Shown here one piece after another: positions 1-64,000 of a DNA stretch of 64,000 bases. The notes under the pieces are model-generated. The model did no database searches. It was given only the letters and a program-made list of their open reading frames with translations, and was not told where the DNA came from. The position numbers and the translations under genes are program-made. Where the stretch lies: the NCBI GenBank assembly GCA_963719515.1, contig CAVRCJ010000010.1:256001-320000 (forward strand), in the 5' to 3' direction. How positions within the stretch are numbered: position 1 is the first letter of the stretch; each line of letters starts with the position of its first letter. This DNA is from an uncultured cyanobacterium. Its GTDB lineage: Bacteria; Cyanobacteriota; Cyanobacteriia; CAKZMO01.

Positions 1-2532
1 ATCGGTGAAATTTGCTTCATGGATGCTGACGCCGGGTAAGGCCTCAAACCGATGGGCGGCCCTATCTAGCCAAATTTTCCCGGCATAGATTTCTAGCGCT
101 ATTGAAATTGAACAGGATGACTGCAGCTCTGCAACAGCCTGCGCGATATCGACGACGCTCTCAAGCGTCATGTCGTCGGCCAGGCTGCCGAGATACCGGA
201 TTGTGAAGGGGCGATCGCCGTCGGGCTGCGCTGGCGCTGATGCCGCCTCCGACGCCGCTAGCCAATCCTCAGGCTCAATGCAGTTTGCAATTGGAGCAAA
301 CTCAACGTCATACCGTTCTTGAAATGCCGTCGACATCGCTTCTGAGATACTTAAGCATCGATAGGCTTTACTGAGGAGTTCTCGCAGGGAGTGATCTATA
401 GCCTCATATGCCGGCAAATCTTGACGCCGTAGCCGCTCTGGCCAGTCGTCAACAATGTGAATAACAAACGGGACATTGAGCTGCTCGATGGCCTCGCAGG
501 CGAGCTGGTGCAGGTGGGGCTTATCGGCAACCGGGCGATAGTAAATAGCGTCTGGGTTGAACTGGCGGCAGGCCTCAATCGCAGCGGCGAGGCGGGCGGA
601 CGGGCTCTGATCCGCCTCGCCTTCGGCTGAAGCGTTGACCTGAATGCCATAGCGATCGCTGCCGACCGCGTAGACCTGCATCCAATTTGCCGTAGGCCAG
701 CGGCTGAAAAGGCTCTGCTTCATCTGGGAGGTGGCATAGCGCTCCCCAAGACGAGTGATATCGATGATGAGTATTCGAGGGTAGAGCGCGCTGTGGGAGA
801 AAAGAGCGTGATAGTCCACCCGAGGAAAAACTTCTAGCTTGCCGCCAATTGTTGCGTTATAGATGTTGACGCTATTTGCCTGAGTCACCCGATGCGCCTC
901 TTTATAGGCCTCTCGCATTTTCTCAACTTGAGGGTCATGCCATCGATAGCCCTTACCAAAGTAATCTGGGTCGAAGTGATTGGGATCGTCGCTCTTCATA
1001 TCGAGCGTAGCGATGTTGTATTCTTTCGTTTCCTTTACATCCTCAGGAATGTCGTAGCTACAATCCACCCCAACTAAATAAATTTCCTCGAATCCTAGGT
1101 AATAGGCCAGCTGTAGACAGCTAAACGTCACCGTACAGCCTGTATAGGTGCACTCTTCAGCATCTATAGAAAAGTCAAATCCCTGGGGATAGCTCTTCCT
1201 CGGAACGTGATTGTAGAAGATAGTATCTTCACTTTCCTCTAGGCAGTAAGCGAGATAGATTGGAAGTATTTTGATTGGGCCAGTAAAATCGTCAATCTCG
1301 GCCTGCCTATCTTCAGCAACAAGATGATCTTCCACGACGTAAAACGTTGGCTTAAAGCTAGAGTCCTTCGCCTTGAGAAAGATGCCGTTGACGCCGAACG
1401 TGACCTCATCCTTGAGGAGATTCAGGTCGGTTTTATTTAAGCTAGGGCCATTGCCGATAACAAAGACACGCTTTCTAGTCTTGAATATTTCCCGCAGCGC
1501 TTGAAGCCGAGGAAGATATCGCTTTTTATAGGTTTGCTCGTATATATTAATGACCTTCTGCAGGCCGACGACGCGCTGCTCAAGCGGGATTTTGGGCGTC
1601 GGCAAGAACAAAGGATTGGCGTGAGGATGACGCTTGATAAGCGCCTCTTCTTTAGCAGTCAAAGCTTCTGAAATAGGGGCATTCGGCAAGGCAAACTCCA
1701 GGTTTCTTTTGCTGAAAGGCGAGTCTCCGCTGCAGGTGTCACTGCCGAGAATGGCGGCGTATTCCACCTTCGGAAAGACCTGTAGGTGTCCGCCCACGGT
1801 CGCGTCTAAAATCCGGCGATTGTGGGCTTCAAAGATTTCCCGAGCAATCTGATAAGACTGCTCTGAGCGATCTAGGTTTGGATATTCCCAAACGGTACCT
1901 CGGCCAAAATAGTCAGGGTGAAAATGGTTGATATCAGGCCCTTGAGCTACCACGGCTTTGTCGGGCTCACCGACCTCCTCAAAGCAATGATCAACGCCGA
2001 CTAAAACAACCTCCTCAAACCCCAGGTGGAAGGCAACCTGCATGGCGCAGTAGGTGACTGTCCACCCCTCATGCCAGGAGAGTACGCTGAGGTTTTTGTT
2101 GAACCCTACTCCCGAAATAGAGTCAAGGAAGAAGGTATTCTTTTTGTTTCTAAAGAGTTCTACAGCTCGGTTAGTAATAAACTTAACCGAGCTAAGAGCA
2201 TCAATTTCTGCCGCGAACTGTCGCGCAACGTTGGGATTCACGCAGCAGTAAAACGTGGGTTGAAATCCCATTGCTGGGTAGTTGAGATAAATTCGATTTA
2301 GCCCGATTGTGAATTTGTTTTTCAGGCAGGTTAAATCTGTTTTGTTGAGGCTAGGGCCGTTGCCAATCAGGAAACATTGCTGCCCTACGAATCGATTGCG
2401 CAGTGCCTCAACAGAAAGCGATTCAGATAGTTCCGGGTCGAGAATAGAACCAGCAATAGAGTGATTTTGCGCTAATAAAGCTTGAAAATCTCCACCGAGG
2501 TCATAGTCAATACTATTCTCTGCTTTTGCCAC
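1..2532 (-). CDS. Large glycosylation protein: two tandem DUF115/MptE-like (Maf-type) domains followed by a probable glycosyltransferase domain; runs off the window edge
   Basis: Not in the ORF track because it is open at the edge. GTG at 2532 follows GGGGAG. My translation starts MAKAENSIDY...QCFLIGNGPSLNKTDLTCLKNKFTIGLNRIY, has a second RVFVIGNGPSLNKTDLNLLKDEVTFGVNGIF near 1470-1380, and is still in frame at position 1. I spot-checked the frame rather than translating every codon. Confidence 0.75.
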   Translation of the reverse strand, partial: MAKAENSIDYDLGGDFQALLAQNHSIAGSILDPELSESLSVEALRNRFVGQQCFLIGNGPSLNKTDLTCLKNKFTIGLNRIYLNYPAMGFQPTFYCCVNPNVARQFAAEIDALSSVKFITNRAVELFRNKKNTFFLDSISGVGFNKNLSVLSWHEGWTVTYCAMQVAFHLGFEEVVLVGVDHCFEEVGEPDKAVVAQGPDINHFHPDYFGRGTVWEYPNLDRSEQSYQIAREIFEAHNRRILDATVGGHLQVFPKVEYAAILGSDTCSGDSPFSKRNLEFALPNAPISEALTAKEEALIKRHPHANPLFLPTPKIPLEQRVVGLQKVINIYEQTYKKRYLPRLQALREIFKTRKRVFVIGNGPSLNKTDLNLLKDEVTFGVNGIFLKAKDSSFKPTFYVVEDHLVAEDRQAEIDDFTGPIKILPIYLAYCLEESEDTIFYNHVPRKSYPQGFDFSIDAEECTYTGCTVTFSCLQLAYYLGFEEIYLVGVDCSYDIPEDVKETKEYNIATLDMKSDDPNHFDPDYFGKGYRWHDPQVEKMREAYKEAHRVTQANSVNIYNATIGGKLEVFPRVDYHALFSHSALYPRILIIDITRLGERYATSQMKQSLFSRWPTANWMQVYAVGSDRYGIQVNASAEGEADQSPSARLAAAIEACRQFNPDAIYYRPVADKPHLHQLACEAIEQLNVPFVIHIVDDWPERLRRQDLPAYEAIDHSLRELLSKAYRCLSISEAMSTAFQERYDVEFAPIANCIEPEDWLAASEAASAPAQPDGDRPFTIRYLGSLADDMTLESVVDIAQAVAELQSSCSISIALEIYAGKIWLDRAAHRFEALPGVSIHEANFTD

Positions 2533-2744
2533 CGCGATTTCTCCCCATGCGTGCGCTGTAGAATACATCTGCGAGCAATTGCTGACTGCATTCGGACATG
2601 ATCAGCAGACTGACCTCAAGTTTATCAGACAGAACTTGTAATTTCTTCTGGAAATTCTCCTGAGAAGTCTTTAGCGCTGAAAGGCTTGGAAAAAGCTCAG
2701 TACTTTAGCTTCGGTATCGCGGGTGATTTCGGTTCTTGGGTCGC

Positions 2745-3611
2745 CTATTCTGAAGCCGGCTCTACGGGATCTTCTTCAGACTCTACCTCAAAATAGAACG
2801 CAGGCTGCTTGTCGAGCGCTCCTAGCCGGTTGGGAGGCCACACCCGAACCGCCGCCCGGCCAATCAGGTTTTTCTTCGGCACAAATCCCCAGAAGTGGCT
2901 GTCGTAGCTGTTGTTGCGGTTGTCCCCCAGCACCAGGTAGCTGTCTTCAGCAATCTCTTGAGGCCCCCACCGGTAGGCAGGCGCTTCCTCAATATAGGTT
3001 TCGACGATCGCCTCTCCATTGACGAACACCTTACCCTCCTTCACCTCAATGGTCTCCCCCGGCAGGCCTACGATACGCTTAATCAGGGCGTCGTTGAAGG
3101 TGGGATTCTCTGCTTTGATCGTGTCGGTGGGCTTGAAGACCACCACGTCTCCCCGAGTGGGCTCGCGGAAGCGATAGCTCATCTTCTCCACAATCAAGCG
3201 ATCGTTAATTTCCAGCGTCGGCAGCATCGATTCTGACGGAATGTAGCGCGCTTCCGCCACAAAGTGCCGAATGCCCAGCGCCAGTACGATGGACAGCACG
3301 AGAATATTGCGCAGCTCCACCCAAAAATTTTCGGGCTCGTCCTCGCGTCGCTCTGGCTCAGCCTCTTTGGGAACTGAAGCACTGCGATCGCTAGATGGCT
3401 GAACTGTATTTAGGCGCACACCGTCGCTCTGCCCAAGATCTTTGACCGCATCACCTGCCGCACCTGAGCTATCGGGGGCCGCCTGTTGATGCTCCAAGTC
3501 ATCGTCAACAGCAGCACTATCGACAACAGCACCGTCAGCGTCAGCGTCGTCAGCAGGATTTTGGCTTGAGTGATTTAGGTTGTCGGGCACGTGCGGAGAG
3601 GCTTGGGGCAT
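2745..3611 (-). CDS. lepB: Signal peptidase I with long acidic N-terminal extension
   Basis: IPSESMLPTL (catalytic Ser), IKRIVGLPG (Lys), GDNRNNSYDSH. Confidence 0.95.
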   Translation of the reverse strand: MPQASPHVPDNLNHSSQNPADDADADGAVVDSAAVDDDLEHQQAAPDSSGAAGDAVKDLGQSDGVRLNTVQPSSDRSASVPKEAEPERREDEPENFWVELRNILVLSIVLALGIRHFVAEARYIPSESMLPTLEINDRLIVEKMSYRFREPTRGDVVVFKPTDTIKAENPTFNDALIKRIVGLPGETIEVKEGKVFVNGEAIVETYIEEAPAYRWGPQEIAEDSYLVLGDNRNNSYDSHFWGFVPKKNLIGRAAVRVWPPNRLGALDKQPAFYFEVESEEDPVEPASE

Positions 3612-3775
3612 AAATCTACATTCAACGCAATGTTAGCAAGCTTCGGAGCAAAACGGATATGCTTATCCCTGAGGGCAGCACTTCTTGAGAAGGATAGATG
3701 CGCTTTCCCATAATAGCGGGTGCAGCTCTCAATCCCTGACGACCGGCCCCCTTGACGTTACCGCAATATTTAGCG

Positions 3776-5098
3776 ATGGTATCTAATCCGAGCCTCATTA
3801 TCCGCCATGCCCGCGTCTTACTCCCTGATGAGACGTTTCAGTCAGTAGATGTGTTGCTCTCTGACGGAAAGATTGCCCAAATTGGCGCAGAGTTTTCTCT
3901 AGAAGCCGACCGCATCATTGAGGCAGACGGACTGACGCTGCTGCCGGGCGTCATTGATCCCCAGGTCCACTTTCGCGAACCAGGGCTAGAGCACAAGGAA
4001 GATTTGGCCACGGCCAGCAGCGCCTGCGCTAAAGGGGGGGTAACCTCGTTTTTGGAGATGCCCAACACCCGGCCGCTGACGATAACGCAAGAAACCTTGG
4101 ACGATAAGCTGGCCCGTTCGGCTGAGAAGTGCCGGGTCAACTACGGCTTTTTCATCGGGGCCACGGCGGACAACCTGGAGGTACTCAACCAGGTCAACCC
4201 CGTCTGCGGCATCAAAATTTTTATGGGCTCCTCTCACGGGGCGCTGCTGGTGGACGACGAGGCGGTGACAGAGCGCATCTTTGCCAACGGCTCGCGGCTG
4301 ATTGCGGTCCATGCTGAGAACCAAGCTCGGATTCGCCAGCGCCGAGAAGAATTTGCCCCCCGCTACGGTGAACCCGCTATTCACTCCGAGATTCAGGACG
4401 CTCAGGCCGCTATGCTGGCCACCCAACTGGCCCTAAAGCTCTCCAAGAAATATCAGCGACGGCTGCATATCTTACACCTCTCTACTGGGGACGAAGCGGA
4501 GCTGCTGCGCCAGGACAAGCCCGCTTGGGTGACGGCGGAAGTGACCCCCCAACACCTGCTGCTCAATACCGAGGCCTATGGCAAAATTGGCACCCTGGCG
4601 CAGATGAACCCACCCCTTAGGTCGGCCCAGGATAACGCGGTGCTCTGGCAGGCTTTGCTAGACGGCGTCATTGACTTTATCGCCACCGACCACGCTCCCC
4701 ACACCCTAGAAGAAAAGTCCAAACCCTATCCCAACTCTCCCTCCGGAATGCCGGGAGTCGAGACCTCCCTGCCCGTAATGCTGACCCAAGCGGCTCAGGG
4801 ACGCTGCAGCGTTGCCCAGGTCTCTCACTGGATGTCGACCGCCGTTGCCAAGGCCTACCAGATTCCCAACAAGGGTGCGATCGCTCCGGGCTACGACGCT
4901 GATTTGGTGCTGGTGGATCTGGAGTCCTATCGTCCGGTGACCCGAGAGGATCTGTTAACGAAGTGCGGCTGGAGTCCTTTTGAGGGATGGGAGCTGACGG
5001 GTTGGCCGGTCGTGACGATTGTAGGGGGGCAAGTGGTCTACGAGAATGGCCAGGTGGACTCAGAAGTCCGCGGGCAGGCCCTACAATTTGGCGCTTAA
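3776..5098 (+). CDS. pyrC: Dihydroorotase (cyanobacterial type, amidohydrolase family)
   Basis: PGVIDPQVHFREPG, EMPNT, ATDHAPH motifs; ATG at 3776 preferred over TTG at 3752. Confidence 0.85.
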   Translation: MVSNPSLIIRHARVLLPDETFQSVDVLLSDGKIAQIGAEFSLEADRIIEADGLTLLPGVIDPQVHFREPGLEHKEDLATASSACAKGGVTSFLEMPNTRPLTITQETLDDKLARSAEKCRVNYGFFIGATADNLEVLNQVNPVCGIKIFMGSSHGALLVDDEAVTERIFANGSRLIAVHAENQARIRQRREEFAPRYGEPAIHSEIQDAQAAMLATQLALKLSKKYQRRLHILHLSTGDEAELLRQDKPAWVTAEVTPQHLLLNTEAYGKIGTLAQMNPPLRSAQDNAVLWQALLDGVIDFIATDHAPHTLEEKSKPYPNSPSGMPGVETSLPVMLTQAAQGRCSVAQVSHWMSTAVAKAYQIPNKGAIAPGYDADLVLVDLESYRPVTREDLLTKCGWSPFEGWELTGWPVVTIVGGQVVYENGQVDSEVRGQALQFGA

Positions 5099-5820
5099 TG
5101 GCTGTAGGGGAGACGGTGCTGCTCGTCCCGCAAGGGGCAGAATATCAGGCTGTTCAGCGGGGTTCAGCTCAATCGGGCTCGAATCGACGGGAGCCCCTGC
5201 GAGGCGAATCCTTGCCGTGGCCTATTATCCCTATCGCCATGGGCCAGAGCGCGATCGCACAAATCAAGCCGCTGCTTGCGCGGCCTCCCGCCAGAGCAAT
5301 TCTCCTGGGTTTGGGGGGAAGTCTGTCGCTAGAGCATACGCCTGGGGAGGTCCTGGTCTATAAAGACTGTATTAACGAGGCCAGCGGACAGCGGCTGGTC
5401 TGCGATCGCGCTCTAAGGGTGGCGCTGCTGGAGGCACTCAGGTCAGCTGAGGGGATTGCGGCTGTGGAGACTACCGGACTTACTAGCGATCGCGTGGTGT
5501 GCTCAGCAGCCGAAAAGCAGGCGTTCGGAGAGCGCTACGGCGCGGCGGTAGTCGATATGGAGGGCTACCCCGTTCTGGCGCGACTCCAGCAGCACGGCGT
5601 GAAGACAGGCGCTGTGCGCGTCGTGAGTGACGGGGCTGAGGGAAATATCCCTGATGTGAGCCAAGCTCTGGGGACAGACGGGTCTCTACGGCCTTTGGCG
5701 CTGGCCTTTGCCTTAGGCCGAGAGCCTATTGCGGCCCTGCGGCTGATTCGCGGATCGCTGCGGGGACTGTCGGTGCTGCAGCGGGTGGCGGCTCAGCTTC
5801 AAGAATCAACCAAAGGCTAA
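5098..5820 (+). CDS. Nucleoside phosphorylase-family protein
   Basis: LLGLGGSL, VVDMEG, VRVVSD motifs; ATG overlaps the pyrC stop (TAATG). Confidence 0.75.
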   Translation: MAVGETVLLVPQGAEYQAVQRGSAQSGSNRREPLRGESLPWPIIPIAMGQSAIAQIKPLLARPPARAILLGLGGSLSLEHTPGEVLVYKDCINEASGQRLVCDRALRVALLEALRSAEGIAAVETTGLTSDRVVCSAAEKQAFGERYGAAVVDMEGYPVLARLQQHGVKTGAVRVVSDGAEGNIPDVSQALGTDGSLRPLALAFALGREPIAALRLIRGSLRGLSVLQRVAAQLQESTKG

Positions 5821-5873
5821 CCTATGTCGCCGTAACCGCGCCACGTCTATAGGCTCACCTCAAAAATGCTCTT

Positions 5874-6491
5874 CTATGGCTGCTCCGCCACGGCGACATA
5901 GGTTCCTAGCCCAATTAGCCCTAGGCCAGAAACGACCCGCTGACGGCGTCTGAAACGGCTCTCCCGCAGCCGCTGCCCGATGGGTCCGGCAAACAGGGCC
6001 ACCGCCAAATCAGACATCATGTTCATCACGGCGGTAATCAGCCCAAGCAGCAAAAACTGCGCAAACACGTGGCCGCTCTCCATCTGGATGAACTGGGGAA
6101 CGAAGGCGAGAAAAAACAGCGCTGTCTTGGGGTTGAGCATTTCCGTCATCACGCCCTGGTAAAACACCTGCCCCTGTCCCGCTAAGGAGTCTCCAGCCAT
6201 CGCTACCGTTAGCGTATCGGAACTCAAGAGCGTGCGCACGCCCAGGTAGATTAGATAAGCGGCACCAGCGTATTTTACGAGGACGAAGGCGATCGCCGAG
6301 GTCATCAGCAGGCTAGAGATGCCGACAGCAGCGGCGACCACGTGAACCAGTCCCCCGACGAAGAGCCTAAAGGAAGACAAGATGCCTGCCTTTCTGCCGC
6401 CGTAAAGGCTGCGGGCCAGCGTATAGAGGAGGGGTGATGCTCAGAATGAAGGCGGCGGTGAGGAACAATCCGAAGGTAGAAAGATCAGGCC
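5874..6491 (-). pseudogene. LysE/RhtB-family translocator, frameshifted
   Basis: N-terminal PDLSTFGLFLTAAFILSITP is out of frame with LYTLARSLYGGRKAG...LNPKTALFFLAF. The usual GPG after ITP is missing at about 6430, and there is no in-frame ATG at the expected start. Confidence 0.75.
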
Positions 6492-6517
6492 CAAAACTTT
6501 AGGAAATTAGATTTTTT

Positions 6518-7312
6518 ATGGAAAGGCGGCATCTTTTACGACTATTAGCCTTGATGGGGGGGAGCGTCGCGGCAGGGGGCGGCCCGTCAATCCTGACCCA
6601 GGCGATCGCCGAACCTTACAGCAGCTGGGGCTACGTGGGAGAGCGATCGCCCGAAACCTGGGGAGACCTCTCCCCTGAGTATGCAGCCTGTGGTGTTGGC
6701 ACGCAGCAATCGCCAATTGACCTTCGTAGCGACGCTCTCCATGGCGGCGGCGACGCTTTGCTAGAGACGGTTGAGGTCGCGTATCACCCCATTCCCCTGC
6801 AGCTCCACAACAACAGCCATACGATTCAGGTCGATGTCCCCCTGGGGAATAGACCTAGCAATACGCTCAGGCTAGACGGCGAGAAATTCGAGCTGCTGCA
6901 GTTTCACTTCCACCACCCGAGTGAGCATACCCTAAGCGGTGGCGCTTTCCCAATGGAGCTTCACTTTGTTCACCGGGACGCTGCGGGAAATTTGGCCGTG
7001 CTCGGCCTGTTCATAGTCGAGGGGACAGAGAACGCTGCCCTACGTCCCGTCTGGGATAGGATGCCTAACGAGCAAACTGAGCCCAAGGCTTTCCCCGACG
7101 TCTCGGTAAACCTCGCTAGCCTACTGCCCGCTGAGCACAGCCTGTTTCGTTATTTTGGCTCACTGACTACGCCCCCTTGCTCTGAGCTTGTCAGATGGGT
7201 CATCCTTCAAGCTCCCATTGAGGCTTCCGCCGCCCAAATCAAAAAATTCGAGCGTATTTTCCCGCTCAACGCTCGTCCCGTGCAGCCTCAAAATCGGCAA
7301 TTTCTGCTTTGA
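6518..7312 (+). CDS. Alpha-class carbonic anhydrase with probable Tat signal
   Basis: QSPIDL, QFHFHHPSEH, ELHFVH, GSLTTPPCSE; N-terminal ERRHLL plus hydrophobic stretch. Confidence 0.92.
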   Translation: MERRHLLRLLALMGGSVAAGGGPSILTQAIAEPYSSWGYVGERSPETWGDLSPEYAACGVGTQQSPIDLRSDALHGGGDALLETVEVAYHPIPLQLHNNSHTIQVDVPLGNRPSNTLRLDGEKFELLQFHFHHPSEHTLSGGAFPMELHFVHRDAAGNLAVLGLFIVEGTENAALRPVWDRMPNEQTEPKAFPDVSVNLASLLPAEHSLFRYFGSLTTPPCSELVRWVILQAPIEASAAQIKKFERIFPLNARPVQPQNRQFLL

Positions 7313-7505
7313 TCGGAAACCGACGCTCGCTGGCGATAGTTTAAAGGCGATCGCCTTCAAACAAATCTCTGATGCCTAACTCACCGATAACCGACTCAAA
7401 TTGGCGTTAGAGCGGTTACAATGCGGTGATTCCATCACATTTGCGATTTTTGAGTCGGTATAAGAACGACAGCAAGAATCAGAAGAGAGAGTAGGTAAGA
7501 CTCTT

Positions 7506-7808
7506 ATGAGTTCACCGCTTAACAAGCAACAAGTTCTAGCCAAATTGAGCGCTCACAAAGATGACCTCAGCGAATTCGCGGTCAAAGCGTTATTTCTATT
7601 TGGGTCAGTGGCGCGAGAAGAGGCAACTTCAGACAGCGATGTGGATTTCTTAGTGGAGTTCGACCGCCCGGTTGGATTATTTACCCTGCTAGGGTTGAAA
7701 GCTTATTTGGAGGAGATTTTGGGCTGCTCGGTGGATGTGGGGACGCCAAGTTCTCTGCGTCCCCACCTGCGGGAAACAGTGTTAAAGGAAGCGATTCGTG
7801 TCCCCTAG
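7506..7808 (+). CDS. MNT minimal nucleotidyltransferase antitoxin (MntA-like)
   Basis: LFGSVAREEATSDSDVD (GSx10DxD). Confidence 0.9.
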   Translation: MSSPLNKQQVLAKLSAHKDDLSEFAVKALFLFGSVAREEATSDSDVDFLVEFDRPVGLFTLLGLKAYLEEILGCSVDVGTPSSLRPHLRETVLKEAIRVP

Positions 7809-8160
7809 AGAGTTTGAGCTTCGGGTGCAGGATATGCTGACTGAGATTGCCGTTGTGGAGGAAATCATCGCTGGCTTAAATGCAGCGGCGTTCTCTCGAA
7901 ATCAGCAAGCTTTGCGGGCCGTACTGTATAGCCTAGCGGTAATTGGGGAGGCGGTAGGAAGCGCCCTGACTGAATTGGAAGCAGCAGACTCGGCAACACC
8001 GTGGCGTCAGATTCGCGGAATGCGAAATACGGTGATCCATGAGTATTTCCGGGTAGATGTAGAGACAGTGTGGCAAACAACTCAGCTAGATTTGCCAATG
8101 CTCAAGGTGGTATTGCAGGAAATTTTGGATGGGCTAGGCGAGAGGGAGGCGCACCGATAA
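7798..8160 (+). CDS. HEPN/DUF86 RNase toxin (HepT-like)
   Basis: RNTVIHEY (Rx4H plus Tyr); overlaps the MNT gene. Confidence 0.9.
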   Translation: MSPREFELRVQDMLTEIAVVEEIIAGLNAAAFSRNQQALRAVLYSLAVIGEAVGSALTELEAADSATPWRQIRGMRNTVIHEYFRVDVETVWQTTQLDLPMLKVVLQEILDGLGEREAHR

Positions 8161-8221
8161 TGAATAATCCAATATGAGAAAGAAATAATATTTCATGGTG
8201 CAAAAATAGGCGTTTACAGTA

Positions 8222-10786
8222 CTACTTAGCCAGCACAAAATTCACCAGCTTCCCCGGCACCACAATCACCTTCTTAATTTCCTTACCCTCAATGTAGCGC
8301 TGCGCCAGCTCCGACTCCTTCGCTAGCCGCTCCAGCGCCGCCTTGTCCGACTGCGACGGCACCTGAATTGTCCCTCGGGTCTTGCCCATCACCTGAATCA
8401 CCAGGGGAATCTCGTCTACTACTAGGGCTTCTGGGTCTGTTTGGGGCCAAGCGGCTCGGTGGACCGACTCTTGCTCGCCGATGGCCCGCCACAGTTCTTC
8501 CGTGATGTGGGGCGAGAAGGGAGCCAGCATCGCGACCAGGGTGCGAATACCCTCACCATAGACCGCCGAGGATTTATCTTTATAATCCGACAGGGCGTTG
8601 CTTAGCTTCATCAGCTCCGACACCGCTGTATTGAACTGATAGTCACCGTCAAAGTCGTCGGTAACTTCCTTGATGGCCGTATGGATGGCGCGGCGCAGGT
8701 CTTTTTCGCCTTTGCTCAGCTCAGCGTTGGGCTGGGCGGGCTCCAGCGAGGCAAACTCCTGCACCAGCCGCCACACCCGGTTCAAAAAGCGAAACTGCCC
8801 TTCCACATCCGCGTCGTCCCACTCTAGGTCTTTTTCCGGCGGCGCTTTGAACAGGATGAACATGCGGGCCGTATCTGCCCCGTATTTGGAGAGCACTACC
8901 CCCGGCGCGATGCCGTTGTACTTAGACTTGGACATCTTCTCGTAAAAGACCTCCAGCGGGTCTCCCGTCTCCGGATCCGTGGGGCTATTTGGGTCGGTGA
9001 CTTTGTCGGCGGGGATGTACTTGCCCGTGGCGGGGTTCTTGTAGGTCATGGCCTGCACCATACCCTGGGTGAGCAGCCGCTTAAAGGGCTCGTCTACGTT
9101 TAAAAGGCCGCGATCGCGCAGTACTTTGGTGAAGAACCGCGAATAGAGCAGGTGTAAGATGGCGTGCTCAATGCCGCCTACGTATTGGTCCACCGCCATC
9201 CAGTCGTTTACTTTGTCGGGGGCGAACACCTGAGCGTCGTTGCTGGCGTCGCAGTAGCGCAGGAAGTACCAGGACGAGTCTATAAAGGTGTCCATGGTGT
9301 CGGTCTCCCGCTTGGCGGCGGTGCCGCAGCTAGGGCAGGGCACGTTGACCCAGTGGTCAAGCTTGGCCAAGGGGGAGGGCCCACGCCCGGAGAAAGAGAC
9401 GTCCTGCGGCAGCTCCACGGGCAGATCCGCCTCGGGGACGGGAACAGCGCCGCAGCTAGGGCAGTGGATGATGGGGATGGGAACGCCCCAGTAGCGCTGG
9501 CGAGAAATCAGCCAGTCCCTCAGGCGATAGGTGGTCTGGGCAGTGCCGATGCCCTGCTCTTCTAGATATTCAGTAACCTTGCGCTTAGCGTCGGGCACCG
9601 TCAGGCCATTCAGCGGCTCCGAGTTTTGCAGGACGCCGCTGGCGCTGCCGCTGTAGGCCTCCGTCAACGGCGCGGCCTCAGCGGGATTCGCGTCGGGCGG
9701 AAACACCACCTGGACAATATCTAGCCCAAAGGATTGAGCGAAGTCGAAGTCTCGCTGATCATGGGCGGGCACCGCCATGATGGCTCCCGTACCGTAGTCC
9801 ATCAGCACGTAGTCCGCAATCCACACCGGCACCTGCTCGCCGTTCACCGGGTTGACGGCGTAGCCTCCGGTAAAGACCCCCGTCTTGCTGCGATCGTCGG
9901 CGGTGCGCTCCACCTCGCTTTTGGCGGCGGCTTCTTTTTGATAGGTGCTCACCGCGCCGGCCTGCTCAGGGGTCGTTAAGGACGCTACCAAGGGATGCTC
10001 CGGCGACAGCACCATAAAGGTCGCGCCCCACAGGGTATCGGGGCGGGTGGTAAAAATGGGTATGGCTTCGCCGCCGGGAGTCTTAAACTCGACTCTCGCG
10101 CCAGTGGACTTACCGATCCAGTTCTCCTGCATCAGCTTCACCCGCTCGGGCCAGCCGTCCAGCAGCTTTAGGTCGGCCAGCAGCTGCTCCGCGTAGTCGG
10201 TGATTTTGAAGAACCACTGGCGCAGCAGACGCCGCTCCACCATCGCCCCCGATCGCCAAGATTTCCCGTCACTGTCCACCTGCTCGTTGGCCAGCACCGT
10301 CTGGTCCACCGGGTCCCAGTTCACCGCCGCCTCTTTTTGATAGGCCAGTCCGGCATCCAGAAACTGTAGAAAAATCCACTGGGTCCAGCGGTAGTAGTCT
10401 GGGGCGCAGGTGGCCACCTCCCGGTCCCAGTCGTAGGATAGCCCCAGCCGCTTCAGCTGGACCGTCATCTGAGCGATATTTTCATAGGTCCATTTGGCGG
10501 GATGGACGCCCCGGTCAATGGCGGCATTCTCGGCGGGCAGGCCAAAGGCATCCCAGCCCATGGGGTGCAGCACGCGGTAGCCCTGCATGCGCTTGACGCG
10601 GGCAATCACGTCGGTAATGGTGTAGTTGCGGACGTGGCCCATGTGCAGATTCCCTGAGGGGTAGGGAAACATGGACAGCGCGTAGAACTTAGGGCGCGAG
10701 TCTTCTGGCGTTTGGTCAAGCCGCTGCTCGTCCCAGACCTGCTGCCACTTGGGCTCAATCGCGTCTGCCTGATATCGCTCCACCAA
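8222..10786 (-). CDS. leuS: Leucine--tRNA ligase
   Basis: [13 protein letters not shown] (HIGH) and KMSKS motifs. Confidence 0.98.
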
Positions 10787-10855
10787 TGACTCCTCTGTGC
10801 TGGGCCTAAACTTAACGGGAATTCTCCCATTCTAAAGGGTTATTGCAGCGCCGAT

Positions 10856-11389
10856 ATGACAGCACCCATAAAGCCCACCAGCATCTTCGTCTACGGCACC
10901 CTCAAGCCCGGCGAAGCTAACTACGATCGCTACTGCGCCGGCCGCGTTACCTTTCAATGCGCCGCGATCGCCCCCGGCTATCTCTACGCCCTGCCCGTTG
11001 GCTATCCCGCCATGGTGGCCATAGACCGAGGGGCGGTGCCGGGAGCCGAGCCAGAGCGCCATAGGCAAAATTACCCCGCAGCAGACCTTGAGACAGGGAA
11101 GTCTGAGGCGATCGTGTGGGGCTATTTGCTGAAATTCAGCGACCCAAGCTGCCTTCGGCAACTGGACGAGCTTGAGGACTATTTTCCTCAGCGATCGCCC
11201 AGCGAGAACGAATACTATCGCACCAGCGTTGCGCTCCTCACCCCAGAGCGTCAGCCCTTAGGCAGCGCCTGGGTTTACCTGATGGAGCCCCAGCGCGTCA
11301 GGCAGATGGGTGGACGTCGGGTCTTGCAAGGCCAATGGACTGGGCGACTGGGCCGGGCCAGCGAGACCTCCGCCCTGAGACCGAGTTAG
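10856..11389 (+). CDS. Gamma-glutamylcyclotransferase family protein
   Basis: IFVYGTLKPG, LDELE motifs. Confidence 0.85.
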   Translation: MTAPIKPTSIFVYGTLKPGEANYDRYCAGRVTFQCAAIAPGYLYALPVGYPAMVAIDRGAVPGAEPERHRQNYPAADLETGKSEAIVWGYLLKFSDPSCLRQLDELEDYFPQRSPSENEYYRTSVALLTPERQPLGSAWVYLMEPQRVRQMGGRRVLQGQWTGRLGRASETSALRPS

Positions 11390-11469
11390 GACCAGGTTGG
11401 CCTAATCGGAATCTGGAGCTTAAAGATGAGTTAGGCAGATGCAGCACCTTAGAGGCCTAGATTGGAGGC

Positions 11470-12216
11470 CTAGAGTAGTTCGCTGGATGTCTCAACATCG
11501 TCGGTGCCCACCTCGGGCATCGCTTCAAGCGACTGATCTTCGGTGGCATCTGCCGACTGAATACCGTCTACTGGCTCGACCGCGAGGGGAATGGGAACCA
11601 CAGGTTCGTCGATAGTAATCATCAGTGCGTCAGGCGAAATAGGCTCATTCGCTGCTGCCGGCGCGGGTGTGACCGTCGAGGCGTCAAGTGCCTTGTCCCC
11701 CAAAGTCTCAGAGGCGTTCTGGGTGGGTAGGTCAATCTTGTCTTCAGTCGTCTCGACTTGGTTGACGGCACCGGGAACCGTCAGGCTGCCCATCACCGCA
11801 GAGACAAACAGTGCGGCGATCGCCATGCCACCCCAGGCGGCTGCCATCCTGCGCGGTCGTCGCTGGGTGCGAGCCTCGACCTTAGCGAGAATGTCGTCTA
11901 CGGACTGGACAGATGGCGGCACCGGCATGCCTTGAAGACCCCGCCGCAGCTTGAGGAGTCGGGCGTAAAGGCACTGCATCGTTTGGTCATGCTCAAGCCA
12001 GGCTAAGACCTGCTCTCGTTCTGCGGGGGTCACCTCACCATCGAGGTAAGCGCTCAAAAGCTCAAAGCGATCGCGCTTTGGGCTGTCCCAATGAAAATCA
12101 TCTTCTGGGAGAGGGTCGGGTCGGGAGTCTCGATTCACGGCTTTATTAAAGGATGTTGAAACGGAACGGCTATCGGTGGGGCGTCGACGAAACTCGTGCT
12201 GGTTGTGAGAACTCAC
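11470..12216 (-). CDS. Membrane anti-sigma factor
   Basis: FELLSAYLDGEVT, single TM helix, downstream of the ECF sigma gene. Confidence 0.85.
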   Translation of the reverse strand: MSSHNQHEFRRRPTDSRSVSTSFNKAVNRDSRPDPLPEDDFHWDSPKRDRFELLSAYLDGEVTPAEREQVLAWLEHDQTMQCLYARLLKLRRGLQGMPVPPSVQSVDDILAKVEARTQRRPRRMAAAWGGMAIAALFVSAVMGSLTVPGAVNQVETTEDKIDLPTQNASETLGDKALDASTVTPAPAAANEPISPDALMITIDEPVVPIPLAVEPVDGIQSADATEDQSLEAMPEVGTDDVETSSELL

Positions 12217-12683
12217 AGCTGTACCTCATCTTTATCTAGGCTAACTTACAACGTCATCGAGGAACCGGTTGTCGAATAGTGATGCGGTTGGGGGCAAACG
12301 ACGCCGGCTCACAAATTAGAAACTGGACTTTTGGCGATGCACAGTCAAGGAGAAAACTTTATCGTCCTGCTTATAGAGGTATTGACGCAGCCCTTTGGCG
12401 ATTTGCTCCTCAGAATCTCTCTCATTGAAATTACTTAACTAAGATGAGGCATTAATTCACAATCTTCTAGGCAGGAGTTTCGAAACGTTGTGTCAGCCGG
12501 CCTTAAACGAGAGATCGAAGAGAAATAGGCTTGAGCAGATGGGTAAGCGATGAGGGCAATGCTATCAGGCTGAGGGGGGCTTTGCCCCTGTTTGGTGGTG
12601 GGCTGGCCTAGTAGAGGGCTGAGTCATCATGGTAGAGGCAGAGACCCCGAAGGAAACGCGGCGGGAAGACGCTACGGTAACCG

Positions 12684-13349
12684 CTATAAATTGATATAGC
12701 GCTGGAGTTGAGACTGTAAACGCTGACGGGCGCGGGCAATTCTAGACTTCACGGTTCCCAAAGACACCCCAGTAATCTCCGCGATATCTTCATAGGCCAT
12801 CCCCTCGATTTCCCGCAGCATGATAGTTGTGCGGAACACCTCAGGTAGATCGGCGATCGCCTGATGGAGCTGAGCATAAAACTCCTGAGTCAGCAGCTCT
12901 TGGTCAGGGCCGGGGTCAACGGAAGCCACTTCCCAGCTCATTTCGCCGTCTTCTGCCTGCCGTGGGGCATCGAGCGAGAGGGGGGATTTGACGCGCTTGC
13001 GCTTGCGCAACTCGTCGTAAAACAAATTGGTGGCAATGCGCGTGAGCCAGCCGCGGAATTTTGCGGGCTCCTGCAGTCGTTTCAGATTGCGGTAGACCCG
13101 GATCCAGACCTCCTGCACCAAATCGGCCCGATCGGACCAATCAGGGGCAAGGTGGTAGAACACTTTTTCCAGGTGTGACTGATAACGACGCAGCAATTCA
13201 GCGAAAGCAGCTTTATCAGGCCGAAGCCCTGACTGACACCGAAGAATTAAGTCGTCGTTAGACAGCTTCTCTGGTGGCAGTGACATTAAACCTGCTGTGG
13301 ATATACCGGCACTTAAAGAAAATGATTTCAAATCAGCAATAGACTGCAT
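12684..13349 (-). CDS. sigG: ECF sigma factor (SigG-like)
   Basis: DLVQEVWIRVY, WLTRIATNLFYD, GTVKSRIARAR. Confidence 0.85.
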   Translation of the reverse strand: MQSIADLKSFSLSAGISTAGLMSLPPEKLSNDDLILRCQSGLRPDKAAFAELLRRYQSHLEKVFYHLAPDWSDRADLVQEVWIRVYRNLKRLQEPAKFRGWLTRIATNLFYDELRKRKRVKSPLSLDAPRQAEDGEMSWEVASVDPGPDQELLTQEFYAQLHQAIADLPEVFRTTIMLREIEGMAYEDIAEITGVSLGTVKSRIARARQRLQSQLQRYINL

Positions 13350-13872
13350 TGGCTTGGTGAATTCAGCTAATGGTCAACAAAGTGCGAGAGGGCCACCTCA
13401 AAAAGGACGGTGTTTCTCGGAAGATGTTCCCGAACGGTCTTTGTAAGCTAGGGGAGAATGAGGACGCTCTATCATGTATGAGTGACGGACTCGGCTCGTA
13501 GAATCAACGGCTTCGTAGCAGCATGAGCGCTCGGTGACGAACCAACATCAGGAGTTGCGATTAACTTAGCCGCGATCGCGGTAGCTCATGATAAACCTAT
13601 GACAATTCGCAGTCTGGTCTTCATGGAGTTCCGCTGGCGGCGCTGTGAGATAGACTACCTGGCCAAAGTTTACGAATTCCACTAGTCTGTTTTACGAAAT
13701 TTAGCTGTGGAATCTGTGTCTTTTTCATGAAGATATGGTCTGCAGCGCTAAGCTAAAGCCAGCTTCATACAGCACATCTTTACAGCTTTTTGTAGAAAAG
13801 CCGTCTGCTGCGCCGGAGTAAGCTTTATTCTGTGTGGTTGGCTGGGTATGGTCCTCGTTCATAGTAAACGCC

Positions 13873-16485
13873 ATGGTCCGCATTCCCCTTTTAGTCGGGT
13901 TGGCCGTCATGCTGTTCAGCTCGCCCGCTCAGGGCCAGATTGCCCCTGATGACACCCTGCCCACCCCCTCCCGCGTCACCTCACGGCAGGGAGGCCCCAT
14001 TATCGATGGCGGCACAGCCGCTGGCCCCAACCTCTTTCACAGCTTTCAGCAATTCTCGGTACCGGTGGGGCAGCGGGTGCAGTTCAACAACGCCGCAGGC
14101 ATTCAGAGGATTCTGACAAGGGTGACGGGAGGCAGTGCCTCTACCCTCGACGGGATTCTAGCCGCCAACGGTACCGCTGACCTCTTCTTCATTAACCCCA
14201 GCGGCATTGTCTTTGGTCCAGGTGCCCAGCTCGACATTGGCGGAAGCTTCGTCGCCAGCACTGCTGAGGCGATTCGCTTCGCGGATGGTTCCGCCTTTCG
14301 CGCCGTAAATTCATCGTTGGCGCTGCCGCTGCTGACGGTGAGTTTGCCGGTGGGCCTGCAGATGGGGGCAAGCCCAGCCGCGGTTGAGGTCACTGGGTCA
14401 ACCCTGACCACTGGGCCGGGGCGATCTGTGGCGCTATTGGGGGGAGATATCCGTCTAAATGGGGGGAGCCTGGGGGTTAGCGGAGGCCAAATTAGCTTGG
14501 GCAGCGCAACGGCGGGGACGGTCGCCCTAACGCGATCGCCAGAGGGCCTCGGCCTGGGCTACAGCGATATTCTGCAGTTTGGCGATATCCTCTTGCAGCA
14601 GGGGGCAAGCGTCACCAGCAGCGGATTGAGCAATGGCGGCATTCACCTGCAGGGCAGGGCCATCCAGGTGAGCGGTGGCTCCCAGGTGTCGGCTATCAAC
14701 AGCGGGTCAGAGGCCGATGGGGCGATCGCCATCAGCGCGACAGATCTAGTCCGGGTCGGCGGGCCGCCGGAGGGTAGCCCCCCCAGCGTTGTGCAGTCCA
14801 GCGCGGCGGGAGCCGGACGGGGCGCTGACATCGACATTACGGCGGCGCGGCTGCGGCTGTCGCCCGACGGCGGGATATTTGCCACGACTCAGGGCTCAGG
14901 CGGCGGCGGCAACCTTTCGATTCGGGCCTCCGAGCGGGTAGCGCTGCTGGGGCGCGGCCTCCCTGTCCTCCAGCTGCTGCTGGCGCAGGCTCTCTCGGGA
15001 AACGGCATTCTTACGAGCATCGACAGCGGACTCTCTACTGTGACCTTAGGGGCAGGAGACGCCGGCACCCTCACTATCACAACGCCTCGCCTGAGCGTTC
15101 AGCAGGGCGAACTGATCACCACGGCCAGCGAAGGGTCGGGCAATGCCGGTGACTTGATCCTGCAGGTCAGCGATCGCACTTTCATTGAAGACTCTTACCT
15201 AGTCGTCGCGGCCCTCACCTTTGGGGATGCCGCAGCGGCGGGCAACGCGGGCGATCTAATTCTTACCTCACCGCGCCTCATCATCAAAGACGGCAGTTCC
15301 CTCATTGCCGCGACCCTGGGCAACGGAGACGGCGGTGATATTCGCATTGACGCTGCCGACACGGTAGACATATTTGCTGTTTCCGACGAGGTCGAGGTCC
15401 CCCAAATCAACACCAGCAGCTTTTTTGGGCAGGGAGCGGGGGGAGAGATTGCGATTACAGCGGGCCAGCTGCGCCTCAACCGGGGCGGAATTCGCAGTCA
15501 GTCTGGGGGACGGCTGTCAGAGAATCTTTTTAATCCGAGTTTGCCCTCCGAAGCGTTTGTCCGGGTGCCCGGCGGACCCTCTGGGAGAATTACGCTCACC
15601 CTATCGGATAGCTTGGAGGTGATTGGCAACGGTCAGCCTTTTGGGTCGAGCATTGACGCCTCTAGCTTTACCGCCTTCTCACCAGGTCAAATTAGAGTGT
15701 CCGCCCCCACAATTTTGCTCAGCGACGCAGGGGAAATTTCGGTGGATACCCGCGGACCTTCCCCCAGTGGCGGTCAGATCGATATTCAAGCGGAGACACT
15801 GATTCTCAACCAGCAGGGGCGGATCACGACGGCATCCCTCGGAGATGAATTTATTCAAGGGGGACGAATTGCGATTGAGGCGACCACGCTGGTCGCAATA
15901 GAAAACAGCGATATTTCGGCTGATGCGCTGGTGGAAGGACCGGGGGGACGAATCGAGATCCTAGCCCCCACCATTATCGGGACGCAGTTTCGGTCTCGCC
16001 AAACGGCGGCCAGCGACATCACGGCGGCCTCTGTTTCTGGCGATCGGGGCACGGTGATTATCGAAACCAGCACTGTCGAGGTGGTGGAAGATGCAGCCCC
16101 CCTTGCTGCCGACTTCGTTGACCAAAGCGATCGCATTGCGACCCTGTGCGCTACAGCGGCAGAAAGTCGGTTTGTCGTCACGGGGCGGGGCGGCTTACCG
16201 GCGGGGCCAGGGCAGCGGGCAGAAGAGGGCACTTGGCAAGACCTGCGGCTTCCTGCGGCGCTGATGGGCCTAGAGACTGAAGCGTCAACAGCTGAAGCGC
16301 CAGCGGCTGAAGCAGCGCAGCCGGACCACACCCAGCAAAGCGATAGCCCGGCGGATCTAGCAGCGCCTTCGCTCAGGCCAGTGGAGGCGGACGGCTGGGT
16401 CCTTGACGGCGATGGGCAGGTGCAGCTAGTGGCCCGCAGCGATCGCCTTTCCCCCCAGTTCTCAGCCTGTAGCCCCCAGCCATGA
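13873..16485 (+). CDS. Filamentous-haemagglutinin N-terminal (TPS) domain exoprotein
   Basis: Signal peptide, NLFHSFQQFSV, FFINPSGIVFG, Gly-rich beta-helix repeats (AGDLTIT-like), C-terminal FVVTGRGGLP. Confidence 0.9.
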   Translation: MVRIPLLVGLAVMLFSSPAQGQIAPDDTLPTPSRVTSRQGGPIIDGGTAAGPNLFHSFQQFSVPVGQRVQFNNAAGIQRILTRVTGGSASTLDGILAANGTADLFFINPSGIVFGPGAQLDIGGSFVASTAEAIRFADGSAFRAVNSSLALPLLTVSLPVGLQMGASPAAVEVTGSTLTTGPGRSVALLGGDIRLNGGSLGVSGGQISLGSATAGTVALTRSPEGLGLGYSDILQFGDILLQQGASVTSSGLSNGGIHLQGRAIQVSGGSQVSAINSGSEADGAIAISATDLVRVGGPPEGSPPSVVQSSAAGAGRGADIDITAARLRLSPDGGIFATTQGSGGGGNLSIRASERVALLGRGLPVLQLLLAQALSGNGILTSIDSGLSTVTLGAGDAGTLTITTPRLSVQQGELITTASEGSGNAGDLILQVSDRTFIEDSYLVVAALTFGDAAAAGNAGDLILTSPRLIIKDGSSLIAATLGNGDGGDIRIDAADTVDIFAVSDEVEVPQINTSSFFGQGAGGEIAITAGQLRLNRGGIRSQSGGRLSENLFNPSLPSEAFVRVPGGPSGRITLTLSDSLEVIGNGQPFGSSIDASSFTAFSPGQIRVSAPTILLSDAGEISVDTRGPSPSGGQIDIQAETLILNQQGRITTASLGDEFIQGGRIAIEATTLVAIENSDISADALVEGPGGRIEILAPTIIGTQFRSRQTAASDITAASVSGDRGTVIIETSTVEVVEDAAPLAADFVDQSDRIATLCATAAESRFVVTGRGGLPAGPGQRAEEGTWQDLRLPAALMGLETEASTAEAPAAEAAQPDHTQQSDSPADLAAPSLRPVEADGWVLDGDGQVQLVARSDRLSPQFSACSPQP

Positions 16486-18998
16486 TCCGACAAAAGCGCA
16501 GACGGCTCATCCTAATGCTGCTCACGGCCCTGGTCGCGGTAGGCATTGCCGCTACCTCCCGCCCCGCTCAGGGCCAAACTCCAGCGCCGGCTCCGACTCA
16601 GGTTTCTCTTCGGGCCTCAATGCAGCAGGGGCAGGCGCTTATGCGCAGCGAGCGCTACGCGGAAGCGGCGCAGGTGTGGCAGCAGCTCGCCCAGTCCCAA
16701 CCGCAGCAGGCGGCGATCGCCTTCAGCTATTTAGCGGTGGCCCAGCAAAGCTTAGCGCAGTGGGACGCCGCTCAAGCGTCCCTAGTTCAGGGGTTGGGGG
16801 CCCTTCATCAGGCCCCAACCGATGCCGCCCGCGGAATTCGGGCGCGGCTGCTCAACGCGGCGGGGCAACAGGCCCTCTCTCAAGGGCAGCCGGAGGTGGC
16901 GCTGGAGCAGTGGCAGGCGGCGGCGGCAGCCTACGAAGCGGACGGAGACATAACGGGGCAAATTGGCAGCCAGATTAACCAGGCGATCGCCCTACAAAGC
17001 CTGGGATTTTACCGGCGATCGCGGCGACAGCTAGAGGCCCTACAGCCGCAGCTACAGGAGCAGGCCCCTGTCATAAGGGCGACGGGGCTTCGGCAGTTAG
17101 GCGTAGCCTACCGGCTCACGGGAGACCTCCCCCAAGCCCAAAGTCTGCTGGAAGCTAGTCTTGAAGCGATGCCCCAGCCCAATACCCGCCTGAGTCTAGG
17201 CCATGTCTTGCTGCAGCGCGGGGAAGATGACGCCGCCCTGCAGCAGTACCAGCGCGCCTACGAAAGCGCTCAGGCTCCGGCGCTGCGCCTCAGCGCTCAA
17301 GTTAGCGAGCTTCAGCTTCTCATCGAAAGCAACCCGGACGAGGCCCGCGCCCTAGCTGGGCTGCTTCCGCCACAGCTCACAGCAGCAGGCCCCAGCCGTC
17401 CCACCGTCTTTGCCCGCGTTAGCCTGGCGCAGGCGCTCATGCAGCTTGCGGGGGACTGCCCCGCAGCCTCCTGTTACCTTGAGGCGCTGGAGCAGCTGAA
17501 GCAGGCGACGACGCAGTCCCGCCAGCTTCAGGACAAGCGCGCCGAGTCTTTCGCCCTCGGCACTTTAGGACTGCTGTATCAACAGGCTGGGCAGTGGGCT
17601 GACGCTGAGACGGTAACAGCCGACGCTCTGCGGCTTGCCCAGAGCTTAAAGGCCCAAGATTTGACGGCTCAGTGGCAGCGGCAGAGAGGGAAAATTGCTC
17701 TCAAGCAGGGCCGCCCTACCCAGGCGATCGCCGCCTACCAAGCTGCGGCGGAGGCGCTGCACGACCTGCGACAGGACTTAGCTGCAGTGGGCTCAGACGT
17801 ACAGTTTTCCTTTACCCGGTCTGTGGAGCCGGTCTACCGCGAGCTCATTCAGCTTCTGCTCGCGACCCCAGCCAAACAAGTCCGCCCCACCCAGGGCCGT
17901 CTCCGCCAAACCCTCGACGTCTTGGAAGACCTCAAGCTAGCTGAGCTAGATAACTTTTTTCGCCAGGCCTGCCTCACGGCAACCTCCCAGCCTCTCGACA
18001 GCATTGACCCTGCCGCCGCCATCATCTACCCCATCATTCTGCCCGATCGCCTAGCGGTCATTGTGGCGCGTCCCCAGCGGCCGCTGCTCTACCACGAGAC
18101 GCGGCTGCCCCAGGCGGAGACTCTGGCACATATCGAACAGCTGCGGCTATACCTCAACCCGGTCTTTCTGGACGAGACGCGGCTGCAGCTCTCCCAAACC
18201 CTCTACCAGTGGCTTTTAGGTCCGGTGGATAGTTCACTACGGCAGCAAGGCATTAAGACCCTAGTGTTTGTGCCCGACGGTCCGCTAAATAATCTGCCGA
18301 TGGCGGCCCTCCACGATGGGGAGCGCTACGTGATTGAAACCTACGGCGTAGCGATCGCTCCTAGCCTGAAGCTGATTGATCCCCAGCAGCTAGAGCGCAG
18401 CGACATCCAGGTGCTGGCGGCGGGGATTAGCGAGCCGCGCCTTGGGTTCTCTCCTCTGCCGGAGGTAGAGACCGAGCTAGCGCAGATTCAGCAAGAAACC
18501 GAGGCCCGTCTGCTGCTCAATCGGAGCTTCACTCAAGACGCCCTGCTAGGCCAAGTGAGCCGCCGTTCGCCGGTGGTCCACCTAGCGACCCACGGCCAGT
18601 TTGGAGCGACGACGGAAGAGACCTTCCTGCTGGCCTGGGATGGCGTCATCGACATCGACACCTTAAGTCTGCTAATTGAGCCGGGGGAGCGACGCAGCAC
18701 TCCGATTGAGCTGCTGGTGCTCAGCGCTTGTCAAACGGCGACGGGCGACGAGCAGACTGTTTTGGGGCTCTCAGGGCTTGCCGTTCGCTCCGGGGCGCGC
18801 AGCACCCTGGGCACCCTGTGGCAGGTGGGCGATCGCTCCACGGCGATGGTGATGGCAACGTTCTACCGAGAATTCACCGGCTCCACCCAGCCCAAGGTCG
18901 AGGCGCTGCGGCAGGCGCAGCTTCAGCTGCTCAATACGCCGGACTTTGCCCACCCGTTCTACTGGTCAGCCTACGTCATGGTGGGCAATTGGCTCTAG
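16482..18998 (+). CDS. TPR + CHAT (caspase-like) domain protein with signal peptide
   Basis: FVPDGPL, VHLATHGQF (His), VLSACQT (Cys), HPFYWSAY; ATGA overlap with the upstream gene. Confidence 0.92.
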   Translation: MIRQKRRRLILMLLTALVAVGIAATSRPAQGQTPAPAPTQVSLRASMQQGQALMRSERYAEAAQVWQQLAQSQPQQAAIAFSYLAVAQQSLAQWDAAQASLVQGLGALHQAPTDAARGIRARLLNAAGQQALSQGQPEVALEQWQAAAAAYEADGDITGQIGSQINQAIALQSLGFYRRSRRQLEALQPQLQEQAPVIRATGLRQLGVAYRLTGDLPQAQSLLEASLEAMPQPNTRLSLGHVLLQRGEDDAALQQYQRAYESAQAPALRLSAQVSELQLLIESNPDEARALAGLLPPQLTAAGPSRPTVFARVSLAQALMQLAGDCPAASCYLEALEQLKQATTQSRQLQDKRAESFALGTLGLLYQQAGQWADAETVTADALRLAQSLKAQDLTAQWQRQRGKIALKQGRPTQAIAAYQAAAEALHDLRQDLAAVGSDVQFSFTRSVEPVYRELIQLLLATPAKQVRPTQGRLRQTLDVLEDLKLAELDNFFRQACLTATSQPLDSIDPAAAIIYPIILPDRLAVIVARPQRPLLYHETRLPQAETLAHIEQLRLYLNPVFLDETRLQLSQTLYQWLLGPVDSSLRQQGIKTLVFVPDGPLNNLPMAALHDGERYVIETYGVAIAPSLKLIDPQQLERSDIQVLAAGISEPRLGFSPLPEVETELAQIQQETEARLLLNRSFTQDALLGQVSRRSPVVHLATHGQFGATTEETFLLAWDGVIDIDTLSLLIEPGERRSTPIELLVLSACQTATGDEQTVLGLSGLAVRSGARSTLGTLWQVGDRSTAMVMATFYREFTGSTQPKVEALRQAQLQLLNTPDFAHPFYWSAYVMVGNWL

Positions 18999-19255
18999 AC
19001 AAATTAGTCCGCAGTTAAAGAATTAGTGAAGCGTACGCGCTGAAAGAGCGGCTCAGTTCGCAGGTCACTATACTTAGGTATACTGGTCCATCAGTAATTT
19101 CACAGGCTAGCGCGAGGCGGAAAATTTGCTTAACTCGCGCTGTCTCAATCCCGCACGCAGCGCCTGAGTTTTAGCCCAGCGGTCTATCGCAATTTGAAAG
19201 TTCCGTACGTAGCAGCATCACTGGTGCCCAGCTTCCCCAACTGCGAATCAGCCCC

Positions 19256-20014
19256 ATGATTTTGTCTCAGTCCATCGCTAAAACCGTCATCAAAGCGAGC
19301 TCCCTTATCCTATCGGGGGCGACCGCCGTTGGGCTTTCTGGCGCTGCGCTGGCCCATCATCACCCCACGGCCCACTCCTCCAACGACGCGACCTCAATTT
19401 TTCTGCCCCCCACCGATGAAACCCACACCACCTCCCGGGCCGGGGGGAGTCGCAGCGCGGCTGGGTGTCGCAATGATGCAGAGACCGCCATTCTGACGGC
19501 GATCGCCCCGCAACAGCAGGTGGGTCTGACGGCAGCGGCCCATCCAACGGTTTTGGTCTACGTTCCTGAGACCTCTGCGCAACAGCTTTATTTCAGCGTC
19601 AAGACCACCTCTGGTCAAGGACATTACGAGACCGTGCTGCCCCTTTCTCAAGCCGATAGCCTCGTTGCCCTGGCCCTGCCTACCGAGGCTCCGCCGCTGG
19701 CGATGGGTGAAACCTACGAGTGGGGCGTTGGACTCATTTGCCCCTCTGGGCAGACGGATATGCCGTGGCAGCAGGGCCAAATTAAGCGGGTGGCGCTACC
19801 GGCAGCCCTCCCTAACCCGCCTTTAGAGCGGGCGGCGGCACTGGGCCAGCTGGGGCTTTGGTACGACACCGTCACAGCGCTCACGCTGGCGCGACAAAAC
19901 GCCCCCTTGAGCTCACCGCAGCAGACCAATTTGTTGAATAGCTGGGCGCAAATTTTAGACTGGACCGGGGCTACTGCACCCGCGACCGAATCAATTCTGT
20001 CTACGATGCGTTAG
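19256..20014 (+). CDS. DUF928 domain protein
   Basis: GGSR..GC, GLTAAAHPTVLVYVP, YEW, GLWYDT; typical position between CHAT and CHASE2 genes. Confidence 0.85.
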   Translation: MILSQSIAKTVIKASSLILSGATAVGLSGAALAHHHPTAHSSNDATSIFLPPTDETHTTSRAGGSRSAAGCRNDAETAILTAIAPQQQVGLTAAAHPTVLVYVPETSAQQLYFSVKTTSGQGHYETVLPLSQADSLVALALPTEAPPLAMGETYEWGVGLICPSGQTDMPWQQGQIKRVALPAALPNPPLERAAALGQLGLWYDTVTALTLARQNAPLSSPQQTNLLNSWAQILDWTGATAPATESILSTMR

Positions 20015-20021
20015 AACCTTA

Positions 20022-23000
20022 GTGATGTTGCTGCTGATCAACCTGTGGCGTTACTATCGGCAAGCTCCCCGCACGCTGTCCCTGCTGGCCATTGCGGCAC
20101 TGACGACAGCGGGGGTATTGACCGCCCGCAGTACGGGAATGCTGCAGTCTCTTGAGCTTGCGGTCTACGATATTTTTTGTCAGCGTCACGAGTTGGGCCA
20201 GCCGCATCAGGCCGCTGACGGGGAAGCTAACAGGGATGAGCTGCTCATTGTCACCGTTGGGGAAGCCGATATTCAAGCCTTAGGGCACTACCCCCTCAGC
20301 GACGCCACCCTAGCTCGCTTGATCCGCCAGATCTCTGCTCATCAGCCGTCCGCTATCGGGTTAGACCTATTTCGCGACGTTCCCGTCGCCCCGGGGACAT
20401 CGGACTGGCAGCAGGTTGCCGGCAGCACTCCTCACTTGTTTGGCATCGACAAAATCATTGGGAATCCCGTCGCAGCGCCGCTGATGTTTCAGCCCCACCA
20501 GGTAGGCTTTAGCGACCTGATTCCTGACCCCGACGGGAAGGTGCGGCGCGCGCTGATCTCTTACCCAAACCAGCAGGGTGACCTACAGCTGAGCTTTGCG
20601 GCCAAGCTAGCGCTCCACTATTTAGAGCAGCAGGGAATTTTTCCCCAGCCGACGGCGTCAGGCGCGATCGCGCTGGGTGAGACCAAAATCGTGCCCTTTC
20701 GTAAGCGGGATGGGGCCTATGCCACGGTTTCGGGCGGCGGCTATCAGACGATAATCGACTACCGAGGGCACCTAGAAGCGTTCCCCCATGTCTCTATGGC
20801 CCAGATTCTTGAGGGCAGCGTAGATCCAGCCCTCATTCGGGGTCGCGTCGTGCTGGTTGGCATCACGGCCCCCAGCGTTGGGGACGAATTCTTCACCGCC
20901 CACAGCAAGACAATCGAAGGGCAAACGCAGTCGACCTACGGCGTTGTCATCCACGCCAATGCTGTTAGCTATTTGGTGGATACTGCCCTTGGCAGGCGGG
21001 CTAGAGTGCGGGTGTGGCCAGAGTGGGTCGAGATGGGCTGGATTGCAGGGTGGGCGATCGCCAGCGCGGCCCTGTTTTTGTGGTGGGAGGGGCGGTGGCA
21101 ACAGACTAACGCGCTATCCTACGGCGTGCGGGTCATAGGCAGTGCGGTGCTCCCCGCTGGCGTGATGTATACGCTAGCCTACGTCTCGCTGTTGGGAAAC
21201 TGGTGGATACCGGTTGTCCCACCCGTGCTCAGCATTGCCGGAACCATCCTACTGGCCGCTATATACATGGCGTTCAAGTCGGAGCGCGACGCTACTCGAT
21301 CTTTGGCCTGCTACTCCCAGGAGTTAGAGCGCCAGGTGGCCAAGCAGGTGGCCGATTTGACCTACAGCGAAGAGCGATTCCGCCGCTCCTTTGACGATGC
21401 CGGTATTGGCATGGCGCTTATCTCTGTGGAAGGGCAATGGCTGCGGGTTAATGATTCTTTCTGCGAAATGCTGGGCTACCGTTCAGCTGAGCTGCTGAAA
21501 ACCTCCTTTACAGCCCTCACCCATCAAGAGGATCTAGCGGCGGAGATGGGGCTAATGCAGCAGACGCTGTCTGGGGATATCCACACCTACCAGCTTGAAA
21601 AGCGCTGTCAACATTTCTCTGGGCACTGGGTTTGGATAGACAGGACGGTCTCTTTAGTGCGAGATACTAGCGGGAAGCCCCTACATTTTGTCCTCCAAAG
21701 CCAGGACATCAGCGAGAGAAAGCGGCACGAGGCCGAGCGTAAGCGGGTAGAAGCCGAGTTAAATGCCGCTAAGGAGGCGGCAGAATTTGCCAATCAGGCC
21801 AAAAGCACCTTCCTATCCAATATGAGCCACGAGCTGCGAACCCCCCTCAACGTCATCTTAGGCATGGCTCAGCTGCTGCAGCGCTCTAGTCAGTCCAACA
21901 TGCAGGAGCTGACGACCATTTTGCGCAGCGGTGACCATTTGCTTTCCCTGATTAACCAGGTGCTGGATCTTTCAAAAATTGAGGCGGGCCAAAATGCCTG
22001 CAGTTCTAGCCCTTTTAGTCTGCACGACCTGCTTCAGACGCTCCAGACCATAATGCAGCCCCACGCTCGGGCTAAGGGACTGACATTTACCGTCACCGTC
22101 ACTCCTGACGTGCCGAATGCCCTAATGGGAGACGCTCAGAAGCTGCAGCAGGTGCTGATTAACCTGCTGGGCAATGCCATCAAGTTCACAGAGACGGGAT
22201 GGGTCGAGCTGCGGGTCGCTCGCCAGCAAGATACCGCCTCACCAGCAGAGCCTTGTCTAAAAATCCCGCTGCGGTTTGAGGTTAAGGACAGCGGCGTCGG
22301 GGTGCCGCTTGAGGCGCAGGCAAGTATCTTTCATCCCTTTGAGCAGGCCCACAGCCGCTTGGCGCGGCAAGGAACGGGGCTGGGGCTAGCCATCAGTAGT
22401 CAGCTCGTTGAGCTTATGGGCGGGGCGATCGCCCTGCAAAGTATCCCCGGCGTCGGGTCGACCTTTGCGGTGACTCTGGCGCTGCCCATCGGGAAACTCC
22501 CAGCTGTTGGCAGCGATGGGAGCGCTTATCTGGGGTTTTCTCCTAACGCCAAGGCCTACCGAATTTTGATCGTAGACGACATTGCTGAGAACCGCTATCT
22601 GCTGCGGCAGCTGCTGGCCCCCGTTGGGTTTGACCTTGAGGAGGCTACCGATGGGCAAGAGGCAATCGACCAGTGGCACCGCTGGCAGCCTCACCTGATC
22701 TTGATGGATATGTGTATGCCCAAGGTGGATGGCTACCAGGCCACGCGCCAAATTCTGGCCCAAGCCGCGATCGCTCAGGCTACCGCCCCAAATTCAGCTC
22801 AGAATTTGACTCAAAATTTGGCCCCAACCGCTGTCCCCGTTACCGTCGTCGCGGTGACCGCCCGAGTGCTAGGCGCAGGCCGAGAAGAGGCGATCGCGGC
22901 GGGCTGCGCAGCGGTGATCAGTAAACCAATCGATGCGGTGACGCTGCTGAAGACCATCGCCGAGCATCTCGGGCTAGCGGTTGAAGGCGAGGGTTCTGTA

Positions 23001-23309
23001 AGCCAGACCCTGGGCGATCGCGCTTTGGCGGGGCTATCGTCTGAAGCGGCACCCCCCCCTCTAACTTCCGGCGGTTTAGCAGCGCTGCCAGTGGAGTGGC
23101 AGCAGCAGCTCTACGATGCGGCAGTTCTTGGGGATGACGATGCCATCTTGCAGCTGTTGGAGAACTTACCTGAACAGCATCAGCGCCTTGGCGATACTAT
23201 TCGACATTATGCTAGTCGGTACGACTTCGTGACGATTATTGAGGCTAGCGCTCTGGGGGGGCGAGGGCTCTCGCTACAGGGGACTGCAGCCGCTGACGAA
23301 TCGAGGTGA
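20022..23309 (+). CDS. CHASE2-PAS hybrid histidine kinase with receiver domain
   Basis: AIGLDLFRD and DPDGKVRR (CHASE2), TM helices, PAS, MSHELRTPLN, NLLGNAIKFT, GTGLGL, ILMDMCMP. Confidence 0.93.
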   Translation: MMLLLINLWRYYRQAPRTLSLLAIAALTTAGVLTARSTGMLQSLELAVYDIFCQRHELGQPHQAADGEANRDELLIVTVGEADIQALGHYPLSDATLARLIRQISAHQPSAIGLDLFRDVPVAPGTSDWQQVAGSTPHLFGIDKIIGNPVAAPLMFQPHQVGFSDLIPDPDGKVRRALISYPNQQGDLQLSFAAKLALHYLEQQGIFPQPTASGAIALGETKIVPFRKRDGAYATVSGGGYQTIIDYRGHLEAFPHVSMAQILEGSVDPALIRGRVVLVGITAPSVGDEFFTAHSKTIEGQTQSTYGVVIHANAVSYLVDTALGRRARVRVWPEWVEMGWIAGWAIASAALFLWWEGRWQQTNALSYGVRVIGSAVLPAGVMYTLAYVSLLGNWWIPVVPPVLSIAGTILLAAIYMAFKSERDATRSLACYSQELERQVAKQVADLTYSEERFRRSFDDAGIGMALISVEGQWLRVNDSFCEMLGYRSAELLKTSFTALTHQEDLAAEMGLMQQTLSGDIHTYQLEKRCQHFSGHWVWIDRTVSLVRDTSGKPLHFVLQSQDISERKRHEAERKRVEAELNAAKEAAEFANQAKSTFLSNMSHELRTPLNVILGMAQLLQRSSQSNMQELTTILRSGDHLLSLINQVLDLSKIEAGQNACSSSPFSLHDLLQTLQTIMQPHARAKGLTFTVTVTPDVPNALMGDAQKLQQVLINLLGNAIKFTETGWVELRVARQQDTASPAEPCLKIPLRFEVKDSGVGVPLEAQASIFHPFEQAHSRLARQGTGLGLAISSQLVELMGGAIALQSIPGVGSTFAVTLALPIGKLPAVGSDGSAYLGFSPNAKAYRILIVDDIAENRYLLRQLLAPVGFDLEEATDGQEAIDQWHRWQPHLILMDMCMPKVDGYQATRQILAQAAIAQATAPNSAQNLTQNLAPTAVPVTVVAVTARVLGAGREEAIAAGCAAVISKPIDAVTLLKTIAEHLGLAVEGEGSVSQTLGDRALAGLSSEAAPPPLTSGGLAALPVEWQQQLYDAAVLGDDDAILQLLENLPEQHQRLGDTIRHYASRYDFVTIIEASALGGRGLSLQGTAAADESR

Positions 23310-23342
23310 GGGTGAGCTAGCGCGATTGTGGGTAAGGCAAGC

Positions 23343-24344
23343 CTACCTGTACAATCCTGCCACATACTCCCCGTAGCCGTTGTAGGGCAGCGTGGGCACC
23401 GCCGTTGTCGTAAACTCAGGTTCCGGGCCAATCAGCTTCTCCTCCGCTTGGGACCAGCGGGGATGGGGCACAGTGGGATCTACATTTGACTCGAAGGCAT
23501 ACTCATTGGGGGCGATGGTGTTCCAGTAGGTGGCGGGCTGCTCGGCCACGAACTCAATCTTGACGATAGACTTGGCTCCCTTGAAGCCATACTTCCAGGG
23601 CACCACCATCCGGATGGGGGCGCCGTGCTGCTTGGGCAACGTTTGGCCGTACAGGCCCACCGCGAAGAACGCCAGCTCATTGGCCATCTCGTCTACGCGC
23701 AGTCCCTCGGTGTAGGGCCAGGGCAAAAACAGGGTGGTAAAGCTGGGGCCGGGGGTGACGTCTTTGTCGTAGTAGGAGGTGAAGCGGACGAACTTAGCCT
23801 CAGGTTTAGGGTCTACCGCTTCGAGAAGCGATCGCATCGGAAAGCCTATCCAGGGCACCACCATGGACCAGGCCTCGACGCAGCGGAAGCGGTAAATGCG
23901 CTCCTCCAGGGAGAACTCGCGGGTGAGGTCGTCGAGGTCGTAGGTGCGGGGGGCGTTGACTAGCCCGGTGACCTCCACCGTCCAGGGGTCGGTGGGCAGC
24001 GCTTGGGCCGCCTCCCAGATGTTTTTGGTGCCGCCGAACTCGTAGAAGTTGTTGTAGGTGGCGGCCACCTGCCGGGACGTCAGCGGACGCTCTAGGTCGG
24101 CGAAATTAGAGTTGGGGCCGAAGGTCAGCGCTTGAAGCCCGGACAGAACGTCTGCGGCAGGATCAGACCCGGTCCCTGTCTTATCGGTAGGCAGGCGATC
24201 GCACCCCACCGCCGAGACCACTGACGCGCCAATCCCCATCCCGACGGCGCTTTTGAGAAAGCGGCGGCGGTTCCAGTAAGCGGCCTCTAGGGTAACGCGG
24301 CGCTCTGGAAGCTGCCAGGGTTTGGGGATGTGGATAAAGGGCAT
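23343..24344 (-). CDS. msrP: Protein-methionine-sulfoxide reductase catalytic subunit
   Basis: NRRRFLK Tat signal, YNNFYEF, RFRCVEAWSMV, PWKYGFKGAKSI. Confidence 0.95.
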   Translation of the reverse strand: MPFIHIPKPWQLPERRVTLEAAYWNRRRFLKSAVGMGIGASVVSAVGCDRLPTDKTGTGSDPAADVLSGLQALTFGPNSNFADLERPLTSRQVAATYNNFYEFGGTKNIWEAAQALPTDPWTVEVTGLVNAPRTYDLDDLTREFSLEERIYRFRCVEAWSMVVPWIGFPMRSLLEAVDPKPEAKFVRFTSYYDKDVTPGPSFTTLFLPWPYTEGLRVDEMANELAFFAVGLYGQTLPKQHGAPIRMVVPWKYGFKGAKSIVKIEFVAEQPATYWNTIAPNEYAFESNVDPTVPHPRWSQAEEKLIGPEPEFTTTAVPTLPYNGYGEYVAGLYR

Positions 24345-24464
24345 AGGGAAAAACGCGGTATCGGACTAATTGAATATTAGAAGAAACAGATGAGATGTTT
24401 CTGAATTACGGTCGGGTTTTTCGGAAGAAGTCTTCAAAGATGGATTGAGGTGAGCAGAAGCGCG

Positions 24465-25448
24465 CTAGCAAGACGCCGCGCCCCAGGGTTCCTTCGAGGT
24501 CGCCAGCGACTGAAACTGAGGCAGAACCTGCCCGATTTCCTCCAGCATCTCTGAGGCCGGACGTCCGCCGTACTTAAAGTTAAAGGCCACATGATTCACG
24601 CCGATCGCCTTTAGGTGCAGCAGCAGGTCAACCAGTCGATCGCGGCCCAGACGGTATCCCAGGTGAATTGGCGTGGCGGGCTCGCTGGGGTTCTCCACCA
24701 GATCTACATAGAGAGACTGGGCATAGGGCTTAAAGACGCCGGGGGCAAGCTGCGCCGTCAGGCTGCGCCAGTCATCGATGATGCGGGCCTGCATCTGGGG
24801 GTGGCGGGGGTAGTAGAGCCAGCCGTCGGCGTGCTCCGCAATCCATTCGGGAGACTGGCGGCTGTGGCCGGTGACCAGTAGGGGAATGCGATCGCAGGCG
24901 GGTTTGGGCAATAGGTCCGCCCCTTCCAGGGTGGTGAGGGGCGATCGCACCACCGGAAAGGACTGCTCTAGCACCTGCTTGAAGTCGGTAAACGTATGCA
25001 GGAAGCGCTCTCCCCGCTGCTCGCGGCCTATGCCAAAGGCGGGAAACTCCACGGGGCGATCGCCTGAGGCAATCCCCATCACCAGCCGCCCGCCAGAGAG
25101 CTGGTCCACCGACGCTGCCGCTTTGGCTAAGTGGAGGGAATGACGCTGGGAGAAGATAATGCTGCCGGTGGCTAGGGCAATCTCGCGGGTGTGGGCGGCC
25201 ACGTAGCCCAGGTAAACCCAGGGATCGTAGATTTGTCCCACGTCCCCGAAGCTAGGGTCGTGCAGCGGCACGTCCCGCACCCAGAGGGCGGCAAACCCCA
25301 GCGCCTCGGCCCGCTGGGCTAGGGCGACCTGGTTTTCCATGGTGGGAATGCTGCCTTTGTAAGCCTCAATGGCGAAGAAGACGCCTAGACTCAGCTGACC
25401 CTCGGCAAACATTCGCTGAAAGCCTGGGTTGAAGAATGGCGTAGTCAT
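24465..25448 (-). CDS. LLM-class flavin-dependent oxidoreductase
   Basis: ALWVRDVPL, GIASGDRPVEF. Confidence 0.9.
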   Translation of the reverse strand: MTTPFFNPGFQRMFAEGQLSLGVFFAIEAYKGSIPTMENQVALAQRAEALGFAALWVRDVPLHDPSFGDVGQIYDPWVYLGYVAAHTREIALATGSIIFSQRHSLHLAKAAASVDQLSGGRLVMGIASGDRPVEFPAFGIGREQRGERFLHTFTDFKQVLEQSFPVVRSPLTTLEGADLLPKPACDRIPLLVTGHSRQSPEWIAEHADGWLYYPRHPQMQARIIDDWRSLTAQLAPGVFKPYAQSLYVDLVENPSEPATPIHLGYRLGRDRLVDLLLHLKAIGVNHVAFNFKYGGRPASEMLEEIGQVLPQFQSLATSKEPWGAASC

Positions 25449-25468
25449 CGGCGATTCTCCAAAGTAGA

Positions 25469-26494
25469 TTAGGCAGCGGGCTTCAGCACAATCGTCCCCA
25501 GGGCAGCGCCCGCCGCTAGCCGCTCATGGGCCGCACGAGCCTCAGACAGCGGGTAAACCTTATCGAGGGTGGGCTGAATTTTACCAGCTTTCACCTGCTC
25601 TAGACCCCAAAGTAGATCTGCCCTATCGCCCATGAATGTACCTCGAATTTGCTGCTGAGCCAAGAAGAAGGGAAACAGGTCAATTGTAGCCTCTGCCCCT
25701 GTGACCATCCCCATGGATACTAGGGTGCCTGTGGGCTTTAGCGCCTTTAGGGAATCCGTCAAAAAGCGTCCCCCTAGGTTGTCGAGCACTACGTCAGCGC
25801 CTTGGCCATCGGTCCAGTTTTTGACAAGCGATACGAAGTCTTCCGACTCGGTCTTAATCACCAGATCCGCGCCCAAGCGCTTGACGAAGTTATCTTTGCC
25901 CGGCGTCCTGACGGTGGCGGCGACCTTGGCCCCCAGCACCTTGGCCACCTGAACGCTGATCGACCCCGTCCCGGACGCGGCTCCGTGGATGACGACAGCA
26001 TCTCCCGGCTTCACCCCACCCACGGTCCTTAAGGCGCGGACGCAGGTCACCAGCGGCATAGGCAGCGTCGCCACCTGCGCGTCAGACAGGCCCGTGTCGT
26101 CTTTCACCAGCCAGGTCTCTGGCACCACCATGTATTCAGCGTAGGTGCCCCACTCTGCCACACCCCGAATCAGGTAGCTGGGGGCGGCGCTCATGGGATG
26201 GACGCGGCTCTCCTCTAGGGGATACCCTGGCATCGGAATGACCCGCTCTCCCACCTGAAACCGACTCGCCCCTAGGCCGTTGGCGTCTACCAGTCCTACG
26301 GCATCAGAGCCGAGCACGTGGGGAAAGCGAATATCGGGGTTGACGCCGCCCAAGCGCAGGTAGTGGTCGAGGCGGTTGAGACCGCTGGCCAGAATTTTGA
26401 GGCGCACTTCTCCGGGCTTGGGGTCCGGGGTCTCGACGTCGATGTAGTCGAAGACCTCTGGCTCACCAAATTTATTGATCACTGAAGCTTTCAT
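25469..26494 (-). CDS. MDR-family (quinone/alcohol) oxidoreductase
   Basis: PHVLGSD, VIHGAASGTG, YPLSEARAAH. Confidence 0.88.
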   Translation of the reverse strand: MKASVINKFGEPEVFDYIDVETPDPKPGEVRLKILASGLNRLDHYLRLGGVNPDIRFPHVLGSDAVGLVDANGLGASRFQVGERVIPMPGYPLEESRVHPMSAAPSYLIRGVAEWGTYAEYMVVPETWLVKDDTGLSDAQVATLPMPLVTCVRALRTVGGVKPGDAVVIHGAASGTGSISVQVAKVLGAKVAATVRTPGKDNFVKRLGADLVIKTESEDFVSLVKNWTDGQGADVVLDNLGGRFLTDSLKALKPTGTLVSMGMVTGAEATIDLFPFFLAQQQIRGTFMGDRADLLWGLEQVKAGKIQPTLDKVYPLSEARAAHERLAAGAALGTIVLKPAA

Positions 26495-26583
26495 GGGTTT
26501 CCTCGTGAACTGTTGTTGATAAAGAGTTGACTCAGAGACAGGACTGGCTTCCTACCAGGAGGATGTTTAAGGGCAAAAAAAAT

Positions 26584-27162
26584 TTAGCCCTTCACCACCG
26601 TAACGAGCTGCTCGACCTGACGACGGAACGATTGAATTCCCCCGTGAACTCGGGCGATCAGCAGCCCGCCCTGCAGGGACGCGAATGTTAAGGCTGACAG
26701 CGCTTCCACGTCACCCTTGAAGCCGAAATCGCCGGTTTGCTTGCCCTCGTTTAGAATGAGTCCTAGCCGAGCTTCGTTGTCCTGGTAAAACTCGCGAACT
26801 CGCTCTCCCGAGGGATGATTGAGGCTCGCCAGCTCAGCCCCGAGCATGCCGCAGAGACAGGCTTTGTCTTGGTCGCCGCTGCTGAGGGTCGTCTCAAACA
26901 GGGCACAGTAGCGACGTAGCTTAACTTCCGGCGACTCATTGTCGGCAGTGATGCCGTCTACGAGCCGAAAGAAGCGATCGCTATAGCGGTCGACCAGGGC
27001 CGCAATCAAGTCATCCTTTTTGGGAAAATGCGTGTGAATGCTGGCCTTGCGAATACCAACCGCTTCGCTGATGTCCTTGTAGCTCATTCCATTGACGCCG
27101 AGACGTTGAATGAGATCTTGAGCGACGTCAAGAATCTGCGTTTTGGTATCCGGCTGCGTCAT
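26584..27162 (-). CDS. TetR/AcrR family regulator
   Basis: SYKDISEAVGIRKASIHTHFPKKDDL HTH. Confidence 0.93.
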   Translation of the reverse strand: MTQPDTKTQILDVAQDLIQRLGVNGMSYKDISEAVGIRKASIHTHFPKKDDLIAALVDRYSDRFFRLVDGITADNESPEVKLRRYCALFETTLSSGDQDKACLCGMLGAELASLNHPSGERVREFYQDNEARLGLILNEGKQTGDFGFKGDVEALSALTFASLQGGLLIARVHGGIQSFRRQVEQLVTVVKG

Positions 27163-27197
27163 GCTGATATCCTACCTATAGGTAGCTCGGTCGTCAA
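27163..27197 (-). promoter_or_regulatory. Sigma70-type promoter of tetR with overlapping palindromic operator
   Basis: Minus strand TTGACG-17nt-TAGGAT-6nt-ATG; perfect palindrome CTACCTATAGGTAG at 27172-27185. Confidence 0.7.
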
Positions 27198-27262
27198 GCA
27201 ATTTCTTAAAGTATCGGCGAGGCCGACCCACCACCCTCCTACGCGCAACCCCTGCAAAGTGT

Positions 27263-27598
27263 TCAAGGCGTATCTGTAACGGGCTCAGTCACTTCGTCAC
27301 GTGCTAACTCCGGCAATGGCTCCGGCTCGGCTTCCGGCCGCTTCATCTCACCTAGCGGAATTGGCTCTAGCGGCACCTTGGTTTCAACGGCAGCCTCGAT
27401 GGCGGACGTCTCAGCGGCGACTGCATCGGCTTTCCGGTCAGATACAGCCTTGGCCCGCTCTGCCTTGACAACCACCGGCTGCTGACTGGGGTCGCACCGC
27501 CGCCACAGGCCCACAAGCCCTAGCGTGAAGCCGAGAGACAGGTAGCCACCGCCTGCGGCTAGGATCAAATCAAAAAGAAGCGTAAGGTTGTCTTGCAT
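27263..27598 (-). CDS. Hypothetical membrane-anchored protein
   Basis: N-terminal hydrophobic helix, charged tail, GGGGG upstream of ATG. Confidence 0.6.
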   Translation of the reverse strand: MQDNLTLLFDLILAAGGGYLSLGFTLGLVGLWRRCDPSQQPVVVKAERAKAVSDRKADAVAAETSAIEAAVETKVPLEPIPLGEMKRPEAEPEPLPELARDEVTEPVTDTP

Positions 27599-27687
27599 AG
27601 CGCCCCCGATAATCAGCGACTGCTGGAATCAATCGATGTGATGTGATCCCAGCATATCAGCTCATCAGGGCTAGCTATAGACCCGAG

Positions 27688-28365
27688 CTAGCCTGTATAG
27701 GCTGTGGCGATGGTATCCACGAAGATGTTCTTCGCGTAGGGGAGTCGTCCAGGATTGTCGCGGGGTTCGGCTTTGTAGCCCACAGGCACCACAACGGCGA
27801 TCGCCAGGTCGGTGCCCTCAGCGCCAATCACGCTCATCACCTTGTCTTCGACCCAGCCATTCATAAAGCAGGTAGATAGACCCAGGCTCTCCGCCGCTAA
27901 GGTCAGCTGAGTGGCGGCAATCATGGCATCCTTGACGGCAAACTCACGGTTTTTCGCCCCTAGGTTTTCCTGAAATTGGGGAATAGTCTTTTTGAAATAG
28001 TTGACCGTCCCCTCGCTCCAAGCGCCGCGCTCTAGCGCCTCGCTGTAGATCTTTTCCATGGTCTCTTCGTCCTTCCAGGCGTAGGGCGCTGCCGCGAATA
28101 CGAAGGTAACGGGCGCTTGGGTAATCATCTCTTGATTAAAGGCTGCCTCACAGAGGGCTTTCTTTTTCTCTTCGCTCTGTACCAAAACGATGCGCCAGTC
28201 TTGGAGGTTCCAGCTGCTAGGCGCAGCAACGGTGAGATCGACGAGCTGTTTTAAAAGATCGTCTGGAATTGGGTCGCTGGCGAAACTCTTGATGGAGCGG
28301 CGATTGGCGATCGCCGTGGGCACGTCCAGCGGAGTTGCGCGTCGATCTTCAGCAGATAGGGTCAT
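27688..28365 (-). CDS. Nitroreductase family protein
   Basis: RRSIKSF, APSSWNLQDWR, AESLGLSTC. Confidence 0.92.
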   Translation of the reverse strand: MTLSAEDRRATPLDVPTAIANRRSIKSFASDPIPDDLLKQLVDLTVAAPSSWNLQDWRIVLVQSEEKKKALCEAAFNQEMITQAPVTFVFAAAPYAWKDEETMEKIYSEALERGAWSEGTVNYFKKTIPQFQENLGAKNREFAVKDAMIAATQLTLAAESLGLSTCFMNGWVEDKVMSVIGAEGTDLAIAVVVPVGYKAEPRDNPGRLPYAKNIFVDTIATAYTG

Positions 28366-28483
28366 GGGTATTTCCTTTGCGGTGACTCGCTTAGGATTCT
28401 AGACAATTTTTTGCGGGGCGGCATATTCTTTAGGCAGCGCTGCGGCCTTTTTACCAAAAATCATGGGTCTAAAGCCCCGTCCT

Positions 28484-28624
28484 TCAGGACGGCTTCTCTA
28501 AATGTAGGCGATCTATCCAATCTTCTACCAGTTGAGTCATGGTCTTGTCCCTCTCTTTTGCAATCGCCCTAAGCTTTTGCAATCTTTTAATAGAGACTCT
28601 TAAATTAAGCTGTCCTTTTGCCAT
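28484..28624 (-). CDS. 46-aa ribbon-helix-helix-like protein inside the IS, divergent from tnpB
   Basis: MAKGQLNLRVSIKRLQKLRAIAKERDKTMTQLVEDWIDRLHLEKPS; alternating beta strand then two amphipathic helices. Confidence 0.7.
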   Translation of the reverse strand: MAKGQLNLRVSIKRLQKLRAIAKERDKTMTQLVEDWIDRLHLEKPS

Positions 28625-28667
28625 ACTGCCTACACAATGCCTACGCATCTATGCTAACATAAACAGT

Positions 28668-29792
28668 ATGAGAACATTGAAGTTTAAGATATACGAGCAC
28701 AAGCGGAACCGGCACCTAAAGCGCACTATTAATGCTGCTGGGGTGATTTGGAACCACTGCATTGCTCTCCACAAACGGTACTACCGTATGTGGGGCAAAC
28801 ACCTCAATTGCTCTAAACTTCAGTCTCATATTGCCAAGCTACGGAGGCGCAATCCGTTTTGGCAGTTGGTGGGGTCTCAGGCTGTGCAGGACATCTGCCA
28901 GCGAATTGAAAAGGCATACCAGCTGTTCTTTAAGCATCACGGCAAAGGCTATAGGCCGCCTAGCTTTCAGAAGGTAAGGCGATACAAGTCGTTCACCCTA
29001 AAACAGGCGGGATACAAGCTGCTCAATGGTGGTCGTATCAAGATAGGCAGCAGGGTCTACCAGTATTGGAATTCAAGGGAGATAGAGGGCAAGGTTAAGA
29101 CCGTCACGGTGAAGCGATCGCCTTTGGGTGAGCTGTTTTTAGCCGTTGTGGTGGACCAGGAAGCTGAACCAGTTCAAGGCATCGAGACGGGTAAAACCGC
29201 TGGTGCTGATTTTGGACTGAAGACGTTTCTCACTTTGTCAGATGGTACTCAAATCGAGTCTCCTGAATTCCTGAAAGCATCGCTCAAAGACCTTTGCCGA
29301 GCTAGCCGCAACCTATCGCGCAAGCGAAAAAAGTCGGCAAACTGGCACAGGGCAAGACTAAATCTAGCTCGCTGCCATGAGGCCATAGCCAATAGGCGAC
29401 GAGATTGGTTTTGGAAGCTTGCCCACCGGCTAACCGATACCTACGATGCGCTCTACTTTGAGACGCTGAACCTGAAAGGGATGCAGCGGCTATGGGGCCG
29501 GAAGATATCGGACCTAGCCCTAGCTGAATTTCTCGAAATCCTTCAGTGGGTGGCAAAGAAGAAAGGCAAGACCGTAGCATTCATCGACCAGTGGTATCCC
29601 AGCTCTAAAACTTGTAGCTGTTGTGGGCACGTACTGAAGGAGTTAGATCTAAAACAACGGCAGTGGGATTGCCCTATTTGCAACGAACATCACGATCGAG
29701 ACTTGAATGCTGCAATAAACATTCAACGGGTTGGGGCGTCAACCCGTGGGCTAGGCGATGTCAGACAGGCTCAGCCTGCGATCGCTGCTTGA
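28668..29792 (+). CDS. tnpB: RNA-guided endonuclease TnpB
   Basis: GADFGL (RuvC-I), YFETLN (RuvC-II), CSCC...CPIC zinc finger, RDLNAA (RuvC-III); ATG at 28668. Confidence 0.93.
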   Translation: MRTLKFKIYEHKRNRHLKRTINAAGVIWNHCIALHKRYYRMWGKHLNCSKLQSHIAKLRRRNPFWQLVGSQAVQDICQRIEKAYQLFFKHHGKGYRPPSFQKVRRYKSFTLKQAGYKLLNGGRIKIGSRVYQYWNSREIEGKVKTVTVKRSPLGELFLAVVVDQEAEPVQGIETGKTAGADFGLKTFLTLSDGTQIESPEFLKASLKDLCRASRNLSRKRKKSANWHRARLNLARCHEAIANRRRDWFWKLAHRLTDTYDALYFETLNLKGMQRLWGRKISDLALAEFLEILQWVAKKKGKTVAFIDQWYPSSKTCSCCGHVLKELDLKQRQWDCPICNEHHDRDLNAAINIQRVGASTRGLGDVRQAQPAIAA

Positions 29793-29833
29793 TTCCAGAA
29801 TCCCCGCTCTTCAGGGCGGGGAGTACGTCAAAA

Positions 29834-31207
29834 TTACAGAGCGCGGATCCACAGCTCCCGGGCCGCCTCTTGTGTCTCATGGACCAGCGCCTCTAAATCA
29901 AACCGGGTGAATTTTCCCTTCTCAATGACCCGCTCCCCGTCGATAACGCTGTAGCTCACCTGAGGCGGCTGACAGAACACCAGCGCGGCCACCGGGTCGT
30001 GGCACCCAGCAAAGGTGGGCTGGTCCAAATCAAAGGCAACAAAATCTGCCGCCAGTCCCGGTGCTAAGCACCCCACATCGTCGCGGCCCAGCACCTTGGC
30101 GCCGCCCAGAGTCGCCAGCTCTAGCGCCTGCCGCGCCGTCATAGCAGCGGCGTCTCCCTCGCGCACCCGCGCCAGCAAAAACGCCGTGCGGGCCTCGCTC
30201 AGCAGGTGGGTGGCGTCGTTGGATGCGGCCCCGTCTACCCCCAGCCCCACCGAGACACCCTGGTCGAGCATCTTGCGGATGGGGGCAATGCCGCTGGCCA
30301 GTCGGCAGTTGCTGCAGGGGCAGTGGGCCACCCCCGTACCCGTGCGGGCGAATTTCTCGATGCTGCGATCGCTCAGCTGCACGCAGTGGGCGTGCCACAC
30401 ATCTTCTCCGACCCAGCCCACCGACTCTGCATAATCTCCGGGGGTAAGGCCAAACTTCTCTTGGCTATAGGCCACATCTCCCAAGCTCTCTGCCAAATGG
30501 GTATGCAGACGCACCTGGTCGTAGCTCCGGGCTAGGGCCGCTGACTCTCGCATCAGGTCTTGGGAAACTGAAAACGGAGAGCAGGGGGCTAGCACGATGC
30601 GCAGCATGGCGCAGGGGGCGCTGTCGTGGTACTGATCAATCAGCCGCTGGCTGTCTTTGAGAATATCGGCCTCATTCTCCACCACCGAATCTGGCGGCAG
30701 GCCGCCTTGGCTTTGCCCGACGCTCATGCTGCCCCGGCTGGCGTGAAAGCGCAGCCCCATCTCCTGCACGGCGCGAATCTCATCGTCTAGCCTGCAGTCG
30801 TTGGGGAAGATATAGAGGTGGTCGCTGGCGGTGGTGCAGCCCGAGAGCATCAGCTCGGCGGCGGCCATCTGGGCGCTGACGGCGATATCGCTGGCGGTAA
30901 GATGGGCCCAAATGGGGTAAAGACCCTGTAGCCAGGAAAACAGATCGCCGTCTTGCACCGCCGGCACCGCGCGGGTGAGGGTCTGGTAAAAGTGGTGGTG
31001 GGTGTTGATCAGTCCGGGAAGCACAAGGTGGCGATCGCCTAAATCCAGTACCTCATCGGCCTGGTCCGCCATCGCGGCTAGCGCCGCCGTGGTTCCCACC
31101 TGCTCAATCACGTTGTCGCGCAGAAAGAGCGCCCCGTGGCGAATTTCCTCGCGATCGCGGTTCATCGTGACGAGGGTATGGATGTTTTGCACTAGGCAGG
31201 TCGTCAT
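29834..31207 (-). CDS. 8-oxoguanine deaminase-like amidohydrolase
   Basis: PGLINTHHHFYQ, HTHLAES, HCPCSN, GVDGAASND; located in the purine cluster. Confidence 0.85.
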   Translation of the reverse strand: MTTCLVQNIHTLVTMNRDREEIRHGALFLRDNVIEQVGTTAALAAMADQADEVLDLGDRHLVLPGLINTHHHFYQTLTRAVPAVQDGDLFSWLQGLYPIWAHLTASDIAVSAQMAAAELMLSGCTTASDHLYIFPNDCRLDDEIRAVQEMGLRFHASRGSMSVGQSQGGLPPDSVVENEADILKDSQRLIDQYHDSAPCAMLRIVLAPCSPFSVSQDLMRESAALARSYDQVRLHTHLAESLGDVAYSQEKFGLTPGDYAESVGWVGEDVWHAHCVQLSDRSIEKFARTGTGVAHCPCSNCRLASGIAPIRKMLDQGVSVGLGVDGAASNDATHLLSEARTAFLLARVREGDAAAMTARQALELATLGGAKVLGRDDVGCLAPGLAADFVAFDLDQPTFAGCHDPVAALVFCQPPQVSYSVIDGERVIEKGKFTRFDLEALVHETQEAARELWIRAL

Positions 31208-31707
31208 GGCGAAGAAACTAGAGCGTCAAGGCGCAGGCGGGCAATCTCGGCAATTTGGTCGAGGGCAGTGGTCTGCTCAACCGCCGGACTGTTTTGCAGA
31301 CGCTGCTCTAGGGCCGCGAGAATGCCTTCTTTCGTATGGTGCTTGACCGCAATGATGAAGGGGAAGCCGAACGCTTCGGTGTAGGTCTGGTTGAGCTGCT
31401 TGAGGGTATCAAACTCAGCGGGCGTCAGCCGGTCTAGCCCCACCGACGCCTGCTCCTCCACAGAAGCGTCGGCCATCTTGGCGGCGCTGCCCAAGTCGGG
31501 GTGGGCCCGAATCAGCGCGAGCTGCTGCGCGGGGGGGAGCGATCGCATTACCGCCACCATCGCGCCGTGGAGGGCGGCGAGACTTTCGAAAGGGCGCTGG
31601 GACCAGGCTGCACCCGCAATCTCCGGCGTGTGCTCAAACAGATGGCCCAGCGCCTCCACAAAAGCCGGACGATCCATTTGGTTGATAGCGGATAACGAAT
31701 AGCCCAT
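31204..31707 (-). CDS. uraD: OHCU decarboxylase
   Basis: FEHTP, IRAHPDL, EQASVGL, FGFPFIIAVK; ATG at 31707 preferred. Confidence 0.92.
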   Translation of the reverse strand: MGYSLSAINQMDRPAFVEALGHLFEHTPEIAGAAWSQRPFESLAALHGAMVAVMRSLPPAQQLALIRAHPDLGSAAKMADASVEEQASVGLDRLTPAEFDTLKQLNQTYTEAFGFPFIIAVKHHTKEGILAALEQRLQNSPAVEQTTALDQIAEIARLRLDALVSSP

Positions 31708-31744
31708 GGAGACGCAGTCCAATCGCTTAAGTGCCGGCAGGCCG

Positions 31745-33163
31745 TTACTCACGCCGTCCCGGCAGCACCAGGTTCAAAACCAGGGCGGTGATGCCACCTG
31801 TGCTGATGCCGGAGGAAAAGATGCTTTTGACTAGCGTCGGCATCTGATCTAGCAGGTCGGGCACCACGCTGACGCCCAACCCTAAACCGAGGGAAGTTGC
31901 AAGAATAATGGACGAGCGCTTCGTGAGATTGACGCAGGAAATGATCTTCAGCCCCGCCACCGCCACCGTACCAAACATAATGATGGTCGCCCCACCCAGC
32001 ACCGGCTGCGGGATGGTTTGAAAGATGCCCGCTACGATGGGAATCAGCCCCAAAAGCGACAGGATGGCCGCAATGAAATAGCCTACATAGCGGCTGCCGA
32101 TGCCGGTGAGCTGAATGACGCCGTTGTTTTGGCTGAAGGTGGTGTTGGGGAAAGTGTTGAAGATGGCCCCAATCATGGAGTTGATGCCGTCGCCTAAGAT
32201 ACCCCCCTTGATGCGATCGAAGTAGGGCTTGCCCTCAATGGGCTGCCCCGTGAGGATAGAGGTGGCCGTTAGATCTCCCGTAGACTCGATAGTCGTAATC
32301 AAGTAGAGAAAAGCAAACGGAATAAACGCCGCTATGTCAAAGCCAAACCCGTAGCGGAAGGGGATGGGGACGGTGACCGGCGGCAGGCCGCTAAGGGTGC
32401 TAAAGTCTACCAGGCCCATGGGAATAGCGACAATGTAGCCCACCAGCAGGCCGATGGCGATGGACGACATCCGCAGGAGGCTGCTGCTGAGGCTGTTGAG
32501 AATGACGATAATCGCCAGCACCAGGGCCGCAAGCCCTAAGTTTTGCGGGCTGCCAAAGGTGCCTGCCGCCCGCGCCGGGAATCCACCGCCCATGCTGGTG
32601 ATGCCCACATTGATCAGCGTTAGGCCAATCAGGGTGACCACGATGCCCGTAACCAAAGGCGTCACCACCGCTTTGGCAAACTGGATTAGGCGGCTAAAAA
32701 ACATCTCAATGAACGAGCCGAAAAAGCACAGCCCAAAGATGGTGCCCAGCGCGGCCTGGGGCGTCCCCCCTGCGCCAGTAACGGCGGTGCCTGCGGCAAT
32801 GATTGGGCCGATGAAGGCAAAGCTCGTACCCTGAACGCTCAGCAGCCCTGACCCGACGGGGCCGATTCTTTTGGCCTGAATAAAGGTGGCAATGCCCGAG
32901 ACAAACAGGGACATGCTGACTAGGTAGGCCGCATCGGCAGGCTCTAGGCCCAGGGCACCAGAGATAATTAGCGACGGCGTGATGATGCCCACAAAAGAAG
33001 CAAACACGTGCTGAATCGCGGCTAGAATGGCTTCGCGCACGGGGGGCCGCGCCTCTAAGCCGTAGATAAGGTCGGTCTCGATAGGGGGTGACGCGACGGC
33101 GGCGTCAGCAGCGGCGCGAGCTTCGCTCTCTAAACTGACAGAGGTCTCTTGGGGATTATTCAT
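31745..33163 (-). CDS. NCS2 xanthine/uric acid permease
   Basis: IQH in TM1, TTFSQNNGVIQLTG signature. Confidence 0.93.
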   Translation of the reverse strand: MNNPQETSVSLESEARAAADAAVASPPIETDLIYGLEARPPVREAILAAIQHVFASFVGIITPSLIISGALGLEPADAAYLVSMSLFVSGIATFIQAKRIGPVGSGLLSVQGTSFAFIGPIIAAGTAVTGAGGTPQAALGTIFGLCFFGSFIEMFFSRLIQFAKAVVTPLVTGIVVTLIGLTLINVGITSMGGGFPARAAGTFGSPQNLGLAALVLAIIVILNSLSSSLLRMSSIAIGLLVGYIVAIPMGLVDFSTLSGLPPVTVPIPFRYGFGFDIAAFIPFAFLYLITTIESTGDLTATSILTGQPIEGKPYFDRIKGGILGDGINSMIGAIFNTFPNTTFSQNNGVIQLTGIGSRYVGYFIAAILSLLGLIPIVAGIFQTIPQPVLGGATIIMFGTVAVAGLKIISCVNLTKRSSIILATSLGLGLGVSVVPDLLDQMPTLVKSIFSSGISTGGITALVLNLVLPGRRE

Positions 33164-33208
33164 GGCTTAGGGTTTCTCATGCAGATCGAGGGATATGAAT
33201 ATAGGGTC

Positions 33209-35152
33209 TTAAAAGCTGAACTGGGTTCTGAGGTTGCCTACCCACACCGTGGGGTTGTCGCTGAAATTGTTGGGGTTGCTGACCACATACACCGCTGGCA
33301 CCAGCGCGATGTTGTCGGTGAGGGGATAGTAGTAGGTGGCTTCTAGCTCGAACTGCACGCCACCATCACCGCCACCCGAGGCCAAGAATTCGCGCCCGTC
33401 GAGAACGGAGAAGGGAATCAGGTAGGAGAAGCTTAAGAGCGCTCCTTCAGTCCCTAAGTCTGGAAAAGCTAGCCCCGCCTGTATCGCTTGGGCATCAATT
33501 TCGCCATCGTTCCGGCCTGGGGTTTGGGGATCGATTTCGGTGCTGCCGTAAAAGTAGCGGCCAAAAACGCCGAATTTCTCAGCGATGCGCCAGTCAAAGT
33601 TGAATCCAAAGGTGTTGGCGATCGCCGGGTCGATGGTTCCCCCGAAGCCATCGTCGGCGACGCCGTACACGGGCTCGCCGGTTGCCCCGCCGATGCCAAA
33701 CCCCGTCAAGTTGCCCAACTCATTAAAGAGAGGCACGTTGTTGTCGATGCGGGAGCGGGTATAGAGGAAGCGTAGGTTGAGATCGGAGACAGGCTGAAGG
33801 CGCACCTGAGCCGTCAGGGTATTGGTGCCGTTAAACAGGCCGTCGTCTGCGTCTGTTGCGGTGTTGAAGAATGCGTTGGGCAAAAATTCGGTGTTCTCCC
33901 CCATGTAGGCCGCGCTCACGTCTACCCAGTCAGCCGGCGCCCAGTTTACGAATGCTCCCGCCCCGCGGTCAATGGCATTGACCAGGGTACTGCCGCTGGC
34001 GTTGAAGCTGCTGGCTCCCCTACCAAAGAAGGTAAAGGCGTTGCCGTCGAAGTAGCGGTACCAGTTGAGCCTCGGTCCGACGGCAAACTGCAGGGTATCC
34101 CCGACAGCGAAGGTATAGAACAGCTCCCGCAGGGCAATATCACCGCTCAGCGGTGCCCCGGCCTGGTCGGTGAAGGGGGTGCCAAACGTGTTGAACAGCC
34201 CTGCAGAAACGAGGGAGTTAGCGGGGGACTGGCCGTTGCCGACTGCGAGCTGGGTGGTGAGGCGATCGCGTCCGTTGAAGGAGGTGTTGAGGTTGAGGAA
34301 CGTGTAGTTACTGAAGATGATGGACGGATCGTCGTCTCTAGTCGCCACCAAAGGCTCTCCGGTGACCGAATCTCGGCCCGCGCGGCGCAGGTTGAGGGGA
34401 CGGGCGTCAATATCGGCCGTTTCTACCTGGAGGCCATCCCCAGCGATGGAGGCCCCCGTGACGTTGAAGTAGACGTTGCCCGTCAGCTTGGTGGTGGTCG
34501 AAAACTGGTTGGCCTCTAGTTCTGCAGTGCGAACCTCTAGTGAATCGGCGCGGCCCCGCAAGGTCGCCAAATCTGCGGCAAACTGCTGCTGCAGGCGGTT
34601 GAGGGTGGCAACGTCCTGCTGGTTGATCTGAACCTGGTCGAGGTTGGCCGTGATGTTGTTGAGGCAGGCGTTCAGACCCGCCGCAAACTCGTAGCGGCTC
34701 ATGGCGGTGAATCCGCGAAACGTACCGTCGGGGTAGCCGGCAATGCAGCCATAGCGAGCAATTAGGTCTGATAGCGCCTGGAATGCCCAGTCGGTAGGCT
34801 GAACGTCTCCGAGCTGGTTGACGCTCGTCACCTGAGACATGGCGTCATCGGTATCGAGGGTAGAATCGCCCAGAATATCAGGGGCCAGAATGTCTGAAAC
34901 CTGCTGATTGGCGTCGTTTTCTAGGTCATTGACCTCCAACGCGTAGGCCTCTAACTCAGGCGGCGCGGCCTCTACTGACAAAGATGTCGTCTCTGACATT
35001 TGCGCCAGAGCTTCGTCGGCAGCGGGCGCTGGTTCTGCAGACGCGGGTTGCCAAATTAACAGGCTGCCCGTAGCCACACTAGCAGCGAGTAGCGCGTATG
35101 ATTTGCTATTCCAGTACGCTGTCCAATAGGCCCATTTTTCTGAAGAAGTCAT
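33209..35152 (-). CDS. Cyanobacterial SLH-domain porin (OprB/iron-uptake porin family)
   Basis: DVQPTDWAFQAL, GYPDGTFRG, QFSTTTKL, C-terminal LRTQFSF. Confidence 0.92.
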   Translation of the reverse strand: MTSSEKWAYWTAYWNSKSYALLAASVATGSLLIWQPASAEPAPAADEALAQMSETTSLSVEAAPPELEAYALEVNDLENDANQQVSDILAPDILGDSTLDTDDAMSQVTSVNQLGDVQPTDWAFQALSDLIARYGCIAGYPDGTFRGFTAMSRYEFAAGLNACLNNITANLDQVQINQQDVATLNRLQQQFAADLATLRGRADSLEVRTAELEANQFSTTTKLTGNVYFNVTGASIAGDGLQVETADIDARPLNLRRAGRDSVTGEPLVATRDDDPSIIFSNYTFLNLNTSFNGRDRLTTQLAVGNGQSPANSLVSAGLFNTFGTPFTDQAGAPLSGDIALRELFYTFAVGDTLQFAVGPRLNWYRYFDGNAFTFFGRGASSFNASGSTLVNAIDRGAGAFVNWAPADWVDVSAAYMGENTEFLPNAFFNTATDADDGLFNGTNTLTAQVRLQPVSDLNLRFLYTRSRIDNNVPLFNELGNLTGFGIGGATGEPVYGVADDGFGGTIDPAIANTFGFNFDWRIAEKFGVFGRYFYGSTEIDPQTPGRNDGEIDAQAIQAGLAFPDLGTEGALLSFSYLIPFSVLDGREFLASGGGDGGVQFELEATYYYPLTDNIALVPAVYVVSNPNNFSDNPTVWVGNLRTQFSF

Positions 35153-35488
35153 TGCAGATTCGATTCCCTAATTCACTCACACCATAAGAACAGCCCAGTA
35201 GGCGCAGTAAAAAATGCGCTGAGCCGTAGCGAAGCCTAGTACCAATCTCAAATTGTCTGCCTCCCTGCAGATGCCCGTATTTTGCATACGTTCTGTATAC
35301 CGGCAAGGATGGCATACCTCAATGTATACAGACCCACATCCGTGAATGGTGTTCTGCACTACAGTCTTAAACCAAGCTGAGAGAAAGGTGAGAATTTCAT
35401 GACCTGCGGGTCTTCCCGCTGATCGGCTATATTACGGAAGCGCTGCTGTCTTAGACACGATGGGCTGGAGGCCGCCTGTTCTGATCGG

Positions 35489-36343
35489 ATGACGTCATCG
35501 ACACCACTACTCCATGAGCAGATTTACCTCACGCTGCGGACATCGATTCTCACCGGGGGTATTGGCCTAGGCGATCGCCTCGTTGAGAGTCGCTTGGCAG
35601 AGGAGCTGCGGGTAAGCCGTACCCCCATCCGAGAAGCGATTCGGCGGCTGCAGTACGAAGGGCTGCTGACGACGGACCCGCTTAACGGCATCACGCCGGT
35701 CGAGCTTTCCCTTGAGAATGCAGTCCACCTCTACGACTGCCGCATTGCCCTAGAGCAGCTCGCCGTTGAAGGGGCCTGCCGCAGCGCAGCGCCTGCTCAG
35801 GTCGAGTCTCTCCGTCGCATTCTTCAAGATGCCGATGAACTCCTGCTGAAAACCAGCGGCATCAGCGATCGGCATACCCTGGAAGACCATGCGCAGCAGC
35901 TAGAAGACCATGCGCTGAGACAGAGGGACCTCAACTACGCCTTTCACCGCCTGATTGCGGAAAGCTCTCAAAACCCGTGGCTGGTGTCGATGCTGGACCA
36001 GCTGGCGAACCAGGTAAAGCTGCTGCGGCTGCAGATTTTGCAGGTTCCTGTGGACGTGGGGGCTATTCAATCAGAGCATTGGGAGATTGTGGAGGCGATC
36101 GCCCAGCGCGATACCCAGGCTGCCGTAGACCACATCCGCGCTCACCTAGAGATCAGCAAGCAGCGGGTGATTAAGACCTTAAACGGGCAAGCTCAGAGCC
36201 AGACCCTTCGGCAAAAGGGAGCACAGCCTGAGAGCGCCTGCCCCCGCTGCGGCGCTCAGGATCTAAGAAAAAACGGCAGGCGAAAGAACAAGCAAAACTA
36301 CCTCTGCAAGGCCTGCGGGCGGCAATTTGTGCGCAACAGATGA
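35489..36343 (+). CDS. GntR/FCD regulator with C-terminal zinc ribbon
   Basis: VSRTPIREA HTH, FHRLI and EHWEI FCD motifs, CPRC...CKAC tail. Confidence 0.9.
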   Translation: MTSSTPLLHEQIYLTLRTSILTGGIGLGDRLVESRLAEELRVSRTPIREAIRRLQYEGLLTTDPLNGITPVELSLENAVHLYDCRIALEQLAVEGACRSAAPAQVESLRRILQDADELLLKTSGISDRHTLEDHAQQLEDHALRQRDLNYAFHRLIAESSQNPWLVSMLDQLANQVKLLRLQILQVPVDVGAIQSEHWEIVEAIAQRDTQAAVDHIRAHLEISKQRVIKTLNGQAQSQTLRQKGAQPESACPRCGAQDLRKNGRRKNKQNYLCKACGRQFVRNR

Positions 36344-36362
36344 TGGCTCAACAGCGAAAGGC

Positions 36363-36725
36363 TTAGCTGCCGCGATAGGTGCTGTAGGACCAGGGCGACA
36401 CCAAAAGCGGCACGTGATAGTGGGCGTTGACGTCGGCGATGCCGAAGCGGATGGGAACGCGGCTTAAAAACGGGGGGTCGGGCAACGTTGGGTCAAGCGC
36501 GGCAAAGTAGTCGCCGACCCAGAACAGCAGCTCATATTCCCCAGCGACCATAGCGCCCTGGGCGAGTAGGGGCGCAGGCGATCGCCCGTCGGCATTGGTT
36601 GTGCTGCTGACGACCAGCGCCCCATCTGACGTCATCCGCCACAGCTCTAGCTTCAGCCCGGCCGCTGGGCAGCCGTTAGCGGTGTCGAGCACGTGGGTGG
36701 TCAGTTTTCCTGTGGGTTCAGCCAT
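36363..36725 (-). CDS. uraH: Hydroxyisourate hydrolase
   Basis: LTTHVLD, HYHVPLL, C-terminal YRGS. Confidence 0.95.
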   Translation of the reverse strand: MAEPTGKLTTHVLDTANGCPAAGLKLELWRMTSDGALVVSSTTNADGRSPAPLLAQGAMVAGEYELLFWVGDYFAALDPTLPDPPFLSRVPIRFGIADVNAHYHVPLLVSPWSYSTYRGS

Positions 36726-36878
36726 AACGATGGATAGGACTAGGGAGGGGTCGATGAATCGGAGTACGAATTTTCTGCATTAGATCTGCGTTGGATCAAT
36801 CCAATATCAGCCAGTGAGGGCGCGGCCTGTCCCCGTGCCGAAAATTGAAAAATCGTCAGCATCAGGCGGTGTAGCTCA

Positions 36879-38042
36879 TCACCGCATTGGCCCCAAAAGA
36901 ATCGTCTCAGAGATAGCGTCCATAATCGTGGTGCCGTCCTCATGGGCTAGCTCAGCGTACCACTGCTCGGTTTTGCTCATGTCCTTACCGTGGGTCACCC
37001 CGGCCCGCTTACGCGCCTTGAGAATGACCTGGGCCACCCGCTCTAGGCGACTGTCCTGATAGCGCTCCAGCGCATCCGCTACGCCGAGATTGGTGGTCAG
37101 CAGAGCGTTGGCCAGTGACCAAGCGTCCTCCATAGCCTGACAACCTCCTTGCCCCAGGTCCGGCGCGGTGCTGTGGGCCGCATCTCCAATCAGCGCGATC
37201 CGCCCTTTGACCAGCGTTTGCAGCGGCTCAATATCGTGAATTTCTACCCGGTTGGTGTTCTCCGGCTCTAGCCGCTCGATCAGGGCCTGCACGGGCGCGG
37301 CCCAGCCCTCAAAGTGCTGGGAAAGCTCCCGGCGGAAGTTGTCGGGGCTTCTATCCGTGCCCTTGGGCAGAGGCACGTCTAGAAAGAAGTAGAAGCGATC
37401 GCCCCCCACCGGCATCAGAGAAGCCCGCTGGCCGTTGCCCACGTAAATGTCCCAGCTATTGCGGGGCGCGAGGTCATCGCTCATTGCCACTAGCCCGTTC
37501 CAGTTGACGTAGCCGACGTAGCGCCGTTCGGCAGGGTGGCCGAGCACGTGGGTGCGGATGACTGAATGGGTGCCGTCTGCCCCAACCACTAGGTCGGCGG
37601 TAGCGCGGTGGCCGTCTTCAAATACGGCGGTGGCGCTGTCGGCGGTCTGCTCTACGGCGACGCAGCGGTGGTTGAGCTGCACATTATTCTCGCCCACGGC
37701 TTCTAGCAGCATCCGCTGTAGGTCGGTGCGGGCTACCGGGTAGGGGGCTTGCCCGACGCGATCGACGATGGGGTCCAGGCTGAAGCGGGTGAGCAGGTTT
37801 CCCGCTTTGTCGTAATAGGCCATCTGCTCCATCGGTCCGCCGATTTCAGCAATCTCGCGGCCCAGCCCTAGGCGATTGAGAACTTTGACGCCATTGGACC
37901 ACAGCGAAATCCCGGCCCCAGCCGGACGCAGCTCACTGACGCGATCGTAGATCTCAACGCTGTAGCCCGCCTGCTTCATCGCTAGGGCTGTAGTTAGCCC
38001 ACCCATACCTGCACCGACGACGACAACGCTGAGCTTTTCCAT
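36879..38042 (-). CDS. hpxO: FAD-dependent urate hydroxylase
   Basis: GAGMGG, ADG, GDAAH..PDLGQGG; adjacent to uraH. Confidence 0.85.
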   Translation of the reverse strand: MEKLSVVVVGAGMGGLTTALAMKQAGYSVEIYDRVSELRPAGAGISLWSNGVKVLNRLGLGREIAEIGGPMEQMAYYDKAGNLLTRFSLDPIVDRVGQAPYPVARTDLQRMLLEAVGENNVQLNHRCVAVEQTADSATAVFEDGHRATADLVVGADGTHSVIRTHVLGHPAERRYVGYVNWNGLVAMSDDLAPRNSWDIYVGNGQRASLMPVGGDRFYFFLDVPLPKGTDRSPDNFRRELSQHFEGWAAPVQALIERLEPENTNRVEIHDIEPLQTLVKGRIALIGDAAHSTAPDLGQGGCQAMEDAWSLANALLTTNLGVADALERYQDSRLERVAQVILKARKRAGVTHGKDMSKTEQWYAELAHEDGTTIMDAISETILLGPMR

Positions 38043-38121
38043 GCTGTTAGAACTTGGGGAGGATTAAGTTGATTGTGAAATTACGCCAATGGAATCACTA
38101 CTGCCCCAAGTCTGTCAACTT

Positions 38122-40047
38122 TTAAACGTCGCGCTCCGCCAGCTCCATCCAGCGCTCGGTGGCCTGATCAATCTCGCCTGAGAGTTGAGTGAGCTGCTGG
38201 CTGATGGTTTCTAGAGCCGTAAAATCGCTGGGAGCCTCTTGGTAAAGCTGACGCTCTAGCTCCAATTTTTTGGCTTCCATTTGGGCGATCGCCGCTTCCA
38301 GCTTTTGGTACTCCCGCTGCTCGTAGTTTGACAGCGGCTTCACCCGCCCGCCCTGAGCGGGCTGGACGTTGGGCTGTTCGGGCTTAGGAGCCTTTGGCCC
38401 CGGCGACACGTCTTGGGCCGCCTTTTCCCGCACCGCCTCCTGACGCTTGTAGTCCATATAGACCGAGTAGTTGCCGGGGTACTGACGCACCTCGCCGTCT
38501 TCGAGGGCAAAAATGACGTTGACCGCCCGGTCGAGGAAGTAGCGATCGTGGGAGACGACAATGACGCAGCCGCTGAATTCCTCTAGGTACTCCTCCAGCA
38601 CCGACAGGGTCTGCACGTCGAGGTCGTTGGTAGGCTCGTCAAGAATCAGGACGTTGGGCGCTTCCATCAGGACTCTCAGCAGAAACAGCCGCCGCCGCTC
38701 CCCCCCGGAGAGCTTGTGGAGCGGGGTGTACTGCTGATTGCCAAAAAAGAGAAATCGTTCCAGCATTTGGGAGGCGCTAATCTGACTCCCGTCAGCGGTC
38801 TGGACGTAGGAGCCCACCTCTTGAAGGTAGTTGATCACCCGCTGTTCGGGGTCGGCCTCGATCAGATTTTCCGAATGCTGGTCAAAGTAGCCGATGTGAA
38901 TGGTGCCGCCGATGTCCACCGTGCCGCTGTCCGGCTCGACGCGGCCCGTGACCATATTCACCAGGGTCGACTTTCCCACCCCGTTGCGGCCAATGATGCC
39001 CACGCGGCTGTCGGCGCTGAACTGATAGGTGAAGTCTTTGACGATGGTGCGATCGCCGTAGGCCTTAGACACCGCCTCTAGCTCGATCACTTTTTTGCCG
39101 ATGCGACGACCCGGCGTGTCCATTTCAACGCGAGTCTGAGCCTCCTTAAAGGTCTTATCCTGCATCTCCCCAATCCGGTCGATACGGGCCTTCTGCTTGG
39201 TGCTCCGCGCCTTAGGGCCGCGCTTCAGCCACTCTAGCTCGCGCACGAGCGCCCGCTGGTGCTTCCGCTGCCCTTCAGCGGCCACCGACTCCGACAGGGC
39301 CTTTTTCTCTAGGAAGTAGCTGTAGTTACCGTCGTACTCATACAGGTCGCCCCGGTCTACTTCGATGATCCGGTTAGTGACTCGGTCTAAAAAGTAGCGA
39401 TCGTGGGTAATCAGCAGCAGGGCTCCGCTGTAGCTTTTGAGGTAGTCCTGCAGCCACTCCACCGACGCGGCGTCTAGATGGTTGGTGGGCTCGTCCATCA
39501 GCAGCAGGTCTGGGAAGGAGAGCAGCGCGGTCGCTAGAGCAATACGCTTGCGGTAGCCGCCAGATAAATCCCCCACCCTGGCATCGACGTCATCGATGCC
39601 CAACTGGGTCAAAATAATTTTGGCATTGGTCTCTAGCTCCCAAGCCCCAGCGGCTTCCATTTGAGCGTTGACCTGGGTCATCTCGTTCATCAAAGTGCTG
39701 AGTTCATCCCCTTCCGCCTGGGCCATGCGGTGAGACAGGGTCTCGTAGCGGCGCACTAAATCCATCTGCTCGCCGCTGTCGGCAAACACCTGGTCGAGCA
39801 CCGTCCGGCCTTTGTCCATGTCGGGCTGCTGCGGCAGGTACATGATGCGCGCGCCGGAGCGCACTAGCCGCTTACCGCCATCGATAGGCTCTAAGCCGGC
39901 CAGCATCTTGAGCAACGTCGACTTGCCGGAGCCATTGACGCCGATGAGGCCAACTTTATCGCGGGCGTCGATGCTGAAGCTGGCGTCTCTAAGAATTTCT
40001 TTGATGCCGAAGTCTTTCTTGATGGATTGGAGCGTAATGATGCTCAT
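38122..40047 (-). CDS. ABC-F family ATPase (Uup-like)
   Basis: Two ABC cassettes (GVNGSGKS, GRNGVGKS, DEPTN twice), KARSTK linker, C-terminal coiled coil. Confidence 0.92.
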   Translation of the reverse strand: MSIITLQSIKKDFGIKEILRDASFSIDARDKVGLIGVNGSGKSTLLKMLAGLEPIDGGKRLVRSGARIMYLPQQPDMDKGRTVLDQVFADSGEQMDLVRRYETLSHRMAQAEGDELSTLMNEMTQVNAQMEAAGAWELETNAKIILTQLGIDDVDARVGDLSGGYRKRIALATALLSFPDLLLMDEPTNHLDAASVEWLQDYLKSYSGALLLITHDRYFLDRVTNRIIEVDRGDLYEYDGNYSYFLEKKALSESVAAEGQRKHQRALVRELEWLKRGPKARSTKQKARIDRIGEMQDKTFKEAQTRVEMDTPGRRIGKKVIELEAVSKAYGDRTIVKDFTYQFSADSRVGIIGRNGVGKSTLVNMVTGRVEPDSGTVDIGGTIHIGYFDQHSENLIEADPEQRVINYLQEVGSYVQTADGSQISASQMLERFLFFGNQQYTPLHKLSGGERRRLFLLRVLMEAPNVLILDEPTNDLDVQTLSVLEEYLEEFSGCVIVVSHDRYFLDRAVNVIFALEDGEVRQYPGNYSVYMDYKRQEAVREKAAQDVSPGPKAPKPEQPNVQPAQGGRVKPLSNYEQREYQKLEAAIAQMEAKKLELERQLYQEAPSDFTALETISQQLTQLSGEIDQATERWMELAERDV

Positions 40048-40194
40048 AGGGCACCGGTACTCTTTAATACGGAACTGAGTCTGAACATATTGGATTTAAC
40101 CTCGCCCCATACTGTGAAAGCTGACACCGTAGAGCTATATGGGCTTTAATATGAAAGCACCTAACAGCATGAACCTGTGGAGCGCAATAGCTCG

Positions 40195-42075
40195 ATGGCT
40201 GAGTCAGACAAAAAGCTAAAGCTACTGGTCGTTGATGACGAGTCTGACAACCTGGACCTACTATATCGGACCTTTCGACAGAAGTTCAGGGTCTTTCGGG
40301 CCGACAGCGCGGTAACAGCTCTAGGGCTGCTTAGGAAAGAGGGAGAGATGGCTATCATCATCTCTGACCAGCGCATGCCGTTTATGAAGGGAACCGAGCT
40401 GCTTCAGCGCACCGTCGAGCAGTTCCCAGATACGGTGCGCATCGTGCTGACTGGCTATACCGACGTAGAAGACCTGGTAGAGGCCATCAACACAGGTCAA
40501 GTCTTTAAGTACATCACCAAGCCCTGGAAGCCGCAAGAGCTTCAGGACATTGTGCGGCAGGCGGCAGACACCTACCGAGCCATTAAGCAGCGCACCAGCG
40601 ATCTCAGACGGGCCCTGTGGCGAGAGTCTGTCTTCAATGAGGTAATGCAGGCGATTCGAGAAACCCTAGACTACGATCGCATCGAGAACGCGATCGCCTA
40701 CACGTTTGGAAGACTGTTTGATGCAGAGACGAGCGTTCTGATTCCGGTTTCCACGGTAGGCCTAACAAATATAACTCCGCAAACGCTGTCGGCTCAATCC
40801 ACCGCCTATCGGTTTTCTCAAGCTGAGCCTGCTGACGATGCCGTCGGTGTTGCTCCGATGGCCCCGTTAAAGGCTCCGGTCGCGCGTCCTGTGGATAGCC
40901 TTGTGGAGAAGTGTCTTACCAAAACAGATGCCTCTGAGGTCAACACCACGACAGTAGTCGCCGCCGAAATAGCGATTCAGGACGCCGACATCGCCTGCCT
41001 CGAAACTGTGCTCCAGAGCAACCGTCACCAATGGAGCTGTTGCCGAGAGGCCCACATACGATGTGAGCAGGTCAGCATACCGCTGGTTTACCAGCATCAG
41101 CCCCTAGCGGTTTTAGTTCTAAAGCGCTCAATCGACCAACCGTCTTGGCGTCCGGAGGACCTCAAGCTGCTGGATGATGTGGCACAGCAGGCTGCTTTGG
41201 CACTCTCTCAAGCGAAGCTCCATCAGCGCGTTCAGGCGCAAACCCTGCGCATGCAGTCTGAGCTTGAGTTCGCCCGAGAGATTCAGACTAGCCTCCTACG
41301 TCAGCAGCTGCCCGAGCTGCCCGACGTCACCCTTGAAGCCCGGTGCCTTCCGGCCAGAGAGGTCGGCGGCGATTTTTACGAAGTGTATAAGCACGTCAAC
41401 AGCGATGACGTCTGGCTCTCGGTTGGCGACGTTTCCGGCAAAGGCGTTCCGGCAGCGCTGTTGATGGCCAGCGCTATTTCTGTACTGCGCCAGGAGCTCT
41501 CTCAAGAATCCCCGCCTGCTCCGGGAGTGATTATGCAGCGGCTCAACCAAAATCTAATGAGTAGCTTGGTGAGCAGCAACTGTCTGATTACTATGGTGCT
41601 GGTACGCTACTCGCGGCAGTCATCAGAGATAACGTACGCCAATGCAGGCCATATTTATCCAATGGTCTGGTCTCACGCCCAGGTGAAATCTCAGCAGCAC
41701 GGCACTCGCGACCCCAACGCCCCGCCGACCCTCCAGCCCGACTACCTAAAGGAGCGCGGCGTTCCCCTGGGCATCACCGCTGACTGGCAAGGAGAAACGG
41801 GACGGCGATCGCTCGAGTCTAGCGACGTCGTCATGCTAGTTAGCGATGGGATTACCGAGGCGACTGCCCCTAGCCCGCTCCACCACCACAGCGATCGCGC
41901 TCCTGCTGCTCCAGACTCCTACCCAGAAATGCTCCGGCATACGGGGCTGTGGCAGCTCATTCTGCGGCTCAATGGGGCCCCCAACTTGGACGCTATACTT
42001 GACTATATCCAGTCGGACAGCAACGTTCGTGAGGACGATCAGACCATCCTCGCTATGGAGGTCCTGCAGTCATGA
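40195..42075 (+). CDS. REC-GAF-SpoIIE (PP2C) phosphatase
   Basis: IISDQRMP receiver, GAF, VGGDFY, GDVSGKG, SDGITE, DDQT. Confidence 0.92.
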   Translation: MAESDKKLKLLVVDDESDNLDLLYRTFRQKFRVFRADSAVTALGLLRKEGEMAIIISDQRMPFMKGTELLQRTVEQFPDTVRIVLTGYTDVEDLVEAINTGQVFKYITKPWKPQELQDIVRQAADTYRAIKQRTSDLRRALWRESVFNEVMQAIRETLDYDRIENAIAYTFGRLFDAETSVLIPVSTVGLTNITPQTLSAQSTAYRFSQAEPADDAVGVAPMAPLKAPVARPVDSLVEKCLTKTDASEVNTTTVVAAEIAIQDADIACLETVLQSNRHQWSCCREAHIRCEQVSIPLVYQHQPLAVLVLKRSIDQPSWRPEDLKLLDDVAQQAALALSQAKLHQRVQAQTLRMQSELEFAREIQTSLLRQQLPELPDVTLEARCLPAREVGGDFYEVYKHVNSDDVWLSVGDVSGKGVPAALLMASAISVLRQELSQESPPAPGVIMQRLNQNLMSSLVSSNCLITMVLVRYSRQSSEITYANAGHIYPMVWSHAQVKSQQHGTRDPNAPPTLQPDYLKERGVPLGITADWQGETGRRSLESSDVVMLVSDGITEATAPSPLHHHSDRAPAAPDSYPEMLRHTGLWQLILRLNGAPNLDAILDYIQSDSNVREDDQTILAMEVLQS

Positions 42076-42617
42076 GAACGGAACTGCACGTTCCCAGCGA
42101 CATTCGCTTCCTGAAGATCGTCGAAGACTGGCTTTTGGGATGTCTTGAGTCTCAACTCGGGGATTCGGTAGACTGGCCGCAGCAGGCCAACAGGCTGCGC
42201 CTTGTGCTGTCAGAGGCTTACTCGAATGTGGTGCGCCACGCCCACCACCAACAGCCCAACCTCCCTGTCCTCATCCGGCTAGAGATACGGGAGGAGGAAG
42301 TGAAGCTAGAAATTTGGGATTATGGCAAGGGTTACGACCTGTCAACCTATCTGCCGCCCAAGCCTGAAGAGATGCAGGAGCATGGATATGGCTGGCTAAT
42401 TCTGAACCGGCTGATGGACAAGGTGGAGTACCGCCTCCAAATCAACGGGCGCAACTGCCTATCTCTGGCTGCTAGCCTATCGGACAGCGAAGAACCGGAC
42501 TTGACTCAGGAAAACGGGCAGGATGCACTTGCGCCGGACGCGCCGGACCCCATCCTATCTGAACGAAGTAAGATCGAGGAAGCGCCGCCCCAGGGGAAAC
42601 GTCCGGATGAGGCCTAA
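42072..42617 (+). CDS. Anti-sigma regulatory factor (RsbW-like HATPase)
   Basis: EAYSNVVRHA, WDYGKG, GYGWLIL; ATGA coupling to the phosphatase gene. Confidence 0.88.
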   Translation: MRTELHVPSDIRFLKIVEDWLLGCLESQLGDSVDWPQQANRLRLVLSEAYSNVVRHAHHQQPNLPVLIRLEIREEEVKLEIWDYGKGYDLSTYLPPKPEEMQEHGYGWLILNRLMDKVEYRLQINGRNCLSLAASLSDSEEPDLTQENGQDALAPDAPDPILSERSKIEEAPPQGKRPDEA

Positions 42618-42647
42618 GACCGCCAGAAAGACACACCATAGCAAAAA

Positions 42648-43676
42648 TTGACGCCTCAGGCGGACCTCATTCCCCAAGGCAGAGTCTACCCCCGAAATTC
42701 AGTGGTGAACGGCATGGAGCGAAATCACAACGTCCAAACGCTTTGGCGCAGCGCTGTGCGCATGGCTCGGTTTGCGCGCTTCTCCCAACCCACCCATCCC
42801 CTACCCGCCTGGTGCTTTTGGTCTGTCGCGGCCAATTTGGCGGGCGCGGGGCTCTTGGGGGGGGTGCTGATTTACGGGCAGATTCGCGCCGCTGCCTCGG
42901 CTGATCACGCTGCTAGCGCTAGCGCTGAGGCGGCTAGGCCCTCTGCACCGCACCCCGGTCGTTTAGCAACGTTTTCCCTCGGCGACGGGCAAGCCGCTGC
43001 CTCCAAGACATCCCTAGCGCCCCCAACCTCACTTGAGATTGGTCCTCGGCACAAGCTCGACTATCAAGACTGGCTAACCCTACTGGAGCAGGAGGCGATC
43101 GCGGTTAGCGAGCGATCGCCCGATCGGCTCACCGTTTTGCTGGGCGATTCCATCAGCCTGTGGTTTCCCCCCCACTTGCTCCCCCCTGAGCGCAGCTGGC
43201 TCAATCAGGGGATTTCAGGGGAGGTATCGTCGGGTCTGCTCAAGCGCCTAGACCTGATTGACCAGACCGAGCCTGAGACCGTCTTGGTGATGGTAGGCAT
43301 CAACGATTTGATTCGAGACGTCAGCTCCCAGACGCTGCTGGCCAACTACCAGCTGATTCTAGAAGAGCTGGTAGAGCATCATCCCAAGGCACAGCTTGTG
43401 GTGCAGTCGGTCTTGCCCCACGCTGGGGAAGCGGCCACCTGGGAAGGGGCAGCCCGGCTGCAGGAGATTCCCAACGCCGAAATCCGGGACATTAACGATG
43501 ACCTGAAGGCGATCGCCCTCAAGCACGACGCCCAGTACCTGGACCTCTACTCGCTGTTTAGCGACGGCGAAGGAAACCTGCGCTCGGAACTAACGACCGA
43601 CGGGCTGCACCTCAATACAAGCGGCTACCTGGTTTGGGCGACCGCGCTGCAGGTGTATCCCTTCGAAGATCGGTGA
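42648..43676 (+). CDS. SGNH/GDSL hydrolase
   Basis: GDSIS, NQGISG, GIND, DGLH; start uncertain; stop codon lies in the inserted element. Confidence 0.88.
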   Translation: MTPQADLIPQGRVYPRNSVVNGMERNHNVQTLWRSAVRMARFARFSQPTHPLPAWCFWSVAANLAGAGLLGGVLIYGQIRAAASADHAASASAEAARPSAPHPGRLATFSLGDGQAAASKTSLAPPTSLEIGPRHKLDYQDWLTLLEQEAIAVSERSPDRLTVLLGDSISLWFPPHLLPPERSWLNQGISGEVSSGLLKRLDLIDQTEPETVLVMVGINDLIRDVSSQTLLANYQLILEELVEHHPKAQLVVQSVLPHAGEAATWEGAARLQEIPNAEIRDINDDLKAIALKHDAQYLDLYSLFSDGEGNLRSELTTDGLHLNTSGYLVWATALQVYPFEDR

Positions 43677-43925
43677 CATCCTCCCGACGCTGACAGCAAG
43701 CTGTACAGCGCGGGCTTCCTCAGTGACTCCCAGCTATTGCCGAGACATATCCTGAGATAGGTTTATACTCCGCCTGATGCCCCACGGCAGAGTTTTGAAT
43801 TTTCATCTCCGCGAGGGAGGATACGCACTATGTGTCGCAGATACATTTGCAAACTGAGGAACGGGTGACTTGCAGCTTTCGCCTACGGGCCCGTCACACT
43901 CTTTGCGGGGTGTATCACCTTGCTA
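43673..43925 (-). ncRNA. Putative omegaRNA (TnpB guide scaffold) with 5' extension, copy 1
   Basis: The 3' ~120 nt is homologous to the tnpB 3'/right-end region of the IS with compensatory stems; extended -10-like TGGTATGAT at 43931-43939. Confidence 0.55.
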
Positions 43926-44064
43926 TCTCTATCATACCAACTGCTAGCCTCAGCGCTGAGCGCACTATCCGCTGTGCATCATTTTGCGGGCGCACTTCGG
44001 CTAGCGCGACTCTCATCCCGACGCTCACCCTAACGGGTAGAGCGCGGGGCTTCCTGTCTAGTAG
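43673..44064 (-). mobile_element. 392-bp non-autonomous IS200/IS605 derivative (copy 1)
   Basis: Both ends match the IS at 56171-57970; TTTAG precedes the left end; right end terminates in TCAC; one difference seen versus copy 2. Confidence 0.9.
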
Positions 44065-44123
44065 CTAAACTGGCATGGACTTTGCTAGGCTAAACGCAAT
44101 AGCGCGTACGCCAACGGCCCAGC

Positions 44124-45317
44124 ATGGATACCAAAACCTTCAAGCGATCGCTCAATCAGTCTGAGAACTATCACCGCAAAGGATTCGGCCACGAGGACGA
44201 CGTCTCGGGGATGATGGATAGCGAGTACCAAAGCTCTTTGATCCAAACCATTCGCGATCGCAACTACACCCTAACCCAGGGGGACGTTACGATTCACCTA
44301 GCCGAAGCGTTTGGGTTCTGCTGGGGCGTAGAGCGGGCGGTAGCGATGGCCTACGAGACGCGGCAGCATTTCCCTACTGAGCGCCTGTGGATCACCAACG
44401 AGATTATTCACAACCCCTCAGTGAATCAGCGGCTGCGGGAAATGCAGGTGCAGTTTGTGCCGATAGAGAGCGGCGTCAAGGACTTTTCCCCCATCGGGGC
44501 GGGAGACGTGGTGATTCTGCCTGCGTTTGGGGCCAGCGTTCAGGAGATGCAGACCCTCAACGACCGGGGCTGTGTCATTGTCGATACGACCTGTCCTTGG
44601 GTTTCTAAGGTGTGGAACTCGGTGGAAAAGCACAAGAAAAAAGAGTTCACCTCCATCATCCACGGCAAATATAAGCATGAGGAGACCGTAGCCACCAGCT
44701 CCTTTGCCGGGATCTACCTGGTGGTGCTGAACCTGGAAGAAGCCGAGTACGTGGCCCGCTATATCCTTGAAGGAGGCGATCGCGCGGAATTCCTAGAGAA
44801 GTTCCGCCACGCTCACTCCGATGGCTTTGACCCCGATCAGGATCTAAAGCGCGTGGGGGTGGCCAACCAAACCACCATGCTCAAAGGGGAGACGGAGCGC
44901 ATCGGCAAGCTGTTTGAGCACACCATGCTGACGAAGTATGGCCCTGCCGAGCTCATGGACCACTTCATGAGCTTCAACACCATCTGTGATGCCACCCAAG
45001 AGCGTCAAGATGCCATGTACCAGCTCATCGACCATCAGCTAGACCTGATGGTGGTCATCGGCGGCTACAACTCTTCTAACACCACCCACCTGCAGGAGAT
45101 TGCTGTGGATCGGGACATCCCGTCCTACCATATCGATAGCGCCGAGCGTATTGGTCCCGGTAACCAAGTCGAGCACAAACCTTTAGATGCGCCCCTCGAC
45201 CTGAAAACAGACTGGCTTCCCGAAGGTGCGATTACCGTTGGCGTCACCTCTGGGGCTTCGACGCCAGACCGCGTCGTCTCGGACGCTATTGAGAAAATCT
45301 TTGCGCTCAAAGCCTGA
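44124..45317 (+). CDS. ispH: 4-hydroxy-3-methylbut-2-enyl diphosphate reductase
   Basis: [36 protein letters not shown]. Confidence 0.97.
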
Positions 45318-45583
45318 TGCCGACCAAAAAGTCGAAATCGAAGCCCCTCACGGGCGACGCTCTGGTGAAAGAGGTCTGTCGCCGCATTCGCGTCGCCCGC
45401 TCCTACTGGGATGCCCACAATAATCGCGCCTGCCGAGGAGAACGAGAGAAAGCGCTGGCGCTCTATGAGCAGCTGACCCAAGCGCAAAAGGAAAAAGTGC
45501 CTCAGCAGCTACGCGTCTGGCTGCGCTACCGCAGCGAGAAGTACTTTGGGGAGCACCGCACGCCGCCCCATAAGTCACGCTGA
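45317..45583 (+). CDS. Small basic protein of unknown function, resembling a conserved cyanobacterial family
   Basis: TGATG coupling to ispH; CRRIRVARSYWDAHNN and WLRYRSEKYFG, recognised from memory only. Confidence 0.7.
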   Translation: MPTKKSKSKPLTGDALVKEVCRRIRVARSYWDAHNNRACRGEREKALALYEQLTQAQKEKVPQQLRVWLRYRSEKYFGEHRTPPHKSR

Positions 45584-45661
45584 CGAACGCAATGCCCCCC
45601 CGCAGACAGCGCCAGCAGGGGGGCGATCGCCGTAAGCCTCGCGAACAGCTTACTAGACTGC

Positions 45662-45914
45662 GTGACATCCTCCCGACGCTGACAGCAAGCTGTACAGCGC
45701 GGGCTTCCTCAGTGACTCCCAGCTATTGCCGAGACATATCCTGAGATAGGTTTATACTCCGCCTGATGCCCCACGGCAGAGTTTTGAATTTTCATCTCCG
45801 CGAGGGAGGATACGCACTATGTGTCGCAGATACATTTGCAAACTGAGGAACGGGTGACTTGCAGCTTTCGCCTACGGGCCCGTCACACTCTTTGCGGGGT
45901 GTATCACCTTGCTA
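45662..45914 (-). ncRNA. Putative omegaRNA with 5' extension, copy 2
   Basis: Same sequence as copy 1; different downstream guide. Confidence 0.55.
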
Positions 45915-46053
45915 TCTCTATCATACCAACTGCTAGCCTCAGCGCTGAGCGCACTATCCGCTGTGCATCATTTTGCGGGCGCACTTCGGCTAGCGCGACT
46001 CTCATCCCGACGCTCACCCTGACGGGTAGAGCGCGGGGCTTCCTGTCTAGTAG
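45662..46053 (-). mobile_element. 392-bp non-autonomous IS200/IS605 derivative (copy 2)
   Basis: Direct repeat of 43673-44064; inserted immediately 3' of TTTAG. Confidence 0.9.
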
Positions 46054-46785
46054 CTAAACCGTGAAGCTAAAGGCCATAAGCTCAGCTGAACTGGGGAAAA
46101 CGCCGCCATCAAACTGAGGCAGAGTGTCGAGCGGAACATCGATTTCAGGCCCCATTGCCGCTTCCGGCAGGCCTACGATAAAGATAGGGATTTCAGGCAG
46201 GGCACTCCCCTCGGTAAGTGGGTCAGTCGCCAAGGCGTCAGCAGCAAAGGGATCAATGGGGAGCAGTTCAGCTGGAATTTGGTAGACCGAGGCGATCGCT
46301 TCGCCTGCCACTGACGCCAGGACATCGACCACCAAATCGTAGTCCACGCCCACCGCAGGAATCTCTCCCGTCAGTGAGTCGACCACCGCCGTAATCACAA
46401 CGTCCCCGGTCATATCCTGCAGCCCAATGGCCAGGATGTTGGATACCTCCAAGGCAGGAGCTTCTAAAACAGCCTCGTCAGAGCCTTCGACTCGCTCTTC
46501 CGGAGTGCTCAGGGCTTCGAGAATAGCCAGCGTATCTGGGTCGGCAAATTCTCCGGTGACGTCTAGCTCGACGGGCAGCGTGCTGAATCCAAGCAAATCT
46601 ATTACGACGCTATTGACGACGCCCGCGTCTCGAAGCAGGTCCAAGGTAATAAACTTAACGGCCTCAAAGGAAATCTCAACAGTCGGCTCAACGAGCGGCG
46701 CTACCGGCAGGCTTGTCTCTGTAGGGACAACAGTTGCAGCAAATTGGCTTGCTACAGGTGAAGGGTTAGGGATGACAGCAGTCAT
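46054..46785 (-). CDS. Hypothetical highly acidic protein
   Basis: 243-aa ORF, rich in D/E/V/L/A/P, almost no K/R. Confidence 0.6.
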   Translation of the reverse strand: MTAVIPNPSPVASQFAATVVPTETSLPVAPLVEPTVEISFEAVKFITLDLLRDAGVVNSVVIDLLGFSTLPVELDVTGEFADPDTLAILEALSTPEERVEGSDEAVLEAPALEVSNILAIGLQDMTGDVVITAVVDSLTGEIPAVGVDYDLVVDVLASVAGEAIASVYQIPAELLPIDPFAADALATDPLTEGSALPEIPIFIVGLPEAAMGPEIDVPLDTLPQFDGGVFPSSAELMAFSFTV

Positions 46786-46943
46786 TTTAGAAGGCCTCTA
46801 GAGATTTGGCATAGCCAATGTCCTGATGCATCGGGATATTGGCGTGTCCTATCGCCTATTCAATGTCAGGCCCTGAGTCAAAAGCGTTGTTTGAAGCGAT
46901 AGGGGTAAACGCAGCACATAACAATCGCTGCTTTCTCTCTACT

Positions 46944-47016
46944 ACAAAAAAGACGCAAATCTGGAACATTTTGTGCCCTGTTGCGGTCACAGCGACATAA
47001 AACATTCCAGATTTGC
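46944..47016 (-). terminator. Long hairpin plus U-tract downstream of the 47056-48120 gene
   Basis: GCAAATCTGGAA...TTCCAGATTTGC stem (46955-47016), followed on the minus strand by GTCTTTTTT. Confidence 0.6.
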
Positions 47017-47055
47017 AGTTAATGGCTTAAGGTGGCCGTCCAGCCACGACCGTGC

Positions 47056-48120
47056 CTACTCGCGAATCAAGGTCAAATCGGCCTCAGAAAAGGACTCTCC
47101 GTTGAGGCTGGCGCTGGCGCTGACTTGGTACTCCGTCCCTGAGCCAGCGGTGAAGCCCCGCAGCGGTACCTCAATCCGAAACTCTCCCTCCTCGTTAGCC
47201 ATCACGCGCTGGTCGAGGATAGTTTCCCCAAGGCTGACGAGCCCTAAGACAGAGCGACTCGTCTGCACAACGACGCTCACCTCAGCGCCGGGCCGAGTTT
47301 GCCCCACTAGGGTGATGCTGCCGCTTGACACGGACTCGCCGTCGCTGTGGCTGGTGAACTCAAGTCCAGCGGGAGCAACCGCTATGGGTTCTTCCGAAGA
47401 GGACGCAGGTGACTCTGTCGTGGTCTCAACCGCAGGGGTAGAGGCGGCTGCCGCTGAGGGGCTAAACTGCAGCGGCTGTTCCGCGACGCCGTAGACCGGC
47501 TGCCCCTGCTGCTGCAGCCGGCCCACAACAATGCCTTCTGTGACTGACCCGCTGGGCACTGTCAGCGTGGCCACATAGACGCCGGGAGACACTTCTTCGG
47601 TTGCTAGCACCTGCACCGTTTGTTCGTCATTGACCAGCAGCACCGAGGCGATCGCCCCCGGCGTGCCGGTCACGGTAGCGAGAAAGTTGTCGCCAGGGGC
47701 TACGGCGCTGCTAGCGTTGTGGGTCACTGAATCGATGGCGATCGCCTGCTGCAAGGGCTGAACCGCAAACTCCCAAGAGGACGCCCGCGTTTCCCCTGCA
47801 GCGCTGTTGTACTCCACACGCACCGTGACAGGACCGGGGGCAAAAGGCTGGCTAGGGCGATAGCTAAAGAAGGTGTCAGTGACGACGCTGCTGGCGGTAA
47901 CGTCTTCTCCATTGACCAGCAGTTTCACGGAGTTTGGCGCAACGGTTTGACCGTCAGTAGCCTCAAACCTACCGTAGATAGACGCGTCGGGGGAGATGTT
48001 GTCGCTGTCTACTGCCGGGTTAACGCCGACCACTTGCTGCGCGATGGCAGCAGAGGGAATGAGCAGCGGTAGGCCGGTGAGGCCAGCGGCAGCGATGAGC
48101 GATAGGGCAAGTCGTTTCAT
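47056..48120 (-). CDS. Secreted protein with Ig-like beta domains
   Basis: MKRLALSLIAAAGL... signal peptide; beta-strand-rich mature region. Confidence 0.7.
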   Translation of the reverse strand: MKRLALSLIAAAGLTGLPLLIPSAAIAQQVVGVNPAVDSDNISPDASIYGRFEATDGQTVAPNSVKLLVNGEDVTASSVVTDTFFSYRPSQPFAPGPVTVRVEYNSAAGETRASSWEFAVQPLQQAIAIDSVTHNASSAVAPGDNFLATVTGTPGAIASVLLVNDEQTVQVLATEEVSPGVYVATLTVPSGSVTEGIVVGRLQQQGQPVYGVAEQPLQFSPSAAAASTPAVETTTESPASSSEEPIAVAPAGLEFTSHSDGESVSSGSITLVGQTRPGAEVSVVVQTSRSVLGLVSLGETILDQRVMANEEGEFRIEVPLRGFTAGSGTEYQVSASASLNGESFSEADLTLIRE

Positions 48121-48585
48121 AAAAGGTGAGGTAATGTCCGGAAATAGTTCAAACTTCAATTATATTATTCGGAGGTGTTTGTCAAGGCCCGGAAAGGGCC
48201 AGTTTTGGAGATAGGTCTTCTGATCTTGACTTTTCCCGAAAAAGTGGACACTTCCGAAAAGAGGCTAAATAAAGATGTTCACATGTAGCAAATGTCCTGA
48301 TGCTTAGGACATTTGCGCGCCTCATTACCTATGCTATGTAAAGTTTTGAGTCCACGACACTGTCCTCAGCAATATGGCCAAAGCTATAAATCAGCAGCGA
48401 CGTCGAGAATTTGCAGACTTTTTAGCCAGACCAGCAAGGACGTCCTGGCCTCAATAAGTGGGTTGTGGGCAGACTCTGTGCCTCAGTTCAAGATTGGCGC
48501 GCTTTTTCTCTAGGTGTCCTTAAAGGCAGGGTGAAACACCTTATTTGCCAACGGCACCACGGCGGGTTGAGAGCACAGCCTATCT

Positions 48586-48681
48586 AAACCTTTGGCCAAA
48601 GCCGCTTGTTAAAACCTTTGGCCAAAGCCGCTTGTTAAAACCTTTGGCCAAAGCCGCTTGTTAAAACCTTTGGCCAAAGCC
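48586..48681. repeat. 26-bp tandem repeat (~3.7 copies) duplicating the 3' end of the Omp85 gene
   Basis: AAACCTTTGGCCAAAGCC at 48586, 48612, 48638, 48664, joined by GCTTGTTA. Confidence 0.95.
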
Positions 48682-50514
48682 AAAGTGAAGCCGACTGTCT
48701 CCCTGGTCGTTGAGCCCAAAGTCAGCCCGAATCAGTCCGATAGGAGAACCAAACCGTAGCCCTACCCCATACCCAAACCCTGTTCCCGGCTTATCCCGCA
48801 CCCCGGCAGGATTTCCCGGAACGTCTTCTCCAGTACCCAAATCAGTCCCAATATCGGTAAACAAAACGCCGCCAACAAACCGGTAGATCGGAAAGCGATA
48901 TTCCGCCGACGCTAGCGCATAGCTGCGGCCACTGCCCACATCTCCCGCCCCGTAACCGCGCACTGAGCTGATACCCCCCAGATCAAAAGCCTCGTAGGGC
49001 GGCAAATCACCCAGTATCGTGCCCGCCTGTAGATTAAAGGCAAAGACTTCGGGGTTGCTGAGACGGCCCGAGCCAAACAGATTGACGGGAATGAAGCGGG
49101 CATAGTCCGCCCGCAGACGATTCATGAGGATGCTGCCGCTGCCGATGGGCACCGACTGCTCAGTGCGCAGAGAGAGCACCGAGCCGCCGCTAGGGTTGTT
49201 GGGGTTGATGCGACGATCCTGGGCCAGGCCAAAGCCCAAGGTAAACAGGTCGTCCGTCCCCGAGTCGCTAAAGGTTAGCTGGTTGCCGAGTTCATCTTCA
49301 TTGAGGCGATCGCCGCTGTCATCGCGAATGCTGGTGCGGGCGTAGCTGAAGCCTAGCTCAGCGTCCCAGTTACCCAAAGGCCGCAGCACCGATGCCCCCC
49401 CGCCGATCTGTCGCTCCCGCGCTTCGTCACCGTTAGACAGCAGCACCTCGTCGCTGAAGGTGAGGGACTGACTGCCACTGCGGAACGCTTCTAGGCCGTA
49501 GCCCAGCCGATTAGGTCGACTCTCGCGGTAGGGGCTGGTAAATCCGGTGTTGAAGTTGAGGCCGCGTCCGCCAATCTGCGCTCCTAGTCGCACCGCCTCG
49601 CCCCGCCCGCGAAAGTTACCGTCGCGGAAGTTTAGGGAGCCAAACAGCCCTAGCTCCGTACTCACCCCACCCCCAACGCGAAACGAGCGGGCTAGCTGCT
49701 CCTGCAGGCGGTAGGTGATATCGACCACGGGCTGCGCAGTCGAGTTGTCGACGTCCAGCTCCACCGCCGCCGTCTCAAACACCCCCAGGCTCATCAGCTG
49801 CTGTAGGTCTTGCCGAATGGTGGCCTGGTTAAACACCTCTCCGGGCTGGGTCTCCAATTCCCGGCGCACAAAGTCTTCTTGGGTACGCCCCTCTACCGGT
49901 TCGCCCTCGGCGTCAATGCCGCTGCCGGTCTCATCTAGAAACCGAATCGCAATCTCGCTGATTAGGGGCTCCTCCACCTCCACCGTCAGCCCGCCTGAGG
50001 GCTCCGTCATCAGCCCCACCACGCGGGAGAGAGTGTAGCCGTTATCGAGATACCAGCTGTCGAGGCGATCGGCGATTTGCTCTAGGGTAAGGGGCGTCAG
50101 GGAGCGGCGCAGAAAGGGAGCGGTGACCTCAGCGGCGATGTCCGGCGTCAGCGCCTTGGCCCCCACTAGGGTCAGCGACGGTTGTGAAGCTGGTTCAGGG
50201 TAGGGCAATATGGGGAGCGGATCGGCGGCAGACGGCCCAGCAGACGGCCCCTCAACAGGCAAATCAACTAGCGGCGCTACGCCCTCCGACCTATCAGCAG
50301 GCTGCGGCCCCTCAGCAGGCACACTGCTGGGCGTTTCTTCCGGGTAAGGCAGTACCGCCGAGGGGTCACCGTCGATATCACTCCAGGTCTGCGCCTGAAC
50401 CGGCAGCCCAGCCGCCAGGCCAAGTAGCACTCCAAACCCGACCCAGTTTAATCCGTTCCCATTCACGCCGCTTCCCCCGCTTCTTGACGCCGCTAGTGCT
50501 GAATATTTGGACAA
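48661..50514 (-). CDS. Omp85/BamA-TamA family outer-membrane protein
   Basis: POTRA-like region, SVRGY, SAEYRFPI, C-terminal FGFGQRF; start uncertain. Confidence 0.9.
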   Translation of the reverse strand: MSKYSALAASRSGGSGVNGNGLNWVGFGVLLGLAAGLPVQAQTWSDIDGDPSAVLPYPEETPSSVPAEGPQPADRSEGVAPLVDLPVEGPSAGPSAADPLPILPYPEPASQPSLTLVGAKALTPDIAAEVTAPFLRRSLTPLTLEQIADRLDSWYLDNGYTLSRVVGLMTEPSGGLTVEVEEPLISEIAIRFLDETGSGIDAEGEPVEGRTQEDFVRRELETQPGEVFNQATIRQDLQQLMSLGVFETAAVELDVDNSTAQPVVDITYRLQEQLARSFRVGGGVSTELGLFGSLNFRDGNFRGRGEAVRLGAQIGGRGLNFNTGFTSPYRESRPNRLGYGLEAFRSGSQSLTFSDEVLLSNGDEARERQIGGGASVLRPLGNWDAELGFSYARTSIRDDSGDRLNEDELGNQLTFSDSGTDDLFTLGFGLAQDRRINPNNPSGGSVLSLRTEQSVPIGSGSILMNRLRADYARFIPVNLFGSGRLSNPEVFAFNLQAGTILGDLPPYEAFDLGGISSVRGYGAGDVGSGRSYALASAEYRFPIYRFVGGVLFTDIGTDLGTGEDVPGNPAGVRDKPGTGFGYGVGLRFGSPIGLIRADFGLNDQGDSRLHFGFGQRF

Positions 50515-50933
50515 ATCGTTCGGGCCTGTTGCTCAGCGGGAGGGCGCTCTTGCCACCCAGACAGCAGTCCTTGAAGCTCACTCTGCAGCATCGTCAGCTC
50601 GTCAATTTGAACTTGAACCGCCGCCAGCTTCTCTACAAGATACTCCTTGACGTCGCCGCAGGGCAGCTGGCCCTGGTCATGCACCCCTAAAACTTGCCGC
50701 ACCTCGTCTAGGCTCAGACCAAGGGACTGGGCGCGTTTGATAAAGGATAAACGGTTGAGCACGGCAGGCGCAAACAGCCGGTAGCCCGAGGGCGATCGCG
50801 ATACGGTGGGGTTGAGCAGACCGATGTCTTCGTAGTAGCGAATCGTTTTAATCGGTAGCCCGGCCTCCTGGGCCACTTGGCCAATCTTGAGGCGGTGTTC
50901 GGTAGAGGGTTGAATCGATCGAGTCATGATCAA
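50493..50933 (-). CDS. MerR-family metal-responsive regulator
   Basis: IGQVA..TIRYYEDIGLL, FIKRAQSLGLSL, PC and CPNI cysteines. Confidence 0.92.
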   Translation of the reverse strand: MIMTRSIQPSTEHRLKIGQVAQEAGLPIKTIRYYEDIGLLNPTVSRSPSGYRLFAPAVLNRLSFIKRAQSLGLSLDEVRQVLGVHDQGQLPCGDVKEYLVEKLAAVQVQIDELTMLQSELQGLLSGWQERPPAEQQARTICPNIQH

Positions 50934-50958
50934 TAGCTCGCAGCAGCAATACGGCCTG

Positions 50959-51162
50959 CTAAGATTCTGTTGCGCCCTGCGCCCTTTGCCAGGAGTGCAG
51001 CAGCAGGGCCACCGCCGAGAGACCGGCCCCAGTCAAAAATAGGGGCAGCCTAGGGTGCGCGCCTCCAATCATCATATCAACTAGCCCTATGGTGAAGATA
51101 AAGCTTGGTATGGGGTACTGGCAGTAGGACTTTCTCAAAAGGTGTCGCCAGAGATAGCGCAT
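50959..51162 (-). CDS. Small two-TM hypothetical protein
   Basis: 67 aa with two hydrophobic segments, co-oriented just upstream of the MerR gene. Confidence 0.55.
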   Translation of the reverse strand: MRYLWRHLLRKSYCQYPIPSFIFTIGLVDMMIGGAHPRLPLFLTGAGLSAVALLLHSWQRAQGATES

Positions 51163-51235
51163 GGGCGGTAAGTTCGTCCAAGTAGATTTATATTAGAATA
51201 GTAGACCGCTGCGGAACTATAGTCTGCTAGCGTCT

Positions 51236-51320
<85 letters not shown>

Positions 51321-51427
51321 TCAATGGTTGCCGCCCCATCGGAGCTCAAGGTAAACGCTATGGGCAAGATTTTGTTCTCGGACGAGATTCACCGCCTACC
51401 TACCTTTCGCCCCGACTTACCTACAGT

Positions 51428-52174
51428 ATGGACGTCAGCCTCTACCTTTGGCTTAGCCTTGCCAGTACAGTTAGCTGGTTCATCAGCACCCTGGCGGGGG
51501 GCGGCAGCTCCCTAATTTTGATTCCTGTGGTGGGCATGCTGCTGGGAACGGCAGCGGTACCTCCGGTCATCACGGTGGGGGGTGTCTTTGGCAATATCGG
51601 GCGTATAGTAGCTTACCGCAGCCACATCTGCTGGCGACTGGTGGCCTGGGAGCTGCCGGGCGCTGTGGTTGGCGCTTATTGCGGAGCCTTCGCCCTGACA
51701 AGAATAGAGATCCCGTGGCTGAGCGCGGCGATCGCTTTATTTTTATTGGGTTCGGCAGTGAGCTACGGAATAAAGGGAGAGGCCGCGTCGTTCACGGTGC
51801 GGCCCTGGTACTTCCTTCCGGGAGGTCTAATCTACGCCCTTTTCTCTGGCCTCATCGGCAGTATGGGGCCGCTTCTTGCCCCCTTCTACCTCAACTACGG
51901 CCTCACCAAAGAGGGGCTGCTGGCCACCCAGGCCACCAACCGGACAGCGGTGCATCTAATCAAGGTGGTGGTCTACAGCTATTTTGGGATTTTGACGGTG
52001 CAGACAGCGGGGCTGGGAGTGCTGATGGGGGTGGCGGCGTTTCCCGGAAACTGGCTGGGTCAGAAGGCTTTGAAGCGCATTAGCGAGCAGCAGTTCCGAC
52101 GGCTAGTGATTGGCTTCGTGACGGTGAGCGGGGGCCTGCTGCTGTGGGACCAGCGGCAGGCCTTCGGGCTTTAG
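51428..52174 (+). CDS. TauE/SafE family membrane protein
   Basis: STLAGGGSSLIL, SGLIGSMGP, multiple TM helices; ATG at 51428 (the track ORF runs through the tRNA). Confidence 0.85.
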   Translation: MDVSLYLWLSLASTVSWFISTLAGGGSSLILIPVVGMLLGTAAVPPVITVGGVFGNIGRIVAYRSHICWRLVAWELPGAVVGAYCGAFALTRIEIPWLSAAIALFLLGSAVSYGIKGEAASFTVRPWYFLPGGLIYALFSGLIGSMGPLLAPFYLNYGLTKEGLLATQATNRTAVHLIKVVVYSYFGILTVQTAGLGVLMGVAAFPGNWLGQKALKRISEQQFRRLVIGFVTVSGGLLLWDQRQAFGL

Positions 52175-52238
52175 CAATGAGCGGCTGGTTCCCAGAATGA
52201 GTCGGTTCTGGGCTCTACAGAAGGCAGCGCGGCGCGGC

Positions 52239-53024
52239 CTACTCCGCAGTCGTCACCTGCAGACGGCGAGTGGTGCCGACAATGCCGTCATCGCGCACCA
52301 CGACTGCCGACAGCCACCGCTGTCCTGGCGTCGCAGGAGCCTGCCCCACCTTAAAAAGTCCGCCAGACGTCAGCAGCTCGAATTCGATTTCCGGGAGGGC
52401 TACATAACCCGCCGAGCTAACAATCTCCTCAACAGCCGTTCCCAGCAGTAGACGCTCTCCCAACGGCTCGACAACAATCGCATCAAAATAAAACGACTCC
52501 CCCGTATCCACTTGCTCTGGCAAATTCACCTTTAGCTCTGGCGGGTTGTTGCCTGCGGTGACGCTGCTGCTCTCGCTCAAAATGTTTTGGCTGATAATCT
52601 GGCCGTTGACAATGTCCTGCTGCGCCGTCAGCTCCGCCGTCAGCAGCAGCGCCTGGTCCCCCATCTCGCGGGTGCCGGTAATCGTCGTGGTGGTTTCGGT
52701 GCTGTAGCCCGTACCAGTGCGCTCCCAGCTGTCGACGTTTGTCTCGTAGACTAAGTTATCGTACTGCTCCCAAAACTGGATGAGCGCTGCCTCTAGGTCG
52801 TCGCGGGTCAGGCCATCGCCATGGGACAAGGTTTCGCTATAGGCCTCTAGCACCTGCAGCAGGTCTTCCTGGCTGGCGGCTTGATCGAGCTGCTGTACAA
52901 AGGTCATTATGTCTGGCGGGGTCTGAGCCTGAGCCACACTCGCTGTGGCCACTGAGGCAGCAAGTCCGAAGCAGACTAGCGCAGCACGCCGTAGCGCGGT
53001 AAGGCAGGAGTGAGAGTGGAGCAT
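52239..53024 (-). CDS. Secreted NTF2-like fold protein
   Basis: Signal peptide ending AQA, then HGDGLTR...GGLFKVG; ATG at 53024 avoids overlap with murG. Confidence 0.7.
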   Translation of the reverse strand: MLHSHSCLTALRRAALVCFGLAASVATASVAQAQTPPDIMTFVQQLDQAASQEDLLQVLEAYSETLSHGDGLTRDDLEAALIQFWEQYDNLVYETNVDSWERTGTGYSTETTTTITGTREMGDQALLLTAELTAQQDIVNGQIISQNILSESSSVTAGNNPPELKVNLPEQVDTGESFYFDAIVVEPLGERLLLGTAVEEIVSSAGYVALPEIEFELLTSGGLFKVGQAPATPGQRWLSAVVVRDDGIVGTTRRLQVTTAE

Positions 53025-53314
53025 GATGTATAGAGTTAACGTAGGGGTAAGAGGAATAGAATCGCTTGAGTGAGTCGCGTCTGCGAGGACCAGGCGGCAG
53101 TGGCTGTGCGGCGGTGGCCAGAAGACGGCTGTTACTGTAACTGTAGTAGACGCAGCTGAAAATCGGCACCAAGAGGCTAACTCAATCTTCCGTAGGCGAT
53201 CGCGGCAATACGGACAGTTTGGGCACAAATGCATGATAGCGACTGCATAATAGCAAGTGCGTGATGACGAATCCAATAGAGCAAACGCGGCAAACGTAAC
53301 AACGGGATGCAACT

Positions 53315-54412
53315 GTGGCTGAAACGAAGAAACTGCTGGTAGCGGCAAGCGGCACAGGAGGTCACCTGTTTCCCGCGATCGCGACGGTGGAGCAGCTCTC
53401 AAACTGCGAGGTGGAATGGCTCGGAGTTCCCAACCGGCTAGAGACACGCCTGGTGCCTAAGCAATACCCGCTGCACTTGGTCAACCTTGAGGGTATCCAG
53501 ACGGCGCTGGGGCTAGGGGGCATTCGCCTATTTTTCCGGCTTTTAGGCTCCGTCCGGCAGGTGCGTCAGCTGCTCAGGCAGGGCCAGTTCGACGGCGTAT
53601 TCACCACCGGCGGCTATATCGCCGCCCCCGCCATCATTGCCGCCCGCTCGCTGGGTTTACCCGCCGTCCTACACGAGTCTAACGCCCTACCCGGCAAAGT
53701 CACCCGCTGGCTGAGTCCCTGGTGCAGCACCGTCGCCCTGGGCTTCTCCGCCGCCGCTGCCCATCTGCCTAAAGCTAAGGCTGTCTGTGTAGGCACCCCG
53801 GTGCGCCAGGCCTTTCAGGATCACGGTGCCGGGGCATCTTTGCCAGAGCTCGATATTCCGGCGGACGTCCCCCTAATCGTCGTGGTAGGGGGGAGCCAGG
53901 GCGCTGTCGCCGTCAACCGCCTGGTGCGCCAGAGCCTCAAGGCCTGGCTGACGGCGGGGGCCTGGGTGGTTCACCTGACGGGGGACAATGACCCCGACGC
54001 CGATGCCGTAGACCTTCCCCAATACATTCATCGCCCCTTCTACGACGATATGGCGGCGCTGCTGCAGCGGGCAAATCTCGCGATTAGCCGGGCGGGGGCG
54101 GGCACTCTGGTGGAGCTGGCCATCACCCAAACCCCCGCCATCCTCATTCCCTACCCCTTCGCCGCAGAGAATCACCAGACCTTCAACGCCGCCGTGTTTG
54201 CCGCCGCCGGGGCGGCCCAGGTCCACCAGCAGTCTGACCTCGACGCCCAAACCCTAGAGCAGCGGGTGCTGTCGCTGCTGCAGTGCCCCGAGCGCCTAGA
54301 GGAAATGGCGATCGCCGCTGAATCTTTGGCGGTTACCGATAGCGCCACCCGACTGAGCCAGCTGATTGACGAGCAGCTTTGCGCCCGCCACGGCCCTAAA
54401 GCCGGGCGGTAG
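53315..54412 (+). CDS. murG: UDP-GlcNAc:lipid I N-acetylglucosaminyltransferase
   Basis: SGTGGHLFP, HESNALPG, GGSQGA, SRAGAGT. Confidence 0.96.
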   Translation: MAETKKLLVAASGTGGHLFPAIATVEQLSNCEVEWLGVPNRLETRLVPKQYPLHLVNLEGIQTALGLGGIRLFFRLLGSVRQVRQLLRQGQFDGVFTTGGYIAAPAIIAARSLGLPAVLHESNALPGKVTRWLSPWCSTVALGFSAAAAHLPKAKAVCVGTPVRQAFQDHGAGASLPELDIPADVPLIVVVGGSQGAVAVNRLVRQSLKAWLTAGAWVVHLTGDNDPDADAVDLPQYIHRPFYDDMAALLQRANLAISRAGAGTLVELAITQTPAILIPYPFAAENHQTFNAAVFAAAGAAQVHQQSDLDAQTLEQRVLSLLQCPERLEEMAIAAESLAVTDSATRLSQLIDEQLCARHGPKAGR

Positions 54413-54450
54413 GGACAGGGCGCTACCGTGCCTTGACAAGATTCATTCCC

Positions 54451-55350
54451 TTAATCCGGCGGCAAAAAGTCTAGGCGAGGCTGAGGAAACACCTGGGTCC
54501 GCAGCGTGGGGTTGTCAGAAGGCTGCCCCGAACGGCCGCTAGCGGGGAGCTGTCCGCGCAGACTCAAAATCACGTCCTGCCCGGCCCCCACGCAGCCCAA
54601 AACGCTGTCCACCTGCGCCAGCACAGGCGCTGTTGCCGTCGGCTGATAGCCCTCAGGGCAGACCCTACCCCCCTGCGCTGAAAAGTCGATAAAATCCACT
54701 AGCGGTACGGGCGCGCTGCCCCGTAAGGAGGGACGGCCCGCCTGTTGGTTGGCCAGTGTAGCGCCATTATAGGACCACGGCCAGCTCCAGAACCGGTGGC
54801 GCGAGGGGTCGACGTAGCCGGGGACGACTGCGCCGCTTTGACGAAACTTGGTGAGGGTGTAGCGCAGAAGCCGGGCTTCTCCCGCCCAGATGTCGCCATC
54901 GTCAAGGCCGCTCACCAGGTAGACCACCAGACTGTAGGCGTGCTGCGACTGGCATTCTGCCGCGGTCAGTCGTCCCTGCCGGCAGTGCTGCAGCACCGTC
55001 GCGGATAGGGGCGTCTGTCGCCAAAAGGCCAGCACCGGATAGCGATCGCTCTCTGGCCCTAGGGTGACCGGCAGGTGGTAGGCCAGCCCCGGACAGCCTC
55101 CGCCTTCTATGGGTCTGCGCCCTTGACCTAGGCAGCCGCCATCGTAAACGTACAGGGCCTGACGCAAATCTTCAGCCATGTAGTCCAGCGATCGCTTCAG
55201 GTCGGCATGCACCCGATTGCGGCTCATGTGGCGCTGGTTTGCGCTCAGCAGCGTAGAGGCCAGGTGCAGGGTCACCGACACAATACCGCCCGCGATTAGC
55301 ATCACCACGAGCAGCTCCGTGAGGGTGAAGCCTGCCTCAGTGTTCTTCAC
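54451..55350 (-). CDS. Prepilin-type pseudopilin (possibly HpsC-like)
   Basis: G|FTLTELLVV class III signal. Confidence 0.8.
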   Translation of the reverse strand: MKNTEAGFTLTELLVVMLIAGGIVSVTLHLASTLLSANQRHMSRNRVHADLKRSLDYMAEDLRQALYVYDGGCLGQGRRPIEGGGCPGLAYHLPVTLGPESDRYPVLAFWRQTPLSATVLQHCRQGRLTAAECQSQHAYSLVVYLVSGLDDGDIWAGEARLLRYTLTKFRQSGAVVPGYVDPSRHRFWSWPWSYNGATLANQQAGRPSLRGSAPVPLVDFIDFSAQGGRVCPEGYQPTATAPVLAQVDSVLGCVGAGQDVILSLRGQLPASGRSGQPSDNPTLRTQVFPQPRLDFLPPD

Positions 55351-55356
55351 CGGCTT

Positions 55357-56112
55357 CTACTCCCTGCAGCCCTGAGCGTGGTAGCACAGCAGGGCGGCAG
55401 GGGCATCGCTCGGGGCAATGGTCGCCGTGGCGATCGCCAGCGGACGGCGAGTCATCCCTTGGCCTAACCGCATCGGGGCTATCTCAGTTTGCAGGTCTAC
55501 CGCTTTTGACGCGGCGTAGACCCGTACCGTCACGCCGAACGGAGCGGCTTCGTTCGAAGCCGACGGGCCGCCCTGGCGAAACACCTGCACCAGAAATTCA
55601 GGGTCGCAGGCCGCGTCACCGTCCACATCCACACCCGTGACCTCTACCGGCGCAAGATCTTCTGTCTGACAGTGGGCATGGGTGGAGCGAAGGGCCGCGA
55701 TCGCCTGGGGTGGGGGCTGCTGAGCGGGGTCACCGGCGGCACTTACTGGCGGCAGGCCGCCTAGGTCTAGCCCTGAAGTTGAGGCTTGTCTTACGAGCGA
55801 TCGCACCCGGTCGATCTCGGCTTGGGCCAGGTGCTGCGCCTGCTGAATGCGCTGGGCCTGCAGCTGGGCAGCGGCGGCGAGCAGCAGCGGTGGCCCGACT
55901 AAGGCTCCCGCTAGGGCCACTGTGGTGATCGAGACTAGGCATTCTATCAGCGTCAGCCCTGCCTCAGGGGCAGCCTGAGGAATGGGGTCCGCTTGCGCTT
56001 GTTTTGCAGGGGGCGCCGTCTGGGAGATTTTTAGAGGGACGCTATAGCTGTAGCTTAGCCGCCGCCATAGCCGCCTCCGGCCCCGCTGTCTCGCTCTTCC
56101 TACCCGGCGCAT
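55357..56112 (-). CDS. Prepilin-type pseudopilin (possibly HpsB-like)
   Basis: G|LTLIECLV class III signal, AQAEIDRVR; true start uncertain. Confidence 0.75.
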   Translation of the reverse strand: MRRVGRARQRGRRRLWRRLSYSYSVPLKISQTAPPAKQAQADPIPQAAPEAGLTLIECLVSITTVALAGALVGPPLLLAAAAQLQAQRIQQAQHLAQAEIDRVRSLVRQASTSGLDLGGLPPVSAAGDPAQQPPPQAIAALRSTHAHCQTEDLAPVEVTGVDVDGDAACDPEFLVQVFRQGGPSASNEAAPFGVTVRVYAASKAVDLQTEIAPMRLGQGMTRRPLAIATATIAPSDAPAALLCYHAQGCRE

Positions 56113-56216
56113 TGCCCATTTCCCTCGCTCCTACGCCGCTAGGGTACCCGGGATAGGAGAAGAGACAACTGTGACATCCTCCCGACGCTGATGCTACGCA
56201 TACAGCGCGGGCTTCC

Positions 56217-57413
56217 TCAGTGACTCCCAGCTACCGCTGAGACATTTCCTGAGAGATTAAGGGCTTGATGTCCCACAGCCCTATTCAATAGGTTGATAGC
56301 CGCGTTGTGGTCGCGACAGATCGTTAAGCCGCATGACGGGCAACTATGGACCCGATCGGCCAGCGTCTTTGGTACCCGCTCACCACAACCCGAGCAATCA
56401 ATGCTGGTTCCGCGTGGGTTCTCAGCGATGGTCATCTTTCCAGCTTTCGCGGCTTTGAAAGAGCCTATCTCCAAGAATGTACCCCATGCGGCATCAGCGA
56501 TTGACTTTGCCAGTCTGGTTCGAGCAAGTCCTTTGATGTTGAGCTTTTCATGAGCGACAACATCGTACTTTGAGAACAGCCAATCCCACACCTTAGAAAA
56601 GAAATCACGACGCTGACGCGATATCTTTAGATGTAGTTTGGCGATGCGATTTACCTGCTTACGCCAGCGGTTAGAGCCCTTCTTCTGTCTCGATAGCTGC
56701 CGCTGCAGCTTGGATAGCTGCCGCTCTGAGCGTCGAAAGAACTGAGGGATAGGAACGCTCTCACCGTCACTGGTAACCAAGAAATCCTTCAGCCCAACGT
56801 CAACACCGACAGACTTAGCCCTATCGACATCCGGAGTAAGCATCGGAACGGCATTGTTTTCCAGTAACAGGCTCACATACCAACCATCTGCTTTGCGAGT
56901 CACCTTGGCCGTTTTGACAGTAAACCCATCAGGTATCGGGCGATGAAGGATTAGCTTCACCTGGCCAATCTTAGGCAGGGTAATACGACTTCCATCGATG
57001 CAGTCAGGTTTCATCTGCGGGAACGTGAACGTCCTGTAGCGCCCCGCGCCTTTGAACCGAGGCTTGCCGCTACGCTTACCATTCCTATCACCTTTGATGA
57101 AACGCTCGAACGTCTGCTTTACCTGCTTCGTCACCTCCTGAAGCGCTTGTGAATGCAAATCTTTGTACCAGGGCCGCTCTCGCTTGAGAGGTACTAGGCT
57201 AGCCTTCTGGCTGTAGTAATTAGGATTATCTTTGAGTGGCGCAAGGCTACAGGTGAGTGGGCAGGCGTTGACCGAACAGCGGTTCATCTCCCACCAGTCG
57301 AAGCGCTCAGCCAGCAACCAGTTGTACTGTGCCCGAAGCATATCTAGCCATCGGGTCATGGTAACCGTTTGCTCAGCCGTTGGGCGTAACCTGTACTGAT
57401 GGGTGATTTTCAC
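56217..57413 (-). CDS. tnpB: RNA-guided endonuclease TnpB
   Basis: YRLRPT, GVDVGL, AHEKLN, CSGC...CPSC, RDHNAA; RuvC D-E-D intact. Confidence 0.95.
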   Translation of the reverse strand: MKITHQYRLRPTAEQTVTMTRWLDMLRAQYNWLLAERFDWWEMNRCSVNACPLTCSLAPLKDNPNYYSQKASLVPLKRERPWYKDLHSQALQEVTKQVKQTFERFIKGDRNGKRSGKPRFKGAGRYRTFTFPQMKPDCIDGSRITLPKIGQVKLILHRPIPDGFTVKTAKVTRKADGWYVSLLLENNAVPMLTPDVDRAKSVGVDVGLKDFLVTSDGESVPIPQFFRRSERQLSKLQRQLSRQKKGSNRWRKQVNRIAKLHLKISRQRRDFFSKVWDWLFSKYDVVAHEKLNIKGLARTRLAKSIADAAWGTFLEIGSFKAAKAGKMTIAENPRGTSIDCSGCGERVPKTLADRVHSCPSCGLTICRDHNAAINLLNRAVGHQALNLSGNVSAVAGSH

Positions 57414-57466
57414 TACTGCGTCTAAGTCAGTGATATCATAATAGCATACGCTGATTTCGATGCACC

Positions 57467-57946
57467 ATGAAAAATGACTTTGTTTCTAGCGGTCGCTCAA
57501 TTTCAGACCTTAAGGCCCATCTGGTTTTGACGACGAAATACTGCCGTAAGGTTTTTACCGAAGAAATGATACGGCGACTTCTAGAGGTTGTCGGAGATCT
57601 GTGCGAGAAGTGGGACTGCAAGATGATTGAGTTCAACGGAGAGGCCGACCACGTTCATCTGCTGTTTCAGTATTATCCGCAGATGGAGCTACCCAAGTTC
57701 GTCAGTAATTTGAAGTCTGTTTCCAGCCGCAGGCTGAGGTCGGAGTTCGCGGAGCGAGTAGACCAGTTCTACTGGAAGTCTGTTCTCTGGAACGAATCGT
57801 ACTTTATCGCCAGTTGTGGCGGGGTCACTGTCTCTGTGCTGAAACGGTACATTGAGCAGCAGGACGCCCCGGAGATGGGTGCTTCTGGGGCATTGAACCC
57901 CGTCAGCACCCGCGACTCTCATCCCGACGCTCACCCTAGCGGGTAG
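57467..57946 (+). CDS. tnpA: Y1 HUH transposase TnpA
   Basis: HLVLTTKY, DHVHLL (HUH), KRYIEQQ (catalytic Tyr). Confidence 0.95.
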   Translation: MKNDFVSSGRSISDLKAHLVLTTKYCRKVFTEEMIRRLLEVVGDLCEKWDCKMIEFNGEADHVHLLFQYYPQMELPKFVSNLKSVSSRRLRSEFAERVDQFYWKSVLWNESYFIASCGGVTVSVLKRYIEQQDAPEMGASGALNPVSTRDSHPDAHPSG

Positions 57947-57978
57947 ATCGCGGGGCTTCCCGTCTAGCAGCTAAAGCG

Positions 57979-59343
57979 CTAGCCGAGGGTCAGCGCCAGC
58001 TGCTTACGGGCCACGGGCCGCCCCGTAAGGCTGAAGGCCCTAACTTCGGTGATCTCTACGTCCACCAGCTGGCCCTGTAGATCCGAATTGCCTGCGAAAA
58101 ATACCAGCCGGTTGCCTCGGGTCCGCCCCATAACCTGAGCCGCATCTCTTGGGTTAGCCCCCTCCACCAGCACCTCTTCCACTCGGCCCGCGTAGCGCTG
58201 CGATCGCTCTGCCGCCTTCACCTCCACGAGGCGATTGAGCCGCTGGAGGCGATCGCTCTTGACCGCCTCAGACAGCTGGTTTTCCCAGAGGGCAGCGGGG
58301 GTGCCGGGGCGGGGAGAATAGGCCGCCGTATTGAGGAGATCGAAGCCAACCTCATCGACAAGGGTCATCGTCTGCTGGAACTGCTCCTCTGTCTCTCCGG
58401 GAAAGCCCACAATGGCGTCGGCGCTGATGGCCGCGTCAGGCATCAGCCCGCGAATCTTGTCGATGATGCGCCGGTAGCGATCGCGGGTGTAGCCCCGACC
58501 CATGGCCTTGAGCAGGTCGTTGTCCCCCGACTGGAAGGGAATGTGAAAATGCTCGCACACCTTGGGCAGCTCGGCGCAGGCGCGAATCAGCCGCTCGGTG
58601 AAGTAGCGGGGGTGGCTGGTGGCAAAACGAATGCGATCGATGCCGGGGCTATCGTGGACAAAGTAGAGCAGGTCGGTGAGGGTGTGCTGGTGGCGGCCTT
58701 CAGCTGTCGAGCCAGGCAGGTCACGGCCATAGGCGTCGATGTTTTGCCCCAGCAGCGTCACCTCTCGGTAGCCCTGCTGCCCTAGCGCCTCCATTTCAGC
58801 GCGGATGGCCTCCGGGGTACGAGACTGCTCTACGCCCCTCACCCCCGGCACTACGCAGTAGGTGCAGCGTTCGTTGCAGCCGTAAATCACGTTTACCCAG
58901 GCGCTAACCTTGCTGTCGCGCCGGGGCTTGGTAATGTCCTCCATGATATGGACAGGCTCAGTCGCAACCACCTGTTCCCCGGCCTCCACCTGCTCTAGCA
59001 GATCCTGCAGCCGATTAGCATGCTGAGGCCCCATCACCAGGTCTAGTTCGGGGACTCGCCGCAGCAGGGCTTCACCCTCTTGCTGAGCCACGCAGCCCGC
59101 CAGTACCAGCGTCAGCGTCGGCTCGCTCTGCTTGCGTTTGGCCTGTCGTCCCAGATAGGAATAGACTTTTTGCTCGGCGTTGTCGCGGATAGTGCAGGTG
59201 TTGTAGAGGACTAAATCTGCCTTTTCCGGCGATGCCTCAAACTGGTAGCCCATTGACTCCAGAATTCCGGCCATGCGCTCGGAGTCGGCTTTGTTCATCT
59301 GGCAGCCGAAGGTGGTGATGTGGTAGCGGCGGGGTGCAGTCAT
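57979..59343 (-). CDS. miaB: tRNA-2-methylthio-N6-dimethylallyladenosine synthase
   Basis: [21 protein letters not shown]-terminal TRAM domain. Confidence 0.96.
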
Positions 59344-59413
59344 GGAGGGGAATCAGCGTCGGGGTAAGTCTAGGGTTTGATTCTAGCCCATCTCATCCGC
59401 AGTATGAGGCCTC

Positions 59414-61295
<1,882 letters not shown>

Positions 61296-61307
61296 TAGGG
61301 CTACAGC

Positions 61308-61333
61308 ATTGGGCAAGCGATCGCTTGCCCAAT
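61308..61333. repeat. Perfect 26-bp palindrome centred on a HIP1 site between atpD and atpC
   Basis: ATTGGGCAAGCGATCGCTTGCCCAAT. Confidence 0.85.
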
Positions 61334-61388
61334 AGAACATTAGAGATCTGGGCTTATTGCCCATTACTGTTGAATTTTTTGTGTCACT

Positions 61389-61796
61389 ATGCCACTAACG
61401 GTTCGCGTTATTGCTCCCGACAAAACGGTTTGGGACGCGGAAGCTGAAGAAGTTATTTTGCCCAGCACGACCGGACAGCTCGGTCTACTGTCGGGGCACG
61501 CGCCGCTGCTAACGGCTCTAGAAACCGGCGTCATGCGGGTTAGAGAACATCAAAAATGGATTCCCATTGCCCTGATGGGCGGGTTTGCTGAAGTTGACCA
61601 AGATGAAGTGACGATCCTGGTTAACGGCGCGGAGCGCGGCGACAGCATTAGCCTAGATGAGGCCAAGACCACTTTTTCGGAGGCTGAGTCTCGCCTATCG
61701 TCAGCTCAATCAGGCGAGGATAAGCAAGAGAAGTTTCAGGCTAAGCAGGCTCTCAAGCGGGCCCGCGCGCGTCTACAGGCAGCAGGCGGCACATAA
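61389..61796 (+). CDS. atpC: ATP synthase F1 epsilon subunit
   Basis: [23 protein letters not shown]; follows atpD. Confidence 0.97.
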
Positions 61797-61839
61797 TTTC
61801 TCGAGCCTTATCTCAAGCCTTAATCTATCCGAAACGATT

Positions 61840-61868
61840 GTAGGGACATGGTGTTGCCATGTCCCTAC
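61840..61868. repeat. GTAG-type REP-like hairpin between convergent genes
   Basis: GTAGGGACATGG-TGTTG-CCATGTCCCTAC. Confidence 0.7.
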
Positions 61869-61909
61869 GCATTTTGATGCCTTGGCGACGCCGATAGGCG
61901 TTGCCTGGA

Positions 61910-62230
61910 TTAGGCGCTGCCGGTAAAGGCCACGCTGGGAAACTTCGACTGAGCCTCCGACATGGGTCGGCGCTTTCCTTCTTCCTGCCAATAGTTAATA
62001 ATTTCGGTAGCCTGATTCAGCAGCTCAACGCGATCGACGTCGCTGATCCAATGCTTGGCCTCGAGCTCGCTCTTGAGCTGCTCCCACGCATCGTTACGGG
62101 GCCAGAAGAAATAGGACGTCAGGGGGCTGGTGCCTTTTCCTACGACCTGGTCTACGGCGATCGCCACGTTCTCGTCCAGCCAGAGAACCTTGAGAATAAA
62201 CTTAGATTGAGATTCGGTTTCCACAGCCAT
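61910..62230 (-). CDS. ycf65: 30S ribosomal protein PSRP-3/Ycf65
   Basis: [24 protein letters not shown]. Confidence 0.93.
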
Positions 62231-62368
62231 ACCAACGTTTTATCGAACCCAATTGTAGCGTATACGCGAGGGTTCGACCAAAATAAGCAACATAAACCAA
62301 AGCCATTTCCCGACCCAGACGAGGGTTGTCATCAGGTAGACGATGTGTGTATTTGGCGTCTCGGATTA

Positions 62369-62441
62369 CCCCCTCTAACGCCCCCTTGGAAAGGGAGAGA
62401 ATTGAGCTTTCCTCCATTCCAAGGGGGGACTGAGGGGGGGG
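62369..62441. repeat. C/G-run branched palindromic dispersed repeat (degenerate)
   Basis: CCCCCTCTAACGCCCCCTTGGAAAGGGAG...TTCCAAGGGGGGACTGAGGGGGG. Confidence 0.6.
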
Positions 62442-62518
62442 AAACCAAGGCGTACGGCCTTTTTATTCAAGGTCGCTAAACACGTACTGGACAATGCCCA
62501 CCCGACACACCTAGTGGG

Positions 62519-64000
<1,482 letters not shown>

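Follow-up and report, generated by a model that had tools for sequence, protein, structure and literature searches.

Two cassettes in the window, the whole stretch of 64,000 nt from an uncultured cyanobacterium analysed here, are non-autonomous, gene-less IS200/IS605 elements (PATEs, palindrome-associated transposable elements; a source on these is said to be Dyall-Smith et al. 2011, PMC3119063). Their sequence suggests that they would probably be moved by TnpA and would guide TnpB in trans to guard their own insertion sites. Both lie on the minus strand, copy 1 at 43673..44064, with boundaries set by a 392-nt skip in a metagenome contig, and copy 2 at 45662..46053. Alignment over the 392 nt of each confirmed that they differ by one base, located in the left-end hairpin loop (GTTA versus GTCA on the minus strand, TAAC versus TGAC on the plus strand). 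Towards 5′ the copies stay alike exactly as far as TTTAG, towards 3′ exactly as far as ...GATGTCAC. The TTTAG target or transposon-adjacent motif stands 5′ of the left end, at 44065..44069 for copy 1 and at 46054..46058 for copy 2, both on the minus strand, and in the latter its TAG doubles as the stop codon of the minus-strand ORF 46054-46785.

Both cassette ends carry a subterminal imperfect palindrome and no terminal inverted repeats. The right-end hairpins (43683..43714 and 45672..45703, minus strand) correspond to the hairpin of TnpA and, in the RNA, to stem 4. Those of the left end lie at 44017..44048 and 46006..46037 on the same strand, the second one being the site of the sole difference between the copies. 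They share with the right end the foot CCCGCGCT...AGCG(T)CGGG, and GGAAG precedes each. By analogy with TnpB omegaRNAs, the 16-nt flanks 3′ of the right ends (CGATCTTCGAAGGGAT and GCAGTCTAGTAAGCTG; 43657..43672 for copy 1 and 45646..45661 for copy 2, minus strand, coordinates checked) are the predicted guides. Six-frame translation reveals no conserved protein, in agreement with the initial annotation, which had described the element as protein-free. The longest ORF, of 78 aa on the antisense strand, was considered as a conserved small protein and rejected, since by eye it is unlike the 80-aa antisense ORF of a related element.

The likely helper is a full IS of 1800 bp at 56171..57970 (minus strand), with the boundaries TTTAG and ...GTCAC. 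It encodes a TnpB of 398 aa (56217..57413, minus strand; Pfam OrfB_IS605, Cas12f1-like_TNB and HTH_OrfB_IS605), which matches the solved structures of ISDra2 TnpB at E 5e-44, and a Y1 transposase TnpA of 159 aa (57467..57946, plus strand; Pfam Y1_Tnp, E 7.5e-41). Its own omegaRNA module, 120 nt long (56171..56290, minus strand), overlaps the 3′ end of tnpB. Genome-wide, 21 tnpB elements have a related right end and tnpA is found in three; the three 1.8-kb IS copies have a full-length Y1_Tnp and ends in common with the cassette. IS copies also use the cassette motif, TTTAG preceding 15 of the 18 that have an identified left end. The ends and the TTTAG/TCAC boundaries are thus indeed common to the cassettes and the full IS, both ending in ...GTCAC, and the same target motif and ...GTCAC end are present in a 1483-bp tnpB-only derivative of this IS. 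Homology of the cassette to these two elements is limited to the left end (nt 1-68, 92-96% identity) and the last 85 nt (nt 308-392, 85-88%). Unlike the resident IS, the cassette lacks both tnpA and tnpB; nt 69-307 show no relationship to the IS, and stem 1 together with the linker belongs to another lineage. As the initial annotation had said, a mere internal deletion of the IS does not account for the cassette, since nt 69-307 have no nucleotide match in the genome beyond the cassettes themselves.

The copy count and flank table that the initial annotation had put forward as a check were drawn up for the entire genome. They gave 53 full-length cassettes, 96.4-100% identical (17 at 100%, 32 at 99.0-99.7% and four at 96.4-98.7%), all inserted in a single orientation behind TTTAG (47/53), GTTAG (3/53) or CTTAG (3/53). 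Their 3′ flanks are all different and mutually unrelated, and target duplications are absent. Each of the 53 guides, including that of copy 1, occurs once in the genome, and none has NTTAG before it elsewhere. With a covariance model, 74 sites of the genome matched strongly (118 bits or more), namely the 53 cassettes and the 21 IS right ends. Among the cassettes the 3′ part varies less, with 31 variable columns in 1-217 versus 7 in 218-394. No match to the cassette was found in phage and plasmid collections (blastn, distant mode).

An empty site of copy 1 is carried by a 1069-nt contig from one metagenome run (X2), which joins 43671/2 to 44064/5. It skips exactly 392 nt, with 0 and 1 other letters on the two sides, and reads TTTAG joined straight to the predicted guide of copy 1. 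The joint at the same copy in another run (X1), a short divergent contig with 391 nt skipped and 11 other letters between its two sides, was left out as ambiguous. In addition, a genome of the same genus has the GDSL-ispH junction, where copy 1 is inserted, without a cassette; this comparison covers the copy 1 site, synteny stopping downstream of a small ORF, before the copy 2 site. Because the 53 copies are so similar, an exact empty-site allele exists and the same-genus junction is cassette-free, the cassette has to all appearances been mobile recently, and apparently still is. That the two copies flank ispH as the ends of a composite transposon was also considered and rejected: ispH is equally placed in the contig without copy 1, and it is present at the same-genus junction, where there is no cassette.

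Our comparisons show that the last ~121 nt of the cassette have the predicted architecture of a minimal TnpB omegaRNA, with pairing conserved across gene-less and tnpB-linked relatives. This scaffold module (43673..43793 in copy 1, 45662..45782 in copy 2, minus strand) comprises stem 1 with a candidate pseudoknot loop, stems 2-3, the right-end hairpin and a 3′ tail, and the predicted guide, unique to each copy, lies in the flank beyond. The cassette retains what is left of a TnpB reading frame, matching the C-terminus (..AVGHQA..AGSH*), and the module therefore descends from the 3′ end of tnpB. For the 127-nt module the predicted folding energy is -54.1 kcal/mol (z -4.31), a stability reached by none of 200 shuffles. 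The stems that had been noted by the initial annotation are present: AGGGCT/AGCCCT of the IS has its counterpart in ACTCTGCC/GGCGGAGT of the cassette, the apical hairpin is ATGC-gta-GCAT in the former and ACAGC-tt-GCTGT in the latter, and the CTCAG/CTGAG stem is conserved in both. The complementarity of the loop G(A/G)CATC to the terminal GATGTC could likewise be verified. With E up to 1, nothing in Rfam matched the cassettes or the IS in a scan of 43000-58500; elsewhere in this interval it returned one tRNA and three sub-threshold matches.

Pairing was followed in an alignment of 11 distinct sequences, three gene-less and eight tnpB-linked. The claim that an omegaRNA-type scaffold is kept together with its pairing holds, 89.3% of 450 cells being paired versus 34.6-42.8% with slid partners. 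Changes on both sides affect 12 of 41 pairs (slid controls, 2-6; shuffles, 1/500), the shuffle control overstating significance because the 11 aligned sequences are mutually related. In stem 1, six of the eight pairs differ on both sides between lineages. For the candidate pseudoknot, with six complementary positions, one-sided changes are seen at three of the six pairs, which still pair, and two-sided changes at none; the sixth pair is lost in 4 of the 11 sequences. Even without an RNA role, TnpA requires the pairing of stem 4 in its DNA hairpin.

Where does this scaffold come from? Its stem 1 and linker match gene-less elements from other families of cyanobacteria at 36/42 positions and the resident IS at 14/42; the latter has a different stem 1 sequence and a linker 6 nt shorter. 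Stems 2-3 are identical at 34/38 to the resident IS, and the hairpin and tail share 46/47 positions with a tnpB-linked IS from a different genome; the omegaRNA-type module as such is borne by tnpB-linked relatives, too. Judged by these identities, the scaffold is a mosaic, in which stem 1 and the linker belong to a cyanobacteria-wide gene-less lineage whereas stems 2-3 and the right end belong to the tnpB-bearing family. On the same grounds, the compensatory differences are inherited via mosaicism and did not arise in the cassette after loss of tnpB. The covariation reported in the initial annotation thus stands as far as the compensatory stem differences themselves are concerned, but not its evolution within the cassette. 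Nor does the change in the apical hairpin serve as evidence for an RNA: it is uninformative in this respect because it is located in the DNA hairpin bound by TnpA.

In its own genome, no autonomous or tnpB-linked element with the cassette stem 1 was found. A pattern scan of genome contigs for this stem gave 38 loci, 16 of them informative (at least 700 nt upstream). None of these 16 has an adjacent tnpB, one tnpB fragment being ~1.2 kb off. At the loci with cassette-type stem 1, coding constraint is gone and pairing and loop are retained. The gene-less lineage that is widespread has a conserved 5′ domain (TGGTGnAGYCGCCA...), which the cassette lacks. This motif has one occurrence in the genome, outside any cassette, which is likely a chance match.

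Transcription could start inside the cassette. We infer a candidate internal promoter at TGGTATGAT, an extended -10-like box oriented towards the right end (43931..43939 in copy 1, 45920..45928 in copy 2, minus strand); a TGnTAnnnT box, read by eye, is found at the equal relative position in 13 of 14 gene-less relatives. A strict two-hexamer sigma-70 scan of 43600-44120 gave no promoter on the strand of the element. On the plus strand, antisense to the element, the same scan reported a single site; it also marked two weak sites resembling terminators. A leader of ~130 nt precedes the scaffold. The idea that this leader is structured was rejected, nt 140-271 folding no better than shuffles (z -0.65; 45/200 as stable); in a comparison of three sequences only, 1 of 32 leader pairs is compensatory.

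We propose the following scenario. TnpA made elsewhere in the genome would excise and insert the cassette as single-stranded DNA. The extended -10 promoter would start a transcript of ~250 nt running through the right end into the flank; TnpB, also made elsewhere, would trim the 5′ leader and load the ~121-nt scaffold with ~16 nt of flank as guide. After excision, the rejoined site, which consists of TTTAG and a match to the guide, would be cut by TnpB, and the cassette would be restored by repair from the sister chromosome still carrying it. By this cut and repair, each copy would guard its own site, relying on the autonomous IS for both proteins. Compatibility of the cassette scaffold with the resident TnpB is only assumed here, because stem 1 and the linker differ from those of the resident IS; we make this assumption because TnpB of ISDra2 touches mostly the RNA backbone.

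The cassette may alternatively be a plain MITE or PATE devoid of a working RNA, with a right end kept for TnpA or copies too young to have diverged and with any transcripts being noise. Three points would suit this explanation: the TnpA hairpin and stem 4 are one and the same, the 53 copies are 96.4-100% identical, which leaves their conservation within the genome of little weight, and the strict scan sees no promoter on the strand of the element. Yet conservation and pairing extend ~121 nt from the end, far past the terminal hairpin, and they include the stem 1 whose pairs have so largely changed on both sides across lineages. Moreover, the cassette-type stem 1 with its pairing and loop is confined to gene-less elements among the informative loci, and the TGnTAnnnT box is kept in nearly all gene-less relatives examined, so that we hold this explanation to be unlikely. 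It is also conceivable, with a very low probability in our estimate, that the RNA is made for another role, as a decoy of TnpB versus the IS guide, as an antisense or regulatory RNA reaching into neighbour genes or as a transposition cofactor. The excess of cassettes over tnpB elements of the family (53 versus 21) and a ~130-nt leader with no known function before the scaffold leave room for such a role. Transcripts would enter the ends of neighbour genes in antisense, as with the guide of copy 1, which runs antisense over the final codons of the GDSL gene, and the biological role of stand-alone omegaRNAs is given as unknown in the account of PMC10691335 that deals with them. Against this stands the succession of target motif, scaffold and flank as guide, which is exactly what a homing guide has. 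Moreover, none of the 53 flanks is related to another, and the leader is no stabler than its shuffles.

Guarding of the insertion site through TnpB supplied in trans therefore remains our preferred reading. A broader one, which we put forward tentatively and consider possible rather than probable, is that the cassette is not a decayed resident IS but belongs to an ancient lineage of transposons that consist of a guide RNA alone, evolve independently and are spread across cyanobacterial orders. Such elements would have their own promoter and leader, would parasitise TnpA and TnpB, and would swap 3′ scaffold and end modules by recombination, thereby staying compatible with the resident helper. 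This would fit the mosaic identities, the lack of adjacent tnpB at all 16 informative loci and the numbers of 53 cassettes versus 21 tnpB and three tnpA. If true, cassettes may compete with IS guides for TnpB.

Elements of this kind have been described before. According to the portions of the preprint of Meers et al. 2023 that concern them (PMC10055086), PATEs often encode omegaRNAs that would need the action of TnpB in trans. Like the cassette, the PATEs treated there, including PATE-like elements of Geobacillus stearothermophilus, are protein-less and multicopy and share both their ends with a resident IS605-family element, and TnpA is presumed to mobilise them in trans (PMC10055086). The cassette differs from them in being cyanobacterial, in its very high number of copies relative to its helpers (53 versus 21 tnpB and three tnpA elements), and in its mosaic scaffold, conserved extended -10 box and ~130-nt leader. 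A summary of the stand-alone mobilised omegaRNAs of OMEGA systems from Altae-Tran et al. 2021 is given by PMC10691335, which has them act in trans with compatible effectors. These loci, as does the cassette, lack both effector and transposase, and effector-bearing loci are found in the same genome.

The closest structural parallel is offered by the omegaRNA of ISDra2. In the sections of Nakagawa et al. 2023 that describe it (PMC10097598), the functional scaffold has 116 nt, four stems and a pseudoknot between nt -5 to -3 and the stem 1 loop; the 5′ 115 nt are dispensable, the RNA is trimmed at its 5′ side, and contacts of TnpB are mostly with the RNA backbone. This RNA and the one predicted for the cassette both have a scaffold of ~116-121 nt directly 5′ of the guide, composed of a 5′ stem 1, two nested stems and a terminal hairpin, which overlaps the 3′ end of tnpB in the parent element. 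The ISDra2 stem 1 loop pairs just upstream of the guide, and the candidate pseudoknot would be its counterpart in the cassette. The two have no sequence similarity, and their target motifs differ (TTTAG in the cassette versus TTGAT in ISDra2).

Stand-alone mobilised omegaRNAs and PATEs bearing omegaRNAs are already in print, and the cassette is a further example of them that reveals no novel type of mechanism. It contributes a clearly delimited case from nature where the mobile unit would be nothing but a guide RNA, with exact boundaries, 53 natural guide-target pairs, a candidate promoter and intact TnpA and TnpB in the same genome. With these elements one could conveniently ask if guides are used in trans by TnpB in the native host, how much the scaffold may diverge in sequence before compatibility is lost, and if gene-less guide elements are competitors of their helpers.

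The two cassettes of the window (copy 1, 43673-44064, and copy 2, 45662-46053, both 392 nt on the minus strand) differ, as the initial annotation had claimed, by 1 base over 392 nt, situated in the left-end hairpin loop. On the minus strand both are directly preceded by TTTAG and terminate in ...GGATGTCAC, and similarity between them ends exactly at these two points. The same two boundaries are found in the resident full IS (56171-57970), which carries tnpB on the minus strand (56217-57413; Pfam OrfB_IS605, Cas12f1-like TNB and HTH_OrfB_IS605) and tnpA on the plus strand (57467-57946; Pfam Y1_Tnp). The resident TnpB is similar to ISDra2 TnpB chains of solved structure (E 5e-44) and, in one alignment to a designed TnpB-like nuclease, displays what we take to be the acidic residues of RuvC and the cysteines of the zinc finger. 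The cassette is indeed not a simple internal deletion of this IS: only cassette nt 1-68 and 308-392 are common to both, and nt 69-307 have no match elsewhere in the genome by blastn.

Genome-wide, blastn recovers 53 full-length cassettes of 96.4-100% identity, a low divergence which points to a recent burst. All 53 3′ flanks differ. The preceding motif is TTTAG in 47/53, GTTAG in 3/53 and CTTAG in 3/53, and no target duplication was found at any of the 53. A covariance model built from the omegaRNA-like module at the cassette right end and run over the whole genome gave 74 strong matches, namely the same 53 cassettes and 21 right ends of a tnpB family. The latter includes three 1.8-kb tnpA+tnpB copies and, without tnpA, 14 copies of 1483 bp, one of 1484 bp and one of 1612 bp; for two right ends the left end was not found. 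The motif is the same as for cassettes, TTTAG preceding 15 of the 18 family copies whose left end was identified. The predicted guides, 16-nt flanks of the 53 cassettes, each occur once in the genome, and no NTTAG-preceded occurrence of any of them was found elsewhere in it; these guides are therefore without a second target. This genome has a second same-strand pair about 1 kb apart, as in the window (G000:C6:167508-167899 and 168886-169277); two such close pairs, given 53 copies over 5.3 Mb, suggest that reinsertion can be local.

An empty-site allele bears on mobility. A 1069-nt contig from metagenome run X2 joins 43671/2 to 44064/5, skipping exactly 392 nt, and its two sides show 0 and 1 other letters. 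Read on the minus strand, TTTAG in this allele runs straight into the guide predicted for copy 1. The allele represents either the site before insertion or the outcome of a precise excision, and it is the exact target that a TnpB with copy 1 RNA would cut. The copy 1 insertion (43671-43676 with 44065-44069) sits on the stop codon of a GDSL-lipase-like gene (42648-43676), which ends in ..CGG TGA with copy 1 and would end in ..CGC TAA in the empty-site allele, the protein being the same either way; the stop TAG of the ORF at 46054-46785 comes from the TTTAG of copy 2. In G002, a genome of the same genus, the GDSL gene and ispH are adjacent with no cassette between them, and synteny with the window stops downstream of a small ORF. 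Other genomes carry the cassette once in G002 (93% identity) and partially in G004 (86%). The cassette is very probably mobilised by a TnpA acting in trans.

All stems quoted by the initial annotation are present in the sequence. The terminal 127 nt of the cassette form three folded units (z -4.31, 0/200 shuffles as stable): stem 1, ACUCUGCC-loop-GGCGGAGU; a nested stem pair, CUCAGG...CUGAGG around UCUCGGC-AAUA-GCUGGGA; and the right-end hairpin. We aligned 11 distinct modules: that of the cassette, those of its gene-less relatives in two other genomes, that of the resident IS, and those of seven relatives linked to tnpB (TnpB 69-81% identical). Pairing is kept in 89.3% of 450 cells, compared with 34.6-42.8% when partners are slid. 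Two-sided changes affect 12/41 pairs (6/8 in stem 1) against 2-6 in slid controls, and 12 was reached by 1/500 shuffles, a significance overstated because the 11 sequences are kin, the slid control being fairer. The stem 1 loop GGCAUC is complementary to GAUGUC at -8 to -3 before the guide; three of these pairs show one-sided changes still pairing and none two-sided changes, a pattern compatible with a putative pseudoknot between loop and 3′ tail. Among the 53 copies, 7 sites vary in the 3′ part; read by eye, pairing is retained at 4 of them, a terminal pair is lost at 2, and the remaining one belongs to a loop. In tnpB-linked relatives L097-L100, L101, L103-L105 and L114, the stem 1 loop reads GAUGUC in place of GACAUC; both changed bases pair with the unchanged tail as G-U wobbles, and the same change replaces His by Cys in the TnpB tail (AVGHQ to AVGCQ).

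How these differences arose bears on whether covariation was merely inherited. Judged by sequence similarity, the module is a mosaic. Stem 1 and linker (nt 266-307) match a gene-less element of another cyanobacterial family at 36/42 and the resident IS at 14/42; stems 2-3 (nt 308-345) are closest to the resident IS (34/38, against 9/38 for that element); hairpin and tail (nt 346-392) match a tnpB-linked IS in a Phormidesmis MAG at 46/47 and the resident IS at 42/47. The cassette retains a reading-frame remnant of the C-terminal end of TnpB (..AVGHQA..AGSH*), and the module therefore descends from a tnpB 3′ end. On the refuting condition set by the initial annotation, that covariation was merely inherited, the outcome is divided: the compensatory differences are inherited, but the stem 1 source elements are themselves gene-less, so that pairing there could be kept only by RNA-level or DNA-level constraint. 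The cassette-type stem 1 pattern occurs at 38 loci of the species-representative genome collection, in MAGs labelled Leptolyngbyaceae, Elainellaceae, Leptolyngbyales, Nostocaceae, Chamaesiphon, Synechococcales, Xenococcaceae and uncultured cyanobacteria. Sixteen of them have at least 700 nt upstream and are informative: tnpB adjoins stem 1 in 0/16, and some 290-350 nt upstream there is a left end that follows TTTAG. The change at the apex of the right-end hairpin, put forward initially as RNA evidence, falls within the TnpA substrate and does not count as such.

The cassette carries a box, TGGTATGAT, some 250 nt upstream of its right end, corresponding to TGCTATACT in the G002 copy and TGGTATAAT in the G004 copy. 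By eye, TGnTAnnnT occupies the same relative place in 13/14 gene-less relatives, the exception being GGCTATACT. A strict two-hexamer scan found no promoter on the cassette's strand; judging from the conserved extended -10 box, an internal promoter there is likely. The only promoter-like site of that scan in the cassette is antisense (43742-43769, plus strand, GAGACA-16-TATACT), within the scaffold and directed to the left end (1 found, 0.2 expected). The leader of about 130 nt from box to stem 1 is no stabler than shuffles (z -0.65) and shows one compensatory pair in three sequences compared. Between left-end hairpin and -10 box, cassette nt 52-100 (45954-46002, minus strand) form a GAGTCG..GGTGCGCCC..GATGC..GAAGGC-like box kept across gene-less families, in the same place in loci L122, L123, L078 and L053. 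A widespread gene-less lineage (L066, L064, L068, L073, L075, L078, L087, L090) has a strongly conserved 5′ RNA domain, AUUGGUGnAGYCGCCA..CCGGAAUG..GGGAAUG..GAGUCGG, directly after the -10 box and about 150 nt upstream of stem 1. It is absent from the window's cassette; its motif has a single match in this genome, which is not within a cassette and is likely due to chance.

At E up to 1e-6, the module model matches 52/151 sampled cyanobacterial genomes, the window's own included, and 33/80 genera. Of the 28 best loci outside the window's genome, taken one per genome, 12 are preceded by a tnpB match of nearly full length and 8 only by a 3′ tnpB fragment (2 of them cut by the contig end), while 8 show no TnpB similarity, one of these with a 423-aa ORF. 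In G040, a complete genome, there are at least 24 matches, the best without upstream TnpB similarity. Gene-less modules like these are therefore frequent in the class. The window's genome holds at least three further families of about 420-470-bp elements (L122 405-583 and L123 435-611, on G000:C1 and C4; G000:C10:332128-332545; C13:184113-184530; C3:19080-19213; about 25 more places by covariance-model matches). In each, the left-end hairpin follows TTTAG or TTAG, a box (TAGAAT or TACAAT) and a stem-1-like hairpin GTCTGGG-GT(G/T)GGTCAT(C/T)(A/G)-CCTGGAC are present, and the terminus is ...ATGTCAC; no TNB-domain match lies beside those compared. In this genome, gene-less guide cassettes and tnpB genes (81 TNB matches) may be present in similar numbers. 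A MAG labelled Rubricoccaceae, not a cyanobacterium, carries on a 369-kb contig a tnpB element (L096 701-1943) whose protein is 99% identical to the window's and whose 120-nt module is identical to it; either a binning error or a recent transfer could explain this. The window also contains, at 48560-48681, four tandem 26-bp units with the palindrome AAACCTTTGGCCAAAGCC.

The module follows the same plan as the ISDra2 omegaRNA in its cited description, where the functional scaffold has 116 nt and four stems, -5..-3 form a pseudoknot with the stem 1 loop, and the 5′ 115 nt are dispensable, trimming occurring at the 5′ side (PMC10097598). PATE-like elements without genes are described in G. stearothermophilus by Meers et al. 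(preprint, PMC10055086), according to whom omegaRNAs are often encoded by PATEs and would then need TnpB in trans. Altae-Tran et al. 2023 (PMC10691335) report stand-alone, evidently mobilised omegaRNAs beside effector loci, for which function in trans with compatible effectors was demonstrated, and state their biological role as unknown. A literature search for cyanobacterial cases found no paper on such cassettes, a weak negative. The initial observation is confirmed: the cassette is a PATE with a TnpB-type guide scaffold, and use of its RNA by TnpB in trans is the reading we infer as best. Gene-less PATEs with an omegaRNA are already known and this one is a further member, whose particular points are its very high copy number relative to helpers, its mosaic scaffold, its conserved extended -10 box and the empty-site allele seen.

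Follow-up and report, generated by a model that had tools for sequence, protein, structure and literature searches.

A gene-less IS200/IS605 element of an uncultured cyanobacterium with a conserved, covarying hairpin predicted upstream of its omega-RNA scaffold

Results

A 392-bp element in 64,000 nucleotides of DNA from an uncultured cyanobacterium (the whole stretch is referred to as the window) is a mobile, gene-less IS200/IS605 element (PATE), in which a 77-nt hairpin, domain I, lies between a candidate promoter and a TnpB-type omega-RNA scaffold. Judged by its covariation, domain I is a selected RNA structure. As to its role we are tentative, and assign a rough probability of 45% to the reading that the leader protects an untranslated pre-guide and helps to load TnpB in trans. 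The original prediction had placed a promoter and a structured 5' RNA at 43793..44005. This module is real, its coordinates and listed motifs are found in the sequence, including the A-rich linker just before the scaffold, and the second copy lies 1989 nt downstream with one base different, outside the module.

A mobile, gene-less element and its candidate helper

The element, its ends and the related full insertion sequence (IS) are located in the window as follows.

43673..44064, minus strand: whole gene-less IS200/IS605 element (PATE), copy 1, 392 bp; from the 53-copy comparison
45662..46053, minus strand: element copy 2, with domain I at 45829-45905
44065..44068, minus strand: TTAG target motif, unduplicated; 5' of all 53 copies and of the IS at 56171-57980
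44017..44049, minus strand: left-end subterminal hairpin; from similarity to the left ends of tnpB elements
43673..43792, minus strand: omega-RNA scaffold, with the right-end hairpin at 43683-43714 and the TCAC end; from tnpB-tail similarity and covariation
43653..43672, minus strand: presumed flank-derived guide, by analogy to known TnpB systems
56171..57980, minus strand: IS605-type element, candidate trans helper (Pfam PF01385, PF07282, PF12323, PF01797)
56217-57413, minus strand: tnpB of the IS605-type element
57467-57946, plus strand: tnpA of the IS605-type element

According to a blastn search of the whole host genome, the full-length element is present in 53 copies with 96-100% identity and unrelated flanks. 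All 53 are preceded by TTAG and end in TCAC, the right flanks are unrelated and there is no target duplication, while the orthologous insertion site is empty in genome G002 (locus L253). Because of these 53 insertion sites and the empty orthologous site, the element is regarded as mobile. Its coding capacity is restricted to a single frame of 78 codons on the opposite strand, and read-through of the sense frame gives no Pfam match. The near-terminal palindromes are related to those of IS605-type elements and are not accompanied by terminal inverted repeats, and insertion occurs 3' of a fixed tetranucleotide, both of which are features of PATEs. The two subterminal hairpins resemble each other as a direct repeat. 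No match to the element was found in plasmid and phage collections.

By blastn, tnpB elements of the host genome share the left end at 93-95% identity, and the IS at 56171-57980 shares the last 85 nt at 87%. This IS, which has the same TTAG target and the same TCAC end as the 392-bp element, is apparently intact, and from the shared ends we infer that TnpA from a full IS moves the element. The host genome also holds elements with the same ends and tnpB that are devoid of tnpA (C10:705500-707020 and about 15 similar elements of 1.49 kb), and three further gene-less mini families with a -10 box, a differing leader and a differing scaffold. Among its gene-less minis are a family of about 430 bp with 6 copies and one variant (L098, L099, L104), a family of about 455 bp with 17 copies (L100), and L101-L103, so that the mini-elements in the host genome number at least 78. 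Elsewhere, L109 (G052, about 1-400) and L114 (G291, about 1300-1600) are gene-less with a similar scaffold start and unrelated leaders, for which the models described below give no convincing match.

Copy 1 provides, at window positions 43671-43676, the stop codon of an upstream gene (42648-43676) labelled lipase-like by eye. Because the target motif, read on the other strand, gives a stop at the same codon, the insertion leaves the lipase-like protein unchanged. Separately, 10 of the 14 partial matches that were viewed are units of about 93 nt, which have the right end, are devoid of the left end and begin directly after TTAG (L200, L201, L205, L206, L209, L210, L213 at about 1501-1593, L202, L214 and L217, carried by genomes G050, G022, G193 and G076). 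Their start corresponds to the position just behind an internal TCAC of the full mini-elements, and they look like donor joints after TnpA excision from the left end to the internal TCAC, which would remove promoter and leader; alternatively they look like tiny one-hairpin elements. Excision remnants at the internal TCAC sites of the 53-copy family number zero in the host genome. One further locus, L126 (G076), has a short tandem triplication in the loop of its right-end hairpin. The window contains two other repeats: a tandem repeat with a 26-nt period at 48560-48681, upstream of an outer-membrane protein gene (48661-50514), and a palindromic GC-rich sequence at 62370-62438, which model R3 scores at 17.6 bits on the minus strand and 12.7 bits on the plus strand; the apex is absent from it and it is probably an unrelated small repeat.

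Scaffold and guide

The 3' part of the element is homologous to the 3' end of tnpB and carries a subterminal hairpin that stops 10 nt before the TCAC end, as expected for an omega-RNA scaffold. Across four minis and five tnpB elements, 12 of 34 scaffold pairs show double changes, and on this comparison the region is a covarying TnpB-type scaffold that derives from a tnpB tail. Domain I is joined to two scaffold types, one being that of the IS at 56171-57980, and the second resembling the tail of a TnpB (L218) with 49% identity to the window TnpB protein. When the 53 guides were compared with the host genome, none had a TTAG with a 12-nt match elsewhere; at 10 nt, 3 of the 53 are self-targeting.

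The promoter is probably inherited from tnpB elements

The module divides into an upstream inverted repeat, a promoter-like box and the leader proper.

43943..44005, minus strand: imperfect inverted repeat, from the left end to the -10 box; from fold energy against shuffles
43931..43939, minus strand: extended -10 box; from the conserved TAnnnT offset
43840..43916, minus strand: domain I, 77-nt imperfect hairpin; from covariation and model R3
43916-43911 with 43845-43840, minus strand: basal stem of domain I
between basal stem and apex, minus strand: middle stem of domain I, with AG bulge
43895-43861, minus strand: near-invariant apex of domain I
43820..43839, minus strand: variable linker, 15-23 nt in homologues, with a small hairpin in the host's subfamily only
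43807..43819, minus strand: small CUCC/GGAG hairpin, in 15 of 16 homologues
43793..43806, minus strand: A-rich linker, with a weak match to tnpB 3' coding sequence

The extended -10 box reads TGGTATGAT at 43939-43931 on the minus strand and predicts a transcription start near 43924. A strict scan for -35/-10 promoters did not list this site. The promoter-like box claimed by the original prediction is borne out by comparison: a TAnnnT hexamer is found at a fixed offset from the core in 15 of 16 homologous elements, 38-42 nt before it in five of six with short leaders and 68-71 nt before it in all ten with long leaders. The same prediction had called the promoter “dedicated”, which is not supported, since the same type of box lies 55-58 nt behind the left-end hairpin in 12 tnpA-less tnpB elements of the host genome (73-76 nt in the minis). 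A tnpB promoter that was inherited is therefore the simpler explanation, and the candidate promoter is probably of this kind and not new.

Of the structured leader proposed to stand in the place of tnpB, the conserved and covarying part holds, while the first 62 nt (43943-44005) lie upstream of the -10 box and would therefore not be in the RNA. This inverted repeat folds with a z-score of -2.59 (3 of 200 shuffles), and a similar sequence is seen by eye in two other mini families of the host genome. Because it is upstream of the predicted start, it probably acts at the DNA level, as an operator or an extension of the left end.

Domain I is supported by covariation

For the interval 43793..44005 as originally called, the fold is no more stable than those of shuffles (z -0.86, with 33 of 200 equally stable), and it is the 77-nt hairpin within it that covaries. 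Domain I alone gives a z-score of -2.27 (4 of 200 shuffles) and its opposite strand -1.84, and the values are -0.8 to -2.1 in three homologues and +0.9 to -1.4 for 100-nt windows taken from 17 homologues. The hairpin is not unusually stable, and since these values are unremarkable the case for structure rests on covariation and not on energy.

Domain I scores 66.9 bits with model R3. Eighteen distinct sequences were aligned on sequence alone, and the alignment was trimmed to the outer limits of the basal stem. In it 91% of the cells pair, compared with 34-47% in slid controls, and double changes occur in 8 of the 24 pairs. The double-change cells number 25 against 6.9 ± 2.1 in shuffles; the 18 sequences are related and fall into few subfamilies, so the double changes stem from a small number of independent events, and the shuffle counts should not be read as probabilities. 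In the basal stem 95 of 96 cells pair, 80 by Watson-Crick and 15 by G-U pairs with no A-C, a count to which the choice of the best-pairing register for each sequence adds a bias. The presence of 15 G-U and absence of A-C cells points to RNA of the minus strand. The apex is 92% identical between elements with mid-scaffolds that are only 49-54%, and linkers that are only 29-48%, identical. Taken together, the comparison argues that domain I is a selected RNA structure. Two apex registers fit every homologue, and the energy model favours the second in 8 of 11 sequences. In G193, which has two copies, the lower stems are kept and the apex is shortened.

The pairings listed in the original prediction differ in how well they are conserved. 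GATACA/TGTATC is strongly supported. For GC-GAAA-GC the stem is conserved and the GAAA loop is not, and for GTGAC/GTCAC the three inner pairs are conserved and the rest is not, with a pair probability of 0.02 here. CTCC/GGAG recurs in 15 of 16 homologues, with four of four pairs in 10 of these 15 and no double change in any. ACGGG/CCCGT, on the other hand, is private to the family of the host genome and absent from the other 15 sequences; it is an alternative helix, created by two apex changes, with a pair probability of about 0.95. The small hairpin pairs CCUCC with GGAG, which we take to be anti-Shine-Dalgarno-like and Shine-Dalgarno-like, respectively. In the host-genome family this GGAG lies directly next to an AUG, the start of a 28-codon frame that matches the TnpB tail. 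Two further pairings were rejected: a pseudoknot between a CCCC loop and the scaffold start, because the G-rich stretch it would need already pairs within the first, conserved stem of the scaffold and the loop varies, and a stem between GGAG and the scaffold start, which was an artefact of a truncated alignment.

Domain I is patchy and was seen only in gene-less elements

By blastn the module is present in 2 of 60 other genomes, and a three-sequence model gave 17 matches in 8 of 150 genomes. The match of this model at L132 was dropped because it lies in coding sequence, as were further weak model matches (L189, L192, L257) in or against coding sequence. A pattern made from the apex occurs in 25 of 400 genomes of the class, against two control matches; 13 of these genomes were dropped, four by context and nine on the matched letters alone, the nine presumably reading as a Walker A motif. 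Domain I is thus kept in 12 of the 400 sampled genomes, in 7 families. In metagenomes 7 of 18 matches are real loci, and among viral contigs neither of two. Model R2, applied to 160 hand-picked genomes of the 400-genome sample, added G193 and two chance matches, and model R3 found only G085 and one chance match in 151 genomes of the phylum. Since so few genomes are matched, the distribution of domain I is patchy.

Among 18 loci compared, the right end is reached 207-235 nt after the core in 14, and two others end in a variant right end; the remaining two loci are cut by contig ends, and several have no visible left end through truncation or contig ends. None of the 18 loci with domain I has a tnpB gene at this place. 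In agreement with this, R2 and R3 detected no domain I in the tnpB loci that were scanned, nor in the host genome outside the 53 copies; all instances of domain I that were seen are in gene-less elements. R1, R2 and R3 give no match to the leaders of the host genome's other three mini families, and because the resemblance is by eye only we do not claim homology with them. By eye, a 5' pattern was common to this and another mini family, but it was discarded: its four viral matches are all chance, and of 48 matches in genomes four lie in mini-elements, one of which is this module.

A search of Rfam 15, at gathering thresholds and at E-values up to 10, retrieved nothing relevant for the module (the best hit is a ciliate snoRNA with an E-value of 8.5), and there was no match to its known riboswitch or small ribozyme families. 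Nor did Rfam match the elements of nine loci, four of them with domain I. Domain I is an uncatalogued RNA domain, modular and exchangeable in that it is joined to two scaffold types.

Three RNA runs contain 5% of the sequence words, and matching at 80% likeness yields five contig pieces, which come from relatives. One RNA-run contig of 238 nt runs from 43882 through the right end and 26 bases into the flank, with DNA carry-over possible. Because such contigs show neither start, strand nor level, we do not count it as evidence of expression.

Discussion

A model for the leader

In IS200/IS605 elements excision of the top strand by TnpA leaves no scar, and TnpB, directed by a flank-derived guide, cuts the empty site, upon which recombination restores the element; the omega-RNAs of PATEs are expected to be used in trans with TnpB (10.1101/2023.03.14.532601, in the text available). 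TnpB trims the 5' side of its precursor, leaving mature scaffolds of 79-466 nt, and a piece of tnpB mRNA can inhibit the guide (PMC10278001, likewise). From this trimming and inhibition we infer that the leader substitutes for the mRNA context, combining protection from decay with access for TnpB.

We hypothesize that the PATE keeps the ends, the promoter and the guide scaffold of a tnpA-less tnpB element, with a conserved RNA leader in place of the gene, and that it would be mobilised by the TnpA of a full IS. The transcript would be an RNA of about 250 nt followed by a flank-derived guide. A 5' hairpin protects RNA from decay, and the long hairpin found here could shield the untranslated RNA from 5'-dependent decay and prevent mispairing between the scaffold and the 5' part of the RNA. 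The invariant apex may provide a specific contact, most simply with TnpB, which would help the RNA to compete for nuclease from other elements. TnpB would then trim the leader near 43790 and cut the element's own empty site, so that recombination could restore the element. The loading step is an assumption, made because a protective hairpin alone needs no invariant apex. Several observations count against the model as a whole. The strict promoter scan misses the -10 site, and the hairpin is not unusually stable; the apex is altered in the host-genome family, which nevertheless has 53 copies; draft assemblies, searched with one query each, yielded no matching TnpB in G085 or G050 (clade-B TnpB query, E 1e-15) and no TnpA in G050 or G259; and the other three mini families of the host genome bear the leaders that R2 and R3 do not match.

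Alternative readings

Could domain I instead pass between gene-less transposons with different TnpB scaffolds and dock a second protein or act as a switch? We consider this doubtful, and each of its two halves, taken in its own specific form, more so. A leader retained on the mature RNA could recruit a second factor, be it TnpA, a host protein or the small repressor of the element, with an effect beyond or other than cutting of the empty site. The near-invariant apex on two different scaffolds, its carriage in genomes where no matching TnpB was found and the existence of mature omega-RNAs of up to 466 nt (PMC10278001, in the text available) are in line with this, but no partner gene accompanies the element, scaffold and ends are ordinary, and the apex is altered in the host-genome family and shortened in G193, so that we regard it as unlikely. 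The leader might also act as a switch, keeping the guide inactive or its quantity low as long as neither a signal nor TnpB is bound, and so spare the host many guides. The two apex registers that fit all homologues would suit such a device, as would the 5-bp complements of the apex loops in the right-end hairpin of most homologues and the known cis-inhibition by mRNA sequence (PMC10278001, in the text available). These complements, however, are short, GC-rich and without covariation, the leader contains no terminator-like site and no riboswitch family matches it; a switch thus seems less likely again.

The protective and loading leader is also to be set against readings in which the module does not work as the 5' part of a guide RNA, or does so in another way. 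The strand that folds is the transposed top strand of the IS608 mechanism (PMC3201880), and a structure in single-stranded DNA might, for example, aid the transpososome on a short element during peel-and-paste transposition; yet the 15 G-T cells of the basal stem fit RNA better and the domain keeps a fixed distance behind a conserved -10 box, which makes a role in DNA improbable. A self-cleaving ribozyme that makes the guide 5' end without TnpB would account for invariant internal-loop bases in a small fold directly 5' of the scaffold, but is more improbable still, given a single unbranched hairpin with no supported pseudoknot, no match to an Rfam ribozyme and a 53-copy family that tolerates apex changes. 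Least probable, and disfavoured by us, is an origin as eroded coding sequence of the tnpB zinc finger or as neutral filler. One frame, with its stops read through, is in register with the tnpB tail and has by eye a similar cysteine spacing, and the original remark that the module shows no visible similarity to tnpA or tnpB of the neighbouring IS is to be qualified in one place. Blastn with the module finds only the 53 copies and not the IS at 56171-57980, but 43777-43812 weakly matches tnpB 3' ends (7.1 bits with a DNA profile, 0 of 200 shuffles; 1 of 200 shuffles for the local alignment), with a DNA-profile match in 2 of 10 homologues tested. This stretch takes in the A-rich linker, which is probably a remnant of eroded tnpB 3' coding sequence near the RuvC-III motif. 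Domain I behaves differently. Ten homologues scored against a protein profile of 20 TnpB C-termini stay within shuffles (96 of 200 score equally high), zinc-finger collinearity with TnpB does not exceed shuffles either, a DNA profile of 20 tnpB ends gives no match in a test that has low power at low scores, comparison with four full IS sequences is equalled by 16 of 200 shuffles, and Pfam gives no match. Moreover, the same apex is joined to tails from two TnpB clades with 49% protein identity, and the stems covary. Decayed tnpA or tnpB coding sequence, the outcome that the original prediction had named as speaking against it, is therefore not what is found in the 77-nt domain, which on these comparisons is not decayed tnpB.

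Comparison with known systems

How standalone omega-RNAs obtain a nuclease made elsewhere is open in the literature, as far as its available text goes, and their role is called unknown in that of PMC10691335. The present element offers a small and direct test, with a 77-nt domain, an invariant apex, natural variants, two scaffold types and an apparently intact candidate helper IS in the window. A leader that stabilises guides or loads them in trans would be a natural part for expressing TnpB guides, and one that docks another factor would represent a new RNA class. If domain I docks a second protein or switches, the elements would be RNA-only parasites that capture or redirect TnpB, and a transposon guide with its own regulatory or recruiting aptamer would constitute an uncatalogued RNA class. 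Should deletion of the leader prove to be without effect, the element would be an ordinary PATE. Literature searches, at the level of titles and the opening lines of abstracts, gave no description of such a leader.

The published texts, as available, allow the following comparisons. Standalone omega-RNAs (PMC10691335) are likewise mobile guide loci without effector or transposase, with a compatible effector in the genome; the 5' domain of our element differs in being unrelated to effector mRNA and common to the scaffolds of two TnpB clades. The pre-omega-RNA of TnpB (AmaTnpB and 59 orthologues; PMC10278001) is also a longer precursor with the scaffold at its 3' side, and 250 nt falls within the range of 79-466 nt, whereas the 5' part of our element is a non-coding conserved fold and not tnpB mRNA. 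IStrons, which combine a group I intron with IS605 or IS607 (PMC13565253), similarly join a structured 5' RNA to an omega-RNA within transposon ends. In contrast, our leader is an 80-nt hairpin behind an internal promoter and the element ends in TCAC and not TCAG; identity with an IStron was rejected, as there is no group I or other Rfam match at E up to 10 and the element ends in C and not in a terminal G. HEARO, RAGATH-18 and other Rfam RNAs of IS200/IS605/IS607 are structured RNAs of the same transposon superfamily as well, but neither the element nor its homologous loci match them in Rfam. With the PATEs of Haloquadratum (PMC3119063) and the PATE-like elements of Geobacillus (10.1101/2023.03.14.532601) our element shares palindromes near the ends that are related to an IS605-type element, the absence of terminal inverted repeats and of target duplication, gene-lessness, homogeneous expansion and an omega-RNA expected to be used in trans. 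Unlike these PATEs, in the text available, it carries a conserved, covarying leader of about 130 nt between promoter and scaffold.
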